Source of the DNA: Parcubacteria group bacterium
GTDB taxonomy: Bacteria > Patescibacteriota > Minisyncoccia > Moranbacterales > UBA2206
DNA length: 64,000 nucleotides
Direction of reading: 5' to 3'
Assembly: GCA_041674205.1 (NCBI GenBank)
Contig: JBAYWF010000004.1
Location: 26,721-90,720 of the forward strand
Below the pieces are notes generated by a model. That model had not been told where the DNA came from, ran no database searches, and worked only from the letters and a program-made list of their open reading frames with translations. Positions 1 through 64,000 of this stretch are shown here, in pieces. A program made the translations under genes and the position numbers. How positions within the stretch are numbered: position 1 is the first letter of the stretch; every line of letters begins with the position of its first letter.

Positions 1-935
1 TGCGGAATTTCAACTAAGGTAAATTCTCCTTCAATTGTCTTTTGATATAATTCGACACTCGGCGTAGCGGAACCGAAAATGACTTTGCCTTTGTGTAATT
101 CAGCTAATTTTTCCGCCACGGTGCGCGCGTCATAGCGCGGATTCATATCCCATTGCTTGTGCGACATATCCTGTTCCTCATCCACCACGATCAAGCCTAA
201 CTTCTTGAACGGCGCGAAAACCGCCATACGCGTACCGATGATGATTTTGATTTCACCGGATTTGATTTTCTGCCATTGGGAATAATATCCACCCTTGGAG
301 ATTTTACTGGTCAGCACCGCGATCCGATCTAAGCCGAAATACTCACCATATCTTTCGATCGCTTGCGGGGTCAAAGCCAGTTCCGGCAGAAGGACGAGGG
401 CCTGCTCGTTCTCTTTGAGTTTCTTAATTGATTCGATATAAATTTCAGTCTTGCCGGAGCCGGCGGGACCATACAAGAGAAATTTTGAATTTTGAATTTT
501 AAATTTTAAAATCTTATTTATGGCATTTTTTTGTTCATCCGTAAGGATAATATTTCTTTTTGCGATAATTTCGTCACTTATCACTTGTTTCTTGCTTCTG
601 GTCTTTACCCTTTTCGGAATAAAGGATTTTAAAACTATCCCGAGCGGGGAGAAATAATAATCTGATATGAATCGCGCCAGCTCGATCTGTTTTTTGTCCA
701 AAAAGCCTTCTTCCAAAACTTTGGAAACTTTCTTGAGTTCGATATTGCCCAGCCGCTCGAAATCCGGCCGCTGGCCGGTCACGATCCCTTCCGCCATCCG
801 GCGGAAAAGCGGCACGGATACCAATGACCCGGTCGGGATTTCCGCGTCTGACAAATACGAAAAAGACTGGTTCCGCGAAAGGGGAATCCGGGCGATCGGC
901 ACGATATCGATGATGATTTTGGCAGACTTTTCCAT
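1..935 (-). CDS. priA: Primosomal protein N' (PriA) replication-restart helicase, N-terminal portion; C-terminal part lies beyond the window start
   Basis: Reverse-strand translation from the ATG at 935 gives MEKSAKIIIDIVPIARIPL..., then Walker A LLYGPAGSGKTEIY and DExH-like IVVDEEQD. Not in the ORF track because the frame is open to position 1. The +strand ORF 667-948 is its shadow. Confidence 0.8.
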   Translation of the reverse strand, partial: MEKSAKIIIDIVPIARIPLSRNQSFSYLSDAEIPTGSLVSVPLFRRMAEGIVTGQRPDFERLGNIELKKVSKVLEEGFLDKKQIELARFISDYYFSPLGIVLKSFIPKRVKTRSKKQVISDEIIAKRNIILTDEQKNAINKILKFKIQNSKFLLYGPAGSGKTEIYIESIKKLKENEQALVLLPELALTPQAIERYGEYFGLDRIAVLTSKISKGGYYSQWQKIKSGEIKIIIGTRMAVFAPFKKLGLIVVDEEQDMSHKQWDMNPRYDARTVAEKLAELHKGKVIFGSATPSVELYQKTIEGEFTLVEIP

Positions 936-1052
936 AAGCCTATTCTAGCAATTTCGCAAAAACTCCGCCAATGATATTGATAAAGACCGTAAAATTAAAA
1001 CAAGCGGGGCATTCCTAGTGCTCCCGCTTGGGTTGTGCAGCGCGATGGCTGA

Positions 1053-1721
1053 CTATATTGTCAATTCCGACAAAATATCCCTATGTGTATCTGCGAAAAT
1101 CCCGTTGCACTGATACCATTCGGCGCTATTGTCCTTGCTGTGAGAGGGCATTCCTGCTATGAGTGAATTTGCCGTCACGATCCTGAATCCATGATGGATA
1201 GCGCTTAATCCGGTAGATTTAACGCAATAATCGGCATTGATACCCATAAGTAATACGGTTTTTATCCGAAGTTCCAATAGGCATTTTTCCAATCCAGGAT
1301 TCGTAAAACCGTTATTCAGACACTTTTGGATAATTATGCACTTTGGGATTTTTTTCGCTTTCCGCATCAATTTCTTATGGGTCCTTCCATATCCTTCGTA
1401 TTCCAGTATTATCAGAGGGATTGAATTCAAACGGCAATATTCAAGGACTTGCACCTGATTTTTAATCAATTTTTTTTGAGTCCGATGCGAAATGCATTCA
1501 AGAAATCCTGCTTGCATGTCGATCAAAATTACCGCCCATCGATTCTTCCCCCCCCAAACATATAACCTTAAAACCAATTTCCATAGATTCAATAATGCAT
1601 CAGCCATTGAAGCTCCTCCTTTATCGATGTTAGATCCGGGTGTTTTACAATTCAGTAGATATGACTGTTTTTTGTCAAAGGGCCAGTTTACAAATATGGC
1701 ACGCATCTTACTTGAAGTCAA
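1053..1721 (-). CDS. Isochorismatase-family (cysteine hydrolase) protein; true start may be an internal Met (MADALLN..., about 1607)
   Basis: Motifs VILIDMQAGF and TVLLMGINADYCVKSTG are typical of the isochorismatase-like hydrolase fold. Confidence 0.65.
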   Translation of the reverse strand: MTSSKMRAIFVNWPFDKKQSYLLNCKTPGSNIDKGGASMADALLNLWKLVLRLYVWGGKNRWAVILIDMQAGFLECISHRTQKKLIKNQVQVLEYCRLNSIPLIILEYEGYGRTHKKLMRKAKKIPKCIIIQKCLNNGFTNPGLEKCLLELRIKTVLLMGINADYCVKSTGLSAIHHGFRIVTANSLIAGMPSHSKDNSAEWYQCNGIFADTHRDILSELTI

Positions 1722-1780
1722 ATGCTATTGCGAATACTATGTAAAAGCAGGCTTCCCCGGTTTTTTTGATCGTAACAAGA

Positions 1781-1848
1781 CGGGGTCCGGGCGATCGGTA
1801 CGATATCGATGATTTTGGCAGATTTTTTCACAATCTTATTCTACTGAG
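1781..1848. repeat. Decayed duplicate of the priA 5-prime end/start region (copy of about 881-950)
   Basis: ggtccgggcgatcggtacgatatcgatgattttggcagattttttcacaatcttattcta matches gaatccgggcgatcggcacgatatcgatgatgattttggcagacttttccataagcctattcta at 881-948, apart from small indels. Confidence 0.7.
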
Positions 1849-1968
1849 TTTAAGGGCAGTCCGCCAATTGCCAAACATATGCGATTTAAACGGCCAAATC
1901 GGCGATTTAGCCGTTGATTTTTGGGTGGGAATGGGATAGGATAGGAATATAGGCAAGTATTTTTGAAC

Positions 1969-2040
1969 CATACTATGGACATCGAAAAAGAAATTGGAAT
2001 CATCAAAGAAAGAAACAAGCGGGTCGAAGCCGGGATAATT
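1969..2040 (+). repeat. Truncated duplicate of the 5-prime end of the small-membrane-protein gene at 2808 (MDIEKEIGIIKERNKRVE...)
   Basis: The first ~47 nt (atggacatcgaaaaagaaattggaatcatcaaagaaagaaacaagcg) are identical to 2808-2854. The copy ends in a stop after 23 codons. Confidence 0.75.
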
Positions 2041-2057
2041 TAAGAAATAAAAAAACT

Positions 2058-2771
2058 ATGTTTAAAATAGATCTGCACACACATACGATTGCCAGTGGCC
2101 ACGCCTTCGGCACAATCCAAGAAAATGCCAGGGAGGCCAAAAATAAAGGCATTGAGCTTCTGGGTATTTCCGATCATGCCCCGACCGGATCAGGCGCTCC
2201 GTCGGAAGCGTATTTCAGGGTTGGCAAAAGGTTACCGAAAGAAATTGAAGGCGTGCGAGTTTTGTTCGGGGTCGAGGCTAATATCATAAGCGATGCTGGC
2301 GGATTGGATCTGCCGGAAAAAATCTTGGAGAGGTTGGATTTCGTTATGGCCGGGTTCCATGACTGCTGTTTTGAGGATCAAGGGATGGAGAGGAATACCG
2401 AAGCCTTGGTCAAAGCCATGCAAAATCCTTATGTAAAAATAATTTCCCATCCCTACGTTTCAAAATTCGTAGTCGATATGGAAAGGATCGCACTGGAATC
2501 AATCAAAAGCAACGTACTCTTGGAAATAAATGCTTCCTATTTCTACAAAGGCCAGATAGTGGATGAGGGAATTTGGAATAGGATGAAAAAAATGGTTGAG
2601 GTTTTGAAAAATAATGATCAAAAGATCCTCGTCGGTTCTGACGCGCATACCCCATGGGAAGTAGGAAAGTTCGAGGATGTCGTAAGTAACTTGAAAGAAT
2701 TGGGAATTGATGAAAGTGACCTATGGAACGATGATGTCGAAGGCATGTTGGCATTTCTAGGTAAGGAATAA
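2058..2771 (+). CDS. PHP-domain phosphoesterase (histidinol-phosphatase/YcdX-like metal-dependent phosphatase family)
   Basis: N-terminal DLHTHTIASGHA, internal GISDHAP and C-terminal GSDAHT metal-binding His/Asp motifs of the PHP domain. Confidence 0.7.
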   Translation: MFKIDLHTHTIASGHAFGTIQENAREAKNKGIELLGISDHAPTGSGAPSEAYFRVGKRLPKEIEGVRVLFGVEANIISDAGGLDLPEKILERLDFVMAGFHDCCFEDQGMERNTEALVKAMQNPYVKIISHPYVSKFVVDMERIALESIKSNVLLEINASYFYKGQIVDEGIWNRMKKMVEVLKNNDQKILVGSDAHTPWEVGKFEDVVSNLKELGIDESDLWNDDVEGMLAFLGKE

Positions 2772-2807
2772 TTTTTTTGTAAAAATTATCAGTAAAATAA
2801 ATATCCG

Positions 2808-3059
2808 ATGGACATCGAAAAAGAAATTGGAATCATCAAAGAAAGAAACAAGCGTGTCGAATCGGACAAGGGTTGGGAAACCAGCTGGACGCGCCGGCTT
2901 TTTATCGCGGCGGTGACTTACGTGATCGCGCTCGCTTGGATGGTCATCATCCACGAAACCATCCCATATCTCAAAGCGGTCGTGCCGGTGGCGGGCTACA
3001 TCCTCTCGACTTTGTCATTGCCGGTGGTGAAAAGATGGTGGGTGAGCAAGACTAGCTAA
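2808..3059 (+). CDS. Small membrane protein (two predicted TM helices), function unknown
   Basis: Hydrophobic stretches LFIAAVTYVIALAWMVII and VVPVAGYILSTLSL. Its 5-prime end is duplicated at 1969. Confidence 0.45.
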   Translation: MDIEKEIGIIKERNKRVESDKGWETSWTRRLFIAAVTYVIALAWMVIIHETIPYLKAVVPVAGYILSTLSLPVVKRWWVSKTS

Positions 3060-3080
3060 GTTGTTAAATTTGTAAAGGAT

Positions 3081-3953
3081 ATGAAAATTGATACTAAAAA
3101 ATTAAATAATGGATTCGAGATGTCGGTTTTTGGAATTGGAACATGGGAAATGGGCGGTCGCACTGAAAGAGATGAAAATTATACAAATGAAGAGAAAGAT
3201 ATTTCGGCTCTGCAAACAGCGATAAAGATGGGCGTCAATCGTTTCGATACCGCCGAGGTGTATGCGCAGGGATATTCAGAAGAAATTTTAGGCAAAGCGA
3301 TAAGAGATTTTGACAGGGGAAAATTATTTATTGTTTCTAAGGTATCTAATCCTAATTTGCAATATGATAATGTAATAAGATCAGCTAAGAATACCCTAAA
3401 AAGATTAGGGACTGATTACTTGGATTTATATTTGATTCATGCGCCTAATCCGGATATTCCAATTGAAGAAACGATGCGCGCGCTTGATTATCTTAAAGAG
3501 AGGGGGTTGATAAAAAATATCGGGGTATGTAATTTTGGAGTTGAAAGCCTTGAAAAGGCGCAATCGGTAACAAAAAATAAAATTGTTTTGAATCAAGTTC
3601 ATTATAATTTAATTTTCAGGGAACCTGTTTTGGCTGGAGTTTTAGAATATTGTCAAAATAATGATGTTTTTCTAGAGGCTTGGAGACCTCTGCAAAAAGG
3701 AGATTTGACGCATTCCGGCATAACAATTTTAGATGAAATATGTGAAAAATATAACAAAACCCAATCGCAAATTGCAATAAACTGGTTGATTTCACAAAAA
3801 AATGTTATCACTCTGACAAAAACGAGCAATCTGGAGCACCTGGAAGATGATCTTGGCGCTTTGGGTTGGGGGATGGAGGAAAATGATGTCAAATTGCTAA
3901 TGGAAAAATTTCCAATCCAGCTTGATAGATCTAATGCTGTTCGATTAGGATAA
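3081..3953 (+). CDS. Aldo/keto reductase family oxidoreductase
   Basis: FGIGTWEMGG, RFDTAEVYAQGYSEEILGKAI and LIHAPNP are characteristic AKR motifs. Confidence 0.8.
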   Translation: MKIDTKKLNNGFEMSVFGIGTWEMGGRTERDENYTNEEKDISALQTAIKMGVNRFDTAEVYAQGYSEEILGKAIRDFDRGKLFIVSKVSNPNLQYDNVIRSAKNTLKRLGTDYLDLYLIHAPNPDIPIEETMRALDYLKERGLIKNIGVCNFGVESLEKAQSVTKNKIVLNQVHYNLIFREPVLAGVLEYCQNNDVFLEAWRPLQKGDLTHSGITILDEICEKYNKTQSQIAINWLISQKNVITLTKTSNLEHLEDDLGALGWGMEENDVKLLMEKFPIQLDRSNAVRLG

Positions 3954-3986
3954 ATCATATAATTTATGTATTTGTTGAAAAAATAA

Positions 3987-4877
3987 ATGCGGACTGAACT
4001 AACGCAGGAACGGAAAGGCGAGCTTATCATTTTATCGGAGGGTGTCTTATGGAGCTTGTTTCCCGTTGTCACGATCCTGTCACTGAAAACCGTGGCACCA
4101 TTGCTATCTTTGGCTTGGAGCACGCTTTTCGCAGCCATATTCTTTGGTATAGTTTTGTTTTTCAAGAATGGTTGGGGAAAATTAAAAGATAAATCAGCTA
4201 TAAAAGATATTCTTTTGGCAACGCTTATATTAGGCGTCATATTTTATCTATTGTTTTTTTCAGGCTTGCACTACACGACAGCTGGCAATGCAAGCCTGAT
4301 CGGTTTGACGGAAATATTTTTCAGTTTTCTCTTTTTCAATATTTGGCACAAGGAATATTTTTCCAAGGATCACATCATCGGGGCGGTTCTGATGCTGGTC
4401 GGGGCGGCTGTCGTCCTATATCCGAATGTCCATAGCCTTCAGATAGGCGACCTGTTGATTTTAGCGGCGGCTTTCATCGCGCCTTTAGGTAATTTTTTTC
4501 AAAAAAGAGCTAGAAAAAAAGTCAGCAGTGAATCGATTTTATTTATCAGAAGTTCCATAAGCGCGCTCGTCATATTCATACTCGCATATTTTTCCCGAGT
4601 TGATTTTTCAGCGATCAACCTGGATAAAACGTTTATCTTCTTGCTTGTTAATGGATTTTTTTTGCTCGGACTTTCTAAATTGCTTTGGATAGAGGGTATC
4701 CATAGGATCAGCGTGACCAAGGCAAACGCATTAAATAGCGTGACGCCATTGCTGACATTATTGTTCGCCTGGATGCTCCTAGGAAACATCCCAACTAGAT
4801 TCCAATTACTAGCATTTATCCCGATGTTTTTTGGAATCATATTGTTAAGCAGGAATAAAAAAATAAGTATAAATTAG
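3987..4877 (+). CDS. EamA/DMT-superfamily transporter
   Basis: About 10 hydrophobic helices in two halves, typical of drug/metabolite transporter duplication. Confidence 0.6.
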   Translation: MRTELTQERKGELIILSEGVLWSLFPVVTILSLKTVAPLLSLAWSTLFAAIFFGIVLFFKNGWGKLKDKSAIKDILLATLILGVIFYLLFFSGLHYTTAGNASLIGLTEIFFSFLFFNIWHKEYFSKDHIIGAVLMLVGAAVVLYPNVHSLQIGDLLILAAAFIAPLGNFFQKRARKKVSSESILFIRSSISALVIFILAYFSRVDFSAINLDKTFIFLLVNGFFLLGLSKLLWIEGIHRISVTKANALNSVTPLLTLLFAWMLLGNIPTRFQLLAFIPMFFGIILLSRNKKISIN

Positions 4878-4879
4878 AT

Positions 4880-5305
4880 ATGCAAAATGTAATTTTAAAT
4901 ATTCCCGATTGCTTCTATCGCATCAGCGTCAAGGCTTTGATTCTGGATGAGGAAAAAAGATTCTTGCTAGTGCTGGAAAATAAAGGATTGTGGGAATTTC
5001 CCGGCGGGGGATTGGATTTCGGCGAGAAGCCGGCCGAGTGCCTGGCACGGGAGATCAAAGAAGAAATGGGATTGGAAGTTATCCATATCAGCGAAAAACC
5101 GGCATATTTCTTAACCACTCCGGTCAGAAACGGACAATGGTGGACTGGTAACATGATTTACGAAACGGAAGTCAAAAACTTGGATTTCACGCCGTCTGAT
5201 GAATGCGTGGAGCTGAGATTTTTCACCAAAGAAGAAGCTTTGCAAGAAAATCTTTTTCCCAATATCCGGGAATTCGTAAAAATGTATGATCCTGGAAATC
5301 ACTGA
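4880..5305 (+). CDS. NUDIX hydrolase
   Basis: Nudix box GGGLDFGEKPAECLAREIKEEMGLEV matches GX5EX7REUXEEXGU. Confidence 0.8.
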   Translation: MQNVILNIPDCFYRISVKALILDEEKRFLLVLENKGLWEFPGGGLDFGEKPAECLAREIKEEMGLEVIHISEKPAYFLTTPVRNGQWWTGNMIYETEVKNLDFTPSDECVELRFFTKEEALQENLFPNIREFVKMYDPGNH

Positions 5306-5349
5306 AAAGACCGCGAATCCTTGCTTTTCGGCTTCAAATAGGCTAGAAT

Positions 5350-5943
5350 TTGGATATGAAAAGGAAAATATTCATCAGTATAAACCTGCCCAACCGGACG
5401 AAAAAACGCCTTGTCAAAGCCACGGAAGCTTGGCAGCCTGCCCAGACAGGGCCCGACCGTCCAGAGCCTGCCCAGCCAGGGGATTTGCCGGTCAAGTGGA
5501 ACAAAGAGGAAAATTTGCACATAACCTTGCTTTTCTTGGGTTTCGTGGATGATGATTCGACCTATGCGGTATGCGAGAAAGTCGCCAAGATAAGCGAAAA
5601 TAGCGAGATTTTCGATATCGAATTCGATTCGATCGGACTGGGACCGACCGCGGAAGACGCGCGGATGGTTTGGGTTTCCGGGCAAGCCAATGAAGAACTG
5701 AGAAGCCTAGTTGAAAAAATCGAAAAAGAATTGGGCATTTTCACCAGCTCCAAAAAAGAATTCCGCCCGCACATCACTTTGGGCAAGATCCGTAAAAACA
5801 AATGGGATGAGCTGGCTGAAAAACCGGAGATTAAAAAAGATTTTCCATTGGTAGTTTCAGTGGAAAGCGTGGACGTGATGGCGAGCAATTTCGAAGGGGA
5901 TGGGATGGAATATACCATCATCGAAAGTTGCGAATTAAATTAA
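5350..5943 (+). CDS. 2H-phosphoesterase family protein (LigT/ThpR-like RNA 2',3'-cyclic phosphodiesterase / 2'-5' RNA ligase)
   Basis: Two H-x-T-x motifs (HITLLF and HITLGK) in two pseudo-symmetric halves. Contains a GC-rich, internally repeated insertion (WQPAQTGPDRPEPAQPGD). Confidence 0.7.
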   Translation: MDMKRKIFISINLPNRTKKRLVKATEAWQPAQTGPDRPEPAQPGDLPVKWNKEENLHITLLFLGFVDDDSTYAVCEKVAKISENSEIFDIEFDSIGLGPTAEDARMVWVSGQANEELRSLVEKIEKELGIFTSSKKEFRPHITLGKIRKNKWDELAEKPEIKKDFPLVVSVESVDVMASNFEGDGMEYTIIESCELN

Positions 5944-5950
5944 GGCTTGC

Positions 5951-6661
5951 ATGGATATTTTAGGAGTTAAAATTGATAATCTTAGCCGCAAGGATATTTC
6001 GGATAAAGTATGGTTTTTTTTACAAGAAGAGAAATTCCATCAAGTGGCTACCGTCAATCCGGAATTCATCTTGCAGGCCCAGGAAGACGGGGGATTTAAA
6101 AATATTTTAAATGGGTGCGATTTGAATGTCGCTGACGGTGTCGGCATCCGGTTCGCGTCCTTGCGCTTCGGCAAATATTTGAAAAGCCGGATGGCGGGGA
6201 TCGACTTGATGTCGGAAATCCTGAGGTTGGCGGATAAAAACAACCTGTCGGTGTTTCTGGGGAGCTATGGCGGCGCGTTGAGTGGCTGGGAGGAAACCCG
6301 CGAGGCTATTTTAAAGGAATATCCCAAATTGAAAATCAGCGGGGCTACCCTGGACAAGGAAGGCGCCGGTTACGGATTGCGAGTTGCGGATCACGAGGTT
6401 GTATTTTTCAATTTCGGCGCGCCTGCTCAAGAAAAATTCCTGCACTCGCTAAAAAACCAAGAAAATAGTAAAATACGGTTAGCGATGGGCGTGGGCGGGA
6501 GCTTCGATTTTTTGACCGGTAAAATAAAAAGGGCGCCTGCTTTTATTAGGAAAACAGGGCTTGAGTGGCTATGGCGGTTTTTGCAGGAGCCGGGTTATCG
6601 CGCCAAAAGGATTTTCCGAGCGGTCATAATTTTCCCAATCAAAGTTTTGTTCAATAAATAA
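5951..6661 (+). CDS. WecB/TagA/CpsF-family glycosyltransferase (N-acetylmannosaminyltransferase-like)
   Basis: VATVNPEF, CDLNVADGVGI and EWLWRFLQEP are WecG/TagA family hallmarks. Confidence 0.75.
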   Translation: MDILGVKIDNLSRKDISDKVWFFLQEEKFHQVATVNPEFILQAQEDGGFKNILNGCDLNVADGVGIRFASLRFGKYLKSRMAGIDLMSEILRLADKNNLSVFLGSYGGALSGWEETREAILKEYPKLKISGATLDKEGAGYGLRVADHEVVFFNFGAPAQEKFLHSLKNQENSKIRLAMGVGGSFDFLTGKIKRAPAFIRKTGLEWLWRFLQEPGYRAKRIFRAVIIFPIKVLFNK

Positions 6662-6679
6662 TTTTTTAATAACAAAAAT

Positions 6680-7090
6680 ATGACCGACAAAGTGAAGTTG
6701 ATCCGCACCATCTATTTGTATCTGGCCGTGGCGGTGAGTCTTATTTTCACCGGCATCGGCGCCGGGACGCTGTTGAATACCGGGTTGAAATATTATCTTT
6801 TCCCGAAAGCGGAAAAGGGCGGATATAGCCAGTGCAACCAACAGCCGCCGGTCTATGCTTTGGATAAAAACAGCTATGCCGGCGTGGCTACGGCGGATCA
6901 AAAAATCCAACTGGAAAATCTCCTGCGCGACTACGACCAATGGAAAACCGCCAATACCGGCGAAGAATGTTATAGCGCTGAGCGCCAATCGAACGTGGTG
7001 GATGCCTTGACGATGATCGTCATAGCCCTGCCGATTTTGTTGGTGCATTGGAGAGTAATCAAAAAAGAAAAGTCGGAAAAAAGCGCATGA
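6680..7090 (+). CDS. Hypothetical membrane protein
   Basis: N- and C-terminal TM segments. No recognisable catalytic motif. Confidence 0.4.
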   Translation: MTDKVKLIRTIYLYLAVAVSLIFTGIGAGTLLNTGLKYYLFPKAEKGGYSQCNQQPPVYALDKNSYAGVATADQKIQLENLLRDYDQWKTANTGEECYSAERQSNVVDALTMIVIALPILLVHWRVIKKEKSEKSA

Positions 7091-7176
7091 TAATGCTGAT
7101 CATAATCGCAGTCCTTATTTTCATCGCCGGAAGCGCGTGGATAATTTTTAGTAAGAATGGGGAATAAATAAAAACT

Positions 7177-8625
7177 ATGCCAGAAAAAAATGTGTTCAAG
7201 GGGACTATCAGTCAGAACTTCGAATCGCTCGACAAGCAGGCTGTCCAAGTGGAAAAGTATGAGAAGGGCGAAGCATTCGATTTTTACGCCCGCTATGGCT
7301 ATTTGAAACTGGCGGAGCGTGAGAAGGAATTTTCCGAGATGATGGGGTCGGCAGACTGCGCTTTGTTCAATGACGGTATGGCCGCGATCGATACCGCGAT
7401 CGAAGCCGAGGGATTGAAAAACGGAGACGTGGTCATATGTGCCAAGGAAATGTATGAACAATCCAATGCGATAGTGGATACGCTGAAAAACAGAGGGGTC
7501 GAGGTGGTCGCGGTGGATCCGGGAAATATGGAAGAAATCGCGGAAGTCGTGGAAATGAAAAAGCCCAGGTTGATTTTCCTTGAAAGTGTCGCGAATTCCC
7601 AAGATATGCAAGTTTGCGACATAAAGCGGTTGATGTCTATCTCCGAGAGTGCCAATCAGGATTACCGGGAAAATCTCACTTCGGAAAAATTGATTGAAAA
7701 ATATTTTTCCATCAAGCGCTATCCGCTTGCAGGCGGCGCAAACGATCAACAGGGCCCTTCGGTTGGAGAAACCCATGATTCCAAGGCGGGATCCGAACTG
7801 GGAAATTTAAAGAAAATGTTGTCCAAAGAAATCAGTGAATTCGAAGAGGGCAATAACCCGTTCGTTTTCCGCAAAGCCTTGCGGGAATTTGAACGACAAA
7901 CAGGTTGTGACAGGGAAGAATCGATCAGGGAAATTTCCAAAGCGGTGCGATACGTCCGAAAAAATAGCCGGGAAAAATTATCCGTCATCATCGACAATAC
8001 CTTGCCATCGCCGGTCCTGTATAATCCGTTGGAAGACGCGAAAGGCAGTCCTGTCGAATTGGTCATCGTGGAAAGCGCGACAAAACACTACCAAGTAGGC
8101 CGGGACAAGATCACTATGGGTATCGCGTATTCCGATAGCGCGGAGAAAATAAAGGAGATAAAAAAAATCCGGGCTATGATCGGAAGCTATTTGCAGCCGA
8201 TCGCGGAAAAAGAGATACCCAAGGACTTGATAGGAATTATGCCGGAAATCATGAAACGCCACGCTGAAAACGCCCTTGAGTTGGCGAAAATGCTGAGCGG
8301 AAGCGGGAAAGTGGGCGAGGTCGAACATCCGAACCTACCTGAACATGCCCAGAGCGAGTTAGCCAAAGAAATCGCGCCGGAAGGCCTTGTCACGCTCTTC
8401 AATATCAAGATAACCGATGCGCCCCGATTCGTGAAAACCTTGAAAGAAATCGCCGGTGACAAAATCGGCCTGGGAGGAAGTTTCGGACATCCGAAGACCT
8501 GGGTACTGAGCCTGGGGGAATATTGGCCGGAAAGGATCCGGATAGCCGCCGGTAGAGAAACGGAAAAAGAGTTCAAGGAAGTTTTGGATATTTTCAAAAA
8601 AGCCCTGGAAACATACGAAACATAA
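7177..8625 (+). CDS. Cys/Met-metabolism PLP-dependent enzyme family protein (cystathionine gamma-synthase/lyase-like), divergent, with a large internal insertion
   Basis: N-terminal half (YARYGYLKLAEREKEFSEMMGSADCALFNDGMAAIDTAIEA...VVAVDPGNMEEIAEVV...LIFLESVANSQDMQVCDI) aligns by eye with the Cys/Met PLP fold. VIVESATKHY supplies the S-x-T-K PLP-lysine motif. About 150 aa of acidic/lysine-rich sequence separates the two halves. Confidence 0.55.
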   Translation: MPEKNVFKGTISQNFESLDKQAVQVEKYEKGEAFDFYARYGYLKLAEREKEFSEMMGSADCALFNDGMAAIDTAIEAEGLKNGDVVICAKEMYEQSNAIVDTLKNRGVEVVAVDPGNMEEIAEVVEMKKPRLIFLESVANSQDMQVCDIKRLMSISESANQDYRENLTSEKLIEKYFSIKRYPLAGGANDQQGPSVGETHDSKAGSELGNLKKMLSKEISEFEEGNNPFVFRKALREFERQTGCDREESIREISKAVRYVRKNSREKLSVIIDNTLPSPVLYNPLEDAKGSPVELVIVESATKHYQVGRDKITMGIAYSDSAEKIKEIKKIRAMIGSYLQPIAEKEIPKDLIGIMPEIMKRHAENALELAKMLSGSGKVGEVEHPNLPEHAQSELAKEIAPEGLVTLFNIKITDAPRFVKTLKEIAGDKIGLGGSFGHPKTWVLSLGEYWPERIRIAAGRETEKEFKEVLDIFKKALETYET

Positions 8626-8646
8626 GCTGATTAGTAATAAAAAAAT

Positions 8647-9504
8647 ATGACTGTCAAAAACTATCCCATCAAGAATGATACGGATTGGTGGCCTAAATTA
8701 GCAATAAAATGGAAAGGGATAACCGATCCAGTGAGGCCATCAGAGGATAACTTGGGAGTTTATGATAAACTCCTCAGAACTTCCCTAAAGGGTATAAAAA
8801 AGCCGAGAATTTTAGTGTTGGGATCAACCCCTGAAATGCGCGATTTGGCTCACAGATATGATGCTGAAGTTACCATCGTCGATATCAACATTGAAATGAT
8901 GCTGGCGATGTCGGAATTAATGGAGCATAAAAGCGATATCGAAAAAGAAATCTGGGTAAAAAGCGGCTGGGACAACGTCCCATTGGCTGGAAATTATTTT
9001 GATGCGATACTAGGTGACGCGGTCAGCAGCAATATGCCTTGGGAAAAATCGAAATTATGGATGGCGCATATGGCTGAACTGCTAAAAAAGGGCGGAGTTT
9101 TCATCGAAAGAACGTACATCCATACTGGCAATAAAAATACCGAGGTTCTGATCGATAAGCTTTTTAAGCGGATATCTGCCGAGGGGATGGTCAAAAAACA
9201 AGACCTATCCATACTTCAAATATTATTGCTGGATCTGAGTTATGATAATGAAAAAAAGATCGTAATAAATACCAACAATAAAATAAACATCTCGAGATTC
9301 AAAGACGCTTATAGGGATGAATTCATCGATGGATTATATCGGAAATTCAACAAACTCTTTCCGGATAATCCGCCTAAGATGTGGCGCGCGGTTACGGAAG
9401 ATGAACAGGACATCATATTCAGCAAAGATTTTAAAATTATCGATAAAATGCCCTCCAAATCATTTGTTAAAAATTTCATTTTTTACAAATTAATCAAAAA
9501 ATAG
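8647..9504 (+). CDS. Methyltransferase-fold paralog 1 (putative class I SAM-dependent methyltransferase, divergent motif I)
   Basis: Family signature W...RPSxxDxxxY, LVLGSTPEMRDL (beta1-loop), acidic VTIVDIN (beta2), FDAILGD, LLKKGG (motif III-like). Confidence 0.5.
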   Translation: MTVKNYPIKNDTDWWPKLAIKWKGITDPVRPSEDNLGVYDKLLRTSLKGIKKPRILVLGSTPEMRDLAHRYDAEVTIVDINIEMMLAMSELMEHKSDIEKEIWVKSGWDNVPLAGNYFDAILGDAVSSNMPWEKSKLWMAHMAELLKKGGVFIERTYIHTGNKNTEVLIDKLFKRISAEGMVKKQDLSILQILLLDLSYDNEKKIVINTNNKINISRFKDAYRDEFIDGLYRKFNKLFPDNPPKMWRAVTEDEQDIIFSKDFKIIDKMPSKSFVKNFIFYKLIKK

Positions 9505-9505
9505 G

Positions 9506-10405
9506 ATGAAGATCACGGAAAAATTCAAAAATCATCAGAAAAAATGGGCCAGGATTTCCAAGCACTGGGGGAATTTTACCGAGCCAAGCCGGCCAAGCAG
9601 AGGGGATATCGCCAATTACAATTCCTTGCTTAGTGCGGCGCTGAAAAACCGGAAAAACCCCGACATCTTATTGCTCGGTTCCACGCCGGAAATCCGCGAC
9701 GTGCTTTTCAAATTTTCCATGACCCATGGCGCGAAAGTGATCTGTGCCGATATGACGCGTGAGATGTTTGACGCTATGTCGGCACTCACTGATTTTAAAA
9801 ACGCCAAGGAAAAATTCGTATCCGCGAACTGGGTCGATATGCGGTTTGATAAAAAATTCGACGTCATAATCGGGGATTTCGTAAACGGAAATATCGGGGA
9901 CAGACATAAGCACGCTTATTTTTCCAATCTGGTGTCACTTTTGAAAGAGGACGGCTCATTCATCACCCGCGATTGCGTATTTACAGACGAATGCAAGATA
10001 GGAAGCGTCGAGCAGGCGTTCAGGTCTTTCTTGAACCAGGCGCGCGATGAGGAATACCCGATGAAAAAAGCGGCCAATATGGCGGCAAACACGCTTATCT
10101 GGGCAAGCCGGGCATTGAATGATGAGAGGAAAGGGTCGCTTTCGTATTTTTGGCCGGAACTTGAAAAATTCGGAGAGAAATTGGATTCGGCCCGGAGCGA
10201 GGACGATATCCTGCTCAAGATAATGTACCAGCGGATGATGAGAGCTTGGACGCCGTACAAATCGAAATATTGGACGTATAACACCTTTGAAGAAAATAAG
10301 CGGATGCTGGAAGGATATTTCATAATCAAGAAAACGCTTTTTGCCGACGACTACGGAAAAATCATCACGAAAGCTTCCCCGATGTATTTATTAGGTAAGC
10401 AATAA
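9506..10405 (+). CDS. Methyltransferase-fold paralog 2
   Basis: RPSRGDIANY, LLLGSTPEIRDV, VICADM, FDVIIGD, LLKEDG. Starts 2 nt after paralog 1. Confidence 0.5.
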   Translation: MKITEKFKNHQKKWARISKHWGNFTEPSRPSRGDIANYNSLLSAALKNRKNPDILLLGSTPEIRDVLFKFSMTHGAKVICADMTREMFDAMSALTDFKNAKEKFVSANWVDMRFDKKFDVIIGDFVNGNIGDRHKHAYFSNLVSLLKEDGSFITRDCVFTDECKIGSVEQAFRSFLNQARDEEYPMKKAANMAANTLIWASRALNDERKGSLSYFWPELEKFGEKLDSARSEDDILLKIMYQRMMRAWTPYKSKYWTYNTFEENKRMLEGYFIIKKTLFADDYGKIITKASPMYLLGKQ

Positions 10406-10424
10406 CAAACTACGGAAAAAAACT

Positions 10425-11291
10425 ATGGAAAAGAAAGTTGTTGACTTATGGAAAAATTGGTGGAAAGTATGGACTAAAATCGGACCGCCTTGGCGTCCAT
10501 CTAAAAAGGATATCGGTTTTTGGGAAAAGCGGATAGAGGAGCTTTCAAAGAATAAAAAATTAAAAGTTTTATTGCTTGGATCGACTCCTGAAATCAGAGA
10601 TATGTTCGCGAGACATGACATCCCACTGACCCTATTGGAAGCGAATGAATCTATGTACGAAGCTATGGGCAAGATGAGAAAGGTACATAGCGCTCCTAGC
10701 GATGAAAAGCTGGTTATCGGCAATTGGCTTGAAGCTGACAGGATATTTAAGGAAAATAGATTCGATATCGTAATAAGCGATTTGCCGCATTGCAATATTG
10801 CCTACAAGGACTGGCCGAAATTTTTTACAAATATTTTTAATGTCCTAAAACCAGGGGGACAATTTTTGCTTGCTACGGTAACTTATGGTTACCCAGAAAG
10901 GCAGACGATTGAAGAAATGTTGGAAAAATACAGTAAAAACAAAAAATACTTCGCTGATTTTAAAAATAGGATTTGGGAACTATATCAAGTTCTAAATGAA
11001 CCCGGGATTCTTGATAAAAAAGAATGGCGATTCAACCTTTACAAGCTAAGGGAGCTTGTAAAGAAAAAAGCCAAGAAAAAATTTTCACTGGACGAGATAG
11101 ATAGAAACCTTGTATTCATCCAGGGTGATTTAACCGGGGAACTGCTCAATGATGTCGTTGAAGTCGGGCCACCCCTGGAAGAGCAACTCATCATGCAGTC
11201 GAAATGGTTTTATTTAGATAGTTTGTATTTGGTGCCAGATCATCCGGTTTTTAAAATAAGAAGGACGATGATCCTTAAAGTAAAAAAATAA
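10425..11291 (+). CDS. Methyltransferase-fold paralog 3
   Basis: WRPSKKDIGFW, LLLGSTPEIRDM, FDIVISD, VLKPGGQFLLATV (classic motif III). Confidence 0.55.
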   Translation: MEKKVVDLWKNWWKVWTKIGPPWRPSKKDIGFWEKRIEELSKNKKLKVLLLGSTPEIRDMFARHDIPLTLLEANESMYEAMGKMRKVHSAPSDEKLVIGNWLEADRIFKENRFDIVISDLPHCNIAYKDWPKFFTNIFNVLKPGGQFLLATVTYGYPERQTIEEMLEKYSKNKKYFADFKNRIWELYQVLNEPGILDKKEWRFNLYKLRELVKKKAKKKFSLDEIDRNLVFIQGDLTGELLNDVVEVGPPLEEQLIMQSKWFYLDSLYLVPDHPVFKIRRTMILKVKK

Positions 11292-11376
11292 ACAATGGAG
11301 ATAAGCCATTCATTCGCATAATTATGATATTATTAAGCAGCCACTAATTTATTTTATTAAATATTGAAAAGATGAT

Positions 11377-12261
11377 ATGGAAAGAGTAAATGACAGAAAG
11401 GCTTGGGATAATATCTCAAAAATGTACTCAAAGCTGATAATTCCTAATCGACCTAGTTTAGGAGATATTGAAAATTACGGGCGCATAATGTCGCTAGTAT
11501 TAGGCAATAAAAAAAATCCAAAAATAATGATAATGGGCTCTACGCCAGAATTGAGATCTGCTGCTTACAGATTTAGGATTATGAAGGGGGCAAAGGTTTT
11601 TTGCGTAGATATTAGCGAAAATATGTATGAAGCAATGAATAATTTTTGCGTATCAAAGCAGTCAAATGATGAAAAGTATTTAGAAAGATCGTGGCTAAAA
11701 ACTGGTTTCAAAAAAGATTACTTTGATTTAATTTTGGGAGATGAAGTTATTTGCAATATCCCATTTGAATCACAAGACGAATTATTTAAAGAAATTTCAA
11801 GAATCCTGAAAAAAAATGGAGCTTGGGTTACAAGGCATAATTTTTCTATTGGAAAAGACGAGGTAACAAACCCAAAAGAAATAATAGAATACCTAGCTAT
11901 TAACATATCTAATGGGAATATAAACTTTGATTTTGCTGTAAATTTATTATTCGTGGATTTTTTTTACTACGCGGGATGGCATAATCCATTAGATAATTCT
12001 ATGGAGAGCCATTTGAAAGTAATGAAAAAAGAATATTTAATTCACTTCAAGAAACATCCATTAAAAAAGATCGTGAAGGAATTGATAGATTTATATGATA
12101 TTTTTTGGGTAAGTTTATCCGGGAATCATAACTGGTCTATTGTTTCAAGAAAAGATAGTGAAATAAGATTAAAGAAATTTTTTAAAATCGGAAAAAAATT
12201 ATATTCCAATGATTACCCAACTGCTAAAAATTCACCGATCTATCTGTTAAGTAAAAAATAA
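11377..12261 (+). CDS. Methyltransferase-fold paralog 4
   Basis: NRPSLGDIENY, MIMGSTPELRS, VFCVDISENM, FDLILGD, ILKKNG. Confidence 0.5.
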   Translation: MERVNDRKAWDNISKMYSKLIIPNRPSLGDIENYGRIMSLVLGNKKNPKIMIMGSTPELRSAAYRFRIMKGAKVFCVDISENMYEAMNNFCVSKQSNDEKYLERSWLKTGFKKDYFDLILGDEVICNIPFESQDELFKEISRILKKNGAWVTRHNFSIGKDEVTNPKEIIEYLAINISNGNINFDFAVNLLFVDFFYYAGWHNPLDNSMESHLKVMKKEYLIHFKKHPLKKIVKELIDLYDIFWVSLSGNHNWSIVSRKDSEIRLKKFFKIGKKLYSNDYPTAKNSPIYLLSKK

Positions 12262-12262
12262 T

Positions 12263-13117
12263 ATGGAACCAAAAAAACCAAAGGTTTATAACCAAGCCTG
12301 GGCCAGCTATTATGATATGTGGGGCAAGACGGAATCGCCGTGGCGGCCGAACAAGAACGACATCGCTTTTTGTGGGAAGATGATCAAGGATATTCTCAAA
12401 AAAGAAAAGAGCCCGAAAGCCTTGGTGTTCGGTTCGACTCCGGAAATCCGCGATCTTTTGGCCAAGTATGGGATAGAAACCACCCTTGTCGATGCCAATC
12501 CGACGATGAAAAAAGCGATGGACAAATTAATGAAGCTCAAAAATCCCAAAGAGAAATTCATAATCGACAACTGGCTAAGCGTCAGATTGCCGAAGGAACA
12601 TTTCGATTTGGTTTTCTCCGATGGGCCGCTGTGCAATATCGCCCTTAGTACCTGGGGAAAGTTCATCGATAACGTGAATGGGTCGCTTAAAAAAGAAGGT
12701 TTGTTTTATCTGGCCGCTTGGGTTTACCAAGTCCGGAATCCTTGGGGATTCGATGGATTGATAGCGAAATATAAGAAAGACCCGGAATATTTCAAAGATT
12801 TCAAAAATAGGATATGGTCGTTGCACCGCCTCTACCAGGAACCCGGACTATACAACCGGAAGAAAAAAGAATTCCATTTCGACAAAGTCATAAAAAGATT
12901 GGAAAGATTTGTTAAAAAGGGCATCATCAGCGAATCAGATCTTGGAAATATCCGCTGGGTGAATGATGATTTGGGCTCATACGTGGAAATCGCTTTTGAC
13001 AATATCAGGGAAAATGACGATTTTTTGAGGCGATTTTACACGATCAAGGAAATATATACCGACAAATCCCATCCATTGATGGCTTTTCGAAGGGATTATA
13101 TGCTGAAAAAGAAATAA
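12263..13117 (+). CDS. Methyltransferase-fold paralog 5
   Basis: WRPNKNDIAF, LVFGSTPEIRDL, TTLVDANPTM, FDLVFSD, LKKEG. Confidence 0.5.
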   Translation: MEPKKPKVYNQAWASYYDMWGKTESPWRPNKNDIAFCGKMIKDILKKEKSPKALVFGSTPEIRDLLAKYGIETTLVDANPTMKKAMDKLMKLKNPKEKFIIDNWLSVRLPKEHFDLVFSDGPLCNIALSTWGKFIDNVNGSLKKEGLFYLAAWVYQVRNPWGFDGLIAKYKKDPEYFKDFKNRIWSLHRLYQEPGLYNRKKKEFHFDKVIKRLERFVKKGIISESDLGNIRWVNDDLGSYVEIAFDNIRENDDFLRRFYTIKEIYTDKSHPLMAFRRDYMLKKK

Positions 13118-13191
13118 TTCCTAATCCATATTCGAAAGTTAGCTGATTTTTTTGGTTTTGTAAAGCCAAAAAATAGTATATAATAAGGGGA

Positions 13192-14064
13192 TTGATGCAA
13201 AAAACGAAATCAGTAAAAGTTAAAAATATGTCAAAAAAACCAGTATTAAACAAGGAAGGTTGGACCCGTGTTTCAGAAGAATGGGGGCGGGTTATGTCAC
13301 CTGATCGTCCTTCACGCTATGAAATTGAGATATATGAGGATTACATCCGAAAGATAGTCCAAAAATCCAAGAAGAAAATCAAGGCTTTGATTTTAGGCGC
13401 GACGCCGGAACTCAGGGATCTATTGGCTACGTATGATATCGACGTCACTATTGTCGACATAAATTCGGATATGATCAAGGCTATGGATCAGCTTCTGGAA
13501 TATTCGGATGGGAAAGAAAAAACAGTGGTTTCAAATTGGCTTGAAATTCCGCTGGAATCGGATTCTTTCGATGTCGTTCTTTGTGACCACGGAGTGTGCC
13601 ATATCCCGTTTGAAAAGTGGGAAGCGTTTTTCGCTGAGCAGGCGAGACTCTTGAAAAAAGGCGGCCACCTGATAAAGAACGTCGTCACAGTTGAAAAAAA
13701 CGAGACCCTTGGCGCGGATGATATGATAGCCGCCTTTAAAAATAATATTTTTACCCGGGATGACAAAAATTATTATTATTGGTCGTGCATTATCGGGATG
13801 GATGATTTTGAAGGCAAGCAACACCTTAAAAACTTCCAAGATTTAGATGATCAGCTGAAGAAGTTCCTAAAAGGCGGAGTTATCACAAAAAAACAATTTG
13901 ATTTCCTAAAGACTTTTTGGCATGGATTCAAGGCTACGTTTCCACCGAAAGAGGTCGTTGACGATATCATCAGCAGGAGTTTTATTATAAAATCAATCAG
14001 AAGCAGCGCGGCAAATAGGGCTTTGACATGCTATAAGATTTATTTCGGTCAGGCAAAGAAGTAA
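13192..14064 (+). CDS. Methyltransferase-fold paralog 6
   Basis: DRPSRYEIEIY, LILGATPELRDL, VTIVDINSDM, FDVVLCD, LLKKGG. Confidence 0.5.
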   Translation: MMQKTKSVKVKNMSKKPVLNKEGWTRVSEEWGRVMSPDRPSRYEIEIYEDYIRKIVQKSKKKIKALILGATPELRDLLATYDIDVTIVDINSDMIKAMDQLLEYSDGKEKTVVSNWLEIPLESDSFDVVLCDHGVCHIPFEKWEAFFAEQARLLKKGGHLIKNVVTVEKNETLGADDMIAAFKNNIFTRDDKNYYYWSCIIGMDDFEGKQHLKNFQDLDDQLKKFLKGGVITKKQFDFLKTFWHGFKATFPPKEVVDDIISRSFIIKSIRSSAANRALTCYKIYFGQAKK

Positions 14065-14125
14065 CGCCCCTATTTTTATAATATGAAAAATTGAAAAAGA
14101 CATAATTTTTTTAAAGACCAGCGTT

Positions 14126-14467
14126 ATGCGGAAAATTTCAGGCGTCATTATCAAGGGCAAACAAAAAGGGCGGACATTGGGATTTCCGACCGCTAATCTT
14201 GTTTTGGATGACCCGGCAATCGGAAGCGGGGTTTATGTCGGCAAAGCCCGTTTTGACGGCGGAGAATATGTCGCCGCCATTTTCGTGCCGGAAAAACGCG
14301 ATGTTCTGGAGGCGCACATTTTGGATTTTGAAGGCGACTTATACGGGAAAGAAATCAGCGTCGAGGTCGGCCAAAAGATCCGCGAGGTGGTCCGTTTCGA
14401 GAGCGAGAAGGAATTGATCAGCCAAGTACTGAAAGACCTGTTCCTGATCAGAAAAGCTAAACCGTAA
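14126..14467 (+). CDS. Riboflavin kinase (monofunctional, RibF C-terminal-domain type)
   Basis: GRTLGFPTANL and the EAHILDF(E)GDLYG pattern of the flavokinase domain. Confidence 0.75.
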   Translation: MRKISGVIIKGKQKGRTLGFPTANLVLDDPAIGSGVYVGKARFDGGEYVAAIFVPEKRDVLEAHILDFEGDLYGKEISVEVGQKIREVVRFESEKELISQVLKDLFLIRKAKP

Positions 14468-14478
14468 TTTCAAAAGAT

Positions 14479-15063
14479 ATGTTCACCGGCATCATAAAAA
14501 AATTATCCGTTATCGAAAAGGTCTCCCAAAAAAATGGCAGCCTTTTCGTATCCGTAAAAATCCCGGCTGGCTGGAAAGTTTGGAAGGGGGAGAGTATCGC
14601 GATCGATGGCGTATGCTCGACGGTCAAAAATTTGACCAAAAAAGATTTTATCGTGGAATATATGCCGGAAACCATCCATAAAACTACCGTCGGAGATTTT
14701 ATCAAAGATAGGCCGGTGAACTTGGAAAAAAGCCTCAAATTGAACGATCTCCTGGATGGCCATCTGGTGCAAGGGCATATCGATACGACCGGACAAGTGA
14801 AGGAAATCAAACAAATCCAAGAATCCAAAGTCGTCAAGATAAAAATCCCAACCAGTTTTATGCGCTTGGTCGCCGATAAAGGTTCGGTGACGGTGAACGG
14901 CACGAGCCTCACGGTCGTTTCCACCGGCAAAGATTGGTTCAGCGTGTCGCTAGTCGGCTACACCTTGAACAACACCAACCTCGGGACGCTCGAAGTGGGG
15001 GATAGGGTAAACATTGAAACCGATGTTTTGGCCAAATATATCGATAAATTGTTAAGGAAATAA
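14479..15063 (+). CDS. Riboflavin synthase alpha subunit
   Basis: MFTGII start and duplicated lumazine-binding halves (GESIAIDGVCSTV / GSVTVNGTSLTV). Confidence 0.85.
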   Translation: MFTGIIKKLSVIEKVSQKNGSLFVSVKIPAGWKVWKGESIAIDGVCSTVKNLTKKDFIVEYMPETIHKTTVGDFIKDRPVNLEKSLKLNDLLDGHLVQGHIDTTGQVKEIKQIQESKVVKIKIPTSFMRLVADKGSVTVNGTSLTVVSTGKDWFSVSLVGYTLNNTNLGTLEVGDRVNIETDVLAKYIDKLLRK

Positions 15064-15064
15064 T

Positions 15065-15523
15065 ATGCTAAGAAAACAATCAAGTGAAGTCGGGAAAATC
15101 GACGGGGAGAAATTAAAAATCGCGATCGTGGTTTCGAAATTCAACCTGGATATCACCGGCAAAATGTTCGCGGGCGCAGTTGAAACTTTACAGGATAGCG
15201 GGGTGATGGAAAAAAACATCCGGACTGTCTGGGTGCCGGGAGCGTTCGAAATCCCTTTGGCTTGCCAGAAATTAGCCCAAACAAAAAAGTATGACGGGCT
15301 GGTCGCGCTGGGTTGCGTCATCAAGGGCGATACCGACCATTACCATTACGTATCCAGCGAATCGATCCGCGGCGTGATGGATGTGATGCTTAAAACCGAT
15401 TTGCCGATCGGATTAGGCATAATCACGACCGCCAATTTGAAACAAGCCCAGGAGCGCTCCAATGACCGGCACAACAAAGGTGCCGAAGCGGCCCAAGCCG
15501 TTTTGGAGGTGATAAATAATTAA
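15065..15523 (+). CDS. ribH: 6,7-dimethyl-8-ribityllumazine synthase
   Basis: KIAIVVSKFN, WVPGAFEIP and GCVIKGDTDHY motifs. Confidence 0.85.
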   Translation: MLRKQSSEVGKIDGEKLKIAIVVSKFNLDITGKMFAGAVETLQDSGVMEKNIRTVWVPGAFEIPLACQKLAQTKKYDGLVALGCVIKGDTDHYHYVSSESIRGVMDVMLKTDLPIGLGIITTANLKQAQERSNDRHNKGAEAAQAVLEVINN

Positions 15524-15539
15524 ATCATATATAAAATTT

Positions 15540-17075
15540 ATGGATAAAGTCAGAGTCAGATTCGCGCCGTCGCCGACCGGTTATTTGCATATCGGCGGCT
15601 TGCGGAGCGCCCTATATAACTATCTGTTCGCCAAGAAAAACGGCGGGACTTTCATCTTGAAAATAGAAGACACTGACCGCAAAAGATTCGTCGAGGGCGC
15701 GGTGGAAAGCCTTATCAGCTCTTTGGATTGGGCGGGTTTGGATCGGGATGAGGGCGTGTTTATGAAAAACCAGGTTTCGGGTTCGGAATCACAAAAAACA
15801 TTCGAGTCCGAGAATTACCCGGGGGTTATGGAAATAGGCGAGTTTGGACCATACATACAATCGGAAAGACTGAATCTGTACAAAAAATATGCCGAGGAAT
15901 TGGTCGCCAAGGACAAGGCTTATTATTGTTTTTGCGAACAAGATCGGCTGGACAAGGTTAAGGAAGAAAAGATCGCAAACAAACAGGCTCCGATGTATGA
16001 CCGCTATTGTTTGAAAAACGTCACTCCGGAAGAAGTCAATGGGAAATTGAAATCGAATTGCGCCTACACGATCAGGCTTAAAGTTCCTGCTGATGAAATC
16101 ATCGAATTTGAAGATTTGGTCCGCGGAAAAGTTTCCATCAATTCCAATACCATCGATGACCAGGTCTTGATGAAATCCGACGGTTTCCCAACCTACCACT
16201 TGGCCAGCGTGATAGATGATCATCTGATGTGTACGACGCATGTCATCCGCGGCGAAGAATGGCTGCCTAGCACGCCGAAACATATCTTGCTCTATCGGGC
16301 GTTCGGATGGGAAATCCCAGAGTTCGCGCATCTGCCTCTTCTGCTCAGCACGGACAAGAAAAAACTTTCCAAACGTATGGGGGATGTGGCGGTTGAGGAT
16401 TACATAAAAAACGGCTATCTGAAAGAGGCGATAATAAATTTTGTAGCTCTTTTGGGATGGCATCCGGGCGAAGGAGAAACTCAGGAAATATATTCGCTGG
16501 ACGAATTGGAAAAAATATTCGATATTAAGCGGGTGCACAAGGCCGGCGCGGTTTTTGATTTGCAAAAGCTTGATTGGCTTAACGCGCAATATATCAAAAA
16601 AATGTCCGTGGATGAATTGTACGGACAGTCCTTGAAATTTTTCGCGCAGAAAGATTTTTATAATTCAGCTCCAAAGGAAATGAAAACCGAGGAATATCTG
16701 AAAAAAGTTTTGACTGTGGAGCAAGAGCGGCTCGTCAGATTGTCAGACGTAGGAGAAAATGATAAATTCTTTTTTACTAATATTGATTACGATAAGGCCA
16801 TGTTGCGCTGGAAAGATATGTCCGACGAAGCCTTGAAAGAATCATTGGAAAAATCCAAAAAAGTCCTGATGGGAATCGATGAACAAGGATGGGAACTGAA
16901 AAATATCGAAGAAAAACTTTTTGCGGCGGCAGGGGACAAGAAGGGCGATTTGCTTTGGCCGCTCCGAGTAGCCCTTTCCGGCGCGCAAAAATCCCCTTCG
17001 CCGATGGAATTGGCCTGGGTATTAGGCAAGCAAGAAAGCCTGGATAGACTGGAAAGCGCCATAAATAAGATTTGA
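15540..17075 (+). CDS. gltX: Glutamyl-tRNA synthetase
   Basis: RFAPSPTGYLHIGGLRSAL (HIGH) and KLSKRMG (KMSKS) class-I motifs. Length fits GluRS. Confidence 0.9.
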   Translation: MDKVRVRFAPSPTGYLHIGGLRSALYNYLFAKKNGGTFILKIEDTDRKRFVEGAVESLISSLDWAGLDRDEGVFMKNQVSGSESQKTFESENYPGVMEIGEFGPYIQSERLNLYKKYAEELVAKDKAYYCFCEQDRLDKVKEEKIANKQAPMYDRYCLKNVTPEEVNGKLKSNCAYTIRLKVPADEIIEFEDLVRGKVSINSNTIDDQVLMKSDGFPTYHLASVIDDHLMCTTHVIRGEEWLPSTPKHILLYRAFGWEIPEFAHLPLLLSTDKKKLSKRMGDVAVEDYIKNGYLKEAIINFVALLGWHPGEGETQEIYSLDELEKIFDIKRVHKAGAVFDLQKLDWLNAQYIKKMSVDELYGQSLKFFAQKDFYNSAPKEMKTEEYLKKVLTVEQERLVRLSDVGENDKFFFTNIDYDKAMLRWKDMSDEALKESLEKSKKVLMGIDEQGWELKNIEEKLFAAAGDKKGDLLWPLRVALSGAQKSPSPMELAWVLGKQESLDRLESAINKI

Positions 17076-17097
17076 ATTTAAAAATAGGCGTTTTTAT

Positions 17098-17106
17098 GTT
17101 ATAATG
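17098..17106 (+). promoter_or_regulatory. Extended -10 element (TGnTATAAT) upstream of the M23 peptidase gene
   Basis: tgttataat lies 41 nt upstream of the ATG at 17147. Confidence 0.35.
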
Positions 17107-17146
17107 CGGTATGATTGGATTAGAAACATAGGATGACGTCTGCTGT

Positions 17147-18379
17147 ATGCTAAAAAAACAAAGTGTGAAAAAAAATATATCCAAAAGGATCACTGCGCTA
17201 ATGGCAATCTCCAGCGCATTGTTTTTCCCGTCCATCCATAGGGTTTATGGCACTGCTACCGACTGCGACTCGGCAAACGACAGGGTTGAATGTTTGGAAA
17301 AGGAGCGCAAGGATACCCAAAAGCTAATCGATATAAAAAATAAGACTCAGCTGACGATCCAAAGCCAGCTATCGCTTATCGACGCGCAACAACAAAAAAA
17401 CCAAGTTGAATTGCTGAAAACCAAGGAAAAAGCGCAGAGTCTCGCGCAACAAGTGGCTAACTTGGAACGGGAAATCAAAGACAAAGAAGATCTGTTGAAA
17501 TATCAACAAGTGGTCTTGAGCAAGCTGATCCAATCATACTATGAATACAACCAGGGTGGGCTTTTGAATATCGTACTGATTAATCAGGATTTCTCCGATA
17601 TTTTTAGCCAATCGGACCACATTGAACAATCCAGCAGCCGCGTAAGCGAGGTTCTGAAAACTATCCGTGAAACGAAAGAAAGCCTACAAGAGGAATATGA
17701 TGACCTGAACGTCAAGAAACGGGAGAGTGAAGATATGAAAAGCGAATTGGAAGATAGGAATTTGAACTTGCAATACAGTGAAAACCAGAAGCAGAATCTG
17801 CTCGGACAGACGCAGGCTGAAATCGCCAAATATAAAGAGCTTCTGGCAAAAATCGATAATGAAATCAACGACTTGGAAGAGGGCCTTTCAAATTCGGTCA
17901 ATATGGCCGACTTGCCGCCGGACAAAGATGGCTACTTTACTTGGCCGGTCAATCCGCATATATTCACCCAGGGTTACGGCAAAACAAGCTTCGCTAAGAC
18001 ATCCGGCATATATAAGAATAATTTCCACAATGGCGTGGATTTCGGAATAAAATACAGTAGCGTCTTTGCTGCCAGAGGCGGCAAAGTGGTCGGCTCCGGC
18101 GATAATGGTAAATATGCCTATGGTAAATGGCTTGCGATTGACCATGGAGACGGGTTAGTGACATTATACGGCCATTTGAGCGATAAGGCTGTTTCTAAAG
18201 GTGGGAAAGTCAAGGAAGGGCAAAAAATTGGCGTCAGCGGAAATACCGGGAATTCAACCGGGCCGCATCTGCATTTTTCAGTTTTCTCTTCGGGAACTTT
18301 CAAGACCGTCGAGTCTTCCTATGTCAACGGCCTGATGATCCCGACCGGAGCGCCGGTCAATCCGAAAAAATATCTGTAA
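17147..18379 (+). CDS. M23-family peptidoglycan metalloendopeptidase with N-terminal signal/TM and long coiled-coil (EnvC-like architecture)
   Basis: C-terminal HNGVDFG...GHLS...GNTGNSTGPHLHF zinc-binding M23 motifs. Residues about 40-240 are Q/E/K-rich heptad-like. Confidence 0.8.
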   Translation: MLKKQSVKKNISKRITALMAISSALFFPSIHRVYGTATDCDSANDRVECLEKERKDTQKLIDIKNKTQLTIQSQLSLIDAQQQKNQVELLKTKEKAQSLAQQVANLEREIKDKEDLLKYQQVVLSKLIQSYYEYNQGGLLNIVLINQDFSDIFSQSDHIEQSSSRVSEVLKTIRETKESLQEEYDDLNVKKRESEDMKSELEDRNLNLQYSENQKQNLLGQTQAEIAKYKELLAKIDNEINDLEEGLSNSVNMADLPPDKDGYFTWPVNPHIFTQGYGKTSFAKTSGIYKNNFHNGVDFGIKYSSVFAARGGKVVGSGDNGKYAYGKWLAIDHGDGLVTLYGHLSDKAVSKGGKVKEGQKIGVSGNTGNSTGPHLHFSVFSSGTFKTVESSYVNGLMIPTGAPVNPKKYL

Positions 18380-18757
18380 GCGTTTTCGTATATAAATATA
18401 AAAAAAAGACCTGCTTCATTCCGTAGGCCTTTTTTTTATTATCCGTAGGGGAGAGGTTTGGTAATCTCAAATAAAAAAAGTTTTGGACTATTGGACATAC
18501 ATAGATGTATCCTGCGAAGCCAGCCGATTGAAATCTGATTGGAATGGGATGCCAAGGCATACATAGATGTATATGCCGCAACTTTATTTTTTAAAAACAA
18601 CTACCGATCATAGCACGGAGAGAAGGCGTATGGATAGGTCTATATATCTATTAGGATATATTATAATGGGCAAGGCGAATGTTTTAAAAACGATGCAATG
18701 TCGCAAAAGAAATGATGTGCGACACTGTCCATATTCCAAGATAGGGCTATTTTCCCC

Positions 18758-19348
18758 CTAAATAAGGGTACTTTTAGCATTATAATTTTTAATAAAACTG
18801 ACCGGCTCTTTCCAATACTCCGCCTCCGTCAGGCCGTTCTCTTTGTAGTAGCCCGGCAATACTTTTCCATAATACGGTCCGGTATATATTCCGAAGTGCA
18901 GATGTTCTTCCTCCCAGGCTCCATTTGACTCGCTCATAGCCTTTCCGATCGTGCCGATAATCCCGCCCATCTCGATCGTATCGCCTCTTTTGACATAGCG
19001 TTTGCCCATATGGCCATACAAGGAGTAGAAAATTTCCCTGGATTGCGGTTTTTTATGGGCGATAATCACGATTCCGCCCCAATTCCTCTTTTCAACCTGG
19101 CCATTTTCGGAAAATTCTCCCGGGTGCAGCTTTGAATACACGACTACCCCTCTTCCAGCCGAAAAAACCTTAGTGTCATGCGGCACGGATATGTCGATGC
19201 CTAGGTGCTTGCCCCACAATGTCTTATCATACACATTCATCTCTCCGAATCCCGAGGAAATATTTTTGAAATTTCCAATCGGGAAAATCAAATTAGGTGT
19301 GATCCGATACGCCATGGCCGTAGTTTTTCCAGTGCCGGGTCTTGGCAA
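18758..19348 (-). CDS. M23-family peptidase (short, catalytic domain only)
   Basis: HLGIDIS...YGHM...EEEHLHFGIY motifs. Confidence 0.7.
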   Translation of the reverse strand: MPRPGTGKTTAMAYRITPNLIFPIGNFKNISSGFGEMNVYDKTLWGKHLGIDISVPHDTKVFSAGRGVVVYSKLHPGEFSENGQVEKRNWGGIVIIAHKKPQSREIFYSLYGHMGKRYVKRGDTIEMGGIIGTIGKAMSESNGAWEEEHLHFGIYTGPYYGKVLPGYYKENGLTEAEYWKEPVSFIKNYNAKSTLI

Positions 19349-19372
19349 TCGCCAAAACCTTGGACCGGATTG

Positions 19373-19759
19373 TTATTTATGCTTATTTTGATAATCCTTA
19401 ATAGCTTCATGAAGGGCTTCATCGGCCAAATTTGAACAATGCATCTTGATCGGCGGAAGGCCTTCCAGCGCGTCAGCTACATCTTGCCGGGTTATCTTCA
19501 TCGCTTCCTCAAGCGTCTTATCCTTGGCTAGGTCGGTTATCATGGAAGAGGTCGCGATGGCTGAGGCGCAACCCAGGGTTTCGAAACCGATCTTATTAAT
19601 CACTTCTCCCCGCTGTTTGTCCCGTTTGACTTTGATATATATTTTCATCAAGTCTCCGCAAACCGGATTGCCGACCATCCCGACGCCTGAGGCGTTTTTG
19701 ATCACGCCCTGGTTATGGGGACGCGTGAAATGTTCCAAGACTTTTTTTGAATATTGCAT
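19373..19759 (-). CDS. Fe-S cluster assembly scaffold protein (IscU/NifU-like)
   Basis: GNPVCGDLM, ETLGCASA and KMHCSNLA carry the three conserved Cys of U-type scaffolds. Confidence 0.85.
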   Translation of the reverse strand: MQYSKKVLEHFTRPHNQGVIKNASGVGMVGNPVCGDLMKIYIKVKRDKQRGEVINKIGFETLGCASAIATSSMITDLAKDKTLEEAMKITRQDVADALEGLPPIKMHCSNLADEALHEAIKDYQNKHK

Positions 19760-19836
19760 ATGGTTGATTTACGGATACGGTTCAGATTTCCAGCTCGGCT
19801 GTTGTGGTCGTCCATCCGCACGGCATCCGCTTTGAA

Positions 19837-21069
19837 TTATTTCTTAGAATAGTAATCCGCCAGGACTGAGCCGGAAATTTTCCGCAATCTTCCGGCGATG
19901 ATTTTCAATTTTTTTACCACCATGTCGATTTCGCTTTTAGTCGTATACTTTCCCAATGTCATCCGCAATGATCCGTGCGCCTGTTCGGCTTTCAATCCGA
20001 TAGACAAGAGGACGTGCGAAGGCGAAAGCGCACCGGACGAACAGGCTGATCCGGTCGAACAAGCGATGCCTTCCATATCCAGCGACAATAATAACCCCTC
20101 CCCTTCTATATCCCTGAATGAAAAATTGGCATTGTTGGGCGAACGCATTATTTTCGATCCATTGAGCGTCGCGTTCGGGATTTCGCGCAAAACCTTCCCG
20201 ATCAGATAGTCGCGCAGGCTTTGGATTTTTTTTGAGTCCTTCGACGCATTTTTTTTCATAATCTCAATCGCTTTGCCGAATCCGACGATTCCGGTGACAT
20301 TGTGCGTGCCGGCGCGCATCTTGTATTCCTGGTCGCCTCCGTCCTGGATTTTCCGGATCGCAGTACCCTTCCTGACATACAGCATCCCGATACCTTTGGG
20401 TCCGTAAATCTTATGCGCGGACATCGAAAGCAGGTCCACGCCTAATTTTTCCACATCGCAATCAAAATAGTTGACGGCCTGCGTTGCATCGGTATGGAAC
20501 ACGGCTTTAAATTCATTTTCCGTCCTGTTTTTGTTGGTTTTTGCGACCAATTTGGCGATCTTTCCGATCGGCTGCACTGTGCCTATTTCATTATTAACAT
20601 ACATTATGGAAATCAAAACCGTGTTCGGCTGGATAGCCTTTGCGATTTCGGAAACCTTCACTATGCCGTCCTTGCCAGGCTTGACGTAGGACACTTCGGC
20701 CAGTCCTTCTTTTTCTGCCGCCTTACATGAATCCAAGACGCAATGATGTTCGAAGGCGGACGTGATGATATGCGGTTTTTTGCCGCGGTTTTCCGCCTTG
20801 GAATAGTATGATTTCAAAACACCCTTGACTGTCAGGTTGTTCGATTCGGTCGCGCCACTAGTAAAGACTATTTCAGTCGGCGCGCACCCGAAGAAACCGG
20901 CGATCTTTCCGCGGGCCGTGTCGACGGCTTGCAAAGCCTCTTGCCCGAAAGAATGGATGGACATCGCGTTGCCAAATTTTTCCGAAAAATACGGCAGCAT
21001 TTCTTTCAAGACTTCTTTATCTACGGGCGTAGTGGCGGCATAATCGAGATATATTTTTTTGTTCTGCAT
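19837..21069 (-). CDS. Cysteine desulfurase (NifS/IscS class V aminotransferase)
   Basis: IYLDYAATTP start, SAHKIYGPKGIG (PLP lysine) and SGSACSSG active-site Cys loop. Confidence 0.85.
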   Translation of the reverse strand: MQNKKIYLDYAATTPVDKEVLKEMLPYFSEKFGNAMSIHSFGQEALQAVDTARGKIAGFFGCAPTEIVFTSGATESNNLTVKGVLKSYYSKAENRGKKPHIITSAFEHHCVLDSCKAAEKEGLAEVSYVKPGKDGIVKVSEIAKAIQPNTVLISIMYVNNEIGTVQPIGKIAKLVAKTNKNRTENEFKAVFHTDATQAVNYFDCDVEKLGVDLLSMSAHKIYGPKGIGMLYVRKGTAIRKIQDGGDQEYKMRAGTHNVTGIVGFGKAIEIMKKNASKDSKKIQSLRDYLIGKVLREIPNATLNGSKIMRSPNNANFSFRDIEGEGLLLSLDMEGIACSTGSACSSGALSPSHVLLSIGLKAEQAHGSLRMTLGKYTTKSEIDMVVKKLKIIAGRLRKISGSVLADYYSKK

Positions 21070-21078
21070 AAATTTATT

Positions 21079-21468
21079 TTATTTGTTTAAATCGCTTAAT
21101 TTTATGTGGGACAAGGTCTTTTCAATCTGCGTGCCGAGAATCTGCCAAACGATTTTCGATGAGCATTGATGTTCCATCCGGCAGGTCTTGCCTACGCATT
21201 TCATCGGCGCAATCGGCCCCTCCAGGGCGATAACGACATCCGCTACGCTGATTTTCTTGGCGGGTCTTTTCAAAGCATATCCCCCATTGACGCCTTTGAA
21301 ACTTTCAACCAGGCCATATTTGCGCAAACCGTTCAAAAGCCGTTCTAAATATTTGATGGAAATCGACTCCTCCTTGGCAATCAGCTTGATATTTTTGGTC
21401 CGGGTTTCATCCTTGGCCAAGTTGACCATAGCCTTGAGGCCGTATTCGGCTTTGGTGGAAAATTTCAT
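21079..21468 (-). CDS. Rrf2-family transcriptional regulator (IscR-like)
   Basis: N-terminal wHTH (KAEYGLKAMVNLAK...) and three Cys (C-x-...-C-x5-C), consistent with a cluster-ligating Rrf2. Heads the cysteine desulfurase-scaffold operon. Confidence 0.75.
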   Translation of the reverse strand: MKFSTKAEYGLKAMVNLAKDETRTKNIKLIAKEESISIKYLERLLNGLRKYGLVESFKGVNGGYALKRPAKKISVADVVIALEGPIAPMKCVGKTCRMEHQCSSKIVWQILGTQIEKTLSHIKLSDLNK

Positions 21469-21477
21469 AATTCAATA

Positions 21478-21492
21478 TCCTACTAATTTAGT
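21478..21492. promoter_or_regulatory. Perfect 13-bp palindrome tactaatttagta just upstream of the Rrf2 start codon; candidate autoregulatory operator
   Basis: tactaa-t-ttagta lies about 10 nt upstream of the Rrf2 ATG (minus strand), between a TTGACG...TAGTAT-like promoter (read on the minus strand at about 21498-21535) and the start. Confidence 0.4.
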
Positions 21493-21855
21493 ATGCTTTA
21501 ATACTACAAAAAAACTTGAACCGCGTCAAGTCTTTTGTTTTTTGGTTTGATTCCAGGCTATCCCTACATCCACTGCGTTATTTCGTAGGAAATAGCGATA
21601 GTTATTATCAAAAATACCGAGGCGATGATCGTAAAAGCGAATTTAAGCGCCTCATCGGATTTCGGATTCTTCACGTCTTTGAACATCGTTTTTTGTTATT
21701 TTTTAATATACGGATATTTTATCATAAATAGGAAATTTGTCACCTTTGGCGCAATCCTAGGCTAATCAGAAGCAAATCCTTGACTTTTCGGGGTTTATCT
21801 GATATAACGAAACAAACCCAACAACTGAAAAAACACCTGGGGAGGCGGGGAAAAA

Positions 21856-22061
21856 TGAAAAAAATACGAACAGTTGGCTGCAATCCATTCATGCAGGGAT
21901 TGCAGAGGAATTTTTTGGTTGTCCTGGCGATATTTTCAAATATCGTCGGGATAATCGCCATTGCGGTCGACAAATTTTACCTGCCGGCCGCAGTAGGATT
22001 TTTAGCATTTGCCCAAGTGCTGAAAATCCTGCACGACTACCGGAGCATCAATAAGGGCTGA
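21856..22061 (+). CDS. Small membrane protein, hypothetical (start chosen at the internal ATG with a GGAGG-like RBS)
   Basis: ggggaggcggggaaaaatg context. The product MKKIRTVGCNPFMQ...LVVLAIFSNIVGIIAIAV has one clear TM helix. Confidence 0.3.
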
Positions 22062-22187
22062 AAAATCACCCCCACCCTTGCTCCGGAGAAAGCGCCTAGG
22101 ATATCCATCATCCTTGGCGCTTATTTTTTAAGCTATTTTTCCGGTTTGACCGCGCCGCCACCCTGGATTACAATTGGATTATAAACT

Positions 22188-23312
22188 ATGAGGATATCCT
22201 ACTCGGCGTTCGATACCTATCAGAATTGTTCGCTGAAATATAAATTCCAGAATATCGACCACATTAAGACTCCTAAATCCAAGGAGGCGGTTTTCGGTTC
22301 CACGGTCCATGAAACGATGAAATTTATCCACACGACCGGCATCCTCTCCCCCACCCTCGACCAAGCGATGGAACATTTTTCCAATTCCTGGAATCCGGCG
22401 GTTTTCGACAGCGCCGACGAGGAGCGCGCCGCTTTTTCGCAAGGCGTGCGGATCATCCAGGATTATTATCAAAAAAACAATCCGGCTAATTTCAATATCG
22501 TCGATTTGGAATCACGTTTCCAAATCGAAATCGGCCCCATCGAGGACAAACATATCATTTCCGGCATCATCGATCGCATCGATAAGACCGAGGACGGCTA
22601 TGAAATTATCGATTACAAAACCACCAAAAAAATGCCCTCCCAGGAAAAAGTCGATAACGATTTGCAACTTTCCGTTTATCTGCAAGCCTTCCTTTCACGT
22701 TACCCGAAAGAAATTGAAAACATCGGCAAACTGAAAGTGAGCCTCTATTATCTCAAACACGGAGTGAAGCTTTCCGCCACCCGGACAATCGAACAGCTCC
22801 AAAAAAGTGAACAACTTTTTCTAGACGTTATCAGGTTGATAGAAGAAGGTAAATTCGAACCGAACATCACCCCGCTTTGCGATTGGTGCGGTTATCAAAA
22901 TATCTGCCCGATGTGGAAGCACAAATTCAAGGAGTTGCGGAAAATAGACACGGAGGAGGTGGATTCCGCCATCAACGAATATGTCGAGCTGAAATCGGCC
23001 ATCTCCATCACCAAAGATCGCCTAGCGGAAATCCAAGACAAAATCCTGCAATATATGGACCAGGAAGGCGTCGAACGGGTTTTCGGCTCGCAAGGCATCG
23101 TCGGCCGGTCTTTGCGCAAAACCTATAAATATGATGAAAAAAAGATCCGTGAAATCCTTGAGCCGCTCGACAAATGGGAATCGGTCCTGAAAGTCGACGG
23201 CATCGCCCTCAAGCAGATTATGGGCGTGTTGCCATTTGAAGCTAAAGCGGAAATCGAAAAAGCCAAGGTGATCGACAAAGAAACCAAAACTTTAGCCGTA
23301 AAAAAGAAGTAG
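22188..23312 (+). CDS. PD-(D/E)XK nuclease with Cas4/AddB-type 4-Cys Fe-S motif plus C-terminal coiled-coil extension (stand-alone Cas4-like/RecB-family exonuclease)
   Basis: N-terminal Cys (YQNCSLKYKF), nuclease core GIIDRIDKT...YEIIDYKT (D...E/D-x-K), C-terminal CDWCGYQNICP (C-x2-C-x5-C). Residues about 250-374 are charged and helical. Confidence 0.65.
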   Translation: MRISYSAFDTYQNCSLKYKFQNIDHIKTPKSKEAVFGSTVHETMKFIHTTGILSPTLDQAMEHFSNSWNPAVFDSADEERAAFSQGVRIIQDYYQKNNPANFNIVDLESRFQIEIGPIEDKHIISGIIDRIDKTEDGYEIIDYKTTKKMPSQEKVDNDLQLSVYLQAFLSRYPKEIENIGKLKVSLYYLKHGVKLSATRTIEQLQKSEQLFLDVIRLIEEGKFEPNITPLCDWCGYQNICPMWKHKFKELRKIDTEEVDSAINEYVELKSAISITKDRLAEIQDKILQYMDQEGVERVFGSQGIVGRSLRKTYKYDEKKIREILEPLDKWESVLKVDGIALKQIMGVLPFEAKAEIEKAKVIDKETKTLAVKKK

Positions 23313-23330
23313 TCCGGCAAAAAACAGGAA

Positions 23331-23357
23331 AGTCCCGCGGAAACGGGACTTTTTTAT
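23331..23357 (+). terminator. Rho-independent terminator after the Cas4-like gene
   Basis: agtcccgcggaaacgggact hairpin followed by TTTTTT. Confidence 0.7.
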
Positions 23358-23518
23358 ATCCATATATTTGAAATAGGTTTGATTTTAGTCGGACCGGATA
23401 GATCGCCAGACAACGAATTTTTCGATAATATCACCCTCACAACCAAAAAATTTGATATCTATGCCACCCTCGGTCCTTGAGTGATACATACTACAATGGT
23501 TTCTGAAAAACATTTCAT

Positions 23519-23857
23519 TCAGCCGCGCGCGTCCGTTTCGGGAACTTTTTTCGCTTCTATAACGACATTTTTGAAATTTACTTTTAATTTTTTATTAATT
23601 TCCGACAATTCTTTCGCGAAGACGCGGATTTCCTGGACACTGGCACTGCCGCGGATTTTGATCAAAAGGCAACCGGTCTCTTCTTTTATTTTCACCCTTT
23701 GCGGCCCGGCCTTGATGCCCATTTTGATATGGCCTATCGCGATATTGGATACGCCGGGATCTTTCAAAAGGAAGTCGATAATCGGCCTGGCCGCGTCGAT
23801 CACCGTCGTGTGCCGTCCGCCGATTTTCCCGCCGCTGCGGTGGTTGTTCGCGCCCAT
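23519..23857 (-). CDS. Hypothetical conserved protein co-transcribed with pyrH (start uncertain; GC-rich 5-prime end)
   Basis: ORF overlaps the pyrH stop by 4 nt. No motif I can assign. Possibly shorter (internal MGIKAGPQ...). Confidence 0.3.
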   Translation of the reverse strand: MGANNHRSGGKIGGRHTTVIDAARPIIDFLLKDPGVSNIAIGHIKMGIKAGPQRVKIKEETGCLLIKIRGSASVQEIRVFAKELSEINKKLKVNFKNVVIEAKKVPETDARG

Positions 23858-23860
23858 AAA

Positions 23861-24553
23861 TTATTTTATAATCGTCCCCTTGGCTTTTTGGCCTTCCAGA
23901 TATTTTTTGAGATTCGGCAGGTTTTGGCCGTTCATAATGGCGACTTCAAGTCCGATTTCTTGCGCTTCCTTGGAAGCGATCGGATCAAAAGGCGCGTTCA
24001 TTCCGGGATCCCATTTATTTCCTACCATTTTGCGGAATTCCGTCCAGGAAATTTCTTCGATTTTTTTCGCATCGGGAAATTTGCGCGGATCTTTGTCGCA
24101 GACGTAGTCGATATTGGAAAGATTGATGACGGTTTTGATGCCTAGATATTTAGCCAGAAGCACGGCATCGAAGTCCGTGGAAAAGCCCGGCCGCCAACCG
24201 GCCGCCACTAGGATATTTTCTTTGAAGTTATAGAAATCTTCCAAATCATGCGGATTTTTGTTGATGCGAGGATGGGCGTGCTTGCGGAAGATTGTCCGGA
24301 TAAAATGGGCATTCATCCGCGTGGCGTGTATGCCGATCCAATCCTTATCTTCATCATTGATGTCGTCGATTTTAGCCGACGCATCGATATATTTGCGTGC
24401 GGTTTTTCCTCCGCCGGTAATCAGGATGAATTTCAAACCTTTTTCGATTTGCTCCTCGATGAGCGCCTTGAATTTCTTCACGAATTTCCAATCGATTTCT
24501 TCCGGTACGATCAGCGACCCGCCCAATGAGATGATGATGGTTTTTTTGTCCAT
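23861..24553 (-). CDS. pyrH: UMP kinase (amino-acid-kinase fold, archaeal/short type)
   Basis: IIISLGGSLI, ILITGGGKTARKY and C-terminal DYVCDKDPRKFPDAKKIEEISWTEF match the UMP kinase pattern. Confidence 0.7.
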   Translation of the reverse strand: MDKKTIIISLGGSLIVPEEIDWKFVKKFKALIEEQIEKGLKFILITGGGKTARKYIDASAKIDDINDEDKDWIGIHATRMNAHFIRTIFRKHAHPRINKNPHDLEDFYNFKENILVAAGWRPGFSTDFDAVLLAKYLGIKTVINLSNIDYVCDKDPRKFPDAKKIEEISWTEFRKMVGNKWDPGMNAPFDPIASKEAQEIGLEVAIMNGQNLPNLKKYLEGQKAKGTIIK

Positions 24554-24659
24554 AATCTATAGATTTATTGATTTAAATACCCGCAAATATTATGATAACC
24601 GCAATCGCTTTTTGTGGCAAATGACGAAGGTCGTCTTAAAAAACCATTGGACTTAAAAT

Positions 24660-25067
24660 CTATTTGCATCCGGCGCTCGCAGTCCTCCCCTGGGCCAGCG
24701 CTTCCTGGGCGGTGGCGAAACAAACGAGGTTTTCAGGCTTGATCCTTTTGGCGTACGAGCAGCTGGGCGGATAGAATTTATCGGAATTTTTACTGCCGAC
24801 ATAAGCGCATTTTTTCAATGGCGCCAAATCAGCCTCGCCAGGCGTTTTCTTGGTGATATCGATATTTGATGCCTGATCAGTGGAAACCGGGCATCCAGAG
24901 CCGTTTTCTGAGCCTACAGCCGGTTTTTCAATGACTACTGGGCTGGATTTGAAAGATTTCCCCTGCGTATAGCCGAATTCGAAAGAAATAGTCGCAATCA
25001 ACACGAAGCCTATGGCTAAAACAAGCTTATATTCATATTTATCCCAGAATTCCCTTAAATTTAGCAT
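24660..25067 (-). CDS. Hypothetical membrane-anchored protein with conserved Cys pairs
   Basis: N-terminal TM (LVLAIGFVLIATISF), then a soluble domain with four Cys. Confidence 0.4.
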   Translation of the reverse strand: MLNLREFWDKYEYKLVLAIGFVLIATISFEFGYTQGKSFKSSPVVIEKPAVGSENGSGCPVSTDQASNIDITKKTPGEADLAPLKKCAYVGSKNSDKFYPPSCSYAKRIKPENLVCFATAQEALAQGRTASAGCK

Positions 25068-25116
25068 AATCCGTTTGGTTATAGGCTATCAACTGCGGAG
25101 CAAAACCGATCCGATA

Positions 25117-25144
25117 TTGACATTGTACCATATTTTGCTATAAT
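25117..25144 (+). promoter_or_regulatory. Consensus sigma70-type promoter (TTGACA-16-TATAAT) upstream of rpmA
   Basis: ttgaca at 25117-25122, 16-nt spacer, tataat at 25139-25144, about 90 nt upstream of the rpmA ATG. Confidence 0.5.
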
Positions 25145-25234
25145 AAATCTCGTTATCCCCTAGGGCATCGTGGTGATGGACAAATGCCTGAGTGGGAATG
25201 ATTTTTAGCGGTTATAATACTTAAATAAACAAAT

Positions 25235-25582
25235 ATGGCACATCGTAAAGCTGGTGGATCTACCCAGCTGGGCCGTGATTCGATATCCAAAAGGCTCGGC
25301 GTCAAAATTTTCGGAGACCAAAAGGTCCAAGCTGGAAATATAATTATCCGGCAACGCGGATCGAAGTGGAGACCCGGAACCAACGTGAAGCAAGGCGAGG
25401 ACGACACCCTCTATTCTATGGTTGACGGCGTCGTAAAATTCGCCCGGAAGAAAGTCCGGACTTTCACCGGCAACTTGGAAAATAAAAGATTCGTTTCAGT
25501 AGTTGCGGAAGCTCCCGTAGCCGAAAAAACGAAGACCGCCCGCCCGAAGACCAAGGCTGGCAAAATCAGCAACAAAAAATAA
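25235..25582 (+). CDS. rpmA: 50S ribosomal protein L27 with Lys-rich C-terminal extension
   Basis: [24 protein letters not shown] is the canonical L27 N-terminus. About 30 extra K/A/T-rich residues at the C-terminus. Confidence 0.85.
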
Positions 25583-25638
25583 TCGGATTCTTGCGATAAA
25601 AAAATCCTCCTGAATATTTGGGAGGATTTTTTATTTTT

Positions 25639-25923
25639 TTATTCCCGTTCATTATTCCTATCCGAATCGTCCGATTCGGTATCTGGAAGTTCAAAAGGAA
25701 AGTCATCTTCAGCTAATTTGATTAAATTTTCAAAAAAATCGACGTCGGCGCTTGTTTTAGCGGAATCGGATATATGGTTGATGATTTCTTCCTTGTCCGA
25801 AAGCGCAAGTCTTTGGGATAGGTTTTGCAAGCCCTTCCCATCTAACTGTTCCACTCTTTTTTTAAGACCATCCTTGAGCTGTTCCAATGATTTTGGTAGC
25901 TCGAATGCTTTTTCTGATTGCAT
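25639..25923 (-). CDS. Hypothetical acidic protein
   Basis: 94-aa ORF, very acidic C-terminus (DDFPFELPDTESDDSD), immediately downstream of pyrG. Confidence 0.35.
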   Translation of the reverse strand: MQSEKAFELPKSLEQLKDGLKKRVEQLDGKGLQNLSQRLALSDKEEIINHISDSAKTSADVDFFENLIKLAEDDFPFELPDTESDDSDRNNERE

Positions 25924-25940
25924 ATGCTTATTTCAAAAAA

Positions 25941-27647
25941 TTATTTTATTTTCTTTTTCAGGCCCACTCCCGCTTTGATGAATTCATTGAAAAGCGGATG
26001 ACCCTTGATCGGATTGGTTTTAAGTTCCGGATGGAATTGCGTCGAAACGAAGAATGGATGGATCGCAATTGGCAATTCGGTGATTTCCATCAGCTTGCTA
26101 TCCGGTGATTTTCCTGAAAAAACCAGGCCGGCTTTTTCCAGACGTTCGATGTATTCCGGATTAACTTCCCAACGGTGCCGGTGGCGCTCGGAAATCTTGA
26201 CTGACCGATAGGCTTTGTTAGCGATGCTGCCCTTTTGCAGGACGGCCGGATAAGCACCTAGTCTCATCGTAGCTCCATAATTCCCGTCTTCCAGATTCTT
26301 TTTCTGTTCAGGCATAATATCGATGACCGGATTTTTAGTATTCCTATTGACTTCGGTCGTGTGGGCGTCCTTGAGGCCCAAGACGTTGCGCGCGTATTCG
26401 ATTACGGCCAATTGCATCCCATAGCAAAGTCCCAAGAACGGGATTTTATTTTTGCGTAAAAACTCGATTGCCAAAATTTTGCCTTCGATGCCTCGCGAGC
26501 CGAATCCGCCCGGAATGACGATGCCGTCATATTCTTTCAATTCTTCCAATTTTTCCGGATTTTTCTCATACGTCTCACTGCTGATCCAATCGATTTTCGG
26601 TTTGACATGGTTATGGTATGCCGCATGCTTCACCGCTTCAATCACGCTGATATAGGCGTCTGACAAGACGAAATCGCCTGTGCCGAAATATTTGCCGACG
26701 ATTCCGATCCGGGCCGTCCCTTTCGGATGCTTTATTTTTTCCACCAGGTCGTACCAGCCGGAAAGATCGGTCTTATCATATTTCAAACCGAGTTTTTTCA
26801 ATATCAAACGGCTCAAATCATCCCTTTCGAAATTGATCGGCACCTCATAGATACTATCGATGTCCGGCGCGGAAATCACGTCGCGTTCCGGGATATTGCA
26901 AAACATCGCGATTTTCTCCTTCCTTCTTTGATCCAGGAACGTCTCACTGCGGGCGATGATGAAATCCGGCTGGATGCCGGCCCCGTTTAGTGTCCGCACC
27001 GCGTATTGCGTCGGCTTGGTCTTCATTTCGCCGATCTTGGATGGGATAGGCAGATAGCTGACCATGATGACCAACACGTCATCCGGATGCTTTATTCTCA
27101 TCATCCGCGCCGCTTCCAAAAACAAGATATTCTGGTATTCGCCTACCGTGCCTCCGATCTCGATGATCGAAATGTCAGCCTTGGCTTTCTCCGAAGCCTT
27201 CTCGATCCGCTCGATGACTTCCAGCGGGATATGCGGCACGACTTCCACGCATTTGCCCTTGTATTTCAAATCCCTTTCTTTATGGATGACCGATTCATAC
27301 ACGCTGCCGGTCGTCATATAATTTTCCGATGGCAAAGTCACATTCAGGAACCTTTCATAATTTCCCATATCCTGGTCGGTTTCCAATCCGGAATCCAATA
27401 CGAAAACCTCGCCATGCTCGGTCGGGTTCATCGTGCCGGCATCGACATTGATATATGGATCGATCTTCATAGCGGTCACATGGAATCCGCGCGCATTAAG
27501 AATCGCTCCGACCGCCGAAGTCGTAACTCCCTTGCCTACCCCACTCATCACTCCCCCGACGACAAAAATGTATTTTCGGTTCTTCATAATGTTATTAAAA
27601 AATTTATTTTTTACAAACGAAAAAGCCGCCTCCCCTTGCGACTTCAT
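25941..27647 (-). CDS. pyrG: CTP synthase
   Basis: KYIFVVGGVMSGVGKG N-terminal synthetase motif and C-terminal glutamine amidotransferase GLCYGMQ. Confidence 0.9.
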   Translation of the reverse strand: MKSQGEAAFSFVKNKFFNNIMKNRKYIFVVGGVMSGVGKGVTTSAVGAILNARGFHVTAMKIDPYINVDAGTMNPTEHGEVFVLDSGLETDQDMGNYERFLNVTLPSENYMTTGSVYESVIHKERDLKYKGKCVEVVPHIPLEVIERIEKASEKAKADISIIEIGGTVGEYQNILFLEAARMMRIKHPDDVLVIMVSYLPIPSKIGEMKTKPTQYAVRTLNGAGIQPDFIIARSETFLDQRRKEKIAMFCNIPERDVISAPDIDSIYEVPINFERDDLSRLILKKLGLKYDKTDLSGWYDLVEKIKHPKGTARIGIVGKYFGTGDFVLSDAYISVIEAVKHAAYHNHVKPKIDWISSETYEKNPEKLEELKEYDGIVIPGGFGSRGIEGKILAIEFLRKNKIPFLGLCYGMQLAVIEYARNVLGLKDAHTTEVNRNTKNPVIDIMPEQKKNLEDGNYGATMRLGAYPAVLQKGSIANKAYRSVKISERHRHRWEVNPEYIERLEKAGLVFSGKSPDSKLMEITELPIAIHPFFVSTQFHPELKTNPIKGHPLFNEFIKAGVGLKKKIK

Positions 27648-27697
27648 ATCTGGTTTTTAAAAAAATGATTTTATATCCATTTGCGAATGGGCGCTTA

Positions 27698-28138
27698 TCA
27701 GGCGTTTTCAACCAGCACCATGATCATCGCTTCGATTTTGTGGTCCAGTTCGATTTTCACTTCATATTCCCCCAGCTCCCTGATCGGTCCTTTCAATATG
27801 ATTGATTTTTCCGGTACGGTTATGTTTTCCTTTTTCAATTCTTTCACGATATCCTTGACGCCTACTGATCCGAAAAGCTTCCCGTCTTTGGATTTGACGA
27901 TAAGCGTGATCGCCTTGCCCTCCAACCGATCGGCCAATTCTTGTGTCTTTTCCAAATCCAATTGGTCTTTCTCGGCTTGTTTTTTCTGGATAACTTCAGC
28001 TTTCTTCAAGCCTGATCCGGTGGCGATTTCAGCCAGCTTTTTCACGAATAGAAAATTCCTCGCGTAGCCTTCCGCGACTTCCTTTATGGCGCCTTTTTTT
28101 CCAAGGCCCTTCACGTCTTGTAGGAGGATGATTTTCAT
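27698..28138 (-). CDS. rplI: 50S ribosomal protein L9
   Basis: [30 protein letters not shown] is the canonical L9 N-domain. Confidence 0.85.
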
Positions 28139-28191
28139 ATAGTTATTATACCAAAAACTGGAAGTATGGCAAATCCGGATAACCAGAATGG

Positions 28192-29736
28192 TCAGGCCGC
28201 GGATATTGCCGCACGTATGGCTCTTATTTCTCCCGTCTTCAGATCCAGTTCGACCTCATCCCCGTCCTGCAGAATCCGCGTAGCGTTTTTCGTACCGATG
28301 ATGGCCGGCAAGCCGAGTTCGCGTGAAACGATCGCCGCGTGGCACGCCAAGCCGCCCTCATCGGTGATTATCGCGATGGCTTTTTTCATAAGCGGCACAA
28401 ACTCGATCCTGGTCATGCTGGTCACCAAAATCCTGCCCGCTTCAAAATCACTTTTGTCCGGACGCAGGATTATGCTCACAATCCCTCTGATTTTTTCTTG
28501 GCCGCCCCGGCTGGCTACCACGCCCATCAATCCGCTTGCAGATTCGATCTTGCTTGCCAACCCGAATAAATCCCTGGCCTCATCGCCGAAAAAAATGTTC
28601 CGCTTGCCATGCTCGAATGCCAAGAATACGCCCGACTCCCTTTTTGCGATAATCAACGGATCGACTCGCACGTCCTTTTCCAGCAAATCAAACAATTCTT
28701 CCATAAAATACGCGGTGCAGGTGTGATAATCGATTTTTTTGCGTTCCGTGATTTCCCGCAGCATGGAATAGATGTAATAGAATTGCTTCATCATTCCCGA
28801 TTTCCTTTGATCAAACCACAAAATTGCCTTTTGGGAAAATTCAATATCCATCAAATCAACCTCTCTTAGGGCATAGCGCTTTTTAAGTTCATTTTTACTA
28901 GCATGGATATTTGAGAAATTATCTTCTATTTTAGCCAGTTCATTTTCCAGGTCGGCTTCGTTTTTTATTTTTAATTCATTTTTAACTTCATCCCTCAATG
29001 AATATCCATCTACACGCGTCGCCTCATAAAAATTCGTTTTAATCCAGAAAAAATCCCGTATATATTTATCGACTAGCGGTTGGACATTTTTATCTTCCCA
29101 CGCTTTAGCGAAATCATCATTCCCAGAACTATGGATTTTCCGGTTAACCGTCAGACATATTTCAAAAAAATTCTTTCGTTCCTGATTGAAAACCGCCATC
29201 TCATCCGGATGCGCCAACACGCTCACCGCTTCCCGCGCATCTTCATAGCTGATGCCATGGCGTTTTTGGAATCGCGGCACCACTTCCCAATTGACTACCT
29301 CCGCTTTGTCTTCGCCGGTAGCGGCACATTTCCACCACTCATAGGCCAGCTCGTTTATTTTCCTAAAATATCCAGCGAATTCAGCGTCTGGAATTCCCCC
29401 TTCCGCCCTTTCCAGATATTCCAACCCCAAGCGGTCGATTTCTAGAGCCAATTTTTGTTGGGCTTGGATTTTGTTCCGCATACCCTCCGGGTTTTCCAAA
29501 TAATCTTCGTAAAACTTTTTGGAAACCTTTTTGATATCGTCCCGTGAAATCAATTGGTAGAAAACGTCCGCCCCTTGGCCGAAATAGCAATGCACGTGAT
29601 CATAATCGACTCCGGTGATTTCCGCCGAATCCGAATAGGCCCGGAAAACCCAATCGGCCGCGTTGAAAGCCGCCCGGGCGCTTTGCACGTCGATTTCATT
29701 TTCCGCCAGATATTTTTTCAATTCTTGCGCGTCCAT
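28192..29736 (-). CDS. Phosphotransferase paralog 1: variable N-terminal domain (~400 aa) + C-terminal PEP-utilising-enzyme phosphohistidine swivel domain
   Basis: C-terminus GVVASRGG...[48 protein letters not shown] matches the PEP-utilisers mobile domain. The conserved His codon falls at about 28339-28341. No ATP-grasp or PEP-binding barrel. Confidence 0.7.
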
Positions 29737-29737
29737 A

Positions 29738-31159
29738 TTATTTTATTATTTTTACCAATCCATGATTCGCCTTGACTTCCACCAGCATTCCGTCTTTCAA
29801 AACCTTGGTCGCGATTTTTGTGCCGATGACGGCCGGAATGCCAAGCTCGCGCGCCACGATGGCCGCGTGGCAAGTTATACCACCTTCATCCGTCACAATA
29901 GCGGCAGCTTTACGCAAAGCAGGAATAAATTCAGGACGAGTCATAGAAGAGACCAAAATATCGCCCTCCTCCACTTTGTCTATGGTTTTAATGTCCTTGC
30001 AAATAATCACTCGTCCGATAGCGGTTCCAGCATTGGCAGTCGTGCCGTGTAAATCCATTCCGAAATCATGCTTAGCCGCTTCTTTTTCCTTTTTAATTCT
30101 AGCATACTCCGCATAATCCCCGCCTATGGATTTCTTTTCTCCCTGTTCATCCACAAGAAACAATACGCCCTGGGTCCTTTCCGTCAGCTCGCCTTCCATA
30201 TCCTTCATTTTTCCAATCGTTTCCATTCCCATGACATCATCCACTCCCAGGTAGGATAGCAGATGGCTGGCGACTCCCATCCTTTGCGCCAATTCATCCA
30301 TAATAATGCCTAGATTGCTGATAGCTCTCAAAATATTTTCTTTCCTTTCGTCCTGCCAGACCGTACAAAAATCGATTATTCCGATCATCTCTTTCAGTTC
30401 CGGACCCAAATCCATACTAGGCATATTCTCTTGTTTCGAAGAAATTTCTTTTTTATCAACCATGCTAGCTATCCTTTCCTTGAGCGAAGCAATAGTGATT
30501 TTTTTCGGACCGACATAGCTGTTTTGGATCCAAAAATATCTTTTCAAATGCGCTTCGAGCGCCGCTTCAAATTCCGCGCCTTCCAAGGACATGGTTTTTT
30601 TAAGATCGTTTTCTTCCCTGGCTATGAAAGAGATTTCCGTAGGCGCCGTTATGGCGGCGAAATACTTATTGAAACTTTTTTTATCCTCAAGGGAATCGAA
30701 TAATTTTTCCTTCAATTCTTTCTCCAGTTCCATGCCGATTCCTTCCAGCACATGGGCGATGCCTACGGAATCAGTCATAGCTTCCAAACTTTTTTTGAAA
30801 TGGTCCAAAAGCCCCACGTCGTCCATCAGAGCCACCTCTCCAGCTCCGACGCTATCAAACATCTCCCGATGTTTTTTAAAAATTTCTTCGTACCGGTTTT
30901 TAATCTTAACCAGATAATCATTGTCTTCCCCGATCTTCTTCTTCGCCTGCATCCAAACGTCGGCCAGATCGCTTTGCAAATAGCCGTATTCGCAATAATC
31001 ATCCTGGTAACTGCAAATGAAACCGGAATATCCATATCCCAGATGTTTTTTCATCGGCACCAGGCTTGCGGCGCAAGAGTTCAAAAAAATCGGCACGCCG
31101 TTGAATCCTTGGATATACCAATCCTTTTCCAGTGCCATTTCCAGATCTTTTTTGTCCAT
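29738..31159 (-). CDS. Phosphotransferase paralog 2: variable N-domain + phosphohistidine swivel domain
   Basis: C-terminus GTAIGRVIICKD...ILVSSMTRPEFIPALRKAAAIVTDEGGITCHAAIVARELGIPAVIG. The N-domain shares a YFWIQNSY-type motif with paralog 1 (YFWIKTNFY) but is otherwise divergent. Confidence 0.7.
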   Translation of the reverse strand: MDKKDLEMALEKDWYIQGFNGVPIFLNSCAASLVPMKKHLGYGYSGFICSYQDDYCEYGYLQSDLADVWMQAKKKIGEDNDYLVKIKNRYEEIFKKHREMFDSVGAGEVALMDDVGLLDHFKKSLEAMTDSVGIAHVLEGIGMELEKELKEKLFDSLEDKKSFNKYFAAITAPTEISFIAREENDLKKTMSLEGAEFEAALEAHLKRYFWIQNSYVGPKKITIASLKERIASMVDKKEISSKQENMPSMDLGPELKEMIGIIDFCTVWQDERKENILRAISNLGIIMDELAQRMGVASHLLSYLGVDDVMGMETIGKMKDMEGELTERTQGVLFLVDEQGEKKSIGGDYAEYARIKKEKEAAKHDFGMDLHGTTANAGTAIGRVIICKDIKTIDKVEEGDILVSSMTRPEFIPALRKAAAIVTDEGGITCHAAIVARELGIPAVIGTKIATKVLKDGMLVEVKANHGLVKIIK

Positions 31160-31171
31160 ATGTTTTTTTTA

Positions 31172-31813
31172 TTAAGACTGAAGATTTTTCTCCGCCTCGA
31201 TCAAATCATGCAAACTTCCGATTTCAACATAGCCCTCTTTCGCCCGCAAACCGTCGCCATCATTCAGGATGTGGTATAGGCGGTAGCCGAAATCGCCGGC
31301 TTCTTTTTTGACTTCTTCGGCGGCCTCCGCGAAGTTTCCGCAATTTTTGAGTTTGTCATCGGTATACACGACCGTCCGGAACCCTTCGGCATATTTTTTC
31401 CGCAAATAATCCAGAAGCATCTCTTTGGTTTTCACGTTCGTTTCGGCATAATCGAAAGTCGAGTTTATTTTTTTGAAAAACTTCCGCACATCAAATCCGA
31501 TCCGCGGGGTGAGATATTCCGCCCGCCAGTCGATCTGTTCCGGGTTGCCTTGCGTGAAAACCTCGCTGTGCTGCGCCCATTCCAAAACTTCCTGCGCGCC
31601 CGGCATCAGATCAAGCTTGAAATACCAGCCTTCGCCATAAGGTATTTTATACATTTCTTCCTCTTCCCGCGCGGAAATACCGTCCATTTTTCTGCCAAGT
31701 TCGTTTTCCAGCCAATCATAATAGCCGGCAAATCCGGTTTTCTCCGCGTCCCATTCCTCCCGGAAAATCGTCCCGGCCAGATCCCAAAGATACAATGTTT
31801 TATTATTTTTCAT
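31172..31813 (-). CDS. Hypothetical protein with weak HAD-like features
   Basis: LYLWDLAGTIF resembles a degenerate HAD motif I (second Asp absent). TVVYTDDK is motif-IV-like. Assignment is weak. Confidence 0.3.
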   Translation of the reverse strand: MKNNKTLYLWDLAGTIFREEWDAEKTGFAGYYDWLENELGRKMDGISAREEEEMYKIPYGEGWYFKLDLMPGAQEVLEWAQHSEVFTQGNPEQIDWRAEYLTPRIGFDVRKFFKKINSTFDYAETNVKTKEMLLDYLRKKYAEGFRTVVYTDDKLKNCGNFAEAAEEVKKEAGDFGYRLYHILNDGDGLRAKEGYVEIGSLHDLIEAEKNLQS

Positions 31814-32393
31814 CTATTTCTCTAATTAATTTTTTTATATCTTTAAAAATTATCACTTTCATTCCCGCCAATATGGCGCCTTCCACCCTGTCCGGGCGAT
31901 CATCGACATAGATAGCCTCCCCTCCGGATATCCCGGCTTGGGCGAGAGCATAGTCAAAAATTTCTTTTGCCGGCTTGCGGATATGCAGATCACCCGACAC
32001 CGCGATGATATCGAAAATGCCGTTCCATCCGAAGTTATTGGAAAAATATTCGAACCATTCCTTGGGATTATTGGAAATGACGCCGATTTTATATTTTTTC
32101 TTCAAGGTCCTAATATAATCCACGAGCTCGGTATTTTGAACGAAGCCCCCAAGTACGGATTCCCGTAATCGATTTACATCCAGCCCATTCTTAAAATTCT
32201 TACTTACCTCATCGAAATATTCTTTTTCAGAAATTTTACCCAGCGTAAAATCCTTCCAGTATGGAAAATCGCGCATTGCCGCGTAAAGACTGCCTGGCGC
32301 CAAGGAATTATCCTTTTCATATTCCCTGATTCCGGAGATAAACCCCTCTTTTACCAGGACATTTCCCGAATCAAAAAAAATCGCTTTTATCAT
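31803..32393 (-). CDS. HAD-superfamily hydrolase-fold protein (subfamily IA-like, variant motif I)
   Basis: IFFDSGNVL (motif I, second Asp replaced), IGVISNN (motif II), K...YVDDRPDRVEGAILAGMKVIIF (motifs III/IV). Confidence 0.55.
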   Translation of the reverse strand: MIKAIFFDSGNVLVKEGFISGIREYEKDNSLAPGSLYAAMRDFPYWKDFTLGKISEKEYFDEVSKNFKNGLDVNRLRESVLGGFVQNTELVDYIRTLKKKYKIGVISNNPKEWFEYFSNNFGWNGIFDIIAVSGDLHIRKPAKEIFDYALAQAGISGGEAIYVDDRPDRVEGAILAGMKVIIFKDIKKLIREIDEK

Positions 32394-32399
32394 ATGGTT

Positions 32400-33899
32400 T
32401 TAACTTGTAGCCCGTTCAATGATTTTTATCACGCCTGTTTTGGCATCCACTTCCACTAGATCATTATCATGGATTATCCTCGTGCCGTTTTTCGTATCCA
32501 TCACGCAAGGAACGCCTAGTTCCCTCGATACGATCGCCGCATGCGAAGACAATCCGCCCTGATCGGCTATTATAGCTGCCGCCTTTTCCATCGCCACCAC
32601 GAAATCCGGGGTAGTGAATTGGGCGACCAATATATCGCCCTTGTTTACTTTCGGGATATCCTTTTTGTCCAGGCAAATTTTCGCCCTTCCGCGAATAATC
32701 CCTCCCGAACATGCCACTTTGCCTTTTAGCTCCTCGGATTTTACGACATCGACGAAATAATCTTTTTCCATTTTTTTTATTTCTTCCGGATCGGTAATCA
32801 GCCGCGTCTTTGAATTACGGACGATCATAGCATAATTGGAATGCCTCCGCGCCATTTCTTCCGCATCGGGCAATACCTTGCCTTCCAGGGCGCCAAACAT
32901 TTCCTCATCCGTGATTTCCATGATTTCATCCGGATTGAAATTAGATCTTCGGGCGATTTCGGAATAGAGAAAACTCGCTCCAAAATCAGCATTGAAGAAA
33001 GCTTCTACGCGCCTATTGCGCAAATATGAATGATGTTTGGCCTTTCTGATTATTTCCAGAAAGTCAGGCTTAGGTTTTATCTTATCCAGCGCCGCTTCAT
33101 AGTCCGCCTCCACTTTTTCTTCCGAAGCGTTATAGTCCATCTCGTCCAATTTCATTCCATCGTCCACCTGTTTTTTTATTTCTTTCAAGCGATTGATTAT
33201 GTCCTCAAAAGAATAGGGCCGGCTAGTAGCCAATCCCCTGTTTATATAGGCGTATTTATCCAGATGATCATCGATAATATTCCTAGCCTCAGCCGATAAT
33301 CCATCCAGATCCTCCATTTTTTCAAAAAAATCCTTCGCAATCGCCAATAGAGCTATCCTTTCCTGGCTCACTTCGGTCGCTTTTTCCGGATCGGTAAACG
33401 TCAGCACTAGGTTCCTGAATCCAGAATCGCTAGAAGGGATGTATTCCGCCAAATTGTTCTCAATCGCGTTCTCAAAATACTCATCCAGTGGATATTGCGC
33501 ATACCAGGCGCCGACCAGACTCCTATATTTATTCAATATATCAGCCAAGGATTCCTTCAACTCAGAATTGTCTTTTTCTTTCCAATTGATTTTTTTAAGT
33601 TCTAATCCTTTTTTATACAGATTCTCGCATTCTTCCAATTCTCTTTGGCAATACCGCTCAAACCAACCATCATTAGCCTTAAGATGATCAATCACTTCTT
33701 TTTCGAAACTGTTATATTCCGACGCCTCCCAATACATCATATGGTTCAAGAATGTGCGGTTGCAAAGCACGGTTTTAATTTCGACTTTGCTAGCATCCTC
33801 CTTGTTAAAAGCAGAATTTATCATAAAACGCAAGAAAATCGGAAGTTTTCCCGAAGGTTTGATCCTCCATTTCCCCGAATGCATGACCGCTGATGACAT
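32400..33899 (-). CDS. Phosphotransferase paralog 3: variable N-domain + phosphohistidine swivel domain
   Basis: C-terminus KGKVACSGGIIRGRAKI...[46 protein letters not shown]. Confidence 0.7.
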   Translation of the reverse strand: MSSAVMHSGKWRIKPSGKLPIFLRFMINSAFNKEDASKVEIKTVLCNRTFLNHMMYWEASEYNSFEKEVIDHLKANDGWFERYCQRELEECENLYKKGLELKKINWKEKDNSELKESLADILNKYRSLVGAWYAQYPLDEYFENAIENNLAEYIPSSDSGFRNLVLTFTDPEKATEVSQERIALLAIAKDFFEKMEDLDGLSAEARNIIDDHLDKYAYINRGLATSRPYSFEDIINRLKEIKKQVDDGMKLDEMDYNASEEKVEADYEAALDKIKPKPDFLEIIRKAKHHSYLRNRRVEAFFNADFGASFLYSEIARRSNFNPDEIMEITDEEMFGALEGKVLPDAEEMARRHSNYAMIVRNSKTRLITDPEEIKKMEKDYFVDVVKSEELKGKVACSGGIIRGRAKICLDKKDIPKVNKGDILVAQFTTPDFVVAMEKAAAIIADQGGLSSHAAIVSRELGVPCVMDTKNGTRIIHDNDLVEVDAKTGVIKIIERATS

Positions 33900-33917
33900 A
33901 TGATTGTAATTAAAAGA

Positions 33918-34868
33918 TTATTTTGCTGATTCTTTAGAATTTTTCCATTCCTTATACTTGCCCACCAATGCCAGAAATTTATTTTTGTCGATAAAAACTT
34001 TGCTTTCCGCCGGTCGGCTGCCACCCTCGAACCTGACCGGTATTTTATCCGGCAGATCGTTCGGATTTTTGATATCCAAATAGATCGATTCGTTGGTATC
34101 GATAAAACCGCCAAAGTCCTCGTTTTCAAAATCGGAAATCGGTCCTTCCTGGCCATCCGCTCCCAGCATAACGCCCGCCTTCTTCAACAAGGCCTCCATG
34201 AACATGCCATGCGTAACAGTATTCAATACGGCATCCTTTTTAACATTGGAATCATCCCCACCCCGGTATCGCCTATCATATCTTCCCGCTATTTCAAATT
34301 CGTGATTCAATTGTTGCGCTAACCCCATAGCCATCCGGGTTATCACCTCATCGTTTTCTTCCCTTAGGATATATCTGAATCCGACCGCTTGGTTTTTGGC
34401 CCGGATCGGTGCGATTTTTTCTTGGTCGGGCAATTTCGTAAGGTCGACTTTCAATTTTCCATTTTCATCCCTTTCAGTCGACTCGCCTAATTCCCGCAGG
34501 GTTTCTTCATTGATCAAATCAGCAGCTTTCCCTAGCTGTTTTTTCAAATCCGGATTCAATATCCCATATTGGATATCCTCGACTTTGCGCGTAGCATATT
34601 GCTTCCCGGTCAATTCCGACTTGATGCCGCTTTTTTCAGAAATGAGATCGCCAGTAATAAAAGCTCGGTCGCTTTTTTCATCACTGGCATAGGCCTTCAG
34701 CACCTCGGCCTCTTCTCCGATTTGCCCGCCCTTCCCACTTGCGTTTTCAATGCCCTCGGGAGAAAGTTCACCTGAAGCCAGCCTTTCCGCGTGCCTTGTG
34801 ATCATAAAGACATATGTGGGTTCTTTTTCAAATGTTACTTCTTTAGGGCCGCCTTCCTTGAAACTCAT
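33918..34868 (-). CDS. Histidine-phosphatase-superfamily protein (phosphoglycerate-mutase-like branch)
   Basis: VFMITRHAERL gives the RHG-type catalytic motif (R-H-A-E). Confidence 0.5.
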   Translation of the reverse strand: MSFKEGGPKEVTFEKEPTYVFMITRHAERLASGELSPEGIENASGKGGQIGEEAEVLKAYASDEKSDRAFITGDLISEKSGIKSELTGKQYATRKVEDIQYGILNPDLKKQLGKAADLINEETLRELGESTERDENGKLKVDLTKLPDQEKIAPIRAKNQAVGFRYILREENDEVITRMAMGLAQQLNHEFEIAGRYDRRYRGGDDSNVKKDAVLNTVTHGMFMEALLKKAGVMLGADGQEGPISDFENEDFGGFIDTNESIYLDIKNPNDLPDKIPVRFEGGSRPAESKVFIDKNKFLALVGKYKEWKNSKESAK

Positions 34869-34902
34869 AAATTTATTCTTAAATATTTATGTTTTTATTA
34901 TA

Positions 34903-36381
34903 TCACGATTTATTCAATATTCTCACGATCCCCATATCCGCATCCACTTCCACCAAGTCCCCGTCATGCAAAATCTGCGTCGCAATTTTGGTGCCGATGA
35001 TGCAAGGGATTTTCAGCTCACGGGAAATTATCGCAGCATGCGAAGTTATACCACCCTCGTCAGTTATTATAGCTGAAGCTTTTTTCATAAGCGACACGAA
35101 TTCCGGCCGGGTCATGCCAGTTACCAATATTTCGTTTTTCAAAAAATAATTTCTTTGCGCCCGATAGCTATGTATAACTCGCACTCTGCCTTGCACCTTT
35201 CCAGGTGATCCAACACTCCCCTTAATAATATTTCCTCCATATTTTTCTAAGGATTGTTGTTGTAAATAATAATCATTGATCTGTTTTTTAACGTCTTCGT
35301 GCTTTCCGATATTTTCTATCATTTTACCACCCTTATCTATAAATACCGAATATTCAGGAAAACGCGCTTGTACTATGTGGCTTATGGAAGAAATATATTC
35401 AGATCCTTTCAAGACTTCATGAAAATGAGTATACGGAATATATTTTTCTCCTACAGCACACTGAGCGAATATTTTTTGCGCAAATCTATATGTAACAGTT
35501 GTAAAGCGAGCCATAGAATCCTTCCTTACATCTCTTAATTTCATAATTGCTTGTATATATTCAACGAGTTTTATTTCTTCCGAGGAAAGAGTCCTGATCC
35601 ACCGCGCATATTCTTGTCGCCTTTCTTTTTCAGCATCAATATCCCGCCTAAGGATATCGTCGATTTGGGCTAATGAAAAATCACCGAAATCTTTTTTTAA
35701 ATTTGACGCGACTTCTGACGCGGATTTGATATGGTCATAATGGGCTTCAAAAAACTGGCATTTTTCCCCTATTTTCTCCCAAGAACAACCTTCCTTTATC
35801 ATATTGATAAGTATATGTCTCCTTCTGATATCAAACGAATGGGAAACGGGCCATGTCGCATTCTCCCAAAGGGATCGCACCCTATCCGGATTTATATCGC
35901 TTTTCACTTGTTTGAGAAATCCCAGACACATCCGCTCATCAAATGCGATGGAAAAAAATAGCGCTGCGTTCATATCCCATACCGCGTCTCTTATGGCAAT
36001 CACATCGTCTTTGATTTCAGACTCCTGCTTCAACGCGATGTAATGATATGTGAGTTTTTCATAAATTTCCGATATCTTATCATCAAGCCTATGAAAAATT
36101 TTAAATCGTTGATCCAATATGTCCTGGCCTTTCCAATGTCTCAGAAAAATTTCCTCGGAATGCCGTTGCGCCTGCGAAAAATGATAGTAATAAATACCCT
36201 CTTTAGAATTCATCGTGACAACAAGCGGGAATGACAAATCATCATCATAATACTTTTTAAAGTATTTTCTAGTATTCCATCCGCTTGACTGGACAATCAT
36301 AGCGCCATTGTATAAGGCCGGAGAAATTTCCTCATTTCGTGACGCCCGCGTAAATAATTGTGCCACACCATATGTTTCCAT
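34903..36381 (-). CDS. Phosphotransferase paralog 4: variable N-domain + phosphohistidine swivel domain
   Basis: C-terminus GSVGSPGKVQGRVRVI...[72 protein letters not shown]. Confidence 0.7.
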   Translation of the reverse strand: METYGVAQLFTRASRNEEISPALYNGAMIVQSSGWNTRKYFKKYYDDDLSFPLVVTMNSKEGIYYYHFSQAQRHSEEIFLRHWKGQDILDQRFKIFHRLDDKISEIYEKLTYHYIALKQESEIKDDVIAIRDAVWDMNAALFFSIAFDERMCLGFLKQVKSDINPDRVRSLWENATWPVSHSFDIRRRHILINMIKEGCSWEKIGEKCQFFEAHYDHIKSASEVASNLKKDFGDFSLAQIDDILRRDIDAEKERRQEYARWIRTLSSEEIKLVEYIQAIMKLRDVRKDSMARFTTVTYRFAQKIFAQCAVGEKYIPYTHFHEVLKGSEYISSISHIVQARFPEYSVFIDKGGKMIENIGKHEDVKKQINDYYLQQQSLEKYGGNIIKGSVGSPGKVQGRVRVIHSYRAQRNYFLKNEILVTGMTRPEFVSLMKKASAIITDEGGITSHAAIISRELKIPCIIGTKIATQILHDGDLVEVDADMGIVRILNKS

Positions 36382-36394
36382 ATTGAATATGATA

Positions 36395-37882
36395 TCACGA
36401 ATTTATTTTTAATATTCGAACTGTCCCGCGATCCGCATCCACCTCCACCAAATCCCCGTCGTGCAAAATTTGCGTCGCGATTTTGGTGCCGATGATACAA
36501 GGTTTTTTCATTTCTCGAGCGACGATAGCCGCGTGGCAAGTGACACCGCCTTCGTCTGTCACAAAAGCAGAAGCTTTACGCATAGCCGGAAGATAACTAG
36601 GCTTGGTCATATGCGCGATCAAAATATCCCCTGCCTTCACTTTCATCAAATCTTGCTCGTTGTTTAAAACTTTTACTGCGCCCCTTGCGATCCCATGCGA
36701 GGCCACCACTCCCATAATTTCAGTTTTCACATCTCTAACCAAAGATTTCTTGCCAATTTCCCGCCCGATTATTTTCTCCGCTTCCGTGCCGACATGATAA
36801 TTCTCCTTGCCGTCACACATCCACATAAATGTTCCATCCCTATGGGATACTTCCCTAAAATCAAAATTTTTACCGCCCACCAAGTCCTTGTATTCAGAAA
36901 ATTTCATAAAATACCGCGCCTCTTTTGGAACATCAAATCTCCTAATCACCTCCTTGAATAAAATATTTATATACTGATGGGATCTAGTATATATGCCATC
37001 CCTATATTCCTTTAAATAAATAATTTTTCTCAATGCGGAAAATAAATCATGATGCCTCTTATCAATATTCAATTTATTTTCTATGTCTTTTATATTTTTC
37101 GCGATTTCTTTCTTTCCAGGAAGAGTGGACAATCCCTTTTCCGATAAATCCTTTAATCTCGGAATAAAATCCCCCGGCTCCATTATGGGCCCAAGAAATT
37201 GATAACCCAATGACTGCCAACCGAATTTCTCCGCATGCTTCTTTAATGCCAACGACGCTTTGGTTCCTGAAATAGATTCCCCCTTTCTGATCATTTTCAC
37301 GATCTTCCAAAGATTTTCATCACTTAATCTGGCCCAAGACTTTCCCGGATTGTAGGCAAGCTTAGAAAAATATTCTCCGAGTTTATTTTCTTCGCCCGCG
37401 TCTTTTAATTTTGATTTCAAATACGGGATTACTTCATCCTCAATGGCAAAGGTGGCGATTACCGGAATATATGTATATATGGCTAAATTTTCATAGGCTT
37501 TTTCAAAATCACTCAAATATTTCAAAAGTTCCTTATCACCTTTACTAGAAAAGTCGATTTTAGAAAATTTTTTGCTATACGCTATCAGGTTTCGGCCATT
37601 TTTAAAATGATATTTTTCCAGTCTGTCTAAAAAATTCGTTTCTTTTTTTATTTCTCTCAAGAAAAATTTGGCAAAATTATCCAAATCCTGTTGTTTCCAA
37701 TATATGGATATTTTATCGCCCTCCCATAAATAAATATGTCCGAGATAGGTTTTGGCAAATTTCTTAAATGCCGGATGGAAAGGATGCGCGCTATCCCGCA
37801 AGTTGCAATATGAAACCGCAATTCCCTCCCGCTCCGTCCAAAGCCACCATTTGGATTTATTTTTAGATCTGGTTTTCTCCAT
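36395..37882 (-). CDS. Phosphotransferase paralog 5: variable N-domain + phosphohistidine swivel domain
   Basis: C-terminus GVVASHGIARGAVKVL...ILIAHMTKPSYLPAMRKASAFVTDEGGVTCHAAIVAREMKKPCIIGTKIATQILHDGDLVEVDADRGTVRIL. Confidence 0.7.
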   Translation of the reverse strand: MEKTRSKNKSKWWLWTEREGIAVSYCNLRDSAHPFHPAFKKFAKTYLGHIYLWEGDKISIYWKQQDLDNFAKFFLREIKKETNFLDRLEKYHFKNGRNLIAYSKKFSKIDFSSKGDKELLKYLSDFEKAYENLAIYTYIPVIATFAIEDEVIPYLKSKLKDAGEENKLGEYFSKLAYNPGKSWARLSDENLWKIVKMIRKGESISGTKASLALKKHAEKFGWQSLGYQFLGPIMEPGDFIPRLKDLSEKGLSTLPGKKEIAKNIKDIENKLNIDKRHHDLFSALRKIIYLKEYRDGIYTRSHQYINILFKEVIRRFDVPKEARYFMKFSEYKDLVGGKNFDFREVSHRDGTFMWMCDGKENYHVGTEAEKIIGREIGKKSLVRDVKTEIMGVVASHGIARGAVKVLNNEQDLMKVKAGDILIAHMTKPSYLPAMRKASAFVTDEGGVTCHAAIVAREMKKPCIIGTKIATQILHDGDLVEVDADRGTVRILKINS

Positions 37883-37896
37883 AATTTATAAAATCT

Positions 37897-38991
37897 TTAT
37901 TCCTCGCTCGCTCTCTTTAAAATTTTAACCACCCCCTTATCCGCGTCCACTTCCACTTCATCACCCGTTTTGAATGAGAGCGTCGCGTTAACCGTATTTA
38001 CGATACAGGGGATATTAAGCTCCCGCGACACGACTGCCGCATGGGAAAGCATTCCTCCGGTATTCGTAACGATCGCTGCCGCTTTTTTACATAACAATAG
38101 GACCTCCGGGCTGGTAGTCTCCGCTATTAGAATATCTCCCTTTTTCATTATTTTATCAATCTCCATAATCTGCTTATGATTATCGAACATCGGAACCACT
38201 ACAGCTTTTCCCGAAACCATCCCCCTGCTCGCGCTAACGCCTTTAACAATTTTCCTATTCACCCTTTCAGCAAATCGATCAAAAATATTTTTGGCTTCTT
38301 GATATGGGAATACCGCCAGCTTTCCCTTATGGTTTGTAGCCGCATAACATTTTTCTCTTCGTTCATAATCTTTTGGCGGCATATGTCCGTCAAAAAGCCC
38401 TCTTATCTCATCGGTGTAAAGATACTCGGCTTTCACGTCGTATTTCCTGGAAAAATATTTATAAATATTTTCCAAGACACCGCCCCTGAAATAATAGTCG
38501 TTCATAATTTCCCGGACTTCGAATTTAAATCTACCAGCATAATCCAAGTTTTTCTTTATGACCTTATTATCGTTCTTTTGAGCCACGGCATATGCATATT
38601 CTTGGAAATAGGCTTCTAAAAATCCATATCTTTTCCATAATAATCCCATGAAGTTTCTTGCATCAATGAATTCTTCTTTGGTTAAATTTTCGGGAACTTT
38701 TTTAAAATCTTTAATTATCCCTGACTTCGCTTCTCGTATATATTCCTTATATTCCTCAATATATCCATTAAATTCTTCCTGATTTCCATATAGCTCCAAC
38801 CCTTGTTCCGCCCAATCTTTTTCATGTCGACGGCTTATATATGAATAAAATACCATATTTTGGTTCATGACAAGCATATCTTGTCCCAGTGGACCCTCCA
38901 GAAGAAATTCACTATGCATACATCCGATAAGCCCGTCTGTACGGAAATATTTAATGAAATCTTCCGGATTCAATTGGTTTGGGTTTATCAT
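37897..38991 (-). CDS. Phosphotransferase paralog 6 (short N-domain, ~260 aa) + phosphohistidine swivel domain
   Basis: C-terminus GVSASRGMVSGKAVVV...ILIAETTSPEVLLLCKKAAAIVTNTGGMLSHAAVVSRELNIPCIVN. Confidence 0.65.
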   Translation of the reverse strand: MINPNQLNPEDFIKYFRTDGLIGCMHSEFLLEGPLGQDMLVMNQNMVFYSYISRRHEKDWAEQGLELYGNQEEFNGYIEEYKEYIREAKSGIIKDFKKVPENLTKEEFIDARNFMGLLWKRYGFLEAYFQEYAYAVAQKNDNKVIKKNLDYAGRFKFEVREIMNDYYFRGGVLENIYKYFSRKYDVKAEYLYTDEIRGLFDGHMPPKDYERREKCYAATNHKGKLAVFPYQEAKNIFDRFAERVNRKIVKGVSASRGMVSGKAVVVPMFDNHKQIMEIDKIMKKGDILIAETTSPEVLLLCKKAAAIVTNTGGMLSHAAVVSRELNIPCIVNTVNATLSFKTGDEVEVDADKGVVKILKRASEE

Positions 38992-39005
38992 ATATTTATT
39001 TACAG

Positions 39006-39830
39006 TTAATCATTCAATTCCACTTTCTCGCCCCTTCTCGCTATGGCGATGCTATTTTCTGAGACGTCGATTTTTATAGCTTCACAATTCTTAATTTCAT
39101 GATCGCCAAAATATTCATTTAAAGCATAGGCTATATAATTTTCATGTCCGAATGCCATAACTTTTATATTTTTCCCAGACCCGCTCTCCTTGATTTTATC
39201 ATGACCAAACCTTATCAACCTTAACAAATTTTTAAAATTGACATCAAACGTATCTTTAGCTGATTTTATTTCAGGGAAAAATTTTTTTAATTCTTCCGAG
39301 TAGTGAAAAAAATTAGCCCCCCAATTCCCATAATTTTTATTTTCTACAATTTTTCGAGCTTCCTCCCATTTCTTCCTGGCTTCAGCTGGAACTTTTTCCC
39401 AGTCTACATCCACGGACCGTGTCGGCATAAAAAGATATTGGACAAGAACATTGTCTATGCGCAATGACAAGTTTTTTATCTTCCTTATTCTCCCCTCACT
39501 AACTTCGTCTGAATACGCGCTTCTTGAACGTTTAGGACATACTATTTCGAAGCCTTTTCTTTCAGCAACCTTCATATATATGCTGGCCGTATCCATCGCT
39601 CTCACTTGCCCGCTAGACACAAAGAATAATCCATCATCATCGGGGTTAAATTCCGATAATAATTTTTCTGCCTCTTGCTCCGCCAAAATAATTCCTTCTT
39701 TTGATAAATCATTCTTTTCTTGCTCGCTTTCCTCAATAGGGCCCTGAGGATTATCAGAATCTAATATTTTTTTATAACTCTTATATTCTGAAATGCTATG
39801 GCGCACACCGTAAATTTCACTTTTTTCCAT
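39006..39830 (-). CDS. Histidine-phosphatase-superfamily protein
   Basis: IYGVRHSISEY (RHG-type motif) and MAFGHENYI (second catalytic His region). Confidence 0.5.
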   Translation of the reverse strand: MEKSEIYGVRHSISEYKSYKKILDSDNPQGPIEESEQEKNDLSKEGIILAEQEAEKLLSEFNPDDDGLFFVSSGQVRAMDTASIYMKVAERKGFEIVCPKRSRSAYSDEVSEGRIRKIKNLSLRIDNVLVQYLFMPTRSVDVDWEKVPAEARKKWEEARKIVENKNYGNWGANFFHYSEELKKFFPEIKSAKDTFDVNFKNLLRLIRFGHDKIKESGSGKNIKVMAFGHENYIAYALNEYFGDHEIKNCEAIKIDVSENSIAIARRGEKVELND

Positions 39831-39834
39831 AAAT

Positions 39835-40047
39835 TTATTTGTCTTCCGATTTTTTAATTATCCTCACAATCCCCTTATCCGCATCCACTTCCACCAGATC
39901 CCCGTCACGCAAAACTTGGGTGGCGATTTTGGTGCCGACGATACAAGGGATTTTGAATTCCCGCGCCAGCATCGAGGCGTGGCAAAGCATTCCGTCCTCA
40001 TCGGTCACGATCGCTTTTACTTTTTTCTTAAAATATAAATGGGCCAA
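39835..40047 (-). pseudogene. Orphan 3-prime fragment of a phosphohistidine-swivel-domain gene (C-terminal ~60 residues only)
   Basis: Encodes ...KAIVTDEDGMLCHASMLAREFKIPCIVGTKIATQVLRDGDLVEVDADKGIVRII behind a short non-homologous leader. Overlaps the 3-prime end of the methyltransferase paralog at 40017-40838 by about 30 nt. Confidence 0.6.
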
Positions 40048-40838
40048 TATCTGGGATCGAAGTATTTATCGGTTATGTATTTAACGTCTTCAATCAGATA
40101 ATATTTATTAAAAATATTTTCCAAATTGTCCCTTAGCGGCAATCTGATTTTCAGGCTGCTCGGTTTAATAAATCCAAGCATCGTCTTAAGTTCCGAATCA
40201 TCAATAATCCGTTTTCCGCGCATATCGCGCAACTTCGATAATATTCCGGACGGCGTATAGGATCCTTTTTTCCGCCCTATTGAAAGCGCCAGGTCCGGGT
40301 AAGCCATCATAAAAAGCGTTTTTTTGCCCGTCTTGATTCGCAGTTTCCTGTATCTTTCAAACCCATCAGCCGGATTGACTTCTTTGCGTACCGGACGTAT
40401 TACCGCGGTAGTCGCGAATATCCCGCCCGGCTTCAAATTGTCGGCAATATTTTTTACAAAAAAGCTTTGTTTATTTATCGGGATCATATTGATAACGTTA
40501 TGGCCCATTATCAAATCAAATCCACGCGCATCATCCAGCTCAAGCCAATCAGACTCAATGAATAATTCTTTTCCATCCCTTTTCATCAAAATCCTCAGCG
40601 CCTCATACACCTCCGAATTCACATCACAACAAATCGGCGTTATTTTATGCTTCAAAAGCAAATCACGGAATTCCGGCGTCGACCCCAAAATTAAAATCCT
40701 CGGCTTCTTATTACCTGCAAGAACCTTTCTGATGATTTTTTCGTATATAGCCATTTCCAACCCTGGCCTGACGGGCGCGGCATAATTTTTCCAATCTTTT
40801 GCCAATTGTTTGTTCCAAGGAAGTTTTTTTTCAGTCAT
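40017..40838 (-). CDS. Methyltransferase-fold paralog 7 (same family as the 8.6-14.1 kb array)
   Basis: VRPGLEMAIY, ILILGSTPEFRDL, ICCDVNSEV, FDLIMGH, LKPGGIFATTAV. Confidence 0.5.
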   Translation of the reverse strand: MTEKKLPWNKQLAKDWKNYAAPVRPGLEMAIYEKIIRKVLAGNKKPRILILGSTPEFRDLLLKHKITPICCDVNSEVYEALRILMKRDGKELFIESDWLELDDARGFDLIMGHNVINMIPINKQSFFVKNIADNLKPGGIFATTAVIRPVRKEVNPADGFERYRKLRIKTGKKTLFMMAYPDLALSIGRKKGSYTPSGILSKLRDMRGKRIIDDSELKTMLGFIKPSSLKIRLPLRDNLENIFNKYYLIEDVKYITDKYFDPRYWPIYILRKK

Positions 40839-40857
40839 ATCTATATATAACTAATTA

Positions 40858-40900
40858 TTTCGCGCCCACCTCCGCCAGATCCCCATTCTGCAAAAAATCG
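40858..40900 (-). repeat. Remnant of the conserved 3-prime terminus of a swivel-domain gene (...LQNGDLAEVGAK*), immediately downstream of the GGCT-like gene
   Basis: cgcgcccacctccgccagatccccattctgcaaaaaatcgc parallels the 3-prime ends of paralogs 4/5 (cgcatccacctccaccaaatccccgtcgtgcaaaatttgcg). Confidence 0.5.
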
Positions 40901-40903
40901 CAT

Positions 40904-41446
40904 TCAATCAATCTGGTGCTTCCTCCTATATTCTTCATAATCTCTTGCCGCGACTTTCAAAATAGCATCTTTCGGGACTAAATAATCTTCATAATCCCCA
41001 TTTTCAATCACCCTATCCGCCGGCATATCCGGCGATAATGACCCGTGCGTGATAATATTGACGATTTTTCCTTCTGAATCCATCGCAATGGCTTTGATAT
41101 CTTCCTGCATACCATATTCCAGCAATTCCCAATCCCTAACCAATCCATATTCTTCTTCTGTCAGTTTCCAAATCGTACCATAAGTGACGGCGTTAACTTT
41201 TGGCCTGATAATATATAACTCAAAATTATCATCAAAAGCCTTGGAAACGATTTCGCGCGGAGAAAGCCTGGATGGCGCCGTCCCAATTATTTCTCCCGGT
41301 ATATCATCGATTTTTTGGACACACAGCTCAAAGCCCAGTAATTTTCCCTTAACGCCTTCGATTTTTTCACGGCCAACCATAGCAGACATCATCTCCAAAT
41401 CGCGATTAGTGCCATAGCCGAAATAATCCAATAGTTGCTTCTTCAT
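40904..41446 (-). CDS. Gamma-glutamyl cyclotransferase-like (GGCT/AIG2/BtrG fold) protein
   Basis: N-terminal YFGYGTNRD matches the YFAYGSN signature of the GGCT fold. Confidence 0.5.
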   Translation of the reverse strand: MKKQLLDYFGYGTNRDLEMMSAMVGREKIEGVKGKLLGFELCVQKIDDIPGEIIGTAPSRLSPREIVSKAFDDNFELYIIRPKVNAVTYGTIWKLTEEEYGLVRDWELLEYGMQEDIKAIAMDSEGKIVNIITHGSLSPDMPADRVIENGDYEDYLVPKDAILKVAARDYEEYRRKHQID

Positions 41447-41465
41447 AGCGTTTGTTTTGATTTAA

Positions 41466-42344
41466 TTAATTCAAACTTAATTCTTTGCCTTGTATTTCAC
41501 AGGATGCCTTGCCGCGCTTATCGATTCCGATGGAAATGCCAGCGCCTTGATCGACTGGCAAATATTTTTTCATGTCTATCCCGGCAATATGCCTTTTGAT
41601 AAAAGGGCTTATGGAATCATAATGGCTTACCGCCCAGATGATTAATCGCCTGTCAGGATTAGCCTTGTGATATTCATCAGCTATCTGCGCCTGTAATGAA
41701 AGCGCGTAATTAACCCGGTCAGCTATTCCATCCGGACCTTCCGCACCCATCTCTACACGAGTCTCCCTTTCCGAATCTGATTCATACGCATCCCAAAATT
41801 CCACCCCGGTTCCATATTTATCTATCAAAAATTGCGTAAATTCTGGTGACTCTTCCAATATCATCAAGTCCCTCAGTTCTGAAACTTCAATAGCTCCGCC
41901 GTTTTGAGCGGCTGAATTATTCAACAATTGTCCATCCGCAATAAAAAATTCCGACATAGATTCCCTGAGCCCCGTCATTACCTGACCGGCAGTTTCCACC
42001 GCCCTCTGATGCTTATTTTTTATTCCATCGGGAGTGGACAATGTCGAATCGCTGGCAATCACCATCACATCGATCATTTTTCTCTCTTCCTCATTTAAAC
42101 CGCCAAATATCTTATTGAAAAATTCCTTGGCGTTCACTCGCACTTGTTCTGCCGCGCCAACTTCAAGCGCACCCATATCTGGCGAGTCTTTGCGCCTATC
42201 GTCTTTGGCGTTGCGCTGCAAAACGATTGTCGAGCCGCCGATTTCAGGCATTTTTGGATGGAGATCTGCCGATGTGATTCTTTCTATTTCAACCTTCCCG
42301 CCTTCGTTATGAAAAATTTGATTCGGCCATTCATTCATAAACAA
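41466..42344 (-). CDS. Hypothetical protein, possibly a degenerate histidine-phosphatase-like fold
   Basis: RLIIWAVSHYDSISP resembles the second-His region of histidine phosphatases, but the RHG motif is not evident (IVLQRNAKD). Confidence 0.3.
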   Translation of the reverse strand: MFMNEWPNQIFHNEGGKVEIERITSADLHPKMPEIGGSTIVLQRNAKDDRRKDSPDMGALEVGAAEQVRVNAKEFFNKIFGGLNEEERKMIDVMVIASDSTLSTPDGIKNKHQRAVETAGQVMTGLRESMSEFFIADGQLLNNSAAQNGGAIEVSELRDLMILEESPEFTQFLIDKYGTGVEFWDAYESDSERETRVEMGAEGPDGIADRVNYALSLQAQIADEYHKANPDRRLIIWAVSHYDSISPFIKRHIAGIDMKKYLPVDQGAGISIGIDKRGKASCEIQGKELSLN

Positions 42345-42353
42345 TTTAATTTT

Positions 42354-42893
42354 TTATTTATTAATATCCTTAGCCAGATAATCCGCCGCCTCTTCTATGG
42401 AATCAAAAATAGGCACTCCTTTCTCTTTCCATTTTGAAATCCAATTCCTGTGTCCCATAACCTGCCCTAGCCGATCAGAAGTCGCCCCGCCATCATAGTT
42501 CGTTTCTTCTCTCTTTTTGATAAATGATTTATGCTTCTCCCATTCGGGCACGACTACCGCATCCGGCCTAAGCCAATTATTAGAAGCGCCCATAATCCAC
42601 AAACCTTTTTCTATGGCCCGCTTTGTCACTTCATCACTTCGCCTATCGATTTCATCCATCACATCTTCGCTTTCCAGCCACCATGCCCTTTTCGGATGAG
42701 CGCCTGATTTTTCCCATAATTTATCGCCATCGATCCAATTTTTGTCCTTTTGCCTATCTACAAAATATGTTTTACCGGCACCGGATGGAGCAACGATAAA
42801 AAGCCCTGACTTGTGCCTGACGAATTCTTTTAAAAACAGCTCTATCGCCTCAGCAATCTGAGAATCATCCAATGGCTCCAGATCATATACCAT
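42354..42893 (-). CDS. P-loop kinase/NTPase (small-molecule or nucleotide kinase-like). The ORF track extends it to 42974 through an upstream swivel-domain remnant
   Basis: Walker A LFIVAPSGAGKTYFV. Probable start MVYDLEPLDD at 42893. The upstream in-frame codons (MQDGSLVEVDAGVVI) are homologous to swivel-domain C-termini. Confidence 0.5.
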   Translation of the reverse strand: MVYDLEPLDDSQIAEAIELFLKEFVRHKSGLFIVAPSGAGKTYFVDRQKDKNWIDGDKLWEKSGAHPKRAWWLESEDVMDEIDRRSDEVTKRAIEKGLWIMGASNNWLRPDAVVVPEWEKHKSFIKKREETNYDGGATSDRLGQVMGHRNWISKWKEKGVPIFDSIEEAADYLAKDINK

Positions 42894-42924
42894 ATTTTTT
42901 AATATTAAAATGTTACGCTTTTTT

Positions 42925-42975
42925 AATATTATCACAACTCCCGCATCCACTTCCACTAGACTCCCATCCTGCAAA
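42925..42975 (-). repeat. Remnant of the conserved 3-prime terminus of a swivel-domain gene (QDGSLVEVDAGVVI), in frame with the P-loop kinase ORF
   Basis: caactcccgcatccacttccactagactcccatcctgcaaaac parallels the paralog 3-prime ends. Confidence 0.5.
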
Positions 42976-42998
42976 ACCTAAATGAATAATCCTAATCC

Positions 42999-43946
42999 CT
43001 AATTTTTCAAAGTCGTAATCGGCCGGCTTTGGACGATGTGAAATTTTCCACTTTCATAAGCCCACTCGATATCGCACGGAAAACCGTAATGTTTTTCGAT
43101 ACCCAAGATTATTTCCGACAATTCCAAAATTTGTTTTTCCGCCAGGACTTGCGCGGACGCTTGCGGCTCGGGAATATTTTTCCATTCGTTGCCGCCGTTT
43201 TGCGCCCGATAGATCCCGCGTTCCTGCGTGGAAACGTTGATGTCTAAAATATTCCTCGGATTTTTTTCCACCACATAACTGTCCGGGGTGATTTGGCCGG
43301 ACACGATCGCTTCGCCGAGGCCATAGCCGGCTTCGATGATGAGTTGATTGCGATCTTCCGTCACCGGGTGCACCGAAAAAGCGATGCCGGAAATCTCGCT
43401 TTCCACCATTTTTTGCACCACCACCGCCACGGAAATTTTTTGTTTATGCAGGTTTTTTTCAAAACGGTAAAAAATCGCGCGCGGTGTGAATAGCGACGCC
43501 CAACAATGCTGGACTTTTTCCAATAAATTATCCTTGGTCGTGTTCAAATAGGAATCCAATTGCCCCGCCCAAGCGTTTTCCGCGCCGTCCTCCGCCGTCG
43601 CACTGGACCGGACAGCCACGAATTCAGCATTCAATTCGGTAAATCTTTTTTTAATTTCTTGCGCGATATCTTCCGGCATCTGCGCCTTTTTAATCAAAGT
43701 CTGGATCTTTTCCGAAGCCTCTTCGACCGTGTGCATCGCATTGTGATCGACAGTATGTAAAACCGCATCCACCTCGACGCCCAAATCGGTTTCCGCTAGA
43801 AATTTCTCGAAAGTCCCGGCCAGAACCACGAAGCCAGGCGGCACCGGGATGCCGGCCTGCGTCATCTCGCCGAGAGACGCTCCTTTGCCTCCGGCGATAT
43901 CGGTATCGCTTTTTGATAAATTTTGAAAAATTCTAATCAGTTCCAT
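42999..43946 (-). CDS. Stand-alone PEP-synthase/pyruvate-phosphate-dikinase N-terminal ATP-grasp (nucleotide-binding) domain protein, ~315 aa
   Basis: IAGGKGASLGEMTQAGIPVPPGFVV near the N-terminus. VAVRSSATAEDGAENAWAGQLDSYLN, AVVVQKMVESEISGIAF and C-terminal CDIEWAYE...HIVQSRPITT match the PPDK_N / rifampin-phosphotransferase ATP-binding domain. No swivel or substrate domain follows. Confidence 0.75.
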   Translation of the reverse strand: MELIRIFQNLSKSDTDIAGGKGASLGEMTQAGIPVPPGFVVLAGTFEKFLAETDLGVEVDAVLHTVDHNAMHTVEEASEKIQTLIKKAQMPEDIAQEIKKRFTELNAEFVAVRSSATAEDGAENAWAGQLDSYLNTTKDNLLEKVQHCWASLFTPRAIFYRFEKNLHKQKISVAVVVQKMVESEISGIAFSVHPVTEDRNQLIIEAGYGLGEAIVSGQITPDSYVVEKNPRNILDINVSTQERGIYRAQNGGNEWKNIPEPQASAQVLAEKQILELSEIILGIEKHYGFPCDIEWAYESGKFHIVQSRPITTLKN

Positions 43947-44136
43947 AGTGTTTTTTGCCTTATTAACGACTTATTTATAATCCAAGCATATCACAAAGAC
44001 CGCATCTGACAAAACCTGTTTTTTATTTTAAAATCTCCCCCATCTCTTGTTCCATACCAATCTAGACTAAAACCCCGTACCCTTCCGAATCATTTAGAGC
44101 CATCCAGCTTCATTAAAAAAACCAGGATGGGAATTC

Positions 44137-45426
44137 CTAGTTCTTTAATATCTCTTTGATTTTTTCCATCGCTTTATCCAGTTGCGGATCCCGGTCGTTC
44201 TTGAAATCATCCAGGGTCAAATCGACGTCGATGTCTGGACTGATGCCTTTTTCCATTATGTAATCGCCGTTCGGCGTCAGCCATTTAGCTACGGTTATTT
44301 TCACGCTGGATTTATTTGGCAAATCTATCAATTCTTGCACTGAGCCTTTGCCGAATGATTTTTTTCCGATCAATTGGAGGCCTCGATTGTCACGCAAAGC
44401 GCCTGCTAGAATTTCCGAAGCGCTGGCGCTGCCTTCGTTTATCAGGACCACCATCGGAAGTCCGCTCAGTCTGTCGCCTCCAGCAGTATATAAGTTGTCT
44501 TTTTTGCCGGTTCCATCTTCTTCGGTCACGACGACTTTCCCCCGAGGAATCAAACGGCTGGCGATTTCAACCGATGAAGTCAGGAACCCTCCAGGATTAT
44601 TGCGCAAATCCAAAACTATGCCTTTCGATCCGCGGGAAATTATCTGGTTCATCGCCGCATCGAACTCATCGGAAGTTTTCTCGCCGAATTGGTTTATCTT
44701 CAAATACGCGATATTATTTTCCTTGAATTCGATTTTAACACTCTTGACCTTGATCATCTCGCGGGTTATTGAAATCTCCGTGGTTTCTTGATCGCCTTTA
44801 TGCAGGATTACCAATTTTACTTGCGTACCTTTTTTGCCGCGAATGAGGTCTACCGCTTGATCAATCGATACGTCTGACGTTAATTTGTCCCCGATTTGCA
44901 AAATTTTATCTCCAGCCAGAAGCCCGGACTTTTGCGACGGCGAACCGTCCAGCGGAGCGATGACCGTCAAAATCCCATCTTTTACCCCAAGTTCCGCCCC
45001 GATTCCCTCGAAACTTCCGCTGATATCCTGATCGAATTCCTGGGTTTCCTTGGGATCGAAAAAGGTCGTATAGGGATCCTTCGTCGCAGCCAGCATCCCT
45101 TTGATCGCGCCATAAACCAATTCCTGCGCGTCCAAGGAATCATGGTTGACATATTTTTCCTTAAGCAAATCCCAGACCTTCCAAAAAAGATCGAAATCCA
45201 CTTCTTTCTCTTCCGTTAGGAACTTGTTCTTGATGACGGTCGAATCGATAGGATAGCTTTGATTTGCCGATTCCGTCGATTTTTTGCCATTAGTGTAGCC
45301 GATCCAAAAACTTCCGACCACCAGGAACAGCACGATAAAAAACAAAAAATAACGCTTAAAAAGCCGATGGTTTTTCTCTTCTTCGTGCACTGCCGGATTT
45401 ATCAGTTGTTCTTCTTGCATATCCAT
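44137..45426 (-). CDS. Carboxyl-terminal processing protease (S41 family, CtpA-like)
   Basis: N-terminal TM, PDZ domain (GAELGVKDGILTVIAPLDGSPSQKSGLLAGDKILQI) and GIVLDLRNNPGG...S41 catalytic region. Confidence 0.85.
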   Translation of the reverse strand: MDMQEEQLINPAVHEEEKNHRLFKRYFLFFIVLFLVVGSFWIGYTNGKKSTESANQSYPIDSTVIKNKFLTEEKEVDFDLFWKVWDLLKEKYVNHDSLDAQELVYGAIKGMLAATKDPYTTFFDPKETQEFDQDISGSFEGIGAELGVKDGILTVIAPLDGSPSQKSGLLAGDKILQIGDKLTSDVSIDQAVDLIRGKKGTQVKLVILHKGDQETTEISITREMIKVKSVKIEFKENNIAYLKINQFGEKTSDEFDAAMNQIISRGSKGIVLDLRNNPGGFLTSSVEIASRLIPRGKVVVTEEDGTGKKDNLYTAGGDRLSGLPMVVLINEGSASASEILAGALRDNRGLQLIGKKSFGKGSVQELIDLPNKSSVKITVAKWLTPNGDYIMEKGISPDIDVDLTLDDFKNDRDPQLDKAMEKIKEILKN

Positions 45427-45526
45427 TCTTGATTATATTCCGGTACCGGCCAGCTAGGGATGAAAAATCCTGTTCTAGAAGAATCTCGATGATTTCATCC
45501 CTATGGTTGGAATACGGATTTTTGCC

Positions 45527-46741
45527 TTATATTTTAGGCTTGATGTCGGTTTGCGCCGGCATCGTAAAGATGTTTTTCGCCATATCGCGGATCTTGTCAT
45601 AATTATCCCCGATCGGAAGCAGGATATAGCCCGCATCGCCTTGAGGCGGATTGTATAATAAGCCTTCTTCGGAATTCTCCAATACCCGGCGATAGATTTG
45701 GGGATTAGCCATCCCGCCGTAGATATCATACATTTTTTTCATCTCCCAGGATTTCATATCCGTCTTCACATTATTTCCCAAGCTGTCCAAAATACCGTTC
45801 ACCTTGCTGAAATCAGTCAGGGTTCCAGCGCTCATCAACCTGTCTTTGACCAACTGAATGATCTCTTGCTGCCTCTTGGCCCGCTCAAAATCGCTCGTGG
45901 CATATCTTGACCTGGCGAAACAAAGCGCCTGCTCCCCGTTCAACATCTGCTTTCCGGCCGCTAACTTGAAACTTCCCCCACACTCCAAGGTGTCCTGCGG
46001 AGCATTGCACAACGGATAGGTCGCCACGATTCGGGTCTTGTAGGCTTGGGTCGTCTTGCTAAAATATTTCACCGTCTTATTTTCAACATTTCCCGTCGGT
46101 ATATTGAAAAATGAATCACAGACATGTTCTTGATTGAATTGCATCGACTCATCGAATGGCTGACTCAAAGTCACTTCGATGCCGCCGACCGCGTCAATCA
46201 ATTGTTTGAATCCGGCAAAATTAGTACGCACCGCGTAGTGGATCGGCAAACCGGTAACTTCCGAAACGGCCGTCTTCATATCTTCCATTCCCTGTCCTTC
46301 GCCTTTCTGCTCTCCGTAAGCGTGCACCGCGTTGATTTTCTGCTTGTCTCCGGTGCCAGGAACCGTGACATACAGATCGCGCGGGATGGAAATCATCGCC
46401 ACCTTATTTTCTTTCGGCAGGATGCTCACTAACATTATAGTATCCGCCAAATTTCCACCGCCCGGCAAATCGACTCCGCGCATTCCCAGAAGCAGGATAT
46501 TTATCCGCCCGTCGGTTTCCCCCTTGAGATCATTATTGACCCCGGGAATCGAACGCGACAAACTTTCCAATAGTCCGCCATCGGAAATCTTCTTCAAGAC
46601 GCCGTCCATTTTCCAGGCAAATACGCCCCCGATAGCAATCAAAACGACCACGATCGCGGCTACGATTTTGAACCATACTTTTTTCATAAACCCGAAACGC
46701 GAAGCATTCATTTGCGGGTTATTTTTTTCGATGTAAGACAT
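45527..46741 (-). CDS. LytR-CpsA-Psr (LCP) family cell-envelope glycopolymer transferase
   Basis: N-terminal TM, then RINILLLGMRG...ADTIMLVSI...ISIPRDLYV, the LCP-domain signature. Confidence 0.8.
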   Translation of the reverse strand: MSYIEKNNPQMNASRFGFMKKVWFKIVAAIVVVLIAIGGVFAWKMDGVLKKISDGGLLESLSRSIPGVNNDLKGETDGRINILLLGMRGVDLPGGGNLADTIMLVSILPKENKVAMISIPRDLYVTVPGTGDKQKINAVHAYGEQKGEGQGMEDMKTAVSEVTGLPIHYAVRTNFAGFKQLIDAVGGIEVTLSQPFDESMQFNQEHVCDSFFNIPTGNVENKTVKYFSKTTQAYKTRIVATYPLCNAPQDTLECGGSFKLAAGKQMLNGEQALCFARSRYATSDFERAKRQQEIIQLVKDRLMSAGTLTDFSKVNGILDSLGNNVKTDMKSWEMKKMYDIYGGMANPQIYRRVLENSEEGLLYNPPQGDAGYILLPIGDNYDKIRDMAKNIFTMPAQTDIKPKI

Positions 46742-46832
46742 TGCTTTTTCTTTAAATTAATAAATAAATCCAATCCCTATCCGCCGGAACAGGCATTAAT
46801 ATATATTTTACTTTGAATTCAAGTATTGTCAA

Positions 46833-47990
46833 TCAATCGGATATGTTGCATAATTTTTTATAGATAGCCAGCATCTTTTCCGCGGTTTTCAACCATGAAA
46901 ACTTTGCGGCTTGTACCAACCCTTTTTGGCTCAAACTGAACCTCAATGAGTCATCTATCACGATCCGGGTAAGCTTGTCAGCGAAATCATCCGGATCATT
47001 CGGATCGAAAAATAGCGCCGCACCTTCCGTTATTTCACTATGCGGCGGAATGTCCGAGGCGATCACCGGCACGCCGAGAGTCATCGCTTCCAAAACCGGG
47101 ATGCCAAAACCTTCATATAGGGAAGGGAAACAAAAAGCCTGCGCCAATCCCATCAGGATCGGCTTATCAGCCTCATCGATGAAACCCGGCAGGATCACAT
47201 ATTCCTGCAAGGAATAGCTTTTGATGAATTCATCGATCCTTTGATCGAAATTATGTCCGCGCCCGCCCGCCAAAACCAGCTTACAATACTCGCGTTTTTC
47301 CGTCGGAATCCTGACATAGGCTTCAATCAACGCTGGCAGGTTTTTTCTGGGCTGGAGCGTCCCGATATAGAGGATGAAATTCCGAGGAAGGTCGTATTTT
47401 TTCCTGACTGCTTCCATTTGCTCTTTCGTATAATTTTCCCGGAAACTGTCCGCCACCGCGTTATGGATCCAGTCGACTTTTTCCGAAGCGACTTTATAAT
47501 ATTTGATGATTTCCTGGGCGGTGAACCGCGAAACACCAATTATTTTATCGGCACGCCTCAGACTCAAGGGAATCAGGCTGCTCAGAAAAAACAAATCCGT
47601 CTTTTTGATCAGTTTCGGGAAAACCCTGAAAGAAACGTCGTGGATGATCGTCACGATTTTGATTTTGCGGGAAATGAAAAGCGGCGTGATATATTGCACC
47701 TGCAAAATATCCACCGGATTCCGACGCAAATATTCCGGCAGGATCCAAGCATTCCAAATAATTTTTCCAGAACCTTTTTGACAAAGGCTTACGACTTTGA
47801 AATTCGGCGCCAACTGCAGAAATGCTATCGATTCTCGCAGATCCGCATCCAGCTCGGGATTCCGGTCCGTCAGCAATAAATATTCATTCTCCTTATCTAT
47901 AACAGCCAGGTTTTTCACCAAATTGAAAAACACCACTTCGTCACCAGTCCTTTTTTTGCCGATATTGCGGATGTCGATCGCGATACGCAT
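46833..47990 (-). CDS. Glycosyltransferase family 4
   Basis: C-terminal EGFGIPVLEAMTLGVPVIASD (GT4 E-x7-E region). Confidence 0.8.
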   Translation of the reverse strand: MRIAIDIRNIGKKRTGDEVVFFNLVKNLAVIDKENEYLLLTDRNPELDADLRESIAFLQLAPNFKVVSLCQKGSGKIIWNAWILPEYLRRNPVDILQVQYITPLFISRKIKIVTIIHDVSFRVFPKLIKKTDLFFLSSLIPLSLRRADKIIGVSRFTAQEIIKYYKVASEKVDWIHNAVADSFRENYTKEQMEAVRKKYDLPRNFILYIGTLQPRKNLPALIEAYVRIPTEKREYCKLVLAGGRGHNFDQRIDEFIKSYSLQEYVILPGFIDEADKPILMGLAQAFCFPSLYEGFGIPVLEAMTLGVPVIASDIPPHSEITEGAALFFDPNDPDDFADKLTRIVIDDSLRFSLSQKGLVQAAKFSWLKTAEKMLAIYKKLCNISD

Positions 47991-47991
47991 A

Positions 47992-49611
47992 TTATTTTTT
48001 TATTTTATTATCAACAAGCGCCGCTCCCAAAAACAGCCACAGGTAACCCAGCATTATTCCTGAGTTGAATAGATTGGGAATCAGGATAGCGAAAAATCCG
48101 AGAAGCAGAAAGAGGCCGACAGTTTTTCTTTCCCTATCAGCCTGCATAAAACTCTGCAAAGCTCGAATCAGGATGATGACCAGCAGCATGACAAAAGACA
48201 ACAGGCCGAGCAGACCGGAACCCAGCCAAATTTCCAAAAAGATATTGCTGGCGTTGAGTCCCGCGCCGCGTTCGTCCGTACCCAGATAGCCGCTGATACT
48301 GCCCCAGCCGATGCCGAGTAGCGGATGCGCTTTGATCAGGTTCCAAGATTTGACATAGATCACGCTGCGGATGCTAATATTCGGGTCAGCGCGGTAAACT
48401 TCCGTCACGAAATTACCCTCCGCCTTTTCAGTGTCGATGTCTTCCAGGTCGATATGGCGGCAACCGATTTTTTCCAAGGATTCCAAATCAAGAGTTTCCG
48501 ATCCATCAAATTTTTCCTGTTGCCCGCAAGAAACCGTGATTTTCTGCAAACCGCTGCCGGTGCTTTGCACGCGATTGCCCAACTGGAAAGTCGTCAGCTG
48601 GAAAAAATAGACCGACGCGATGCTGACAACAAGCGCGGTCAAAATTCCGATTTTCAATTTAAATGTTTCTTTCCATCGCCAATTCGCCGGCTTAATTTTC
48701 AAATGCGTGAAAATGACGAACAAAAAAATAAAAGTCACCCCAAGCGCCCCCAGCCAAGCACTTCTTGAAACCGTCAAAATCAACAACACATATGTCGCGA
48801 CAAGCAACGCATACAAAAAAGTTTGGAAAATTAAAAATTTAGTAATTGAAAATTGTTTTAAAATTAAAAATTTAAAATTTAAAATTGAGGGACTATCCAG
48901 ATTATTCCCATTTCTGGAAAAATAATAAATCAAAGAATATACCAAAGCTATTAACATCACCAAAAATATTCCCAGCCAATCCGCTTCCGTGAATGTAGCA
49001 TTGGGCCGCCCCGGCATCACCTCAAAATTTGAAAGTCCCTGTGCGAAGCGCACGTTCTGCCAGGCACCATAAACCATCATAACGGCCGACGAGCTTAAAA
49101 AAAACGGGATAATTTTTTTCATATCCCCGCTTGTTTGCAAAAAATTCCGCGTTAAAAAATACAAGACCGCAAACGAAGCCAACACGATCGATTGTTTCAA
49201 ACTGACACCCCTGGACGATGAACCTATGGCGCTCAAAAATCCGGCTAGCGTCAAAATGATGACCAGATAGTCCGGCCAAACCGGTCTGGCAAGTTTGAAG
49301 TCAAGACGTTTGGTCGATAACCTGATAAGCAGAGCCAGAATCGTCACTCCGCCGAAAAATTGGTATGGACGGACGGCGATTCCTATTTCTGCCGGCGCTA
49401 AATTTATATTTTCCAACATAATCGTGCCGGCAAAAAACAGGAAGGCCCAGCCAGGCCGGTAAAGCGCCAGGGCTAGCGCCAGAATCGCGAAAAATATGAA
49501 ATCGCCCATTCCCATCGGCAAAATATTCAAATTGGACGACACGATCAAAAACAGGACCAATGCCGCATTGGCGCCCAGTAAAAAAATCCTATTCTGATTC
49601 TTTCCAAACAT
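47992..49611 (-). CDS. Polytopic membrane protein, O-antigen ligase/polymerase-like (Wzy/WaaL-type)
   Basis: More than 12 hydrophobic segments with a large central loop, flanked on both sides by GT4 genes. Family call by context. Confidence 0.45.
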   Translation of the reverse strand: MFGKNQNRIFLLGANAALVLFLIVSSNLNILPMGMGDFIFFAILALALALYRPGWAFLFFAGTIMLENINLAPAEIGIAVRPYQFFGGVTILALLIRLSTKRLDFKLARPVWPDYLVIILTLAGFLSAIGSSSRGVSLKQSIVLASFAVLYFLTRNFLQTSGDMKKIIPFFLSSSAVMMVYGAWQNVRFAQGLSNFEVMPGRPNATFTEADWLGIFLVMLIALVYSLIYYFSRNGNNLDSPSILNFKFLILKQFSITKFLIFQTFLYALLVATYVLLILTVSRSAWLGALGVTFIFLFVIFTHLKIKPANWRWKETFKLKIGILTALVVSIASVYFFQLTTFQLGNRVQSTGSGLQKITVSCGQQEKFDGSETLDLESLEKIGCRHIDLEDIDTEKAEGNFVTEVYRADPNISIRSVIYVKSWNLIKAHPLLGIGWGSISGYLGTDERGAGLNASNIFLEIWLGSGLLGLLSFVMLLVIILIRALQSFMQADRERKTVGLFLLLGFFAILIPNLFNSGIMLGYLWLFLGAALVDNKIKK

Positions 49612-49624
49612 ATTCCTTATGCCG

Positions 49625-50806
49625 CTACAAATTTTTAATTATATTGAGCGCCTTATCGACGAATCTGTCCCAGGAAAAATAACCGGAGCGCTCTTTGCTG
49701 CGCCGCGCCAACACGGCGCGCAATTCCGGATTGACCAGGACGTTTTTCATCACCATCGCGATGTCGGCGATATCGTCCGGGTCGCAATACAGGATACTAT
49801 CCAGGCCGACTTCTGGCAAGGATGTCGTTTTGGAAGTCACGACCGGCATACCGACGCTCATCGCTTCCAAAACCGGAATGCCGAAACCTTCATAACGCGA
49901 CGGATATGCGAAAAAAAGCGCATTCGCGAACAAAGCCGGCATATCCGCCTGGGGCGTCCTGTCCAGCAGCTTCACTCGTCTGGTCAGATTGAGTTCGCGC
50001 ACCAATTTTTCAGCATCCAACGCCAGCGGCGCCAATTGGGGCAGCAGCTTTCCGTAGATGGCCAGCACGGGCATCTCTTTGATGAATCGCGCTTTTTTAT
50101 TCAATTCCACCAGATATTTATACGCGCGGATGGCACCCTCCACGTTTTTTCTGACTTCCATTCCCCCGCCGGCCAGGATATAGCCCGGCTTCAATTTGTA
50201 TTTATGTAAAATCTCCCGGCTTTTGGCTTGGGATATCCTTGATTTATATATTTCATCGCAATCATTATAATTCACGCTGATATCTTCAGCCTTGATTCCT
50301 AAGTGCCGGATCAAATCCTTTTCCGTCCTGACCGAAACCGCCAGGAGTTTGTCCGCGCGTTTGATCGCCCTTTCCGTCAAAGACCAATAAATCTTCTTGC
50401 GCGAATTGTTCAAATATTCCGGAAACAGCTTCGGCACGATATCATGCACCAGCATCAAATGCTTGATGCCATCCGGCATGACGGTCGGGCACTGGTAGGG
50501 CGAGAAGAAAGCGTCGCAACCGTCCCGTTTAGCCATACGCGGCAAATAATATTTTTCCCACAAAACCTTGCGGATCAAGTCATCCCGTTTCCAGAACGGC
50601 AAAAAAATCCTTTTTTGGAAATTTTCCGGCAACTTGATATCTTCCGGAAAATCTTCTTCCAAATACAAAACGAATTCCAATTTATCATTTTTTGAAATTT
50701 GAAATTTAGAGTTCGAAACCGCCAACTTTTTTAAGAAGTTGGTCGTCACCTGGCCGATGCCGGATGAAGCTTTTCTAGCGAATGACGCGTTGATTCCGAT
50801 TTTCAT
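49625..50806 (-). CDS. Glycosyltransferase family 4
   Basis: EGFGIPVLEAMSVGMPVVTSK region. Starts 14 nt from the Wzy-like gene. Confidence 0.8.
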   Translation of the reverse strand: MKIGINASFARKASSGIGQVTTNFLKKLAVSNSKFQISKNDKLEFVLYLEEDFPEDIKLPENFQKRIFLPFWKRDDLIRKVLWEKYYLPRMAKRDGCDAFFSPYQCPTVMPDGIKHLMLVHDIVPKLFPEYLNNSRKKIYWSLTERAIKRADKLLAVSVRTEKDLIRHLGIKAEDISVNYNDCDEIYKSRISQAKSREILHKYKLKPGYILAGGGMEVRKNVEGAIRAYKYLVELNKKARFIKEMPVLAIYGKLLPQLAPLALDAEKLVRELNLTRRVKLLDRTPQADMPALFANALFFAYPSRYEGFGIPVLEAMSVGMPVVTSKTTSLPEVGLDSILYCDPDDIADIAMVMKNVLVNPELRAVLARRSKERSGYFSWDRFVDKALNIIKNL

Positions 50807-50892
50807 AATATTAATAGCATTATACCCGAAAAAATCATTTTAAACAAAAAATCCACATTGACATCCGGACAGTCTGACGATATAATCAGGCT

Positions 50893-51186
50893 ATGGAGAA
50901 AAATGATCCGGCAAAAAACGGGATGACGATCGATGATCTGGCAAGGATCGTCCAAGGCGGTTTTTTGAACGTGGAAGGAAGGTTGGATACTATGGAGGGA
51001 AAACTGGGAACTATGGAAGGAAGGCTGGATACTATGGAAGGCAGACTGGATAAAATCGAAAACACTGTCGATGAGATAAAGACGGCCGTAGATAACATCC
51101 AAGCCGATCTGAACAAGAAAGTCGACAGGATCGACCACAACACGCTGACATACCGCGTGGAAAAATTGGAGGATAAATTCGTGTAG
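50893..51186 (+). CDS. Small coiled-coil protein with tandem octapeptide repeats (EGRLDTMEG-type)
   Basis: VEGRLDTMEGKLGTMEGRLDTMEGRLDKIEN encoded by tandem 24-nt DNA repeats (ggaaggctggatactatggaagg...). Confidence 0.45.
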   Translation: MEKNDPAKNGMTIDDLARIVQGGFLNVEGRLDTMEGKLGTMEGRLDTMEGRLDKIENTVDEIKTAVDNIQADLNKKVDRIDHNTLTYRVEKLEDKFV

Positions 51187-51357
51187 GAACAAAATAGCCT
51201 TTATAAAAATCCGGCGGCAAGCCGTTTTTTTTATTTTCCAATATTCCTTGCCGGCAAGCCGATAGTCTGGACGGAAAAACACGCCCCCTTGGTTTTACAT
51301 TATTTTTAAAACCGCTTATAATAATTCGAGCGGATTAATTTATAATTTCCAAAAAAA

Positions 51358-52638
51358 ATGGAACAGAAAAAAGAGAAGGTCTGCGTGATCGGCCTCGGAT
51401 ATGTCGGTTTGCCGTTGGCGGTGCGTTGCGTCGAGAAAGGCTATGAAACTTTCGGACTCGATATGGACAAAAATAAAGTCGATCTCATCAACCAAGGCAA
51501 GAGCCCGATTGAAGAAAAATTCCTAGCGGATAATCTGCCTGCGCACAGGCCGCAGGCGACTACTGATGAAAAAATCATCAAGCAAGCGGACATTATCCTC
51601 ATTTGCGTGCCGACTCCGGTCGATAGCCTCTATATGCCTGATCTCGGTCCGGTCATCGGCGCGACGGAAGCGGTCGTGCGCAACCTGAAAAAAGGCGCCT
51701 TAGTCGTCCTGGAATCGACCGTCAATCCGGGAGTGAGCGAAGAAATCGTAAAACCGCTTTTTGAAGAAGCCGGTTTCAAGGTCGGCCAAGACGTTTTCAT
51801 CGCGCATTGTCCGGAACGCATCAATCCAGGCGACCCGAAGTGGAACGTCACCAATATCCCGCGCGTAGTCGGCTCGTTCGACAAGCAAGGATTGGCAACG
51901 GCCGTAAAATTTTATGAAAGCATCGTGGACGGCGGAATCCGTCCGATGAAATCCATCCGCGAAGCTGAAGCCGTGAAAATCGTGGAAAATTCATTCCGCG
52001 ACATCAATATCGCTTTCGTCAATGAACTGGCCAAGTCTTTTGATAAGCTTGGCATCGACGTCAAAGACGTGGTCCTGGGCGCTTCGACCAAGCCGTTCGC
52101 TTTTATGCCCCATTTCCCTTCTTGCGGCGTCGGCGGGCATTGCATCCCGGTCGACCCGTACTACCTTATCGAACGCGCCAAGAAATCCGGCTTCGATCAC
52201 AAATTCCTGAAAATCGCCCGGGAAATAAACAACTCGATGCCGTCATACACCGTCGAGCTCCTGCAAGACGCCCTGAATGAAATACGCTTGCCAATGAAAG
52301 GAACCAAAATCGGAGTCTTGGGGATTTCCTATAAAGCCAATGTCGACGATACGCGGGAATCACCAACCTTCAAAATATTAGCCTTACTTGATGAACATAG
52401 TTCCAAATATGAGACTTTCGATCCGCACATCCTAAAAAGATCGACCGTCAAAACACTGGCAGCATTGCTCAAAAAAGTCGACGCTCTCATAATCGCCACC
52501 GACCACAAAGAATTCAAAGAAATCGATCCGAAAATATTCAAGCAAAACGGGATCAAGGTCATCATCGATGGAAAAAATTGTCTGGATAAAGATGCGATTA
52601 AAAAACTCGGTATCATTTATAAGGGTATCGGCAGATAG
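51358..52638 (+). CDS. Nucleotide-sugar dehydrogenase (UDP-glucose/UDP-ManNAc/GDP-mannose 6-dehydrogenase family)
   Basis: VCVIGLGYVGLPLAV Rossmann N-terminus and central catalytic Cys region (FPSCGVGGHCIPVDP). Confidence 0.85.
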   Translation: MEQKKEKVCVIGLGYVGLPLAVRCVEKGYETFGLDMDKNKVDLINQGKSPIEEKFLADNLPAHRPQATTDEKIIKQADIILICVPTPVDSLYMPDLGPVIGATEAVVRNLKKGALVVLESTVNPGVSEEIVKPLFEEAGFKVGQDVFIAHCPERINPGDPKWNVTNIPRVVGSFDKQGLATAVKFYESIVDGGIRPMKSIREAEAVKIVENSFRDINIAFVNELAKSFDKLGIDVKDVVLGASTKPFAFMPHFPSCGVGGHCIPVDPYYLIERAKKSGFDHKFLKIAREINNSMPSYTVELLQDALNEIRLPMKGTKIGVLGISYKANVDDTRESPTFKILALLDEHSSKYETFDPHILKRSTVKTLAALLKKVDALIIATDHKEFKEIDPKIFKQNGIKVIIDGKNCLDKDAIKKLGIIYKGIGR

Positions 52639-52729
52639 CGCTGTCCGATTGTTAATACTTGCTTAAATCAGGAAATAAAAGGTATAATCAGGATGGATTA
52701 TGCCTTTTTAATTTTTTAAAAACAAGAGG

Positions 52730-52957
52730 ATGTTCGACATACTAAAATTTATCGTCTGGATTTCAGGTTTGGCAGTCATAGCCTACTTCGCTTTGCCGTA
52801 TTTCGGCTATGAAGTAAATCTGAATTATCTTAACGAAAGCAAAGAAAAATGCCAAGAAAGCGTCAATAATTGCACCAAAGAATTGGTCCAGCAAGGGACT
52901 AAGAATGCCAAGTGCGATTTCAGCTGCGCCGATCCTTTAATAATTAAGAAAAAATAA
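52730..52957 (+). CDS. Small hypothetical protein with one TM helix and four Cys
   Basis: 75-aa ORF. The ATGA overlap with the downstream GT2 start suggests translational coupling. Confidence 0.35.
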   Translation: MFDILKFIVWISGLAVIAYFALPYFGYEVNLNYLNESKEKCQESVNNCTKELVQQGTKNAKCDFSCADPLIIKKK

Positions 52958-53940
52958 TGAAGCTTATCGTAAATATCCCGGCATACAATGAAGATACCCT
53001 TATCGGAGGAACCATCCAGAAAATCAAAGAAAGTTTCAACGCTGAATTTTATTCGAAAAAAGGAGCGGCCATCGATGAAAAAATAATCCAAGTGGTTGAC
53101 GACGGCTCGACCGACGACACGGCGCGAAAAGCCAAAGAAGCCGGCGCGGACATAGTTATTTCCTACAAACCCAATCGGCGCTTGGCTTATTCTTTCAAAC
53201 AAGCGGTCGAAAGCTCTCTGAAAAATAACGCCGACCTGATGGTCAATATCGATGCAGACGGGCAATTCAATCCATATGACATTCCCAAGCTCCTAACTCC
53301 TATCTTGGACGGGAAAGCCGATATGGTCATCGCCAACCGCTTCGGGGAAAAAGAAGCTAAAAATATCCCCTGGATCAGAAAAAGCCTGAACAAATTCGCC
53401 GCCAATGTCATCGGTTTTTTTCTCAATTACAAAACCAACGACCTGACTTGCGGTTTTCGCGCCCATAATCGCGAAACCCTTTTGAAATTAAATCTGACCA
53501 ACGTCCATTTCACCTACACCCAGGAAACCATCATCGACGCAATCGGCAAAAACCTGAAGCTTTTTTGGGTACCGATCGAAGTCACTTATTTTGATAACCG
53601 CGATGCCAAGATAACCAAGTCTATCTGGAAATTCGTCAATAATTCCACCAAAATCATCCTGAAGGCTATCCGCGATATCCGGCCGATGAAATTTTTCGGA
53701 ATCCCGGGACTATTCCTGATTTTCCTGTCGCTCGTCTCACTTGGAATTTTTCTAGTCAACTATTCCATCAGTTTTCAAATCACACCTTTTCGCAACTACC
53801 TGATTTTCGGCATCGCGCTGTTTTTAGTCGGCCTGCAATTCGTCGTGTTCGCCCTCATCGCCGATATGATCAAATCCTCCCGCCAGCTTACGGAGGAATT
53901 GATGTACCAATGGAAAAAAGACCGCTACGACACCAAATAA
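52957..53940 (+). CDS. Glycosyltransferase family 2 (polyprenyl-phosphate sugar transferase-like, C-terminal TM helices)
   Basis: IVNIPAYNE, VVDDGSTDDT and the NIDADGQ (DxD) motif, then two C-terminal TMs. Confidence 0.8.
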   Translation: MKLIVNIPAYNEDTLIGGTIQKIKESFNAEFYSKKGAAIDEKIIQVVDDGSTDDTARKAKEAGADIVISYKPNRRLAYSFKQAVESSLKNNADLMVNIDADGQFNPYDIPKLLTPILDGKADMVIANRFGEKEAKNIPWIRKSLNKFAANVIGFFLNYKTNDLTCGFRAHNRETLLKLNLTNVHFTYTQETIIDAIGKNLKLFWVPIEVTYFDNRDAKITKSIWKFVNNSTKIILKAIRDIRPMKFFGIPGLFLIFLSLVSLGIFLVNYSISFQITPFRNYLIFGIALFLVGLQFVVFALIADMIKSSRQLTEELMYQWKKDRYDTK

Positions 53941-54055
53941 CGGATATTCTCCAAAAAAAATCTTCCAGATTATGGCTTTCGAAAAAACCGGTCCGCTTCC
54001 TTGAAAGATGCTATGTTTTGAGGTAGAATAGAACAGTAACTTGCTAAGATAAATT

Positions 54056-55177
54056 ATGCGGATTTTATTCATATCACACTCTTTCCCGCCGATTTTCGGC
54101 GGAGTCGAAAGGCAAAACTACTACCTGTCAGAAGGCTTGAAAAAACACGCCGCAGTCACAGTAATCGCCAATACCAAGGGCAAATGGTTTTTGCCTGTTT
54201 TTTTGCCGGTCACTTTCCTGCGGGCGCTTTTTCTGATGCCATCCTATGATGTCTGCCTGGTCGGCAACGGCGTCCTGGCTCCGATCGCCGCCGGCTTGAA
54301 AATTTTCCATCCTGGAAAAAAATTCTTTTCCGTCGTCCACGGCTTGGATATCACCTTCGCCAGCAAAAAAGGCCTCCTCTCAAAAATTTACAAAGCCGTA
54401 AATATCCCTTCCCTGAAAAAATTAGATCGATTATTTATGGTCGGCAACCAAACTATCGATGAAGCGGTCAAGATCGGTATCGCCCGCGAGCATTGCATTT
54501 TCATCCCCAACGGCATCCTTTTGGACGAATTGACTATCCCCTGCTCCAGACAGGATATGGAAAAGATTTTAGGAATCAATATTACCGGAAAAAAAATTAT
54601 CTTGCGGGTCGGAAGGCTAGTCCCACACAAAGGCGTCCATTGGTTCATCCGCAATGTCTTGCCGAAATTACCGGATAATTATTTTTTTGCCGCAGTCGGC
54701 GGAATCGTTTCCGATAACGCGGCTGGCGATAAAAATGACTTCCCTATTTGTGAAAAAGCCATCCAAGAACTCGGCCTCCAACAGCGGGCCAAACTTATCG
54801 GCAACATACCGGAGCCTGATAAATTGATATTGATGAATTGCGCCGATTTGCATATCGGCCCGAACATCCAAGTGCCGGGATCGATGGAAGGCTTCGGCAT
54901 CACCGCTATCGAAGGCGGCGCTTGCGGAAAAGTCATACTAGCCTCTAACCTGGAAGGCCTCAAGGACGCGATCAAAGACGGTGAGAACGGATTTTTGGTC
55001 GAACCGGGCGATGCCGACGCGTATGTTAAAAAAATCAACGAGCTTCTGTCCGATGACGGTTTCCGGGAAGAATTCGGCGCCAAAGCCCGGCAATATGTGC
55101 TGGACAATTTCAGTTGGGACAATATTTCCAAAAAATATTTGGAAGAAATCCAGAAGACCATCGCTATTAAGCAATAA
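54056..55177 (+). CDS. Glycosyltransferase family 4
   Basis: MEGFGITAIEGGACGKVILAS region. Confidence 0.75.
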   Translation: MRILFISHSFPPIFGGVERQNYYLSEGLKKHAAVTVIANTKGKWFLPVFLPVTFLRALFLMPSYDVCLVGNGVLAPIAAGLKIFHPGKKFFSVVHGLDITFASKKGLLSKIYKAVNIPSLKKLDRLFMVGNQTIDEAVKIGIAREHCIFIPNGILLDELTIPCSRQDMEKILGINITGKKIILRVGRLVPHKGVHWFIRNVLPKLPDNYFFAAVGGIVSDNAAGDKNDFPICEKAIQELGLQQRAKLIGNIPEPDKLILMNCADLHIGPNIQVPGSMEGFGITAIEGGACGKVILASNLEGLKDAIKDGENGFLVEPGDADAYVKKINELLSDDGFREEFGAKARQYVLDNFSWDNISKKYLEEIQKTIAIKQ

Positions 55178-55183
55178 AATATC

Positions 55184-57082
55184 ATGTTCGGATCCATAAC
55201 CGGTCAAATATCGTTTTATGCCACGCTGGCCCTTGCGTTTTTCTTGCCGGGCTACGTTTTGCTGCTGGCGATATTCGGAAAAAGCAAGAGCCTAAGCACG
55301 CTCGAAAGATCCATACTGCCATTCGGCCTCGGCATCATCAGCGTTGATTTTTTGAATTTTTCCTTAGCCGGCCTGCACCTGCCGATCACCCGCCTTTCGC
55401 TTTCCATCAGCATCGCCATCTTCATTTCCATTTGCTGGGCTATTTTCAAACTTCACCGGAAAAACACCAACACAGACACGGAAAGTTCCCTATTCAATTT
55501 TTCCAAATCCCAATTGACTCTGATTTTACTCCTGATTTTCCTGACCGTCTTCATCAAGACCGCCTATCTTTCCGACACTGTTTTTCCGACTTCCACCGAT
55601 ATGGGCCACCATATGTATTGGACGCAATGGATGATCGACAACCACCGCTTGCCGGACTATGACCAGATGCCGGATTTCATCATCGGCGAACAAATCCCGT
55701 TCGGCACGATCGGCATCCTAAGCGGTGCCAGCGTCTTTTCCGCCTTCCCCGTCGTGATGCTTCTGCTCGTGAACCTTTTGGGCATACTGACGGTTTTCAT
55801 CCTGACCCTGCGCATATTCAAACGGAAAAATATCGCCATCCTGATCCTGCTTTTTTTGGGCGTCCTATATGCCATAACTTCCCCCCAAGCCAAGTTTGTC
55901 AGCGGAGGAGTCGTCGGCAATATCCTGGGAAACCTGCTGATGCCGCTTGCTTTTTATTTTTATTACCGTTCGCTGGAATTCTTCGAAACCGGCTTCGCGG
56001 CGGCGGAAAACTCCCGCGCCTTTCTCGCCCTCGCGATTTTCACGACCTTCGGGCTGTTCTATACCCATCACCTCACCGCCTTCATCCTCCTCTTCATTTT
56101 CGCGATGATCGCCGCCATATTTTTTATCGCCAACTTCAAGGATTTGAAAAACATTTTCCCGGCTTTATCACGTCTTATTTTTTCTCCCCAAGTCCTCGCG
56201 ACCTTTTTTGCCGGACTTGTCTTTTTCTTTTTCATCTTCACCCCGAACTATGTCAAAAATAGCGCCGTCAACACCGCCGTCGGAGCGCCTAGCAAGGAAA
56301 CCCGCGTCGGACTGACGATGGAAAACCTGCGCTCCTCCATCGGCGAAGCCCGGATCGCCTTAGGCTTCCTGGGCGTCATAATCCTTATCGCCGGATTCAA
56401 GAAAAGGAATTTCGGACACTCCATCATCCTCGCCTGGGCGGTGATGATTTTCCTGATGTCGACCCAGCCGCATGTGCTATTCATAAACCTTCCCAGTAAC
56501 CGCATCGGGAATTACCTATCTTATCCCATCGCCATCCTCAGCGCCTATTCGCTCTACACCCTCTTCGGAGCGGACAAAAAATCAAAGGTGCTGGGACTCG
56601 CATCTTCTGGCAATCTCATCCGCGCCGGATTCATCGTGGCTTTGACTTTCGTCCTGGTGGACGGGATTTCCGACTCAGCCGCCGCTTTCAAAGACAAAAC
56701 CGATCTCGCTCCGGTCGCGCAGACTTTCGACGCTTCCAATTACCTCGCCCAAAAAACTTCTTCAAGCGATATGATCCTGAAAGATCACAACTACATCACT
56801 GCCGACTCTTGGATGAAGATTTTTCTGATGCGCGGCTACAAATATCCGCTTTCACGCGGCTATTTCAAACGTTATGAAGATGAAACCAAACCGCGCGAAA
56901 TGTGCACCCTGCAGATGATCGCCAGCCCTGACAACGCGGAAGCCCGGGATTGTTTCGCCGAAACCGGCACAGATTTCATTATGATCAACCCGCGCTACGA
57001 CAGCGCCCAATTCAGAAAACTGAAAAATTTCGACCAGACCTATTCCAGCTCCGGCATCAATATTTATTATCGCAATAATTGA
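55184..57082 (+). CDS. Large polytopic membrane protein (about 14 TM), possible GT-C-type glycosyltransferase or polymerase; function unknown
   Basis: 632 aa, almost entirely hydrophobic helices with a soluble C-terminal ~120 aa. Confidence 0.4.
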   Translation: MFGSITGQISFYATLALAFFLPGYVLLLAIFGKSKSLSTLERSILPFGLGIISVDFLNFSLAGLHLPITRLSLSISIAIFISICWAIFKLHRKNTNTDTESSLFNFSKSQLTLILLLIFLTVFIKTAYLSDTVFPTSTDMGHHMYWTQWMIDNHRLPDYDQMPDFIIGEQIPFGTIGILSGASVFSAFPVVMLLLVNLLGILTVFILTLRIFKRKNIAILILLFLGVLYAITSPQAKFVSGGVVGNILGNLLMPLAFYFYYRSLEFFETGFAAAENSRAFLALAIFTTFGLFYTHHLTAFILLFIFAMIAAIFFIANFKDLKNIFPALSRLIFSPQVLATFFAGLVFFFFIFTPNYVKNSAVNTAVGAPSKETRVGLTMENLRSSIGEARIALGFLGVIILIAGFKKRNFGHSIILAWAVMIFLMSTQPHVLFINLPSNRIGNYLSYPIAILSAYSLYTLFGADKKSKVLGLASSGNLIRAGFIVALTFVLVDGISDSAAAFKDKTDLAPVAQTFDASNYLAQKTSSSDMILKDHNYITADSWMKIFLMRGYKYPLSRGYFKRYEDETKPREMCTLQMIASPDNAEARDCFAETGTDFIMINPRYDSAQFRKLKNFDQTYSSSGINIYYRNN

Positions 57083-57083
57083 T

Positions 57084-57458
57084 ATGTTAAAAATAAACCC
57101 AACTAACCGGATCATCTATTTTTTCCTGGCCCTATTCCTGGCTAGTTCCGCCTATTTGTTCGCCATCGATTCGCGCTATAATAACCCGGAATATAACACC
57201 GACTGGTATGCCGTGTCTTTCACCGACCCCAAATCCGACCGTCTGGATTTCGCCATTGAAAATTTCAGCTCCCGGACGGATTTCCATTGGGAAATCCTAG
57301 CCGACAACACGGAAAAGATTTCCCAAGGCGATGTTGAGATAAAAACCGGAGAAAGAAAAGAACTGAGCCCTTTGGGAAACGTGTCCGATAAAAAAATGAC
57401 CATCCGGGTTTCCACCGGAGAGAACGTGCAGGAAATCTATAAAAACATAAGGAACTGA
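57084..57458 (+). CDS. Hypothetical membrane-anchored protein
   Basis: N-terminal TM (IIYFFLALFLASSAYLFAI) then a soluble domain. Tight operon spacing with neighbours. Confidence 0.4.
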   Translation: MLKINPTNRIIYFFLALFLASSAYLFAIDSRYNNPEYNTDWYAVSFTDPKSDRLDFAIENFSSRTDFHWEILADNTEKISQGDVEIKTGERKELSPLGNVSDKKMTIRVSTGENVQEIYKNIRN

Positions 57459-57459
57459 T

Positions 57460-58581
57460 ATGGCTAACCCTAAAAAAATCCTCTTGGTCACGCGGCCCAT
57501 CGCTCCGCCTTGGGACGAGGCTTCCAAAAATTTCGCCTACTATCTGGCGCGCAATATTTCGGGCGTGGAAATCAACCTTTTGACCAACGGACTCGTACCG
57601 AATCTGCCGTCCAACGTACGCCAAAGGCCGATTTACACTTCCAACCGCCTTTCTTGGTTGCAACGCGCCCGCCTGTTGAAACTGATGCGCATCCGAAAAG
57701 ATTTCGATATCCTGCATTTTATGCTCACCCCTAACAAACTCAACGCGTTCGGTTTCAAAACTTTCATAAAAAACAAAAAGGCCCGCACCATCCAGACCAT
57801 TGCCACTTTGCGCGAAGACCTATTCCAAGACAAGGATTACGCAGGGATGCTTTTTGCCGATCTCATCATCACCTATTCGGACTATGCCAAAAACAAGCTC
57901 AACGGCCTGGGATTCAATAATGTCAAACGCGTCTATCCCGGAATCGACCTCGATTATTATTCACCGCGATTGAAAGACGCGGAGGCGATGGAAAAAATCG
58001 GAATTGCCAAGCAGGATTTCGTAGTGACCTATCCGGGGGAGTATGTCCGCCTAGGCGCGACTGACGACATCGTGGATATGGTAATCGGGAGCGCCGAAGA
58101 ACTCCGGAAAAGGAAAATCAAAATCGTCCTGGCCTGCCGCCTCAAAAATGACCCGGAAGCCATCCGCAAGAAAGCTGAAGTGATCGAACGCCTCCAAAAA
58201 AATTCCGTCCTGGACCGGATAATCTTCATAGATATTTTTCCTGATATGGCCGCCCTCTACAATCTGTCGGATGTGATCATTTTTCCAGTGCGGAATATGC
58301 GCGGAAAATTCGACGTGCCGTTGGCCGCCGTGGAACCGATGGCCTGCAAAAAACCGGTAATCGTTTCCGATCTGCCGATTCTCAAAGAATTCGCCAATGA
58401 AAAAAATTCCATCACCGTCCATGCCGGAAATACCCGGGAGTTGGCGGATGGGATCTTCGACCTGCAAGACCATCCGGAAAAAAGAAGCGCTCTCGGCGAA
58501 GGAGGACGCGAATTCTGCGAAGAAAATTTAGACATCAAGAAAGTCGCCGCCATCTATGGAAAAATTTACGAAAAATTATAA
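57460..58581 (+). CDS. Glycosyltransferase (GT4/GT1-like GT-B fold)
   Basis: C-terminal PLAAVEPMACKKPVIVSD motif of GT-B retaining transferases. Confidence 0.7.
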   Translation: MANPKKILLVTRPIAPPWDEASKNFAYYLARNISGVEINLLTNGLVPNLPSNVRQRPIYTSNRLSWLQRARLLKLMRIRKDFDILHFMLTPNKLNAFGFKTFIKNKKARTIQTIATLREDLFQDKDYAGMLFADLIITYSDYAKNKLNGLGFNNVKRVYPGIDLDYYSPRLKDAEAMEKIGIAKQDFVVTYPGEYVRLGATDDIVDMVIGSAEELRKRKIKIVLACRLKNDPEAIRKKAEVIERLQKNSVLDRIIFIDIFPDMAALYNLSDVIIFPVRNMRGKFDVPLAAVEPMACKKPVIVSDLPILKEFANEKNSITVHAGNTRELADGIFDLQDHPEKRSALGEGGREFCEENLDIKKVAAIYGKIYEKL

Positions 58582-60103
58582 GCCTTTAATCCGCCTAATC
58601 ATCCCATTTATGTCTTATCAAATCAAAAACCTATCCGCCCATAAAAAAGAATTCCAAACCGGACGGATGAAAGTGCCGGCCATCCTGCATGTTTCCGATG
58701 ACCTGATGCCTAGCGACGCCACGCTGGCTGAAATCGAAGGCGTCGCTTCCGATCCGCACGCCTTCCACCATATAGCCGCGATGAGCGACGTGCACAGCAA
58801 AAAAGGGCGCAAGAATCCCACCGGCACCGTCATCGCTTCCGAACACCATCTCTTGCCGCAAATCAACGACACCGCGCCTAATTGCGGGATGCGCTTCTTA
58901 AAAACCAATCTCACCGACGCCGACCTGGCTTCCGGAAATATCGACCGGCTATTCCAAGAATTGGTGCGCGCCATCCCCACCAAGGCATATGCCGGCACCA
59001 AAGTCCCCTATTCCCTGATAATGGATATCTGCCGCAAAGGCGTGGCGCCGGTCCGCGATTTTTTCAAAATGCGCACCAAAAATGAAATTGAAAACACTTT
59101 TTCCGGCGGCAATTTTTTCTCAGAAATTCCGACTGAAAAAGACATCCTCAACGCCATTCCGAAGTTATTCCTGCACATCGGCCGATACCGGCTGGGCATC
59201 TTGGGCGCCGCCGGCAACCATTTCCTGGACCTGATGAAAATCACCGAAATCCGCGATCCGGAAATCGCCGAAAAATTCGGTTTGAAAAACGGGCAATATA
59301 TCTTCCTCTTGCATACCGGCTCCGGGCTGCTGGGGCAATACGCTTCCTATCTCTACACTCCCAAACGGAAAGAACATTTGAGCCAGAAGGTCATCTTGGA
59401 AATCGGCAAATTCTTTTTCCAAACCGACTATAAAAAAGAATTCAAAGCCTTGTGGAAAAAAATCGAATCTTTCAAGGATGCCAAAGAATATTTTTCCTAT
59501 GACGACCAAAGCCTGGAAGGCCGGCTTTTCATCACTTCCCACAATGCCGCCGCCAACCAAGGTTATGCCAACCGCTCCATCCTCACCCATCAGCTGGATA
59601 TGGCGATTGAGAAGGTCCTGGGCAAAAATCCCGAACTTGATATGCTCTATGATATGCCCCATGTTTTCGTCCATCGTGAAAAAAACCATTTCGGCAAGGA
59701 CGTCTGGGTGCATCGCAATGGCACCGTACGCGCCAACGGTCCGTCCCGGATGAACCATCCGCTCTTTTCCCAAACCGGCGAACCGGTTTTCATCCCGTCT
59801 TCGATGAGCACCCCGGCCTATATCTGCGCCGGCACCGATGACAACCAATCCAGTTTCTTTTCAGCCAGCCATGGGACCGGCCGCCGGAAAAATCCTTTGG
59901 CTGACGCGTCACGCGACAAGGAAACGCTTTTCAAAAAAATGGAAAAAAACCATATCAAGCTTTTCAACGCCAAATCTTCAGGCGTCATAATGCAGGACAG
60001 TTCCTACTATAAAGACGTGGAGGAAGTCATCGCCGGTATGGAAGACAACCAGATCGTGAAAGCCGTAGCCAAAATGGAGCCGGTAGCGGTATTGATGTAT
60101 TGA
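58556..60103 (+). CDS. rtcB: RtcB-family RNA 3'-phosphate/5'-OH ligase (start probably at an internal Met such as MSYQ... or MKVPAIL...)
   Basis: AMSDVHSKKGRKNPTGTVIAS (metal-binding His region), APNCGMRF (Cys), AAGNHFLDL (GxGNHF), TSHNAAANQGYANR and ASHGTGRR (HGxGR) match RtcB motifs in order. Confidence 0.8.
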   Translation: MEKFTKNYKPLIRLIIPFMSYQIKNLSAHKKEFQTGRMKVPAILHVSDDLMPSDATLAEIEGVASDPHAFHHIAAMSDVHSKKGRKNPTGTVIASEHHLLPQINDTAPNCGMRFLKTNLTDADLASGNIDRLFQELVRAIPTKAYAGTKVPYSLIMDICRKGVAPVRDFFKMRTKNEIENTFSGGNFFSEIPTEKDILNAIPKLFLHIGRYRLGILGAAGNHFLDLMKITEIRDPEIAEKFGLKNGQYIFLLHTGSGLLGQYASYLYTPKRKEHLSQKVILEIGKFFFQTDYKKEFKALWKKIESFKDAKEYFSYDDQSLEGRLFITSHNAAANQGYANRSILTHQLDMAIEKVLGKNPELDMLYDMPHVFVHREKNHFGKDVWVHRNGTVRANGPSRMNHPLFSQTGEPVFIPSSMSTPAYICAGTDDNQSSFFSASHGTGRRKNPLADASRDKETLFKKMEKNHIKLFNAKSSGVIMQDSSYYKDVEEVIAGMEDNQIVKAVAKMEPVAVLMY

Positions 60104-60157
60104 AAATCCAAACGATGCCCACATAAAATAAAATCCGAGCTAGGGAGGGATATAGGT

Positions 60158-60358
60158 ATGATGCATATTTCCGTATGTTCTTTGGGTGATTATGACAAGC
60201 TTGTCGCATTCTTATCGAAGCATGACGAGCCGATCGCAAACAGCGACCGGGAAAGGATGGTGATAACCGCCGAAATTTCCGAGAAGTTCGTACATCGGAT
60301 ATATTCTGACGCGGATATCGAGGATGGGATATCGGTCTGGGAAACGGTATCCGATTAG
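60158..60358 (+). CDS. Small hypothetical protein
   Basis: GGGAGGG RBS 8 nt upstream. A strong terminator follows. Confidence 0.35.
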   Translation: MMHISVCSLGDYDKLVAFLSKHDEPIANSDRERMVITAEISEKFVHRIYSDADIEDGISVWETVSD

Positions 60359-60392
60359 CGACGCGCTGATGGGCGGACCAGCATCCATCTTC

Positions 60393-60421
60393 GCCTCAAC
60401 CTCGCGGTTGAGGCGTTTTTT
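60393..60421 (+). terminator. Rho-independent terminator
   Basis: gcctcaacctcgcggttgaggc hairpin followed by TTTTTT. Confidence 0.75.
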
Positions 60422-60555
60422 ATTCCAAAAAAAAGCCGGAAATCCCCTAAAAAAATATTGGCTTAGCCGCAAGTTTGTGTTATGATTTCGATATAAGCAT
60501 AACTGGACCATAGATAAATTGCGGCAGTCTATCGGCGATTTTCCAATAAAAAAAT

Positions 60556-61161
60556 ATGCACATAATCACCATTTCCGGACTGGATGGGTCAGGCAAATCC
60601 ACCCAGATCCAATTACTCAAATCCCATCTTGAATCGCAAGGCAGGCGGGTTTTTTATTTCCATGCCAACCGATTCAGCGTCAGCAATTTCTATAATATCC
60701 TCAGACCCCACAAGGTGATTTTGAAAAAACATCAGGAAAGCGTCAGCAAAGCCGGCTGGATCCAGATCCAGCTCCGAAAGCTGGCACTCCGAATCGACCT
60801 GTGGCGGTTCGGATCGTTAAGCGAAAAATTGCGCAATGAAAATTACGATTACATCCTTAGCGATCGGTTTTTCTGGGATAGCATCGTCAATATCCGATAT
60901 CTGGGGAGTAAGAATTTCAGGATTGGAAATCCGGAATTGGAAATCCGGAATTCGGTTTCATTCTATCTCGACACCGACCCGGAAGCGATCATGCGGCGTG
61001 AACGCCAGCCAGACCAAGGACTGCGCTATCTGATTGATAAAAAAAGATTGTATGATCAATATTTCCGAAACTTTCCCGGCGCCGAAATAATCGACGGCAA
61101 CCGTGACAAAGAAATAATTTTCGCTGAAATAAAAGAAAAGGTAGCGTGGGATCAAAGTTAG
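60556..61161 (+). CDS. Thymidylate-kinase-like P-loop nucleotide kinase
   Basis: IITISGLDGSGKSTQIQLL is the Tmk-type P-loop. DRFFWDS region. Confidence 0.55.
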   Translation: MHIITISGLDGSGKSTQIQLLKSHLESQGRRVFYFHANRFSVSNFYNILRPHKVILKKHQESVSKAGWIQIQLRKLALRIDLWRFGSLSEKLRNENYDYILSDRFFWDSIVNIRYLGSKNFRIGNPELEIRNSVSFYLDTDPEAIMRRERQPDQGLRYLIDKKRLYDQYFRNFPGAEIIDGNRDKEIIFAEIKEKVAWDQS

Positions 61162-61195
61162 GCACGATACTATATTATACACCTAAATCAATATT

Positions 61196-62716
61196 ATGTC
61201 AAGTATCGCAAAATCCGCCCTCTGGGTCACGGTTTCCGAAATCATCTTTAATCTGTCCGGTTTCATCATCCACAGCATCCTGGGACGCGTTTTGGGCCCG
61301 TCAGACTATGGCCGCTACGGACTCGTCATCACTCTTACCACGATGGTAATCGTACTTATTGGCAACGGCATCCCGACGGCTATGGCCAAATACATCAGCG
61401 AGATTTTCGAAACCGACCCGCGCCTGGTTTTGCGGATTAAAAAACAGGCTATCATCCTGCAAACTTTGATCGTCGGCACCATCACGGTCATTTTCTACGC
61501 CTGCACTGGTTTGATTTCCCAGGCGCTCGGCGATCCGACACTGGAACCGCTTTTCCGCTTTTCAACCCTGATCATCCCAGCTTTCGCCGCCGCCTCTTTC
61601 TATTTTTCCTATTACACCGGATTGCACCGGTTCAACACCCAAGCCACCCTTAAAACCATCCGCTCCGTTTTCCGCATCGCCTTCGTCATCGGCTTGGCTT
61701 TCATTTTCGGACTCAAGGGTTCGATTTCCGGCTATGTCATCGCACCTTTTTCCGTTTTCGCGATCGCCTATCTGATCGACAAATTCAAAGTCTCCCCGGC
61801 ACTGGAAAAACAACAAAAAAACTCCCCAGCCGGCAAAGCCGACTTCGATTGGCGCAAACTGGTCAACTACGGCTGGCAAGTGGTGGTTTTTTTCCTGGCC
61901 TACGAACTACTGATCAGCATCGATTTATATATGGTTCAGGCGATTTTGCGCGATGACGCCTTGACCGGAATCTATAACGCCTCCCTTACCGTCGGACGCA
62001 TCCCCTATTATATTTTTTACGCGATGACCGTCTTCCTATTGCCAATGGTTTCCAAAGCCAGCGTCAATGGCAATTTCAAGAATGCCAAAAACATCATCGA
62101 CAACGCCCTGCGCATTATGCTGATCTTGCTGGTGCCGATGATCGTCCTGATGTCCGCCTATTCGCAAGAAATCCTCCAGCTGCTCTACGGCCGGAAATAC
62201 CTGGCCGGAGCGGAACCGATGTCGGTGCTGGTCTATGGCGTCGGTTTCCTGACAATTTTTTATGTGCTCAGTTTCGCGATGAACGGCGCCGGCAAAACCA
62301 AGACGGCGATGTGGATCGCCTTCGCCGGCCTGACCCTGAACGTCGCGACCAACTATTTCTTCATCCGGAAACTGGGTATCCTCGGATCCGCTTATGCCAC
62401 GACTGCCACTTCTTTCGCCATTATGATCCTGATGCTTTATGGGACTAAAAAATATTTCGATGCCGGCCTCAGCCTCGGCGAGTCCGCCAAAGTCGCCCTC
62501 GCCGGCGCCTTCGCTTATCTGCTTGCCGCCCTGTTGCCCGCCGGAAGATATTCCTTTATCGCGGTCGGCCTCCTGATTTTCGCGGCTTATTTCTTCGTCC
62601 TATATGCCGCGAAAGGCCTGACCGAAAAAGACATAAATTACTTTATGTCTATGGTCAAAAAACGCAAAAAAACGGATGTTTCGCAGGAGCTTTCCGGCAA
62701 TGAACCCGGAGCTTGA
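61196..62716 (+). CDS. Polysaccharide-biosynthesis flippase (MOP/Wzx-like)
   Basis: 506 aa, about 14 TM helices, charged C-terminal tail. Sits in a glycan-assembly context. Confidence 0.65.
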   Translation: MSSIAKSALWVTVSEIIFNLSGFIIHSILGRVLGPSDYGRYGLVITLTTMVIVLIGNGIPTAMAKYISEIFETDPRLVLRIKKQAIILQTLIVGTITVIFYACTGLISQALGDPTLEPLFRFSTLIIPAFAAASFYFSYYTGLHRFNTQATLKTIRSVFRIAFVIGLAFIFGLKGSISGYVIAPFSVFAIAYLIDKFKVSPALEKQQKNSPAGKADFDWRKLVNYGWQVVVFFLAYELLISIDLYMVQAILRDDALTGIYNASLTVGRIPYYIFYAMTVFLLPMVSKASVNGNFKNAKNIIDNALRIMLILLVPMIVLMSAYSQEILQLLYGRKYLAGAEPMSVLVYGVGFLTIFYVLSFAMNGAGKTKTAMWIAFAGLTLNVATNYFFIRKLGILGSAYATTATSFAIMILMLYGTKKYFDAGLSLGESAKVALAGAFAYLLAALLPAGRYSFIAVGLLIFAAYFFVLYAAKGLTEKDINYFMSMVKKRKKTDVSQELSGNEPGA

Positions 62717-62723
62717 AACCTCC

Positions 62724-64000
62724 CTACTTCACCCTCAGATCAAAGACTGAGAATTGCCGGTACACGGCGCAGTTTTCAATTGCATATTTTTTCGAAACCT
62801 TGGAGGGCAATTCGCATTTTTCCTCGGCATTTCTCAGATAAAACAGCTGCGATCCGCCCGCTAATTTAACATCCTCGCTCAATTCGATCACTTCCAAATC
62901 CGATTTTTCCGCGATAAAACGCAATGATTTCAATGACTTAAAAAGATATCCGGCTTGCGCGTCCACGTACGCGGTCCGACTATCCGCGACGATATTATCC
63001 CGCATATATTCCACTATGAAATCGGCCTCGCCCAATGTGATATATTCGAAATCACCGTTGATTTCACGCCCGCCAAATTGCAAATCATGAAAAACTGAAA
63101 AATTCTTCTGCAAATTGAAAAATGAAGCCGAAACGACCAGCGCAATCGCTATCCAGCGCCTATCCGCTTTTTCCCATAAAAATTTCAGCCAGAATCCTAA
63201 AAGAAGGAACGGGACGAATTCCAAAATCAGGAAGAAACGCATCGACAATTCGGTCGCCCAAACTATGAAAAATAGGAAGGTCAGGATAACATAAGCAGCT
63301 GTCAATTTGGCAAAAAGATTCTTCTCTTTGTCTTCCCGCTTTTTTATCTCGCGGAACGCGAGATAATAGCCTCCGACGGAAAAGACCGCCGCTGCGATCA
63401 CATATACTAGGAAGACGGCCTTGTCGGCCAACGGGACGTTTTTACTATCCAATTTCTCCATCCGGTTTACAAGGTCGCCATAACCGCACTCTTCCTCATT
63501 GCCATAGGCGGCTAAAATGCCATAGTTAGCCCGGATATGGCAAGACACGTCCAAAGCGAAATTATCCAGCATACTGGTATTGCGTTCATTTTTCTCGGTG
63601 ACACTCAGGATGAAAGCGCGCGTATTTATTCCGCCCGACTGGAACTCGCTGGCGATTTGGGGCACATTAACCAGCAAGGTTCCGGCCATAACCGCGATGA
63701 CGCAACCTTTCGTAAGCGAACCGCTCCTCAAGAGATAGTATGCGAAAAACAGCGCGCCGATCGGCATAATTATCAATAGCGTGGTATGGAGCTGGATACC
63801 GATTCCCATCGCGATACCCGCTGTGGCCGCCCACCAAATTTTCTTGCCTCCCTGCGAATTGCCGATGCGATAGACGGCATAGAGGAAGAGCATCGTAAAA
63901 AACGGGGTTGAATTCGGATTCCAGGCGAAACGGGAATATTTTATGGCAAAATACGAAATTGAAAACAGCCAGGTCAGCGACAATGCTATATATCTGTTAA
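62724..64000 (-). CDS. Polytopic membrane protein, probable GT-C (ArnT/PMT-like) glycosyltransferase, C-terminal part; N-terminus beyond window end
   Basis: Reading frame open to position 64000. Multiple TMs plus a C-terminal soluble domain. Confidence 0.4.
   Translation of the reverse strand, partial: NRYIALSLTWLFSISYFAIKYSRFAWNPNSTPFFTMLFLYAVYRIGNSQGGKKIWWAATAGIAMGIGIQLHTTLLIIMPIGALFFAYYLLRSGSLTKGCVIAVMAGTLLVNVPQIASEFQSGGINTRAFILSVTEKNERNTSMLDNFALDVSCHIRANYGILAAYGNEEECGYGDLVNRMEKLDSKNVPLADKAVFLVYVIAAAVFSVGGYYLAFREIKKREDKEKNLFAKLTAAYVILTFLFFIVWATELSMRFFLILEFVPFLLLGFWLKFLWEKADRRWIAIALVVSASFFNLQKNFSVFHDLQFGGREINGDFEYITLGEADFIVEYMRDNIVADSRTAYVDAQAGYLFKSLKSLRFIAEKSDLEVIELSEDVKLAGGSQLFYLRNAEEKCELPSKVSKKYAIENCAVYRQFSVFDLRVK

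Follow-up and report, generated by a model that had tools for sequence, protein, structure and literature searches.

Dikinases such as HpeHI, CreHI and PpsAB (phenylphosphate synthase), together with fused rifampin phosphotransferase (RPH), pair an ATP-grasp domain (PPDK_N) with an RPH-type substrate-binding protein that bears a C-terminal His swivel domain, and this swivel domain carries the motif T/SxxGGxxxH (PMC12167813). No description of recombination at a 3' block in known members of this group was found in the literature searched. Here we analyse a stretch of 64,000 nucleotides (the window) from the Parcubacteria genome of an uncultivated ultra-small bacterium, where genes for kinase subunits stand in a tandem array. 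The domain logic is that of the two-component dikinases and RPH, extending to fused homologs of ~810 aa in which some P4 orthologs are joined to PPDK_N. Unlike the known dikinases, however, the locus has one ATP-grasp gene beside six highly divergent tandem substrate-binding/swivel genes; elsewhere such arrays reach at least 19 substrate-binding/swivel genes, and their hosts are CPR/DPANN genomes. All genes of the array, and all copies of the block described below, lie on the minus strand (L092 and L093 are syntenic relatives of the window):

28192..29736, minus strand: paralog P1, 514 aa (Pfam; codon tests; L092 comparison)
29738..31159, minus strand: paralog P2, 473 aa (Pfam; codon tests; L092 comparison)
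32400..33899, minus strand: paralog P3, 499 aa (Pfam; codon tests)
34903..36381, minus strand: paralog P4, 492 aa, divergent N-domain and C-terminal swivel domain (PF00391, E = 2e-24)
36395..37882, minus strand: paralog P5, 495 aa, rifampin-phosphotransferase-like substrate-binding domain and swivel domain
37897..38991, minus strand: paralog P6, 364 aa, swivel domain with block 2 (Pfam; codon tests)
39835..40047, minus strand: orphan ORF, 70 aa, covering PF00391 positions 21-72 of 72 (Pfam; residues; L092 comparison)
42999..43946, minus strand: stand-alone ATP-grasp subunit (PPDK_N; PF01326, E = 3e-99)

PF00391 is matched in all six paralogs (E = 2e-22 to 3e-27), which read TDEGGITSH, TDEGGVTCH and similar at the swivel motif and carry an RPH-type substrate-binding domain on the N-terminal side of this swivel domain. 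Judged by these domains, the six genes and the stump are predicted to encode substrate-binding/phosphohistidine swivel subunits of two-component small-molecule dikinases, putative split relatives of rifampin phosphotransferase, and the product of 42999-43946 is presumed to be their common phosphoryl donor. A stand-alone PPDK_N gene adjoins the swivel genes in ~34 of the 86 loci examined.

We hypothesise that short-tract gene conversion and homologous recombination, for which the most conserved coding segment serves as anchor, have shaped the 3' ends of these genes, and we consider this best reading likely to be correct. The segment, block 2, is 72 nt (24 codons, PCIIGTKIATQILHDGDLVEVDAD) in length, lies 30-40 nt upstream of the stop codon and makes up roughly 4% of the array; the 41 codons directly upstream in the same swivel domain are referred to as block 1. 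Three copies are central (each by codon alignment, synonymous tests and nhmmer):

34936..35007, minus strand: block 2 of P4, 24 codons PCIIGTKIATQILHDGDLVEVDAD, homogenised tract
36431..36502, minus strand: block 2 of P5
39877..39948, minus strand: block 2 of the orphan fragment

Between P4 and P5, block 2 is identical at 66 of 72 nt (92%), with all six differences being synonymous third-position transitions (C/T or A/G), and the orphan is 89% identical to P5 and 86% to P4; the block 2 of P6 is not homogenised with P4/P5. An initial annotation of this DNA had called the 3' ends near-identical, and the identity is real, at 86-92% over a 72-nt block, but with 6-10 differences per 72 nt this wording was too strong. 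Its observation of a sharp fall in identity further into the genes is borne out, as block 1 is only 54-60% identical at the nucleotide level among P4, P5 and the orphan, and the low amino-acid identity that it saw in the N-domains (~400 aa) amounts to ~20%.

With only 16-24 informative codons available to each synonymous test, the same codon is used at identical residues of block 2 in 18 of 24 cases for P4/P5, 17 of 21 for P5/orphan and 14 of 21 for P4/orphan, against ~8-10 expected from the codon usage of the window (z = 3.6, 4.0 and 2.6, respectively), whereas same-codon usage in block 1 matches the expected level (z -0.7 to 0.5). For the same three pairs the Nei-Gojobori dS of block 2 comes to 0.52, 0.37 and 0.60, and the synonymous sites of block 1 are saturated (pS at least 0.78), so that synonymous divergence in block 2 is significantly below that of flanking sequence in the same genes rather than as great as elsewhere. 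A GENECONV-style maximal-segment permutation, the kind of test that the initial annotation had called for, gave p <= 0.0002 in each of the three pairs, the segment being swivel-core codons 38-70. The identity of block 2 exceeds what amino-acid conservation gives, and the conservation is, as had been claimed, one of DNA and not merely of protein.

One alternative is that there has been no recombination at all, the 3' block just encoding that part of the protein which is under the strongest constraint, with nucleotide similarity that follows from identical residues and codon bias. It is true that the block 2 protein, PC[IV]IGTKIATQ[IV]L.DGDLVEVDA, is near the family consensus in many genomes, and that most of the shared codons are those which this genome prefers. 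However, block 1 has equally invariant residues (TDEGGxTxHAAI) and no synonymous excess, and the rare codons CCT and GGG are common to block 2 of P4, P5 and the orphan. As an empirical null we used 378 pairs from different genomes with at least 21 of 24 identical residues in block 2; these average 75.7 +/- 4.4% nucleotide identity, not 86-92%, with a 99th percentile of 87.8%, which P4/P5 and P5/orphan exceed, P4/orphan lying above the 95th. Moreover, 14,842 between-locus pairs have a same-codon fraction that agrees, block by block, with what codon usage predicts (0.332 vs 0.324 and 0.365 vs 0.364). Constraint without recombination is already contradicted by the synonymous-site tests, and we regard it as very improbable.

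The gene conversion reading, which the initial annotation had preferred to a simple old duplication, is supported further by recurrence. Among 331 within-locus paralog pairs, z exceeds 3 solely in block 2 for ten, drawn from six independent loci, and solely in block 1 for one; independent lineages are thus affected, while unrelated pairs obey the null. Five further metagenomic loci likewise show homogenisation restricted to the 3' end, in tracts that measure 48-100 nt and in some cases have no mismatch. Tracts bounded on both sides are found in L016 (75 nt, 1 mismatch), L048 (66 nt, perfect), L021 (48 nt, perfect) and L001 (~100 nt, 5 mismatches). Paralogs A03 and A08 of L001 are 96% identical in the tract, and block 2 of P5 is saturated at synonymous sites when compared with A08, its L001 ortholog; in block 2, P4 is 83% identical to its L007 ortholog and 92% to P5.

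Sequence of the block-2 type is also present, at 83-89%, in genes of the distantly related genomes L016, L029, L047 and L013, a sharing for which purely intragenomic conversion does not account. A second alternative is that block 2 holds a selected nucleotide element, be it a hairpin in RNA or DNA, a target of regulation or a site recognised by a dedicated recombinase. This would agree with the occurrence of one type at 83-89% in 12 genes from 6 loci, in genomes otherwise synonymously saturated, with a possible imperfect hairpin (CACCAAA/TTTGGTG, TGCATC/GATGCG), and with the fact that the remnants R1 and R2 (described below) and fragments of L047 and L035 have all kept the 3' portion of the domain, in which the 3' half of block 2 lies. 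Nevertheless, we think it unlikely, given that synonymous sites are not generally constrained from genome to genome (L001, L021, L048 and L054 use quite different codons for the same residues), that the differences between copies are ordinary third-position transitions, that folding energies are ordinary (z -2.0 to +0.5), that the pairing value, 0.664 vs 0.647 when permuted, reflects column composition, and that there is no recombinase among the 17 neighbouring proteins scanned.

The conversion and recombination reading extends to gene content. L092 and the window are collinear at 81-92% nucleotide identity (pooled dS 0.62; 0.28 for P3 and its L092 ortholog), with the following features where they part and rejoin:

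34936..40020, minus strand: segment without a collinear L092 counterpart (orphan, 274-aa gene, P6, P5, and P4 body to block 2)
34866..34932, minus strand: P4 tail and intergenic spacer to the ATG of a 316-aa gene, 67/67 identical to L092
34926-34897, minus strand: promoter-like site with TG-TATAAT
40017..40031, minus strand: deletion junction, collinear with L092 through ...TTAAGAAAAAA to the site of the S506 ATG

In place of 34936..40020, L092 has only the N-body of a gene, S506; the 274-aa gene (g274), P6, P5 and the P4 body are missing and S506 is joined to the P4 tail in or just after block 2, a placement resolvable only to ~100 nt, from block 2 into the first codons of the tail, and orthology resumes past the junction at 34866..34932. 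In successive 30-nt bins S506 and P4 are 30, 53, 60, 63, 66, 83, 70, 90, 100, 100 and 86% identical, and their N-domains are unrelated: S506, which is 38% identical to P5, has no match to the N-domain of P4. L093 carries an S506::P5 chimera, identical to the P5 of the window at 78 of 81 nt, which places S506 and P5 together in the common ancestor. Close relatives, then, differ in structure at junctions that fall in the conserved segment, as a strain comparison proposed by the initial annotation was meant to reveal, and two of the four rearrangement junction pairs among the three relatives are plain microhomology deletions.

As the data are metagenome assemblies, and repeats are classic sites of misassembly with which the rearrangement junctions coincide, false identity and false junctions could in principle come from assemblers that collapsed or chimerised the repeated block. 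This is barely credible here: 6-10 differences separate the copies in the window, which were therefore not collapsed, a typical read is longer than the tracts (48-100 nt), no repeat is shared at the left junctions, and L092 and L093, from different samples, concur on the alternative arrangement. A second, independent public assembly also reproduces the region at 16,948 of 16,948 nt, across all junctions and with no mismatch.

The orphan most likely represents what is left of a seventh paralog, orthologous to S506. Upstream of block 2 otherwise invariant residues are altered (TDEDG, HASM), and an intact block 2 beside broken residues fits recombination or recent origin and not protein-level selection. 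At its deletion junction there is A-rich microhomology, AAAAAG, and the orphan itself most likely arose through a microhomology deletion that had nothing to do with use of the block as a handle. The AAAAAG also forms an A_AAA_AAG heptamer that overlaps the methyltransferase stop codon.

Two further remnants of the block, absent from the list of the initial annotation, flank a segment of 2.1 kb:

42941..42978, minus strand: R1, remnant of the block 2 3' half (VLQDGSLVEVDAG...; repeat family D2; translation; nhmmer E = 8e-5), starting 22 nt past the PPDK_N stop codon
40858..40896, minus strand: R2, remnant of the block 2 3' half (FLQNGDLAEVGAK, then a stop; repeat family D2; translation; nhmmer; junction alignments), starting 7 nt past the stop codon of the 180-aa gene
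40860..43005, minus strand: 2.1-kb segment with R1, ORFs of 206, 292 and 180 aa, and R2 (blastn collinearity; junction alignments)

The segment is present in the window and missing from L092 and L093, and the right half of R2 is orthologous to R0, the sole remnant in both relatives. From this arrangement (R1-cassette-R2 vs a single R0) we infer a crossover inside the R1/R2 repeats, and the three-gene segment appears to have been gained or lost by R1 x R2 recombination.

These comparisons demonstrate recombination at block 2 with cassette loss or gain. To this extent the idea of a cassette-exchange handle stands, although the events seen are deletions or gains and not reciprocal swaps. A more elaborate version, in which a dedicated exchange system (of the integron, shufflon or orphan toxin cassette kind) operates and the 3' block is selected as its swap site, could draw on the junctions at block 2, on large arrays of at least 19 cassettes with a common block, and on a block type common to several genomes, the L016 tract being foreign (GC3 0.67-0.75 in a locus of 34% GC). 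We consider it distinctly unlikely, as the events seen are not swaps, half of the junctions are microhomology deletions, homogenised paralog pairs are a minority (10 of 331), and a Pfam scan of 17 array and neighbouring proteins identified neither an integrase nor an invertase or transposase family. Everything seen is what RecA-type recombination would be expected to produce between those segments of tandem paralogs that are most alike.

Under the conversion and recombination reading, the N-domains have diverged beyond easy recognition, and the last ~25 codons before the C-terminal tail are almost invariant in protein across the family, so that the DNA of the block remains similar enough for recombination. 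In the subset formed by P4, P5 and the orphan's parent gene, the block was homogenised by short-tract, non-reciprocal homologous recombination bounded on both sides, and the arrays of other genomes have undergone the same independently. The block was also a crossover site: in L092, the block or tail of the upstream gene S506 recombined with that of P4, removing ~4.9 kb (the 274-aa gene, P6, P5 and the P4 body) and leaving an in-frame hybrid gene. The conversion within this subset is probably old, from about the time of the L092 split or before it (dS about 0.4-0.6), because the copy in L092 is equally far from those of P4, P5 and the orphan (60-63/72). The margin to the window paralogs among themselves (62-66/72) is small, and the S506 block is 83-88% identical to that of P4 or P5, which at 92% are only modestly closer to each other; little or no conversion is therefore demonstrable after the split. 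The handle behaviour seems to follow incidentally from strong constraint on the protein and not to be a function under selection, with the block acting as a natural splice point for the loss, and perhaps the gain, of gene cassettes.

Diversity-generating retroelements, common in CPR/DPANN, place near-identical repeats at the 3' ends of target genes, and here too several genes have near-identical stretches of ~70-100 nt near their 3' ends. We rejected such an element, as the mismatches are third-position C/T and A/G transitions and not adenine-specific; the domain is a swivel and not a C-type lectin fold, and no reverse transcriptase is found among the 17 scanned array and neighbouring proteins.

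In Rhs/CdiA toxin tips with orphan cassettes, pilE/pilS and type I hsdS shufflons, a short conserved coding segment provides the homology for swapping or deleting modules. The present locus resembles these in that the conserved segment adjoins a variable module and truncated orphan copies lie nearby, but the polarity is reversed, with the variable module 5' and the conserved block 3'. Promoterless or silent cassettes of variable module plus handle were not found; the orphan, R1 and R2 consist of the conserved end alone. Nor is there evidence here of programmed variation or a dedicated recombinase, and the events amount to erosion or gain, not switching.

Non-reciprocal recombination keeps segments of bacterial paralogs such as tuf and the rRNA operons alike within a genome while orthologs elsewhere diverge. 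Compared with this concerted evolution, the present tract spans only ~50-100 nt in one conserved 3' coding block, and the remaining ~1.4 kb of the genes is unalignable at the DNA level.

Every gene from about 28 to 44 kb of the window is carried on the minus strand, and six of them, the paralogs P1 to P6, encode a PEP-utilizer 'swivel' domain (Pfam PF00391, E = 2e-22 to 3e-27) at the C-terminus. Their N-terminal regions (280-430 aa) have no Pfam match and are about 20% identical to one another, or similar below detection. Interspersed with the swivel genes are a HAD hydrolase, a class I methyltransferase and several proteins without assignment, and public annotation of P4 and P5, on a 318-kb contig of a Parcubacteria MAG, gives 'PEP-utilizing enzyme' and nothing more specific. 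The features concerned are:

28192-29736, minus strand, P1, C-terminal PF00391
29738-31159, minus strand, P2, C-terminal PF00391
32400-33899, minus strand, P3, C-terminal PF00391
33918-34868, minus strand, 316-aa protein between swivel genes, no Pfam match
34903-36381, minus strand, P4, C-terminal PF00391
36395-37882, minus strand, P5, C-terminal PF00391
37897-38991, minus strand, P6, C-terminal PF00391
39006-39830, minus strand, 274-aa protein between swivel genes, no Pfam match
39835-40047, minus strand, orphan, 70-aa ORF with PF00391 profile positions 21-72 only
40017-40838, minus strand, class I methyltransferase, among the interspersed genes
41466-42344, minus strand, 292-aa protein among the array genes, no Pfam match
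42999-43946, minus strand, PPDK_N, stand-alone ATP-grasp protein (PF01326, E = 3e-99)

By eye, an RHAE motif in the 316-aa protein resembles histidine phosphatases, with no Pfam match, and a 34% identical homolog of the 274-aa protein adjoins swivel genes in another locus, L029. If there are phosphatases among the 316-, 274- and 292-aa proteins, their position next to kinases would be functionally suggestive.

The initial annotation had called the 3' ends of P4, P5 and the orphan near-identical at the DNA level. When the swivel domains are aligned codon by codon, with the proteins as guide, what the three share is a tract of 24 codons (block 2), PCIIGTKIATQILHDGDLVEVDAD, which ends 10-13 codons before the stop; the 41 codons directly upstream are referred to as block 1. 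Block 2 lies at:

34936-35007, minus strand, block 2 of P4
36431-36502, minus strand, block 2 of P5
39877-39948, minus strand, block 2 of the orphan

Nucleotide identity in block 2 is 92% for P4/P5, 89% for P5/orphan and 86% for P4/orphan, against 54-60% for these pairs in block 1. 'Near-identical' was thus too strong a term, but an excess of identity confined to block 2 stands in four tests. All six P4/P5 differences in block 2 are third-position transitions. Identical residues share their codon in 18 of 24 positions for P4/P5 (z = 3.6), 17 of 21 for P5/orphan (z = 4.0) and 14 of 21 for P4/orphan (z = 2.6), where codon usage of the window predicts about 8-10, and block 1 is at expectation. 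The comparison of synonymous sites along the gene, proposed at the outset as a check, agrees: Nei-Gojobori dS in block 2 is 0.52, 0.37 and 0.60 for the same pairs, and block 1 is saturated (pS >= 0.78). So does the gene-conversion type of test, since in a maximal-segment permutation on polymorphic sites these were the only pairs picked (each p <= 0.0002), the segment falling in swivel-core codons 38-70. The longest-run (Sawyer) test, in which P4/P5 was not significant, is underpowered because the mismatches are spread evenly, and was superseded by the maximal-segment score. Finally, 378 pairs from different genomes with at least 21 of 24 identical residues in block 2 gave an empirical null of 75.7 +/- 4.4% nucleotide identity, with a 99th percentile of 87.8%. 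As block 2 exceeds amino-acid conservation in all four tests, the observation is confirmed; codon bias or protein constraint alone fails, being contradicted by the synonymous tests.

Homologs are plentiful in CPR bacteria and DPANN archaea, many being PPDK_N fusions of about 810 aa, and tandem arrays are common, with consecutive swivel genes numbering at least 19 in L001, 10 in L028 and 8 in L083. The array of at least 19 genes (L001:1-21419; GCA_964647565.1, CAZYIM010000003.1) has mostly 4-nt start/stop overlaps, and the label Methanosarcinales on its record looks doubtful, given 37% GC and the gene content. L001, L002 and L003 are the same sequence with 1 mismatch and were discarded as a source of strain variation, and an apparent parallel to the orphan in L001 (L001:17504-18626; a 319-aa gene and a 67-aa swivel piece) is an artefact of an N run, seen as XXXX in the translation. 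A contig search with a profile of the P5 N-domain returned 3 loci only. Complete swivel-only ORFs of 81-125 aa, without an N-domain, adjoin PPDK_N and unassigned genes in five loci (L008, L015, L030, L039 and L064) and would represent a further splitting of the dikinase; those of L008 (3093-3338 and 5083-5421) are interspersed with PemK/MazE toxin-antitoxin genes.

Recurrence was assessed with 189 swivel domains from 86 loci in a single profile alignment, comparing same-codon use with a locus-specific expectation. Between-locus pairs (n = 14,842) lie at the null in both blocks (same-codon fraction 0.332 vs 0.324 in block 1 and 0.365 vs 0.364 in block 2), therefore synonymous sites are not constrained across the family as a whole, and the null is calibrated. 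Within loci (n = 331 pairs), block-2 z exceeds 3 in 10 pairs from 6 independent loci (L016, L001, L048, L021, the window and L029), and block-1 z in 1 pair. The tracts span 75 nt with 1 mismatch in L016, about 100 nt with 5 mismatches in L001, and a perfect 66 nt in L048 and 48 nt in L021, each bounded on both sides. A functional element acting at the nucleotide level in block 2 is not supported in general, as cross-genome synonymous constraint is absent, other lineages encode the same residues with different codons, folding energy is unremarkable and pairing is accounted for by column composition. An imperfect hairpin (CACCAAA/TTTGGTG with TGCATC/GATGCG) is possible in 34936-35007 and its equivalents, mostly dictated by conserved residues; as an RNA or DNA structure it was rejected, with ordinary stability (z -2.0 to +0.5) and no covariation. 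Mutagenesis of the DGR type is excluded by the wrong mismatch spectrum. Judged from these sequences, the pattern bears the mark of short-tract gene conversion that has acted repeatedly and only in the most conserved 3' segment. The block-2 synonymous sites of P5 and its L001 ortholog are saturated, and the homogenisation in the window is among the older instances. A practical warning follows: the 3' end misleads domain-level trees of swivel proteins.

Homologs of the methyltransferase at 87-89% identity led to two contigs syntenic with the window, L092 (GCA_030679995.1, a Moranbacteria MAG) and L093. L092 is collinear with the window at 81-92% nucleotide identity, in the order PPDK_N, methyltransferase, S506 (a 506-aa swivel gene), 316-aa ortholog, P3, HAD, 213-aa gene, P2, P1, ribosomal protein L9 and CTP synthase. 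The pooled dS of 0.62 covers values of 0.18 to 1.24 in adjacent genes, a sevenfold spread suggestive of a locus made mosaic by recombination between lineages. Individual values (window 26387-52928 vs L092:5-20840) include methyltransferase 0.18, P3 0.28, PPDK_N 0.95, the 213-aa gene 1.08 and P2 1.24. Block 2 of P1 (28226-28308) matches L092:18900-19000 at 53 of 72 positions, amino-acid changes included, with a whole-gene dS of 0.65, and no donor for it is evident among the other paralogs. GC of the sub-array is 0.35-0.43 vs 0.43-0.51 in the flanks, in both the window and L092. This low GC prompted the idea that the stretch from orphan to P4 had recently been imported into the window; this became unlikely because L093 has P5 sequence and the N-body of S506 in L092 is equally low in GC.

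The interval from methyltransferase to 316-aa gene holds the orphan, the 274-aa gene, P6, P5 and P4 in the window, and S506 alone in L092. The S506 N-domain is 38% identical to that of P5 and unrelated to that of P4, and S506 turns P4-like at the first codons of the tail that follows block 2 (30-nt bins: 30, 53, 60, 63, 66, 83, 70, 90, 100, 100, 86%); the P4 tail and spacer to the 316-aa ATG (34866-34932) are identical to L092 at 67 of 67 positions, over a background of about 86%. A TG-extended, -10-like TATAAT overlaps the P4 stop within a promoter-like match (34926-34897, minus strand). Upstream of the tail, the S506 swivel has the orphan's states at most sites that distinguish orphan from P4 (REF, CIV, QVL, DK), which are weakly diagnostic because the same states are the family consensus. 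L093 has an in-frame chimera (2393-2597) that opens with the start of S506 (the first 46 residues compared are 87% identical; the DNA alignment puts the S506 part at about 41 codons) and continues as P5 from codon ~342 (78 of 81 nt identical to window 36772-36852).

The simplest history is an ancestral order of methyltransferase, S506, 274-aa gene, P6, P5, P4 and 316-aa gene, followed by three separate deletions. In L092, S506 and P4 would have recombined homologously through their block 2/tail sequences, producing an in-frame hybrid. In the window, S506 codons 1 to ~445 may have been lost at an AAAAAG microhomology by the methyltransferase stop, leaving the orphan; in L093, S506 would have been joined to P5 illegitimately, a third, independent event in the same sub-array. 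Block 2 of S506 in L092 is equidistant from the orphan (62/72), P4 (60/72) and P5 (63/72), therefore P4, P5 and the orphan were alike before the lineages split and little later conversion is needed.

Just before the methyltransferase stop, in its zero frame, lies the heptamer A_AAA_AAG (40017-40031), a dnaX-type slippery sequence; a -1 slip would give a continuous ORF into the orphan. A programmed frameshift was rejected, as 17 of 17 methyltransferase homologs are stand-alone (16 of 263-286 aa and one of 330 aa, none with a precomputed PF00391) and the fusion product would still lack swivel profile positions 1-28. The site is the deletion junction relative to L092, and the heptamer was judged a by-product of that junction.

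Remnants of the 3' half of block 2 mark another difference from the relatives:

42941-42978, minus strand, remnant R1, beginning 22 nt past the PPDK_N stop
40858-40896, minus strand, remnant R2, beginning 7 nt past the stop of the 180-aa gene

These flank a segment of 206-, 292- and 180-aa ORFs, and window 40860-43005 is missing from both L092 and L093, where the spacer between PPDK_N and methyltransferase holds a single remnant, R0, whose right half is collinear with R2. A repeat-flanked segment vs a lone repeat is the expected product of inter-repeat recombination, and we infer a crossover within the repeats, by loop-out deletion or else integration of a circle. The 206-aa ORF downstream (42354-42974) continues the frame of R1 and has its listed TTG start inside the remnant, and a 3' swivel remnant at L035:1469-1631 (profile positions 35-88) is in frame with a downstream 341-aa ORF; these frames could be chance or N-terminal extensions.

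Misassembly is unlikely to have created the window's tracts and junctions, as the block-2 copies differ from each other, reads exceed the tracts in length, another public assembly agrees at 16,948 of 16,948 nt, all junctions included, and L092 and L093, from other samples, are mutually consistent. The reading of the initial annotation, gene conversion with a conserved 3' handle as the site of recombination, is supported, and there is direct evidence for at least one rearrangement junction at block 2 in a close relative (L092), with a second consistent with it.

Genes in L016, L029, L047, L013 and L007 carry the block-2 type of P4, P5 and the orphan at 83-89% identity (z = 3.5-4.4); in total, 12 genes at six loci have it. 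Block 1 of the type-sharers is saturated except for the P4 ortholog in L007 (z = 3.0), and synonymous sites of the housekeeping-like PPDK_N genes are saturated for L016 and L029 and marginally above expectation for L047 (z = 2.4). In L016 (locus GC 34%; loci of such GC average a GC3 of 0.28) the copies are GC3-rich islands in native-looking genes (10127-10198, 11603-11674 and 12647-12718), at 0.67-0.75 vs 0.34-0.37 in their block 1, which has the look of a short tract that arrived horizontally and was then passed between paralogs. GC-biased gene conversion was rejected as a general force (mean GC3 0.428 in block 2 vs 0.435 in block 1, 178 domains), and so was a phage vector, as a degenerate block-2 pattern had no match in the viral contigs. 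Because the type occurs in six loci and L016 has its GC3-rich island, we also entertain, as an improbable extension, a block of about 75 nt that spreads horizontally across distant CPR lineages as a recombination anchor and then to paralogs, linking arrays into a common cassette pool; if true, substrate-binding cassettes for a shared ATP-grasp dikinase could be gained, lost or swapped in frame.

Ordinary homologous recombination, using an island of DNA similarity imposed by the protein, describes the process best. These are known phenomena in a new form, in a gene family and organisms without an earlier description of it, and the literature searched yielded no description of such tandem arrays of dikinase subunits. 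CPR and DPANN genomes are tiny, yet some devote 10-30 kb to these arrays. If our reading holds, they would be a compact means of phosphorylating numerous small molecules, with antibiotics, phenolics or host metabolites as conceivable substrates; they are remodelled via a short conserved coding block with in-frame joins; and they offer a concrete, testable case of protein constraint creating a recombination hotspot that shapes gene-family content.

In about 34 of the 86 loci, swivel genes have a stand-alone PPDK_N as a neighbour. If our reading holds, a single ATP-grasp protein would probably act with many diverged substrate-binding/swivel partners. Such a shared partner, if real, would account for the near-invariant C-terminal part of the swivel and the free divergence of the N-domains. 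The window genes, with their separate ATP-grasp gene, have the same architecture as the two-component small-molecule dikinases HpeHI, CreHI and PpsAB, in which the grasp subunit binds ATP and phosphate passes via the swivel histidine to a substrate on the other domain (PMC12167813).

Follow-up and report, generated by a model that had tools for sequence, protein, structure and literature searches.

The swivel-gene island and its three stubs

The 64,000-nucleotide stretch analysed here (the window) belongs to a Moranbacteria-type (CPR) genome and contains a block of six intact paralogs, each encoding a substrate domain and a C-terminal swivel domain (PF00391), together with three short segments (rem1, rem2, and rem3) that lie among unrelated genes. 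In the order of the coding strand, the features are as follows.

42999-43946, minus strand: standalone ATP-grasp subunit gene (PPDK_N), 315 aa; PF01326, E 3e-99
42913-42978, minus strand: rem3, a stub of about 20 codons (VLQDGSLVEVDAG--VVIILKK.. to the relic stop GCGTAA)
42354-42893, minus strand: PLK, a 179-aa Walker-A protein (the "P-loop kinase" of the earlier note), identical to NCBI WC120_03060
41466-42344, minus strand: HP292, a 292-aa protein with a 70% identical orthologue in locus L006 only
40904-41446, minus strand: 180-aa protein ("GGCT-like" in the earlier note) with a 75% identical orthologue in L006 only
40855-40897, minus strand: rem2, a stub of about 13 codons (..FLQNGDLAEVGAK*), seen by nhmmer, by shuffling, and through an orthologue in locus L002
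40017-40838, minus strand: MT273, a class I SAM methyltransferase-like gene (weak Pfam hits, NCBI name)
39835-40020, minus strand: rem1, a 3' swivel-gene stub of 61 codons and a stop (TAA, 39835-39837)
39006-39830, minus strand: HP274, a 274-aa gene directly downstream of rem1, with faint histidine phosphatase similarity
28192-38991, minus strand: block of the six intact paralogs (28192-29736, 29738-31159, 32400-33899, 34903-36381, 36395-37882, and 37897-38991), interspersed with a HAD gene (31803-32393), a 213-aa gene, and HP316

PF00391 was detected at the C-terminus of each of the six paralogs (E 1e-22 to 3e-27), and their family profile aligned with residues 453-867 of rifampin phosphotransferase (5fbs/5hv1; E 7e-36). 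Homologs of the ATP-grasp subunit, 67-89% identical, occurred in 160 CPR/DPANN loci, some as standalone genes and others fused to an X-swivel. TAG, the stop codon of the ATP-grasp gene, is an ordinary stop in the window genome (12 of 59 genes). The methyltransferase label was backed by the NCBI name (class I SAM-dependent methyltransferase) and by a paralog (13192-14064) that passed the Pfam threshold, MT273 being of the same family as the plus-strand array at 8647-14064, although its own Pfam matches (best E 2e-4) fell below the curated cut-offs. The Walker A motif APSGAGKT was the sole basis for the P-loop label, and the 179-aa protein had no Pfam or PDB assignment; it had 133 homologs at E <= 1e-5, and among the 120 matches listed these measured 150-273 aa (mostly 171-197), the closest of those listed lying in unrelated genomic contexts. 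No family (Pfam) or PDB match backed the GGCT-like label of the 180-aa protein, and HP292 had no Pfam match. HP274 matched His_Phos_1 at E 0.087 only; its homologs were found in five other islands, and the copy in L101 is itself followed by a stub.

That the three segments are homologous to the 3' ends of intact swivel-domain genes, six of which the island holds, had been proposed in the earlier note from the letters of the sequence; this was borne out at the nucleotide level, and each segment lies on the minus strand, no more than a few bases from the position given in that note. An nhmmer profile was built solely on the six intact paralogs, using the final 300 nt of each; it recovered the paralogs and the three stubs, the next match having an E-value of only 0.06. 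The matches were 40032-39848 for rem1 (E 1.2e-40; profile positions 108-293), 42978-42916 for rem3 (E 2.7e-6; positions 224-294), and 40896-40859 for rem2 (E 4.4e-3; positions 225-262). Taken alone, rem2 is the weakest match. The top direct-repeat family (D1) of an independent repeat search comprised 39879-39915, 40860-40896 (73%), and 42941-42977 (84%). When only the intergenic spacers were shuffled, none of 500 shuffles was as good for rem2 and none of 500 for rem3, the rem3 test using a local alignment that extended through the relic stop. All three stubs share the coding strand and the register of the paralog tails, and the rem1 ORF matched positions 21-72 of the 72 of PF00391 (E 2e-18); protein-level searches missed rem2 and barely detected rem3. 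These results identify all three pieces as genuine relics of the 3' ends of swivel-domain genes. Further, the Logan assembly of run SRR6484325 was 100% identical over window positions 30904-43342, all three junctions included; the junctions are therefore not assembler-specific chimeras.

Comparison with related loci

In the two closest genomes (L002 and L006), the flanks GT-LCP-S41-ATP-grasp upstream and HP316 downstream were conserved, and the synteny with L002 further included SW499, HAD, unk213, SW473, and SW514 after HP316. Between the flanks, gene content differed throughout: rem3-PLK-HP292-GGCT-rem2-MT-rem1-HP274-SW364-SW495-SW492 in the window, stub-MT-SW506 in L002 (so that its gene order is ATP-grasp, stub, MT, SW506, HP316), and PLK-HP292-GGCT-(weak stub and methyltransferase stub)-PLP enzyme-MTx3-SW529-SW498 in L006. 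In L006, no stub separated the trio PLK-HP292-GGCT from the ATP-grasp gene, which it directly followed, and the stub-like match after the GGCT gene was weak (8 of 500 shuffles were as good). Heavy turnover exactly at this place in the sister genomes upheld the view of the island as a dynamic array in which the gain and loss of genes are concentrated.

The mechanical ORF of rem1 is 70 aa long and extends to TTG 40047; it is absent from the Logan annotation and is called by NCBI as a CDS, a 70-aa "PEP-utilizing enzyme" (MFA7209237.1). The homology between the window and L002 spans the methyltransferase gene until ...TTTTAAGAAAAAA, past which L002 runs into the ATG of SW506 and the window into GTAAAAGCGATCGTGACCGATGAGG. 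SW506, an intact 506-aa swivel gene, directly follows the methyltransferase gene in L002, at the position occupied by rem1 in the window; because L002 possesses both genes, the methyltransferase did not replace a paralog here, contrary to the earlier claim. A 7-nt GAAAAAA microhomology (40021-40027) is common to the rem1 junction and the end of the methyltransferase gene. A short direct repeat at the ends of a deletion is a signature of slippage or illegitimate recombination, and rem1 originated by a deletion of about 1.3 kb between GAAAAAA microhomologies that took the 5' part of a full-length swivel gene. From the junction as compared with L002, the lost piece began at the start codon and reached the Lys-Lys-Ala codons within the swivel domain, leaving 61 codons without the first 45 of 105 domain positions. 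The comparison of rem1 with SW506 gave a dN of 0.128, a dS of 0.649, and a dN/dS of 0.20, versus 0.000-0.080, 0.12-4.1, and 0.00-0.02, respectively, for intact orthologous swivels (n=3). The substitutions hit otherwise invariant positions (GG to DG, HAAI to HASM), and the catalytic-loop motif of the swivel, TxxGGxxxH (PMC12167813), reads TDEDGMLCH in rem1, with the GG broken, indicating that rem1 is under relaxed constraint and accumulates damaging substitutions. As to a possible hybrid origin of SW506, from the rem1 parent on one side and SW492 on the other, 18 informative sites left of the putative crossover favoured rem1 and 13 favoured SW492 (uncorrected p 0.009).

The second stub, rem2, lies in the gap that separates the 180-aa gene, which stops at TGA 40904-40906, from the methyltransferase gene, which starts at ATG 40838. 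An orthologous, longer stub was found in L002 at about 11000-11045, before the orthologous methyltransferase gene, and the 17-mer GCGGAGGTGGGCGCGAA was common to both stubs and occurred in no other of 163 loci. The two stubs differ by one 6-nt and one 16-nt indel within 70 nt, while the adjoining methyltransferase gene shows 92% nucleotide identity between the two loci without indels. These data indicate that rem2 is an older stub, already in the common ancestor of the window and L002, which travels with the methyltransferase gene, and that its indel differences are as in neutral DNA. The proposed replacement of a paralog is not supported at rem2, as the stub is older than the split and precedes the methyltransferase gene in both loci.

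The third stub, rem3, begins 20 nt past the TAG of the ATP-grasp gene, whose reading frame it shares, and 20 nt separate its relic stop GCGTAA (42918-42913) from the P-loop start codon, ATG 42893; in the array, intact swivel genes stop 1-34 nt ahead of the next start. A search confined to the spacers behind standalone ATP-grasp genes detected rem3 at E 0.005 in frame 0. The reported in-frame fusion of rem3 to the P-loop ORF arose because the mechanical ORF starts at TTG (42974), upstream of the true ATG; both public gene calls have the 179-aa form from ATG 42893, and the 206-aa form was not found in the protein collection.

The stub survey covered 161 loci (1.94 Mb in all, with the duplicate assembly L001 left out) holding about 330 intact swivel domains. 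Further 3' stubs were present in L003 (13620-13700, directly behind an inserted AbiEi/AbiEii toxin-antitoxin pair), L014 (10952-11020, identical to L091), and L101 (at about 20040-20120), and 5'-only swivel fragments were absent from the surveyed loci, save at contig ends and for one frameshift. Five of the six stubs started <=20 nt from the stop codon of the preceding gene, a closeness that is not expected of random deletions and for which selection or ascertainment is the only explanation we can offer.

Origin of the stubs

We consider it likely that rem1, rem2, and rem3 are dead 3' stubs left over from genes for the swivel subunit of a split, rifampin-phosphotransferase-like dikinase, produced by separate deletion and recombination events in a rapidly rearranging array and without present function. 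The parent genes are predicted to encode the substrate-binding-plus-swivel subunit of a split small-molecule dikinase. Only 3' stubs would be seen because the swivel end alone is conserved enough for recognition, and a 3' piece without a start codon would not be expressed, so that it could persist harmlessly. For rem2 and rem3, the sequence of events is reconstructed from only two close sister genomes. The window arrangement was probably made by DNA of a related lineage that recombined in upstream of the resident rem2-MT stub; this DNA would have brought in the ATP-grasp 3' end with its stub as well as the PLK-HP292-GGCT trio, homology within the ATP-grasp gene serving as the anchor. Of the 10 informative sites in the final ~67 nt of the ATP-grasp gene of the window, only 1 grouped the window with L002, versus 49 of 79 sites upstream (permutation p 0.051, borderline), and L002 and L006 were 89-95% identical over the equivalent of window positions 44400-43500, versus about 82% elsewhere.

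A compatible proposal, which we hold tentatively and at somewhat less than even weight, is that rem2 and rem3 are tail copies of a once-fused ATP-grasp-X-swivel gene, from which the standalone ATP-grasp gene of the window/L002/L006 clade arose by an internal deletion that kept the frame and by a stop codon acquired later. Descent from the tail of such a gene after loss of its middle appears probable for the two stubs because both begin at the same codon of the swivel (profile position 224/225), because stubs stand in frame behind standalone ATP-grasp genes in the window, L002, and L014, and because the nearest outgroups (L003, L004, L005, and L082) carry the fused gene. A neighbour-joining (NJ) tree of 135 ATP-grasp domains (97 fused, 38 standalone) nested the standalone clade among these outgroups, with a fused root by parsimony, and fused-gene 3' ends were the best nucleotide matches of rem3, rem2, and the L002 and L014 stubs. 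However, the ranking of these matches discriminates poorly, the L003 fused-gene tail also standing near the top for rem1, and three of three stubs in frame has a chance probability of about 0.04, which is weaker evidence if the cases are not independent. The sequence from the ATP-grasp stop to the stubs showed no significant homology to the linkers of the fused relatives, and other standalone genes end in ..TTL(A/S)KK* without a stub; the stop may be old and the stub derived from a separate downstream gene.

The model of the earlier note, in which each stub marks a full-length paralog replaced by unrelated cargo (methyltransferase, GGCT-like, P-loop gene) through recombination at a conserved 3' "handle" of a cassette array, is in our judgement unlikely, although part of it stood. 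The content between conserved flanks is wholly different in the window, L002, and L006. In L002, the swivel gene ahead of HP316 becomes orthologous to the window again only in its final ~25 nt (25 of 25 nt identical), and the N-terminal domains upstream are unrelated, which fits a crossover inside the conserved swivel tail. The foreign AbiE pair lies directly upstream of the stub in L003, the P-loop gene family behaves as mobile cargo in that it occurs in unrelated contexts elsewhere, and perfect 17-29-nt matches in the tails could support homologous exchange. Against the model, the rem1 junction is that of a microhomology deletion with no replacement by the methyltransferase, and rem2 predates the split from L002. 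Homologous recombination at the handle would yield an intact swivel, and the truncated stubs therefore need an illegitimate event. Synonymous divergence among the paralog tails within the window genome is saturated (dS above 1), so that there has been no recent gene conversion homogenising a handle, and no recombinase, transposase, or attC-like hairpin was found in the analysis of the island.

We regard it as highly improbable that the stubs are functional elements under selection, whether as sites of recombination, as regulatory or RNA elements acting on the downstream genes, or, in the case of rem1, as a small swivel-derived protein that is expressed. The survival of rem2 since the split from L002, the NCBI call for rem1, and complete standalone swivel ORFs of 96-150 aa in L021, L054, and L059 accord with such a role, but rem1 has lost 45 of 105 domain positions and its GG, with a dN/dS at least 10 times that of the intact copies, and rem2 has two indels beside a gene that has none. 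Moreover, neither a promoter nor a terminator consensus (minus strand), an Rfam family, nor inverted repeats (repeat search) were found at the stubs, and folding gave no signal (z-scores -0.07 to -1.3). Least credible of all, to the point of being negligible, is an artefact from chance similarity of short G-rich strings or from chimeric assembly joins, for which the E-value of rem2 alone (4e-3) and the poor visibility of rem2 and rem3 to protein searches might speak, and which is opposed by the profile E-values and shuffle tests, the common strand and register of the stubs, the identical second assembly, and the rem2-MT junction kept in another species from another sample (L002).

Comparison with known systems

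As dead relics, the stubs are an ordinary phenomenon within an interesting split-dikinase island, and would mark where a fast-changing array of a tiny uncultured bacterium lost or swapped genes. Bacterial pseudogene fragments are relics of illegitimate, microhomology-mediated deletion in paralog arrays, and the stubs resemble them as truncated, start-less copies with relaxed constraint, interspecies indels, and a GAAAAAA deletion junction. Unlike typical pseudogene fragments, the three relics are packed into 3.1 kb in a streamlined CPR genome, and the stubs are all 3' ends, nearly all abutting the stop of the preceding gene. Homology-facilitated illegitimate recombination, reportedly described by de Vries and Wackernagel in 2002, is said to take up foreign DNA through one homologous anchor and one illegitimate join. 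It would explain inserts anchored in the highly conserved ATP-grasp gene or a swivel tail with an arbitrary other end, and also why a duplicated stub flanks the PLK-HP292-GGCT trio on either side; it is a candidate only, the breakpoint signal being the borderline one given above.

Like integron cassette arrays, the island has tightly packed, same-strand variable genes with a conserved 3' element and a content that differs between close relatives. However, its conserved element is protein-coding sequence and not an attC hairpin, and there was no integrase among the ORFs checked, no attI, and no imperfect inverted repeats in the island. The orphan modules downstream of cdiA and rhs consist of a conserved 5' handle, a complete variable 3' toxin, and an immunity gene, and form a reservoir of alternative tips. 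The stubs are similar in being truncated pieces that keep a conserved stretch and are arrayed beside the full gene, but they keep the conserved 3' part only, without variable cargo.

The stubs themselves are no enzymes, unlike the two-component small-molecule dikinases HpeHI, CreHI, and PpsAB and the single-chain rifampin phosphotransferase RPH (PMC12167813; PDB 5fbs, 5hv1). Instead of a 1:1 pair, the island combines one ATP-grasp gene with six different swivel genes and the stubs. The parent genes of the stubs have the layout of HpeH and RPH (PMC12167813), a substrate-binding domain and then a C-terminal phosphohistidine swivel with TxxGGxxxH, and, as in HpeHI, a separate HpeI-like ATP-grasp protein is encoded beside the swivel genes of the island.

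Composition of the gene island and reality of its swivel stubs

The island lies in a window with a G+C content of 44%, whose closest public relatives are Candidatus Moranbacteria and Parcubacteria metagenome-assembled genomes. Its main features, including three short 3' stubs of swivel-domain genes, are listed below.

Features of the island, with the matches of the stubs to a nucleotide profile (nhmmer)
28192-43946, minus strand: tightly packed island containing an ATP-grasp gene, six swivel genes, a HAD hydrolase gene, a methyltransferase-like gene, and several genes without a family
42999-43946, minus strand: standalone ATP-grasp gene (PPDK_N; PF01326, E = 3e-99)
42913-42978, minus strand: stub rem3; match 42978-42916, E = 2.7e-6
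40855-40897, minus strand: stub rem2; match 40896-40859, E = 4.4e-3, profile positions 225-262 of ~300
39835-40020, minus strand: stub rem1; match 40032-39848, E = 1.2e-40

In six island genes (364-514 aa), the sole Pfam match was a C-terminal PEP-utilising swivel domain (PF00391, E = 1e-22 to 3e-27). Because a profile of 24 swivel proteins aligned with residues 453-867 of rifampin phosphotransferase (RPH; PDB 5fbs and 5hv1; E = 7e-36), these genes are predicted to specify the half of an RPH-like small-molecule dikinase that combines substrate binding with the swivel. The island has the corresponding two-component layout, with a separate ATP-grasp subunit and a subunit carrying the substrate domain and the C-terminal swivel His. 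The ATP-grasp half is likewise separately encoded in the two-component dikinases HpeHI, CreHI, and PpsAB (PMC12167813), and the putative activity of the parent genes is ATP-dependent small-molecule phosphorylation via phospho-His. The catalytic loop of the swivel domain has the motif T/SxxGGxxxH, with the phospho-carrier His (PMC12167813). Each intact swivel gene of the array stops 1-34 nt short of the next start codon.

The homology of the stubs to the 3' ends of the paralogs, proposed in the earlier note, was confirmed with a nucleotide profile made solely from the 3'-terminal 300 nt of the intact paralogs, six in number. The best match beyond the three stubs had an E value of 0.06 and lay inside the HP316 gene, a 316-aa gene of unassigned family (34652-34691, minus strand; profile positions 101-138), where it is probably due to chance. 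The three stubs also formed the top-listed direct-repeat family in a repeat search, and none of 500 shuffles restricted to intergenic spacers gave a swivel-tail match as good as that of rem2 or rem3. Each stub thus begins within the swivel domain, is truncated, and is significantly homologous to functional paralogs. The Logan assembly of run SRR6484325 was 100% identical to the window over 30904-43342.

The reported in-frame fusion of rem3 to a P-loop ORF proved to be an artefact of starting that ORF at the first TTG. Both the NCBI and the Logan annotation give a 179-aa protein from ATG 42893 (PLK, with a Walker-A motif), and the rem3 alignment reaches the relic stop codon GCGTAA (42918-42913), 20 nt short of this ATG. 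A total of 133 homologs were detected at E <= 1e-5; the 120 listed were 150-273 aa long, mostly 171-197 aa, and the 206-aa form was not found in the protein collection. Stop-codon recoding that would join the ATP-grasp gene, rem3, and the P-loop ORF, which share one frame with two TAG codons between, was rejected because TAG ends 12 of 59 genes and the window holds no tRNA. The names "P-loop kinase" and "GGCT-like" (gene 40904-41446) had no Pfam or PDB support as family assignments.

Decay of the stubs

A complete swivel domain occupies about 72 positions of PF00391 and 105 of our local profile, and all three stubs fall short of it. The rem1 stub spans Pfam positions 21-72 and local positions 46-105, the first 45 of the 105 positions being gone; rem3 spans local positions 83-101 only, and rem2 had no protein-level match to the swivel profile. 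The loop of rem1 reads TDEDGMLCH, in which the His is kept and GG has become DG, departing from the catalytic motif, and the following HAAI has become HASM; in rem2 and rem3, the loop is wholly absent. The only start codon of rem1 is a TTG within the upstream gene, and rem2 and rem3 have no in-frame start codon. An intact counterpart at the same position was observed for rem1, namely a 506-aa gene (SW506) directly after the orthologous methyltransferase-like gene in a sister genome, L002; none was found for rem2 or rem3 in related genomes. The dN/dS ratio between rem1 and the L002 gene was 0.20, compared with 0.00-0.02 for three intact orthologous swivels, indicating relaxed constraint, and rem3 differs from intact swivel tails by two indels. 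The rem1 ORF (39835-40047, minus strand) is a GenBank/NCBI CDS, the 70-aa "PEP-utilizing enzyme" MFA7209237.1; it is uncalled in the Logan annotation, and an exact look-up on contigs returned no record of it. The rem1 ORF is a truncated, decaying fragment, and MFA7209237.1 is better treated as a pseudogene fragment. The three stubs add one more case to a well-known phenomenon, that of gene relics among variable arrays of paralogs.

Nothing suggests a function of the stubs. A regulatory or RNA role was rejected, as no sigma-70-like promoter or terminator was found on the coding strand, Rfam gave no match at E <= 1, and the folding z-scores (between -0.07 and -1.3) were no better than those of shuffles. 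Recent gene conversion keeping a uniform 3' "handle" was also rejected: the paralog tails in the window have dS values from 1.1 to above 3, and such saturated synonymous divergence means that no conversion process maintains the handle. Protein constraint explains the nucleotide similarity of the tails.

Turnover of the island and origin of the stubs

With the ATP-grasp protein as a query, 160 loci were found in CPR and DPANN genomes and metagenomes. Two loci with conserved flanks, L002 (about 84-86% nucleotide identity to the window) and L006 (about 81%), were the closest; a metagenome scan for closer relatives gave no result with the methyltransferase query and none closer than 84% with the ATP-grasp query. 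The upstream flank, GT-LCP-S41-ATP-grasp, is common to all three genomes, and the downstream flank, HP316-SW499-HAD-unk213-SW473-SW514, is common to the window and L002, the L006 locus ending at HP316. The middle differs, as follows (MT, methyltransferase-like gene, 40017-40838 in the window; SW, swivel gene; HP and unk, family unassigned; attached numbers, lengths in aa).

Gene content between the conserved flanks
Window: rem3, PLK, HP292, GGCT-like gene, rem2, MT, rem1, HP274, SW364, SW495, SW492
L002: degenerate stub, MT, SW506
L006: PLK, HP292, GGCT-like gene, 275-nt spacer, PLP enzyme, three methyltransferase paralogs, SW529, SW498

The differing contents identify the region as a gene-turnover hot spot, and to this extent the "dynamic cassette array" of the earlier note stands. 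An integron cassette array, in contrast, possesses an integrase and 3' attC-like repeats; here, no tyrosine-recombinase integrase or transposase was found among the island genes and the other window ORFs scanned, and no attC-like inverted repeats at the stubs or paralog tails. As for the proposed exchange at the tails, these are plausible crossover points, but it was illegitimate deletion or recombination that generated the stubs.

This is clearest for rem1, for which replacement of a swivel gene by methyltransferase cargo had been proposed. L002 carries the MT gene together with an intact swivel gene after it. The MT genes of the two genomes are 92% identical through to ...TTTTAAGAAAAAA; L002 then continues into the ATG of SW506, and the window into GTAAAAGCGATCGTGACCGATGAGG, the swivel's Lys-(Val)-Lys-Ala-Ile-Val-Thr-Asp-Glu stretch. 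Intact swivel genes have (A/T)TGAAAAAAGC at this place, and the deleted ~1.3 kb therefore had GAAAAAA on each side. A plain microhomology deletion thus removed the 5' part of the resident swivel gene, leaving 61 codons; the methyltransferase did not replace that gene. SW506 itself is identical to SW492 of the window over its last 25 nt and the following spacer, and upstream of this it is somewhat closer to rem1 (79% identity) than to SW492 (76%). Left of the putative crossover, 18 informative sites favoured rem1 and 13 favoured SW492; right of it, the numbers were 0 and 7 (uncorrected p = 0.009). Such a pattern could be left by a crossover from one swivel tail to another that deleted four genes in L002, but it is only suggestive, and SW506 was not taken to be a straightforward hybrid between SW492 and the parent of rem1.

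Between its ATP-grasp and MT genes, L002 has a longer, more degenerate version of rem2 (ending in ..NSAEVGAKRGLG and two stops). The two share the 17-mer GCGGAGGTGGGCGCGAA, which no other of the 163 loci contains, and differ by 6-nt and 16-nt indels; in both genomes, the stub lies immediately ahead of MT. The rem2 stub therefore predates the split of the window species and L002, and it evolves like neutral DNA.

Three observations point the same way as to the parent of rem2 and rem3. The two stubs share their first swivel codon (profile position 224/225). In three genomes, the stub directly behind a standalone ATP-grasp gene keeps the reading frame of that gene: rem3 in the window, the orthologue of rem2 in L002, and a stub in L014, which is unrelated. 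A neighbour-joining tree was built from 135 ATP-grasp domains (38 standalone and 97 fused to X-swivel); in it, the standalone clade of the window, L002, and L006 is nested among the fused L003, L004, L005, and L082, and parsimony gave a "fused" root with at least 28 changes. The top nucleotide matches of these stubs were also fused-gene tails, a ranking that discriminates poorly. We therefore tentatively consider, at somewhat below even chances, that rem2 and rem3 may both derive from the 3' end of a fused gene whose middle part was lost. On this view, the gene order of the window would have been produced when DNA of a related lineage, carrying the 3' end of the ATP-grasp gene with its stub and the PLK-HP292-GGCT trio, recombined ahead of the resident stub. 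Consistent with this reading, the window groups with L002 at only 1 of 10 informative sites over the last ~67 nt of its ATP-grasp gene but at 49 of 79 sites further upstream, with a permutation p of only 0.051; the exchange between L002 and L006 described below is consistent with it as well. At odds with the reading, no stub follows the ATP-grasp gene of L006; a weak stub-like match downstream of its GGCT gene is unproven, being equalled in 8 of 500 shuffles. Also at odds with it, homology to the linkers of fused relatives just after the ATP-grasp stop in the window and L002, which would have marked the left end of an internal deletion, was not significant: matches in register did not exceed those in shifted registers, and local scores fell within the shuffle range. 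The closest P-loop homologs lie in unrelated neighbourhoods, with no rem3 parent gene there.

Further rearrangements were observed in the sister loci. L002 and L006, both recovered from a single sample series, are 89-95% identical over the equivalents of window 44400-43500, which span the 3' end of S41 and the 5' two-thirds of the ATP-grasp gene, compared with about 82% in the flanks. This patch implies recent homologous exchange, which therefore does appear to happen here between co-occurring lineages. SW499 (window 32400-33900, L002 14405-15904) is 95-97% identical at the nucleotide level, with a swivel-region dS of 0.12; its neighbours are 71-90% identical, with dS near 1, and the island is presumably a mosaic through recent exchange of this segment. 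Short-repeat deletions and homologous exchange both contribute to turnover of the array. About 26 kb from the island, on the opposite strand, the window has a PLP-dependent Cys/Met-metabolism enzyme gene (7177-8625, plus strand) followed by six tandem methyltransferase-like paralogs (8647-14064). In L006, a PLP enzyme and three methyltransferases (10897-15222) lie within the island directly after the GGCT-like gene. A 3' methyltransferase relic lies ahead of them, ending in ..NRALTCYKIYFGQVKK and two stops and corresponding to the C-terminus of the paralog at window 13192-14064. Swivel genes are therefore not alone in leaving relics, and the module has been relocated or inverted.

Stubs and fused or split enzymes in other genomes

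Stubs were surveyed in 161 loci (1.94 Mb in all, the duplicate assembly L001 being left out), which hold about 330 intact swivel domains. Away from contig ends, the protein profile detected few partial copies, every one a 3' end.

Partial swivel copies detected with the protein profile
rem1, window
L003, 13620-13700: 90% identical to rem1, behind an inserted AbiEi/AbiEii toxin-antitoxin pair
L014 (identical to L091), 10952-11020
L101, ~20040-20120: behind an HP274-like gene

In five of six stubs, the stop codon of the preceding gene lies <= 20 nt from the stub start. The 3' bias is attributed partly to ascertainment, only the swivel end being conserved enough for recognition, and partly to selection, a 3' piece without a start codon being silent; these two factors do not fully account for the tight left boundary. 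In L003, the AbiEi-like/AbiEii pair (12139-13504; PF08843, E = 3e-22) lies between a fused ATP-grasp-X-swivel gene and the next swivel gene, with an 81-nt swivel stub directly downstream. ORFs of 96-150 aa in L021 (13509-13874), L054 (8015-8410), and L059 (11590-12042) consist of a complete swivel domain alone and may be free-standing phospho-carrier proteins or recent truncations.

Alone, the stubs are neutral debris of little import, valuable as dated footprints; with the two sister genomes, they show that genes of the array are gained, lost, and reshuffled over the time in which species diverge. More interesting is one highly conserved ATP-grasp gene serving many substrate/swivel genes and repeatedly fused or split in CPR bacteria and DPANN archaea. 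Among DPANN archaea and many CPR phyla, the ATP-grasp domain (L002-L161) shows 67-89% identity. It is either standalone (about 315 aa) or part of X-swivel-fused ORFs of 650 to 3181 aa (L073, L080, L041), and further X-swivel genes usually follow it in arrays. The fused and split forms have interconverted many times, parsimony requiring at least 28 changes for the 135 distinct sequences. Literature searches found no paper on this fused/split system. Arrays of one ATP-grasp gene with many RPH-like substrate/swivel genes are widespread in both groups, a useful background for finding the role of unusually numerous dikinases in minimal-genome organisms.

It seems unlikely, in our estimate, that the swivel tail and the very conserved ATP-grasp gene form a portable homology anchor for one-sided insertion in CPR and DPANN genomes. 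If they did, homology-anchored, one-sided recombination could plug both foreign cargo and new substrate-domain genes into the dikinase arrays, and the stubs would be both by-products of gene traffic and landing pads for the next insertion. Those behind standalone ATP-grasp genes would be fission fossils of split enzymes arising repeatedly from fused RPH-like genes.

Two further features were noted elsewhere in the window. A PD-(D/E)XK/Cas4-like nuclease gene (22188-23312, plus strand; PF12705, E = 1e-35) has no CRISPR/cas neighbours in the window. The intergenic segment 1766-1831 (minus strand) translates as VKKSAKII-DIVPIARTPSCYDQ, which resembles the N-terminus MEKSAKIIIDIVPIARIPLSRNQ of a PriA-like helicase gene (1-935, running off the window start; tblastn E = 0.054); the segment is perhaps a 5' relic, or else the result of a small duplication.

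Follow-up and report, generated by a model that had tools for sequence, protein, structure and literature searches.

A free-standing ATP-grasp protein beside six swivel-domain proteins in a patescibacterial gene cluster: a likely ATP-binding component of a split small-molecule dikinase

Dikinases with a separate ATP-grasp subunit have been characterised in HpeHI of Rhodococcus rhodochrous GD02, CreHI and the phenylphosphate synthase PpsAB (PMC12167813), so an earlier note on the DNA described here was wrong to hold that the PPDK_N domain occurs only as the N-terminal part of larger, multi-domain enzymes. These systems belong to degraders of aromatic compounds and act on a phenolic substrate; adjacent and co-oriented genes, in a 1:1 ratio, encode an ATP-grasp polypeptide (~315–390 aa, a range shared with the protein discussed below) and a partner in which a rifampin-binding-domain-like domain is followed by a C-terminal swivel with the motif T/SxxGGxxxH. 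The crystal structure of HpeI has been solved (9GOJ; PMC12167813). No stable complex of HpeHI was detected although the two are a proven pair, and HpeH by itself moves phosphate between phosphorylated product and substrate (PMC12167813). An interaction is thus not to be assumed from gene adjacency, and orphan modules might therefore function without being charged directly. The same three parts occur on a single chain, in the N-to-C order ATP-grasp, helical substrate-binding domain and swivel with its histidine, in the rifampin phosphotransferase RPH-Lm (5FBS, 5HV1; PMC4844700) and its single-chain relatives PigC and RedH. PpsA and pyruvate phosphate dikinase have homologous ATP-grasp and swivel domains, and presumably use the same beta-phosphoryl-His chemistry, but combine them with a PEP/pyruvate TIM-barrel, the swivel lying in the centre of the protein.

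The locus reported here lies in a window, by which we mean the whole 64-kb stretch of DNA that was analysed, from a member of Patescibacteria. It is a tightly packed minus-strand cluster of 15 genes (28192–43946) with junctions mostly of 1–34 nt; the ATP-grasp gene is the first, and rplI comes after the last (28192–29736). Its features, starting from the ATP-grasp end and with substrate domains denoted X, are as follows.

43985..44012, minus strand: candidate sigma-70-like promoter (TTGTCA-16-TATGCT, with TG) within the 190-nt gap that precedes the ATP-grasp gene (consensus scan; weak evidence)
42999..43946, minus strand: stand-alone ATP-grasp (PPDK_N) subunit, 315 aa, ATG start (Pfam, PDB alignments, AF2 and Foldseek, dN/dS)
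42354..42893, minus strand: 179-aa protein with a Walker-A motif (APSGAGKT; sub-threshold AAA matches only)
41466..42338, minus strand: 290-aa protein (no match in Pfam, NCBIfam or PADLOC)
40904..41446, minus strand: 180-aa protein (no family match in Pfam or NCBIfam)
40017..40838, minus strand: methyltransferase-like protein, 273 aa (Methyltransf_12/25/11, E 2e-4 to 9e-3, all below Pfam cut-offs)
39006..39830, minus strand: histidine-phosphatase-superfamily protein, 274 aa (alignment A2, with invariant R-H...R...H; weak His_Phos_1 match)
37897..38991, minus strand: acceptor protein 1, short X domain and C-terminal swivel (GGMLSH), 364 aa (PEP-utilizers, 1.2e-24)
36395..37882, minus strand: acceptor protein 2, rifampin-binding-domain-like X domain and swivel (catalytic His450), 495 aa
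34903..36381, minus strand: acceptor protein 3, X domain and swivel (GGITSH), 492 aa (PEP-utilizers, 2.1e-24)
33918..34868, minus strand: histidine-phosphatase-superfamily protein, 316 aa, with R25, H26, R68 and H220 (jackhmmer, alignment A2, PDB profile matches)
32400..33899, minus strand: acceptor protein 4, X domain and swivel (GGLSSH), 499 aa (PEP-utilizers, 1.8e-24)
31803..32393, minus strand: HAD-family hydrolase, 196 aa (HAD_2, 3.6e-16; Hydrolase, 1.3e-14)
31172..31813, minus strand: 213-aa protein (no family match), with an 11-nt overlap with the HAD gene
29738..31159, minus strand: acceptor protein 5, X domain and swivel (GGITCH), 473 aa (PEP-utilizers, 3.2e-25; hhalign 100%, 358 columns)
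28192..29736, minus strand: acceptor protein 6, X domain and swivel (GGLACH), 514 aa (swivel HMM, 3e-48; hhalign)

The cluster shares with the two-component dikinases a separate ATP-grasp polypeptide, partners composed of X domain and swivel, and adjacent, co-oriented genes. It departs from them in its gene ratio of 1:6, in its patescibacterial setting with no aromatic-catabolism genes in the cluster (Pfam and NCBIfam scans), in an ATP-grasp without special closeness to HpeI (E 7e-56, compared with 1e-75 for PEPS and 4e-65 for RPH), in the multi-acceptor-module fusions seen among its relatives, and in a histidine-phosphatase companion, which is missing from the two-component systems known so far.

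The sole Pfam domain of the 315-aa protein is PPDK_N (PF01326; E 3.2e-99; 332.7 bits, the cut-off being 27), residues 16–314 covering profile positions 2–313 of 328. The earlier note had rightly recognised a free-standing PPDK_N domain with no swivel or substrate domain, in a frame ending just after the RPITT motif; the stop codon follows three residues further on (...HIVQSRPITTLKN*). Structure prediction, which the note had proposed alongside HMMs for confirming the domain boundaries, agrees with the profile match. Over its whole length the protein can be aligned with two crystal structures, that of the ATP domain of rifampin phosphotransferase in isolation (5hv6; E 1.7e-65) and that of the free-standing HpeI subunit (9goj; E 6.9e-56), as well as with PEPS, and its AF2 model (pLDDT 74.7) has a two-lobed ATP-grasp fold with the boundaries of the autonomously folding RPH ATP domain (Foldseek TM 0.79/0.81 to 5hv6_A; E 1.4e-22 to 9goj). 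Alignment to 5hv6/5fbs, with residue roles taken from PMC4844700, and conservation in the family together place the predicted ATP/Mg site at K21, R113, S132, E294, Q306 and R308. The triphosphate/Mg ligands of RPH, i.e. K22, R117, T136 and E297 (PMC4844700), correspond to K21, R113, S132 and E294, the replacement of T136 by S132 being conservative, and K21, R113, E294, Q306 and R308 are invariant among 82 members of the ATP-grasp family. The ATP-binding residues, whose absence the note had said would count against its reading, are thus present. More than 100 homologues (protein clusters) with 70–90% identity are likewise ~314–320 aa long and carry PF01326 only; an exact-sequence look-up of the 315-aa protein gave no match.

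The note's other reservation, that a frameshift just downstream might conceal a continuation into a swivel domain, can be set aside. An independent Logan assembly is 100% identical across window positions 26395–43342, which cover the stop codon of the ATP-grasp gene and the DNA downstream (the Logan contig ends within the gene, cutting it to 113 residues), and the stop codon reproduced there, together with read-through translation, rules out a frameshift, a merged ORF or an assembly artefact. The only swivel-like sequence downstream is a relic of 20 codons, discussed below.

A scan of the entire 64-kb window found one PPDK_N domain, and the six swivel proteins, all encoded on the minus strand, were confirmed, which bears out the earlier statement that this is the only ATP-grasp module beside them. 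The GGxxxH motif is kept in all six. A family profile aligns to RPH residues 456–866 (E 1.7e-31), and the X domain of acceptor 2 is recognisable in acceptor 4 by BLASTP (E 1e-6 over 363 aa; aligned in A1); for the X domains of the remaining paralogues homology is at the profile level (hhalign probability 97–100%), with 99.2% over 324 columns for acceptor 3 against the modelled X domain and 96.9% for the shortened X domain of acceptor 1, alignable over only 76 columns. NCBIfam RPH-type models match acceptor 6 beyond its swivel. The X domain here is nevertheless shorter than in RPH (~385 aa versus ~430 aa) at 15–18% identity, and the catalytic segment R666-E667-K670 of RPH (YREYPK) aligns with LKEYRD, whose conserved Arg, the nearly invariant R294, is offset by three positions. 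The scores against the NCBIfam rifamycin-phosphotransferase models NF041857 and NF000283 (291 with a cut-off of 999, and 204.9 with a cut-off of 1700) fall below the equivalog level, the parts of the single RPH chain of ~865 aa are here split into separate polypeptides, and there is no evidence for rifamycin as a substrate. Mean identity among the six paralogues is 48% for the swivel domains and 18% for the X domains, compared with 71% for the ATP-grasp across the family; conserved swivel and ATP-grasp domains next to divergent X domains are the pattern that a common docking constraint would produce.

The names given to homologues (JGI: 'pyruvate, water dikinase') would suggest a split PEP synthase or pyruvate phosphate dikinase of central metabolism, and by sequence the ATP-grasp does match PEP synthases best, in NCBIfam as in the PDB (8A8E in the latter case). 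The scores, however, fall far under the equivalog cut-offs (333.5 versus 598 for TIGR01418; 322.6 versus 739.75 for NF005057), with the match confined to the N-terminal ~335 model positions. Since PEP-utilizers_C is absent from the ATP-grasp ORF and from all cluster genes (Pfam), and the partner has a different fold, rifampin-binding-domain-like with a C-terminal rather than central swivel and no TIM-barrel, we reject this assignment as extremely improbable.

The wider distribution of the family is more informative about the partners of the ATP-grasp. Among 78 related loci, mostly from Patescibacteria, the ATP-grasp stands alone in 24 and is fused in 54, with 60–90% identity in the fused relatives. 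The fused ORFs contain one ATP-grasp and one, two, three, five or seven modules of substrate domain plus swivel, usually followed by further orphan modules; the largest unites seven acceptor modules in a single polypeptide of 3,181 aa. The X-domain families of four paralogues from the window occur within such fusions (that of acceptor 1 has 23 members, 12 of them within ATP-grasp fusions; that of acceptor 3 is present in 16 loci), and an orthologue of a fifth (36395–37882) is fused to PPDK_N in P0130. Of the stand-alone loci, 18 have 2 kb or more of sequence on the downstream side, and each of these has a swivel gene nearby. In the tree of the ATP-grasp, split and fused forms are intermingled, and the fission seen here looks recurrent and independent. 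Close homologues of the ATP-grasp also occur in MAGs labelled DPANN.

The fusions, the adjacency in 18 of 18 loci and the HpeHI precedent lend good support to the earlier note's supposition that the 315-aa protein binds ATP as the partner of the neighbouring swivel proteins. An independent function, for instance in a ligase-type reaction with a merely historical adjacency to the swivel genes, could be imagined from the many ligases of the ATP-grasp superfamily and from D-Ala-D-Ala ligases appearing as distant fold matches, but it is very unlikely for a protein that belongs specifically to the PPDK_N family and which, in a pattern conserved throughout that family, lies next to swivel modules or is fused with them. 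The note's further step, a partner shared by the whole island, is less secure. The pattern of fusion and fission supports it indirectly; trans phosphotransfer, sharing among all six acceptors and small-molecule substrates are what we infer.

The ATP-grasp might alternatively serve a single acceptor, as HpeI serves HpeH, the other five being charged by a donor elsewhere or only exchanging phosphate between substrates. Every two-component dikinase characterised so far is encoded by a 1:1 pair of genes, product-to-substrate phosphotransfer is catalysed by HpeH alone (PMC12167813), and four sampled genomes have two ATP-grasp loci each (L021/L047, L043/L059, L037/L068 and L053/L064), so a second donor may also exist elsewhere in the source genome, of which 64 kb are considered here. 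We nonetheless regard a one-to-one pairing as unlikely, given the single PPDK_N in the window, the ORFs joining one ATP-grasp with up to five to seven acceptor modules, the presence of X families of several different window paralogues among the fusion partners, and the count within ±10 kb of 207 modules in ~55 X-domain families for 82 ATP-grasp domains or loci, window included.

With six divergent acceptors and a single ATP-grasp, one donor for several acceptors of different specificity is therefore the most likely arrangement. On the evidence of sequence comparison and analogy, there is a good chance that the 315-aa protein, the product of a deletion, provides the ATP-binding part of a split small-molecule dikinase of the RPH type, and it probably supplies phosphate to the six neighbouring acceptors. 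By analogy with RPH and HpeHI, it would clasp Mg-ATP between its two lobes via K21, R113, S132 and E294; the swivel of an acceptor would dock on it in trans, the conserved histidine of T/S-x-x-GG-x-x-x-H attacking the beta-phosphate, after which the gamma-phosphate would leave as Pi and AMP would be released. The phospho-His swivel would then return to its own rifampin-binding-domain-like domain and phosphorylate a hydroxyl of the bound small molecule. In its logic alone, such a scheme resembles the PTS, where one energy-coupling entry protein (Enzyme I) feeds phospho-His carriers, via HPr, for the several substrate modules of Enzymes II, and the swivel is homologous to the N-terminal His domain of Enzyme I; the donor, however, would be ATP via the ATP-grasp instead of PEP, and the cluster has neither HPr/EII nor membrane transporters.

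A more far-reaching and tentative proposal, to which we would give slightly less than an even chance, is that of a hub-and-spoke system widespread in Patescibacteria, in which one strongly conserved ATP-grasp donates phosphoryl groups to a whole set of divergent acceptors that may trap or detoxify host-derived molecules. To our knowledge, one free-standing ATP subunit serving many partners has not been described, free-standing subunits as such being already known, and our literature search found no description of one-to-many or multi-module dikinases in CPR. If correct, the proposal could mean that ultra-small symbionts irreversibly phosphorylate many host-derived small molecules with one energy-coupling subunit, and it would reveal an extensive and so far uncharacterised enzyme system in bacteria of the Candidate Phyla Radiation, whose metabolism is known mostly through inference from annotation. 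An ATP-grasp charging many acceptor modules would also be a modular way to build multi-substrate kinases. The labels 'pyruvate, water dikinase' and 'PEP synthase', widely attached to the homologues, would lead metabolic reconstructions to include a gluconeogenic step by mistake; manual cut-offs were already needed for PEP synthase in these bacteria by Jaffe et al. 2020 (PMC7304191).

Three remnants of swivel genes lie in the cluster.

42918..42977, minus strand: relic A, last ~20 codons of a swivel (VLQDGSLVEVDA--GVVIILKK) without the catalytic His (read-through translation)
40860..40896, minus strand: relic B, fragment of a swivel 3' end (FLQNGDLAEVGA) between two genes 65 nt apart (repeat family D2, 73%; translation)
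39838..40015, minus strand: relic C, 5'-truncated swivel of ~58 codons with the His motif degraded to DEDGMLCH, adjoining the methyltransferase stop codon (swivel HMM, E 2e-29; 198-nt repeat family D1)

Relic A is in frame with the ATP-grasp ORF, two TAG stops lying between them; it belongs to a 37-nt repeat family (84%) and is matched by the swivel HMM with a conditional E of 0.004 (0.56 for the whole window). In BLASTN it lines up collinearly with the 3' ends of fused genes (E 3e-8 for L008 and 4e-7 for L010), and the ATP-grasp gene therefore probably arose from a fused ATP-grasp–X–swivel gene by an internal deletion of ~1 kb that left the swivel tail. L073 provides an independent case, where the ATP-grasp ORF goes on without a change of frame into the final strand of a swivel. 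Because its short 3'-end sequence resembles every swivel gene, relic A could just as well derive from a separate gene, since lost, as from a fused one. The in-frame position of relic A directly downstream, together with the ongoing gene loss indicated by relics B and C, might even suggest that the ORF itself is a decaying leftover of a fused enzyme, but this notion is largely refuted and hardly tenable: the gene is under strong purifying selection (dN/dS 0.05–0.07 versus two other split orthologues), its catalytic residues are all intact, and stand-alone forms of the same length occur in >100 protein clusters and 24 loci. The selection and residue conservation rule out a pseudogene. The series of fused, split and relic states amounts to a natural experiment in how domains fuse and separate, and it could guide the engineering of dikinases towards new specificities.

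As for the other genes, the one next to the ATP-grasp gene starts 105 nt away (ATG at 42893), not after the 53-nt gap given previously. Its former description as a P-loop kinase stands in respect of the Walker-A motif but not of the kinase, no kinase family being matched and single-sequence PDB and Pfam searches giving no significant match; jackhmmer on the related loci found orthologues only in L001/L011. Motif-based labels for the 180-aa protein (GGCT-like) and for the 290-aa and 213-aa proteins (phosphatase/HAD-like) were dropped for want of HMM support. PADLOC defence models gave no relevant match to the cluster proteins, the sole significant one being of the methyltransferase domain to mad2, and a defence-system reading is without support from this source. 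The promoter and terminator scan as a whole showed no enrichment over shuffles (40 sites against 36.8 expected), and the transcription units of the cluster are for this reason not established.

The two histidine-phosphatase-superfamily genes, finally, fall into branch 1 of that superfamily by their residues and by family-level similarity. As single sequences both are below the Pfam threshold, and a PDB search with the 33918–34868 protein alone gave no significant match, its signature being visible only with the family profile: the A2 profile matches structures of PGAM, fructose-2,6-bisphosphatase (of the bifunctional 6-phosphofructo-2-kinase/fructose-2,6-bisphosphatase) and CobC, with a best E of 9e-8. 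Homologues of the 33918–34868 protein were found by jackhmmer in 24 loci, making it a recurrent third gene of these clusters; R25, H26, R68 and H220 are invariant in the 24-sequence alignment, and the homologue from L004 carries Pfam His_Phos_1.

The cluster of 15 minus-strand genes (28192-43946) opens with a gene for an isolated ATP-grasp domain:

42999-43946, minus strand, ATP-grasp ORF with ATG start, 315 aa

PPDK_N is the sole Pfam domain of the encoded protein (E 3.2e-99; residues 16-314, profile positions 2-313 of 328), in keeping with the earlier note, which had described the domain as standing alone, with neither swivel nor substrate domain, and as ending directly after the RPITT motif. 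The C-terminus (...HIVQSRPITTLKN*) indeed has its stop three residues past this motif, the close of the ATP-grasp domain. Its alignments with solved structures run from end to end for the ATP-binding domain of Listeria rifampin phosphotransferase crystallised on its own (RPH; 5hv6, E 1.7e-65), the PEP synthase structure 8a8e (E 1.1e-75) and 9goj, the structure of HpeI (E 6.9e-56). Its AlphaFold2 model (pLDDT 74.7) fits 5hv6_A (TM 0.79/0.81) and matches 9goj (E 1.4e-22); the low-confidence part is mainly the nucleotide loop, a segment that lacks order in the crystals of RPH and HpeI as well. The ATP-binding residues, whose possible absence had been raised as an objection, are present: RPH residues K22, R117, T136 and E297, whose role in placing ATP and Mg is known from mutagenesis and structure (PMC4844700), correspond to K21, R113, S132 and E294. 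Among 82 family members K21, R113, E294, Q306 and R308 do not vary and position 132 is occupied by Ser in 78 members and by Thr in four, the ATP-grasp domain being unusually conserved in the family (mean identity 71%, minimum 60%).

The protein is not a PEP synthase, as indicated by its scores of 333 (cut-off 598) and 323 (cut-off 740) and by the absence of a PEP/pyruvate domain, nor an RPH by the NCBIfam criteria (score 291, cut-off 999). Many stand-alone homologues bear the JGI label 'pyruvate, water dikinase', which is probably a misannotation of a systematic kind and could skew metabolic reconstructions made from CPR genomes.

A downstream frameshift or sequencing error might have created the stop artificially. 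The same sequence, 100% identical across positions 26395-43342, stop codon and downstream DNA included, is present in an independent Logan assembly (SRR6484325), which rules out such an artefact. A pseudogene is likewise rejected in view of the purifying selection acting on the gene (dN/dS 0.05-0.07 at dS of ~1-1.6, against the two closest split orthologues, in loci L007 and L011). The best 120 database homologues share 70-90% identity with the protein, nearly all being 313-350 aa long with PF01326 only, and the source-named entries among them are labelled Moranbacteria, Paceibacterota or Campbellbacteria. The neighbouring 495-aa protein (36395-37882) is 100% identical to the database protein P0121.

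Six cluster proteins possess a C-terminal PEP-utilizers swivel domain with an intact GGxxxH motif, and no second PPDK_N occurs in the whole 64-kb window, confirming the one-to-six ratio noticed earlier. Pairwise identity among these acceptors is only 13-22% in the N-terminal X domains, the substrate-domain candidates, versus 40-54% in the swivel tails. The model of the 36395-37882 protein (50-sequence alignment; pLDDT 92.1, pTM 0.89) retrieves RPH structures as its top Foldseek matches (E 4e-13 to 2e-12, TM 0.55 over ~560 columns), other matches covering the swivel alone (TM ≤0.21), and its family profile aligns with RPH residues 456-866 (E 1.7e-31). Opposite the catalytic segment of RPH, YR666E667YPK670, lies LKEYRD, whose R294 is nearly invariant, a match at the level of segments in which residue pairing is approximate. 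According to hhalign, the X domains of the 34903 and 28192/29738 paralogue families are homologous to that of 36395-37882 over their full length (probability 99-100%), and the short X domain of the 37897 family over the C-terminal 76 columns (96.9%).

This architecture is not without precedent. Two-component dikinases are known in phenylphosphate synthase PpsAB, CreHI and HpeHI, each consisting of a separate ATP-grasp subunit and a subunit with a rifampin-binding-like domain and a swivel; both subunits are needed, the conserved His is indispensable, and HpeI by itself has yielded a crystal structure (9GOJ) (PMC12167813). They contradict the claim of the earlier note that PPDK_N is always the N-terminal module of a multi-domain enzyme, and in its structure the 315-aa protein belongs to their class. 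The 36395-37882 protein resembles HpeH, too: for both, no structure other than RPH aligns over most of the length. The window system differs in its donor:acceptor gene ratio of 1:6, its organisms and genomic context, the recurrent histidine-phosphatase-family genes beside the ATP-grasp gene, and the apparently independent and repeated origin of the split ATP-grasp from fused forms. We regard it as a probable one-to-many form of an already known two-component dikinase.

The 315-aa protein probably serves as ATP-binding donor in a split dikinase of the RPH type, charging the downstream acceptors in trans. It would pass the ATP beta-phosphate to the swivel His of an acceptor, with release of AMP and Pi, and each charged acceptor would then phosphorylate its own substrate, presumably a small molecule. 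We also infer that one donor is common to all six acceptors; one-to-one pairing with other donors encoded elsewhere is the main rival and is compatible with the two ATP-grasp loci found in each of four sampled genomes, but we consider it unlikely. The literature searched yielded no description of one-to-many or multi-module dikinases, and a survey of the CPR resistome lists rph-like matches with nothing more on them (PMC8651080).

A scan of GTDB species representatives gave 80 loci (L007-L086), mostly from Patescibacteria and a few labelled as DPANN archaea; a custom swivel HMM and the query ATP-grasp were then run on these loci, of which 78 were analysed. The ATP-grasp stands alone in 24 and is fused in 54, the fused ORFs having one module in 34 loci, two in 14, three in four, five in one and seven in one, always with a single N-terminal ATP-grasp and usually with further orphan X+swivel genes after them. 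Eighteen stand-alone loci have 2 kb or more of downstream flank, and every one of them has at least one swivel gene nearby, nearly always downstream on the same strand. These loci and the fusions support the partnership with swivel proteins proposed in the earlier note. In a neighbour-joining tree of ATP-grasp domains split and fused states are intermixed, the window, L007 and L011 (split) being sister to L008-L010 (fused).

The 207 X modules fall into ~55 families. Those of the window paralogues 37897, 34903 and 28192/29738 are found in 15-18 loci, with 12, seven and five members, respectively, inside ATP-grasp-containing ORFs, and the database protein P0130 (779 aa) is PPDK_N fused to an orthologue of the 36395 protein (49% identity). 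That the same X families turn up in different lineages speaks for conserved specificities and against an arms-race repertoire. Dikinases of this type have a widespread, unstudied distribution in CPR and an interesting evolutionary footprint.

The largest single ORFs, each with one N-terminal PPDK_N, are L078:81-9626 (3,181 aa, seven swivel matches) and L085:10001-17830 (2,609 aa, five modules, GGxxxH intact in all); those of L046, L050, L061 and L034 have three X+swivel modules each. To our knowledge, dikinases with multiple swivels have not been described. In L064 a 555-aa ATP-grasp ORF without swivel (10001-11668) precedes a 96-aa ORF for the swivel alone (11752-12042); the pair looks like a fused gene broken by a frameshift or stop, which would make it a pseudogene or the product of a sequencing error. 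ATP-grasp homologues with 67-75% identity in MAGs labelled Woesearchaeota, Nanoarchaeia or 'archaeon' (L015, L052, L079, L081, L086) could reflect CPR-DPANN gene transfer or mis-binning.

The origin of the split gene has left traces downstream. The gap to the next gene measures 105 nt, not the 53 nt first reported; that gene, initially called a P-loop kinase, does have a Walker-A motif but matched no kinase family. Translated past its TAG, the ATP-grasp ORF continues with GLGLFI, another TAG and VLQDGSLVEVDA--GVVIILKK, the final ~20 residues of a swivel domain (intact-gene counterpart ...ILHDGDLVEVDADRGTVRILK). By itself the swivel match of this relic (42918-42977) covers little sequence, with a conditional E of 0.004 and a whole-window E of 0.56, but its identity is made more convincing by its place in a 37-nt DNA repeat family of swivel-gene 3' ends (84% identity) and by collinearity with the fused loci most closely related to it: window positions 43907-43003 align with L008 10022-10926, and 42977-42922 with L008 11990-12051 (E 3e-8), where a 694-aa ATP-grasp-X-swivel ORF ends, and L010 is likewise collinear with ATP-grasp and relic. 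Relative to these fused genes ~1.06 kb is absent from the window. The relic could be the tail of a separate gene since lost; judging from the sequences, the split gene most parsimoniously arose by internal deletion of a fused ATP-grasp-X-swivel gene. The stand-alone ORF L073:572-1561, ending ...RPITTLQKVDTDKGMVKIIKSAK*, runs in frame into the last swivel strand, an independent parallel of such an internal deletion.

Two further relics lie in the cluster:

39838-40015, minus strand, 5'-truncated swivel (E 2e-29), in the gap past the methyltransferase-like gene
40860-40896, minus strand, swivel 3' end, in the gap past the 180-aa gene

The cluster has only three long intergenic gaps (105, 65 and 186 nt), other junctions measuring -11 to 34 nt, and since the three relics fill precisely these gaps, one in each, they suggest that three acceptor genes were lost or replaced. 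The retained 3' ends may keep translation start signals for the next gene. Swivel 3' ends constitute a DNA repeat family (34893-35090, 36388-36585, 39834-40031 and others) of 198-nt units with 60-73% identity (up to 89% in the 37-nt core), directly oriented and spaced by ~1.5 kb, which could promote deletions and gene shuffling in the cluster.

A histidine-phosphatase-family protein is a recurrent third gene of the clusters, represented in the window by two divergent members with the invariant R-H...R...H:

33918-34868, minus strand, histidine-phosphatase-family protein
39006-39830, minus strand, histidine-phosphatase-family protein

Homologues of the former occur in 24 loci and of the latter in five more (29 in total; e.g. 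L004:2128-2898, L007:13439-14386). R25, H26, R68 and H220 are invariant in the family, whose profile matches phosphoglycerate-mutase-family structures; the protein could act like SixA and remove phosphate from the phospho-His carriers, or it could dephosphorylate the products. The region immediately upstream of the cluster (44137-51282, minus strand) contains cell-envelope genes in an arrangement that shows synteny with the Moranbacteria relative L001 and is not seen in more distant loci. They encode an S41 peptidase with PDZ, LytR-CpsA-Psr, two GT4 glycosyltransferases and a Wzy-like polymerase, the last three named via the L001 annotation.
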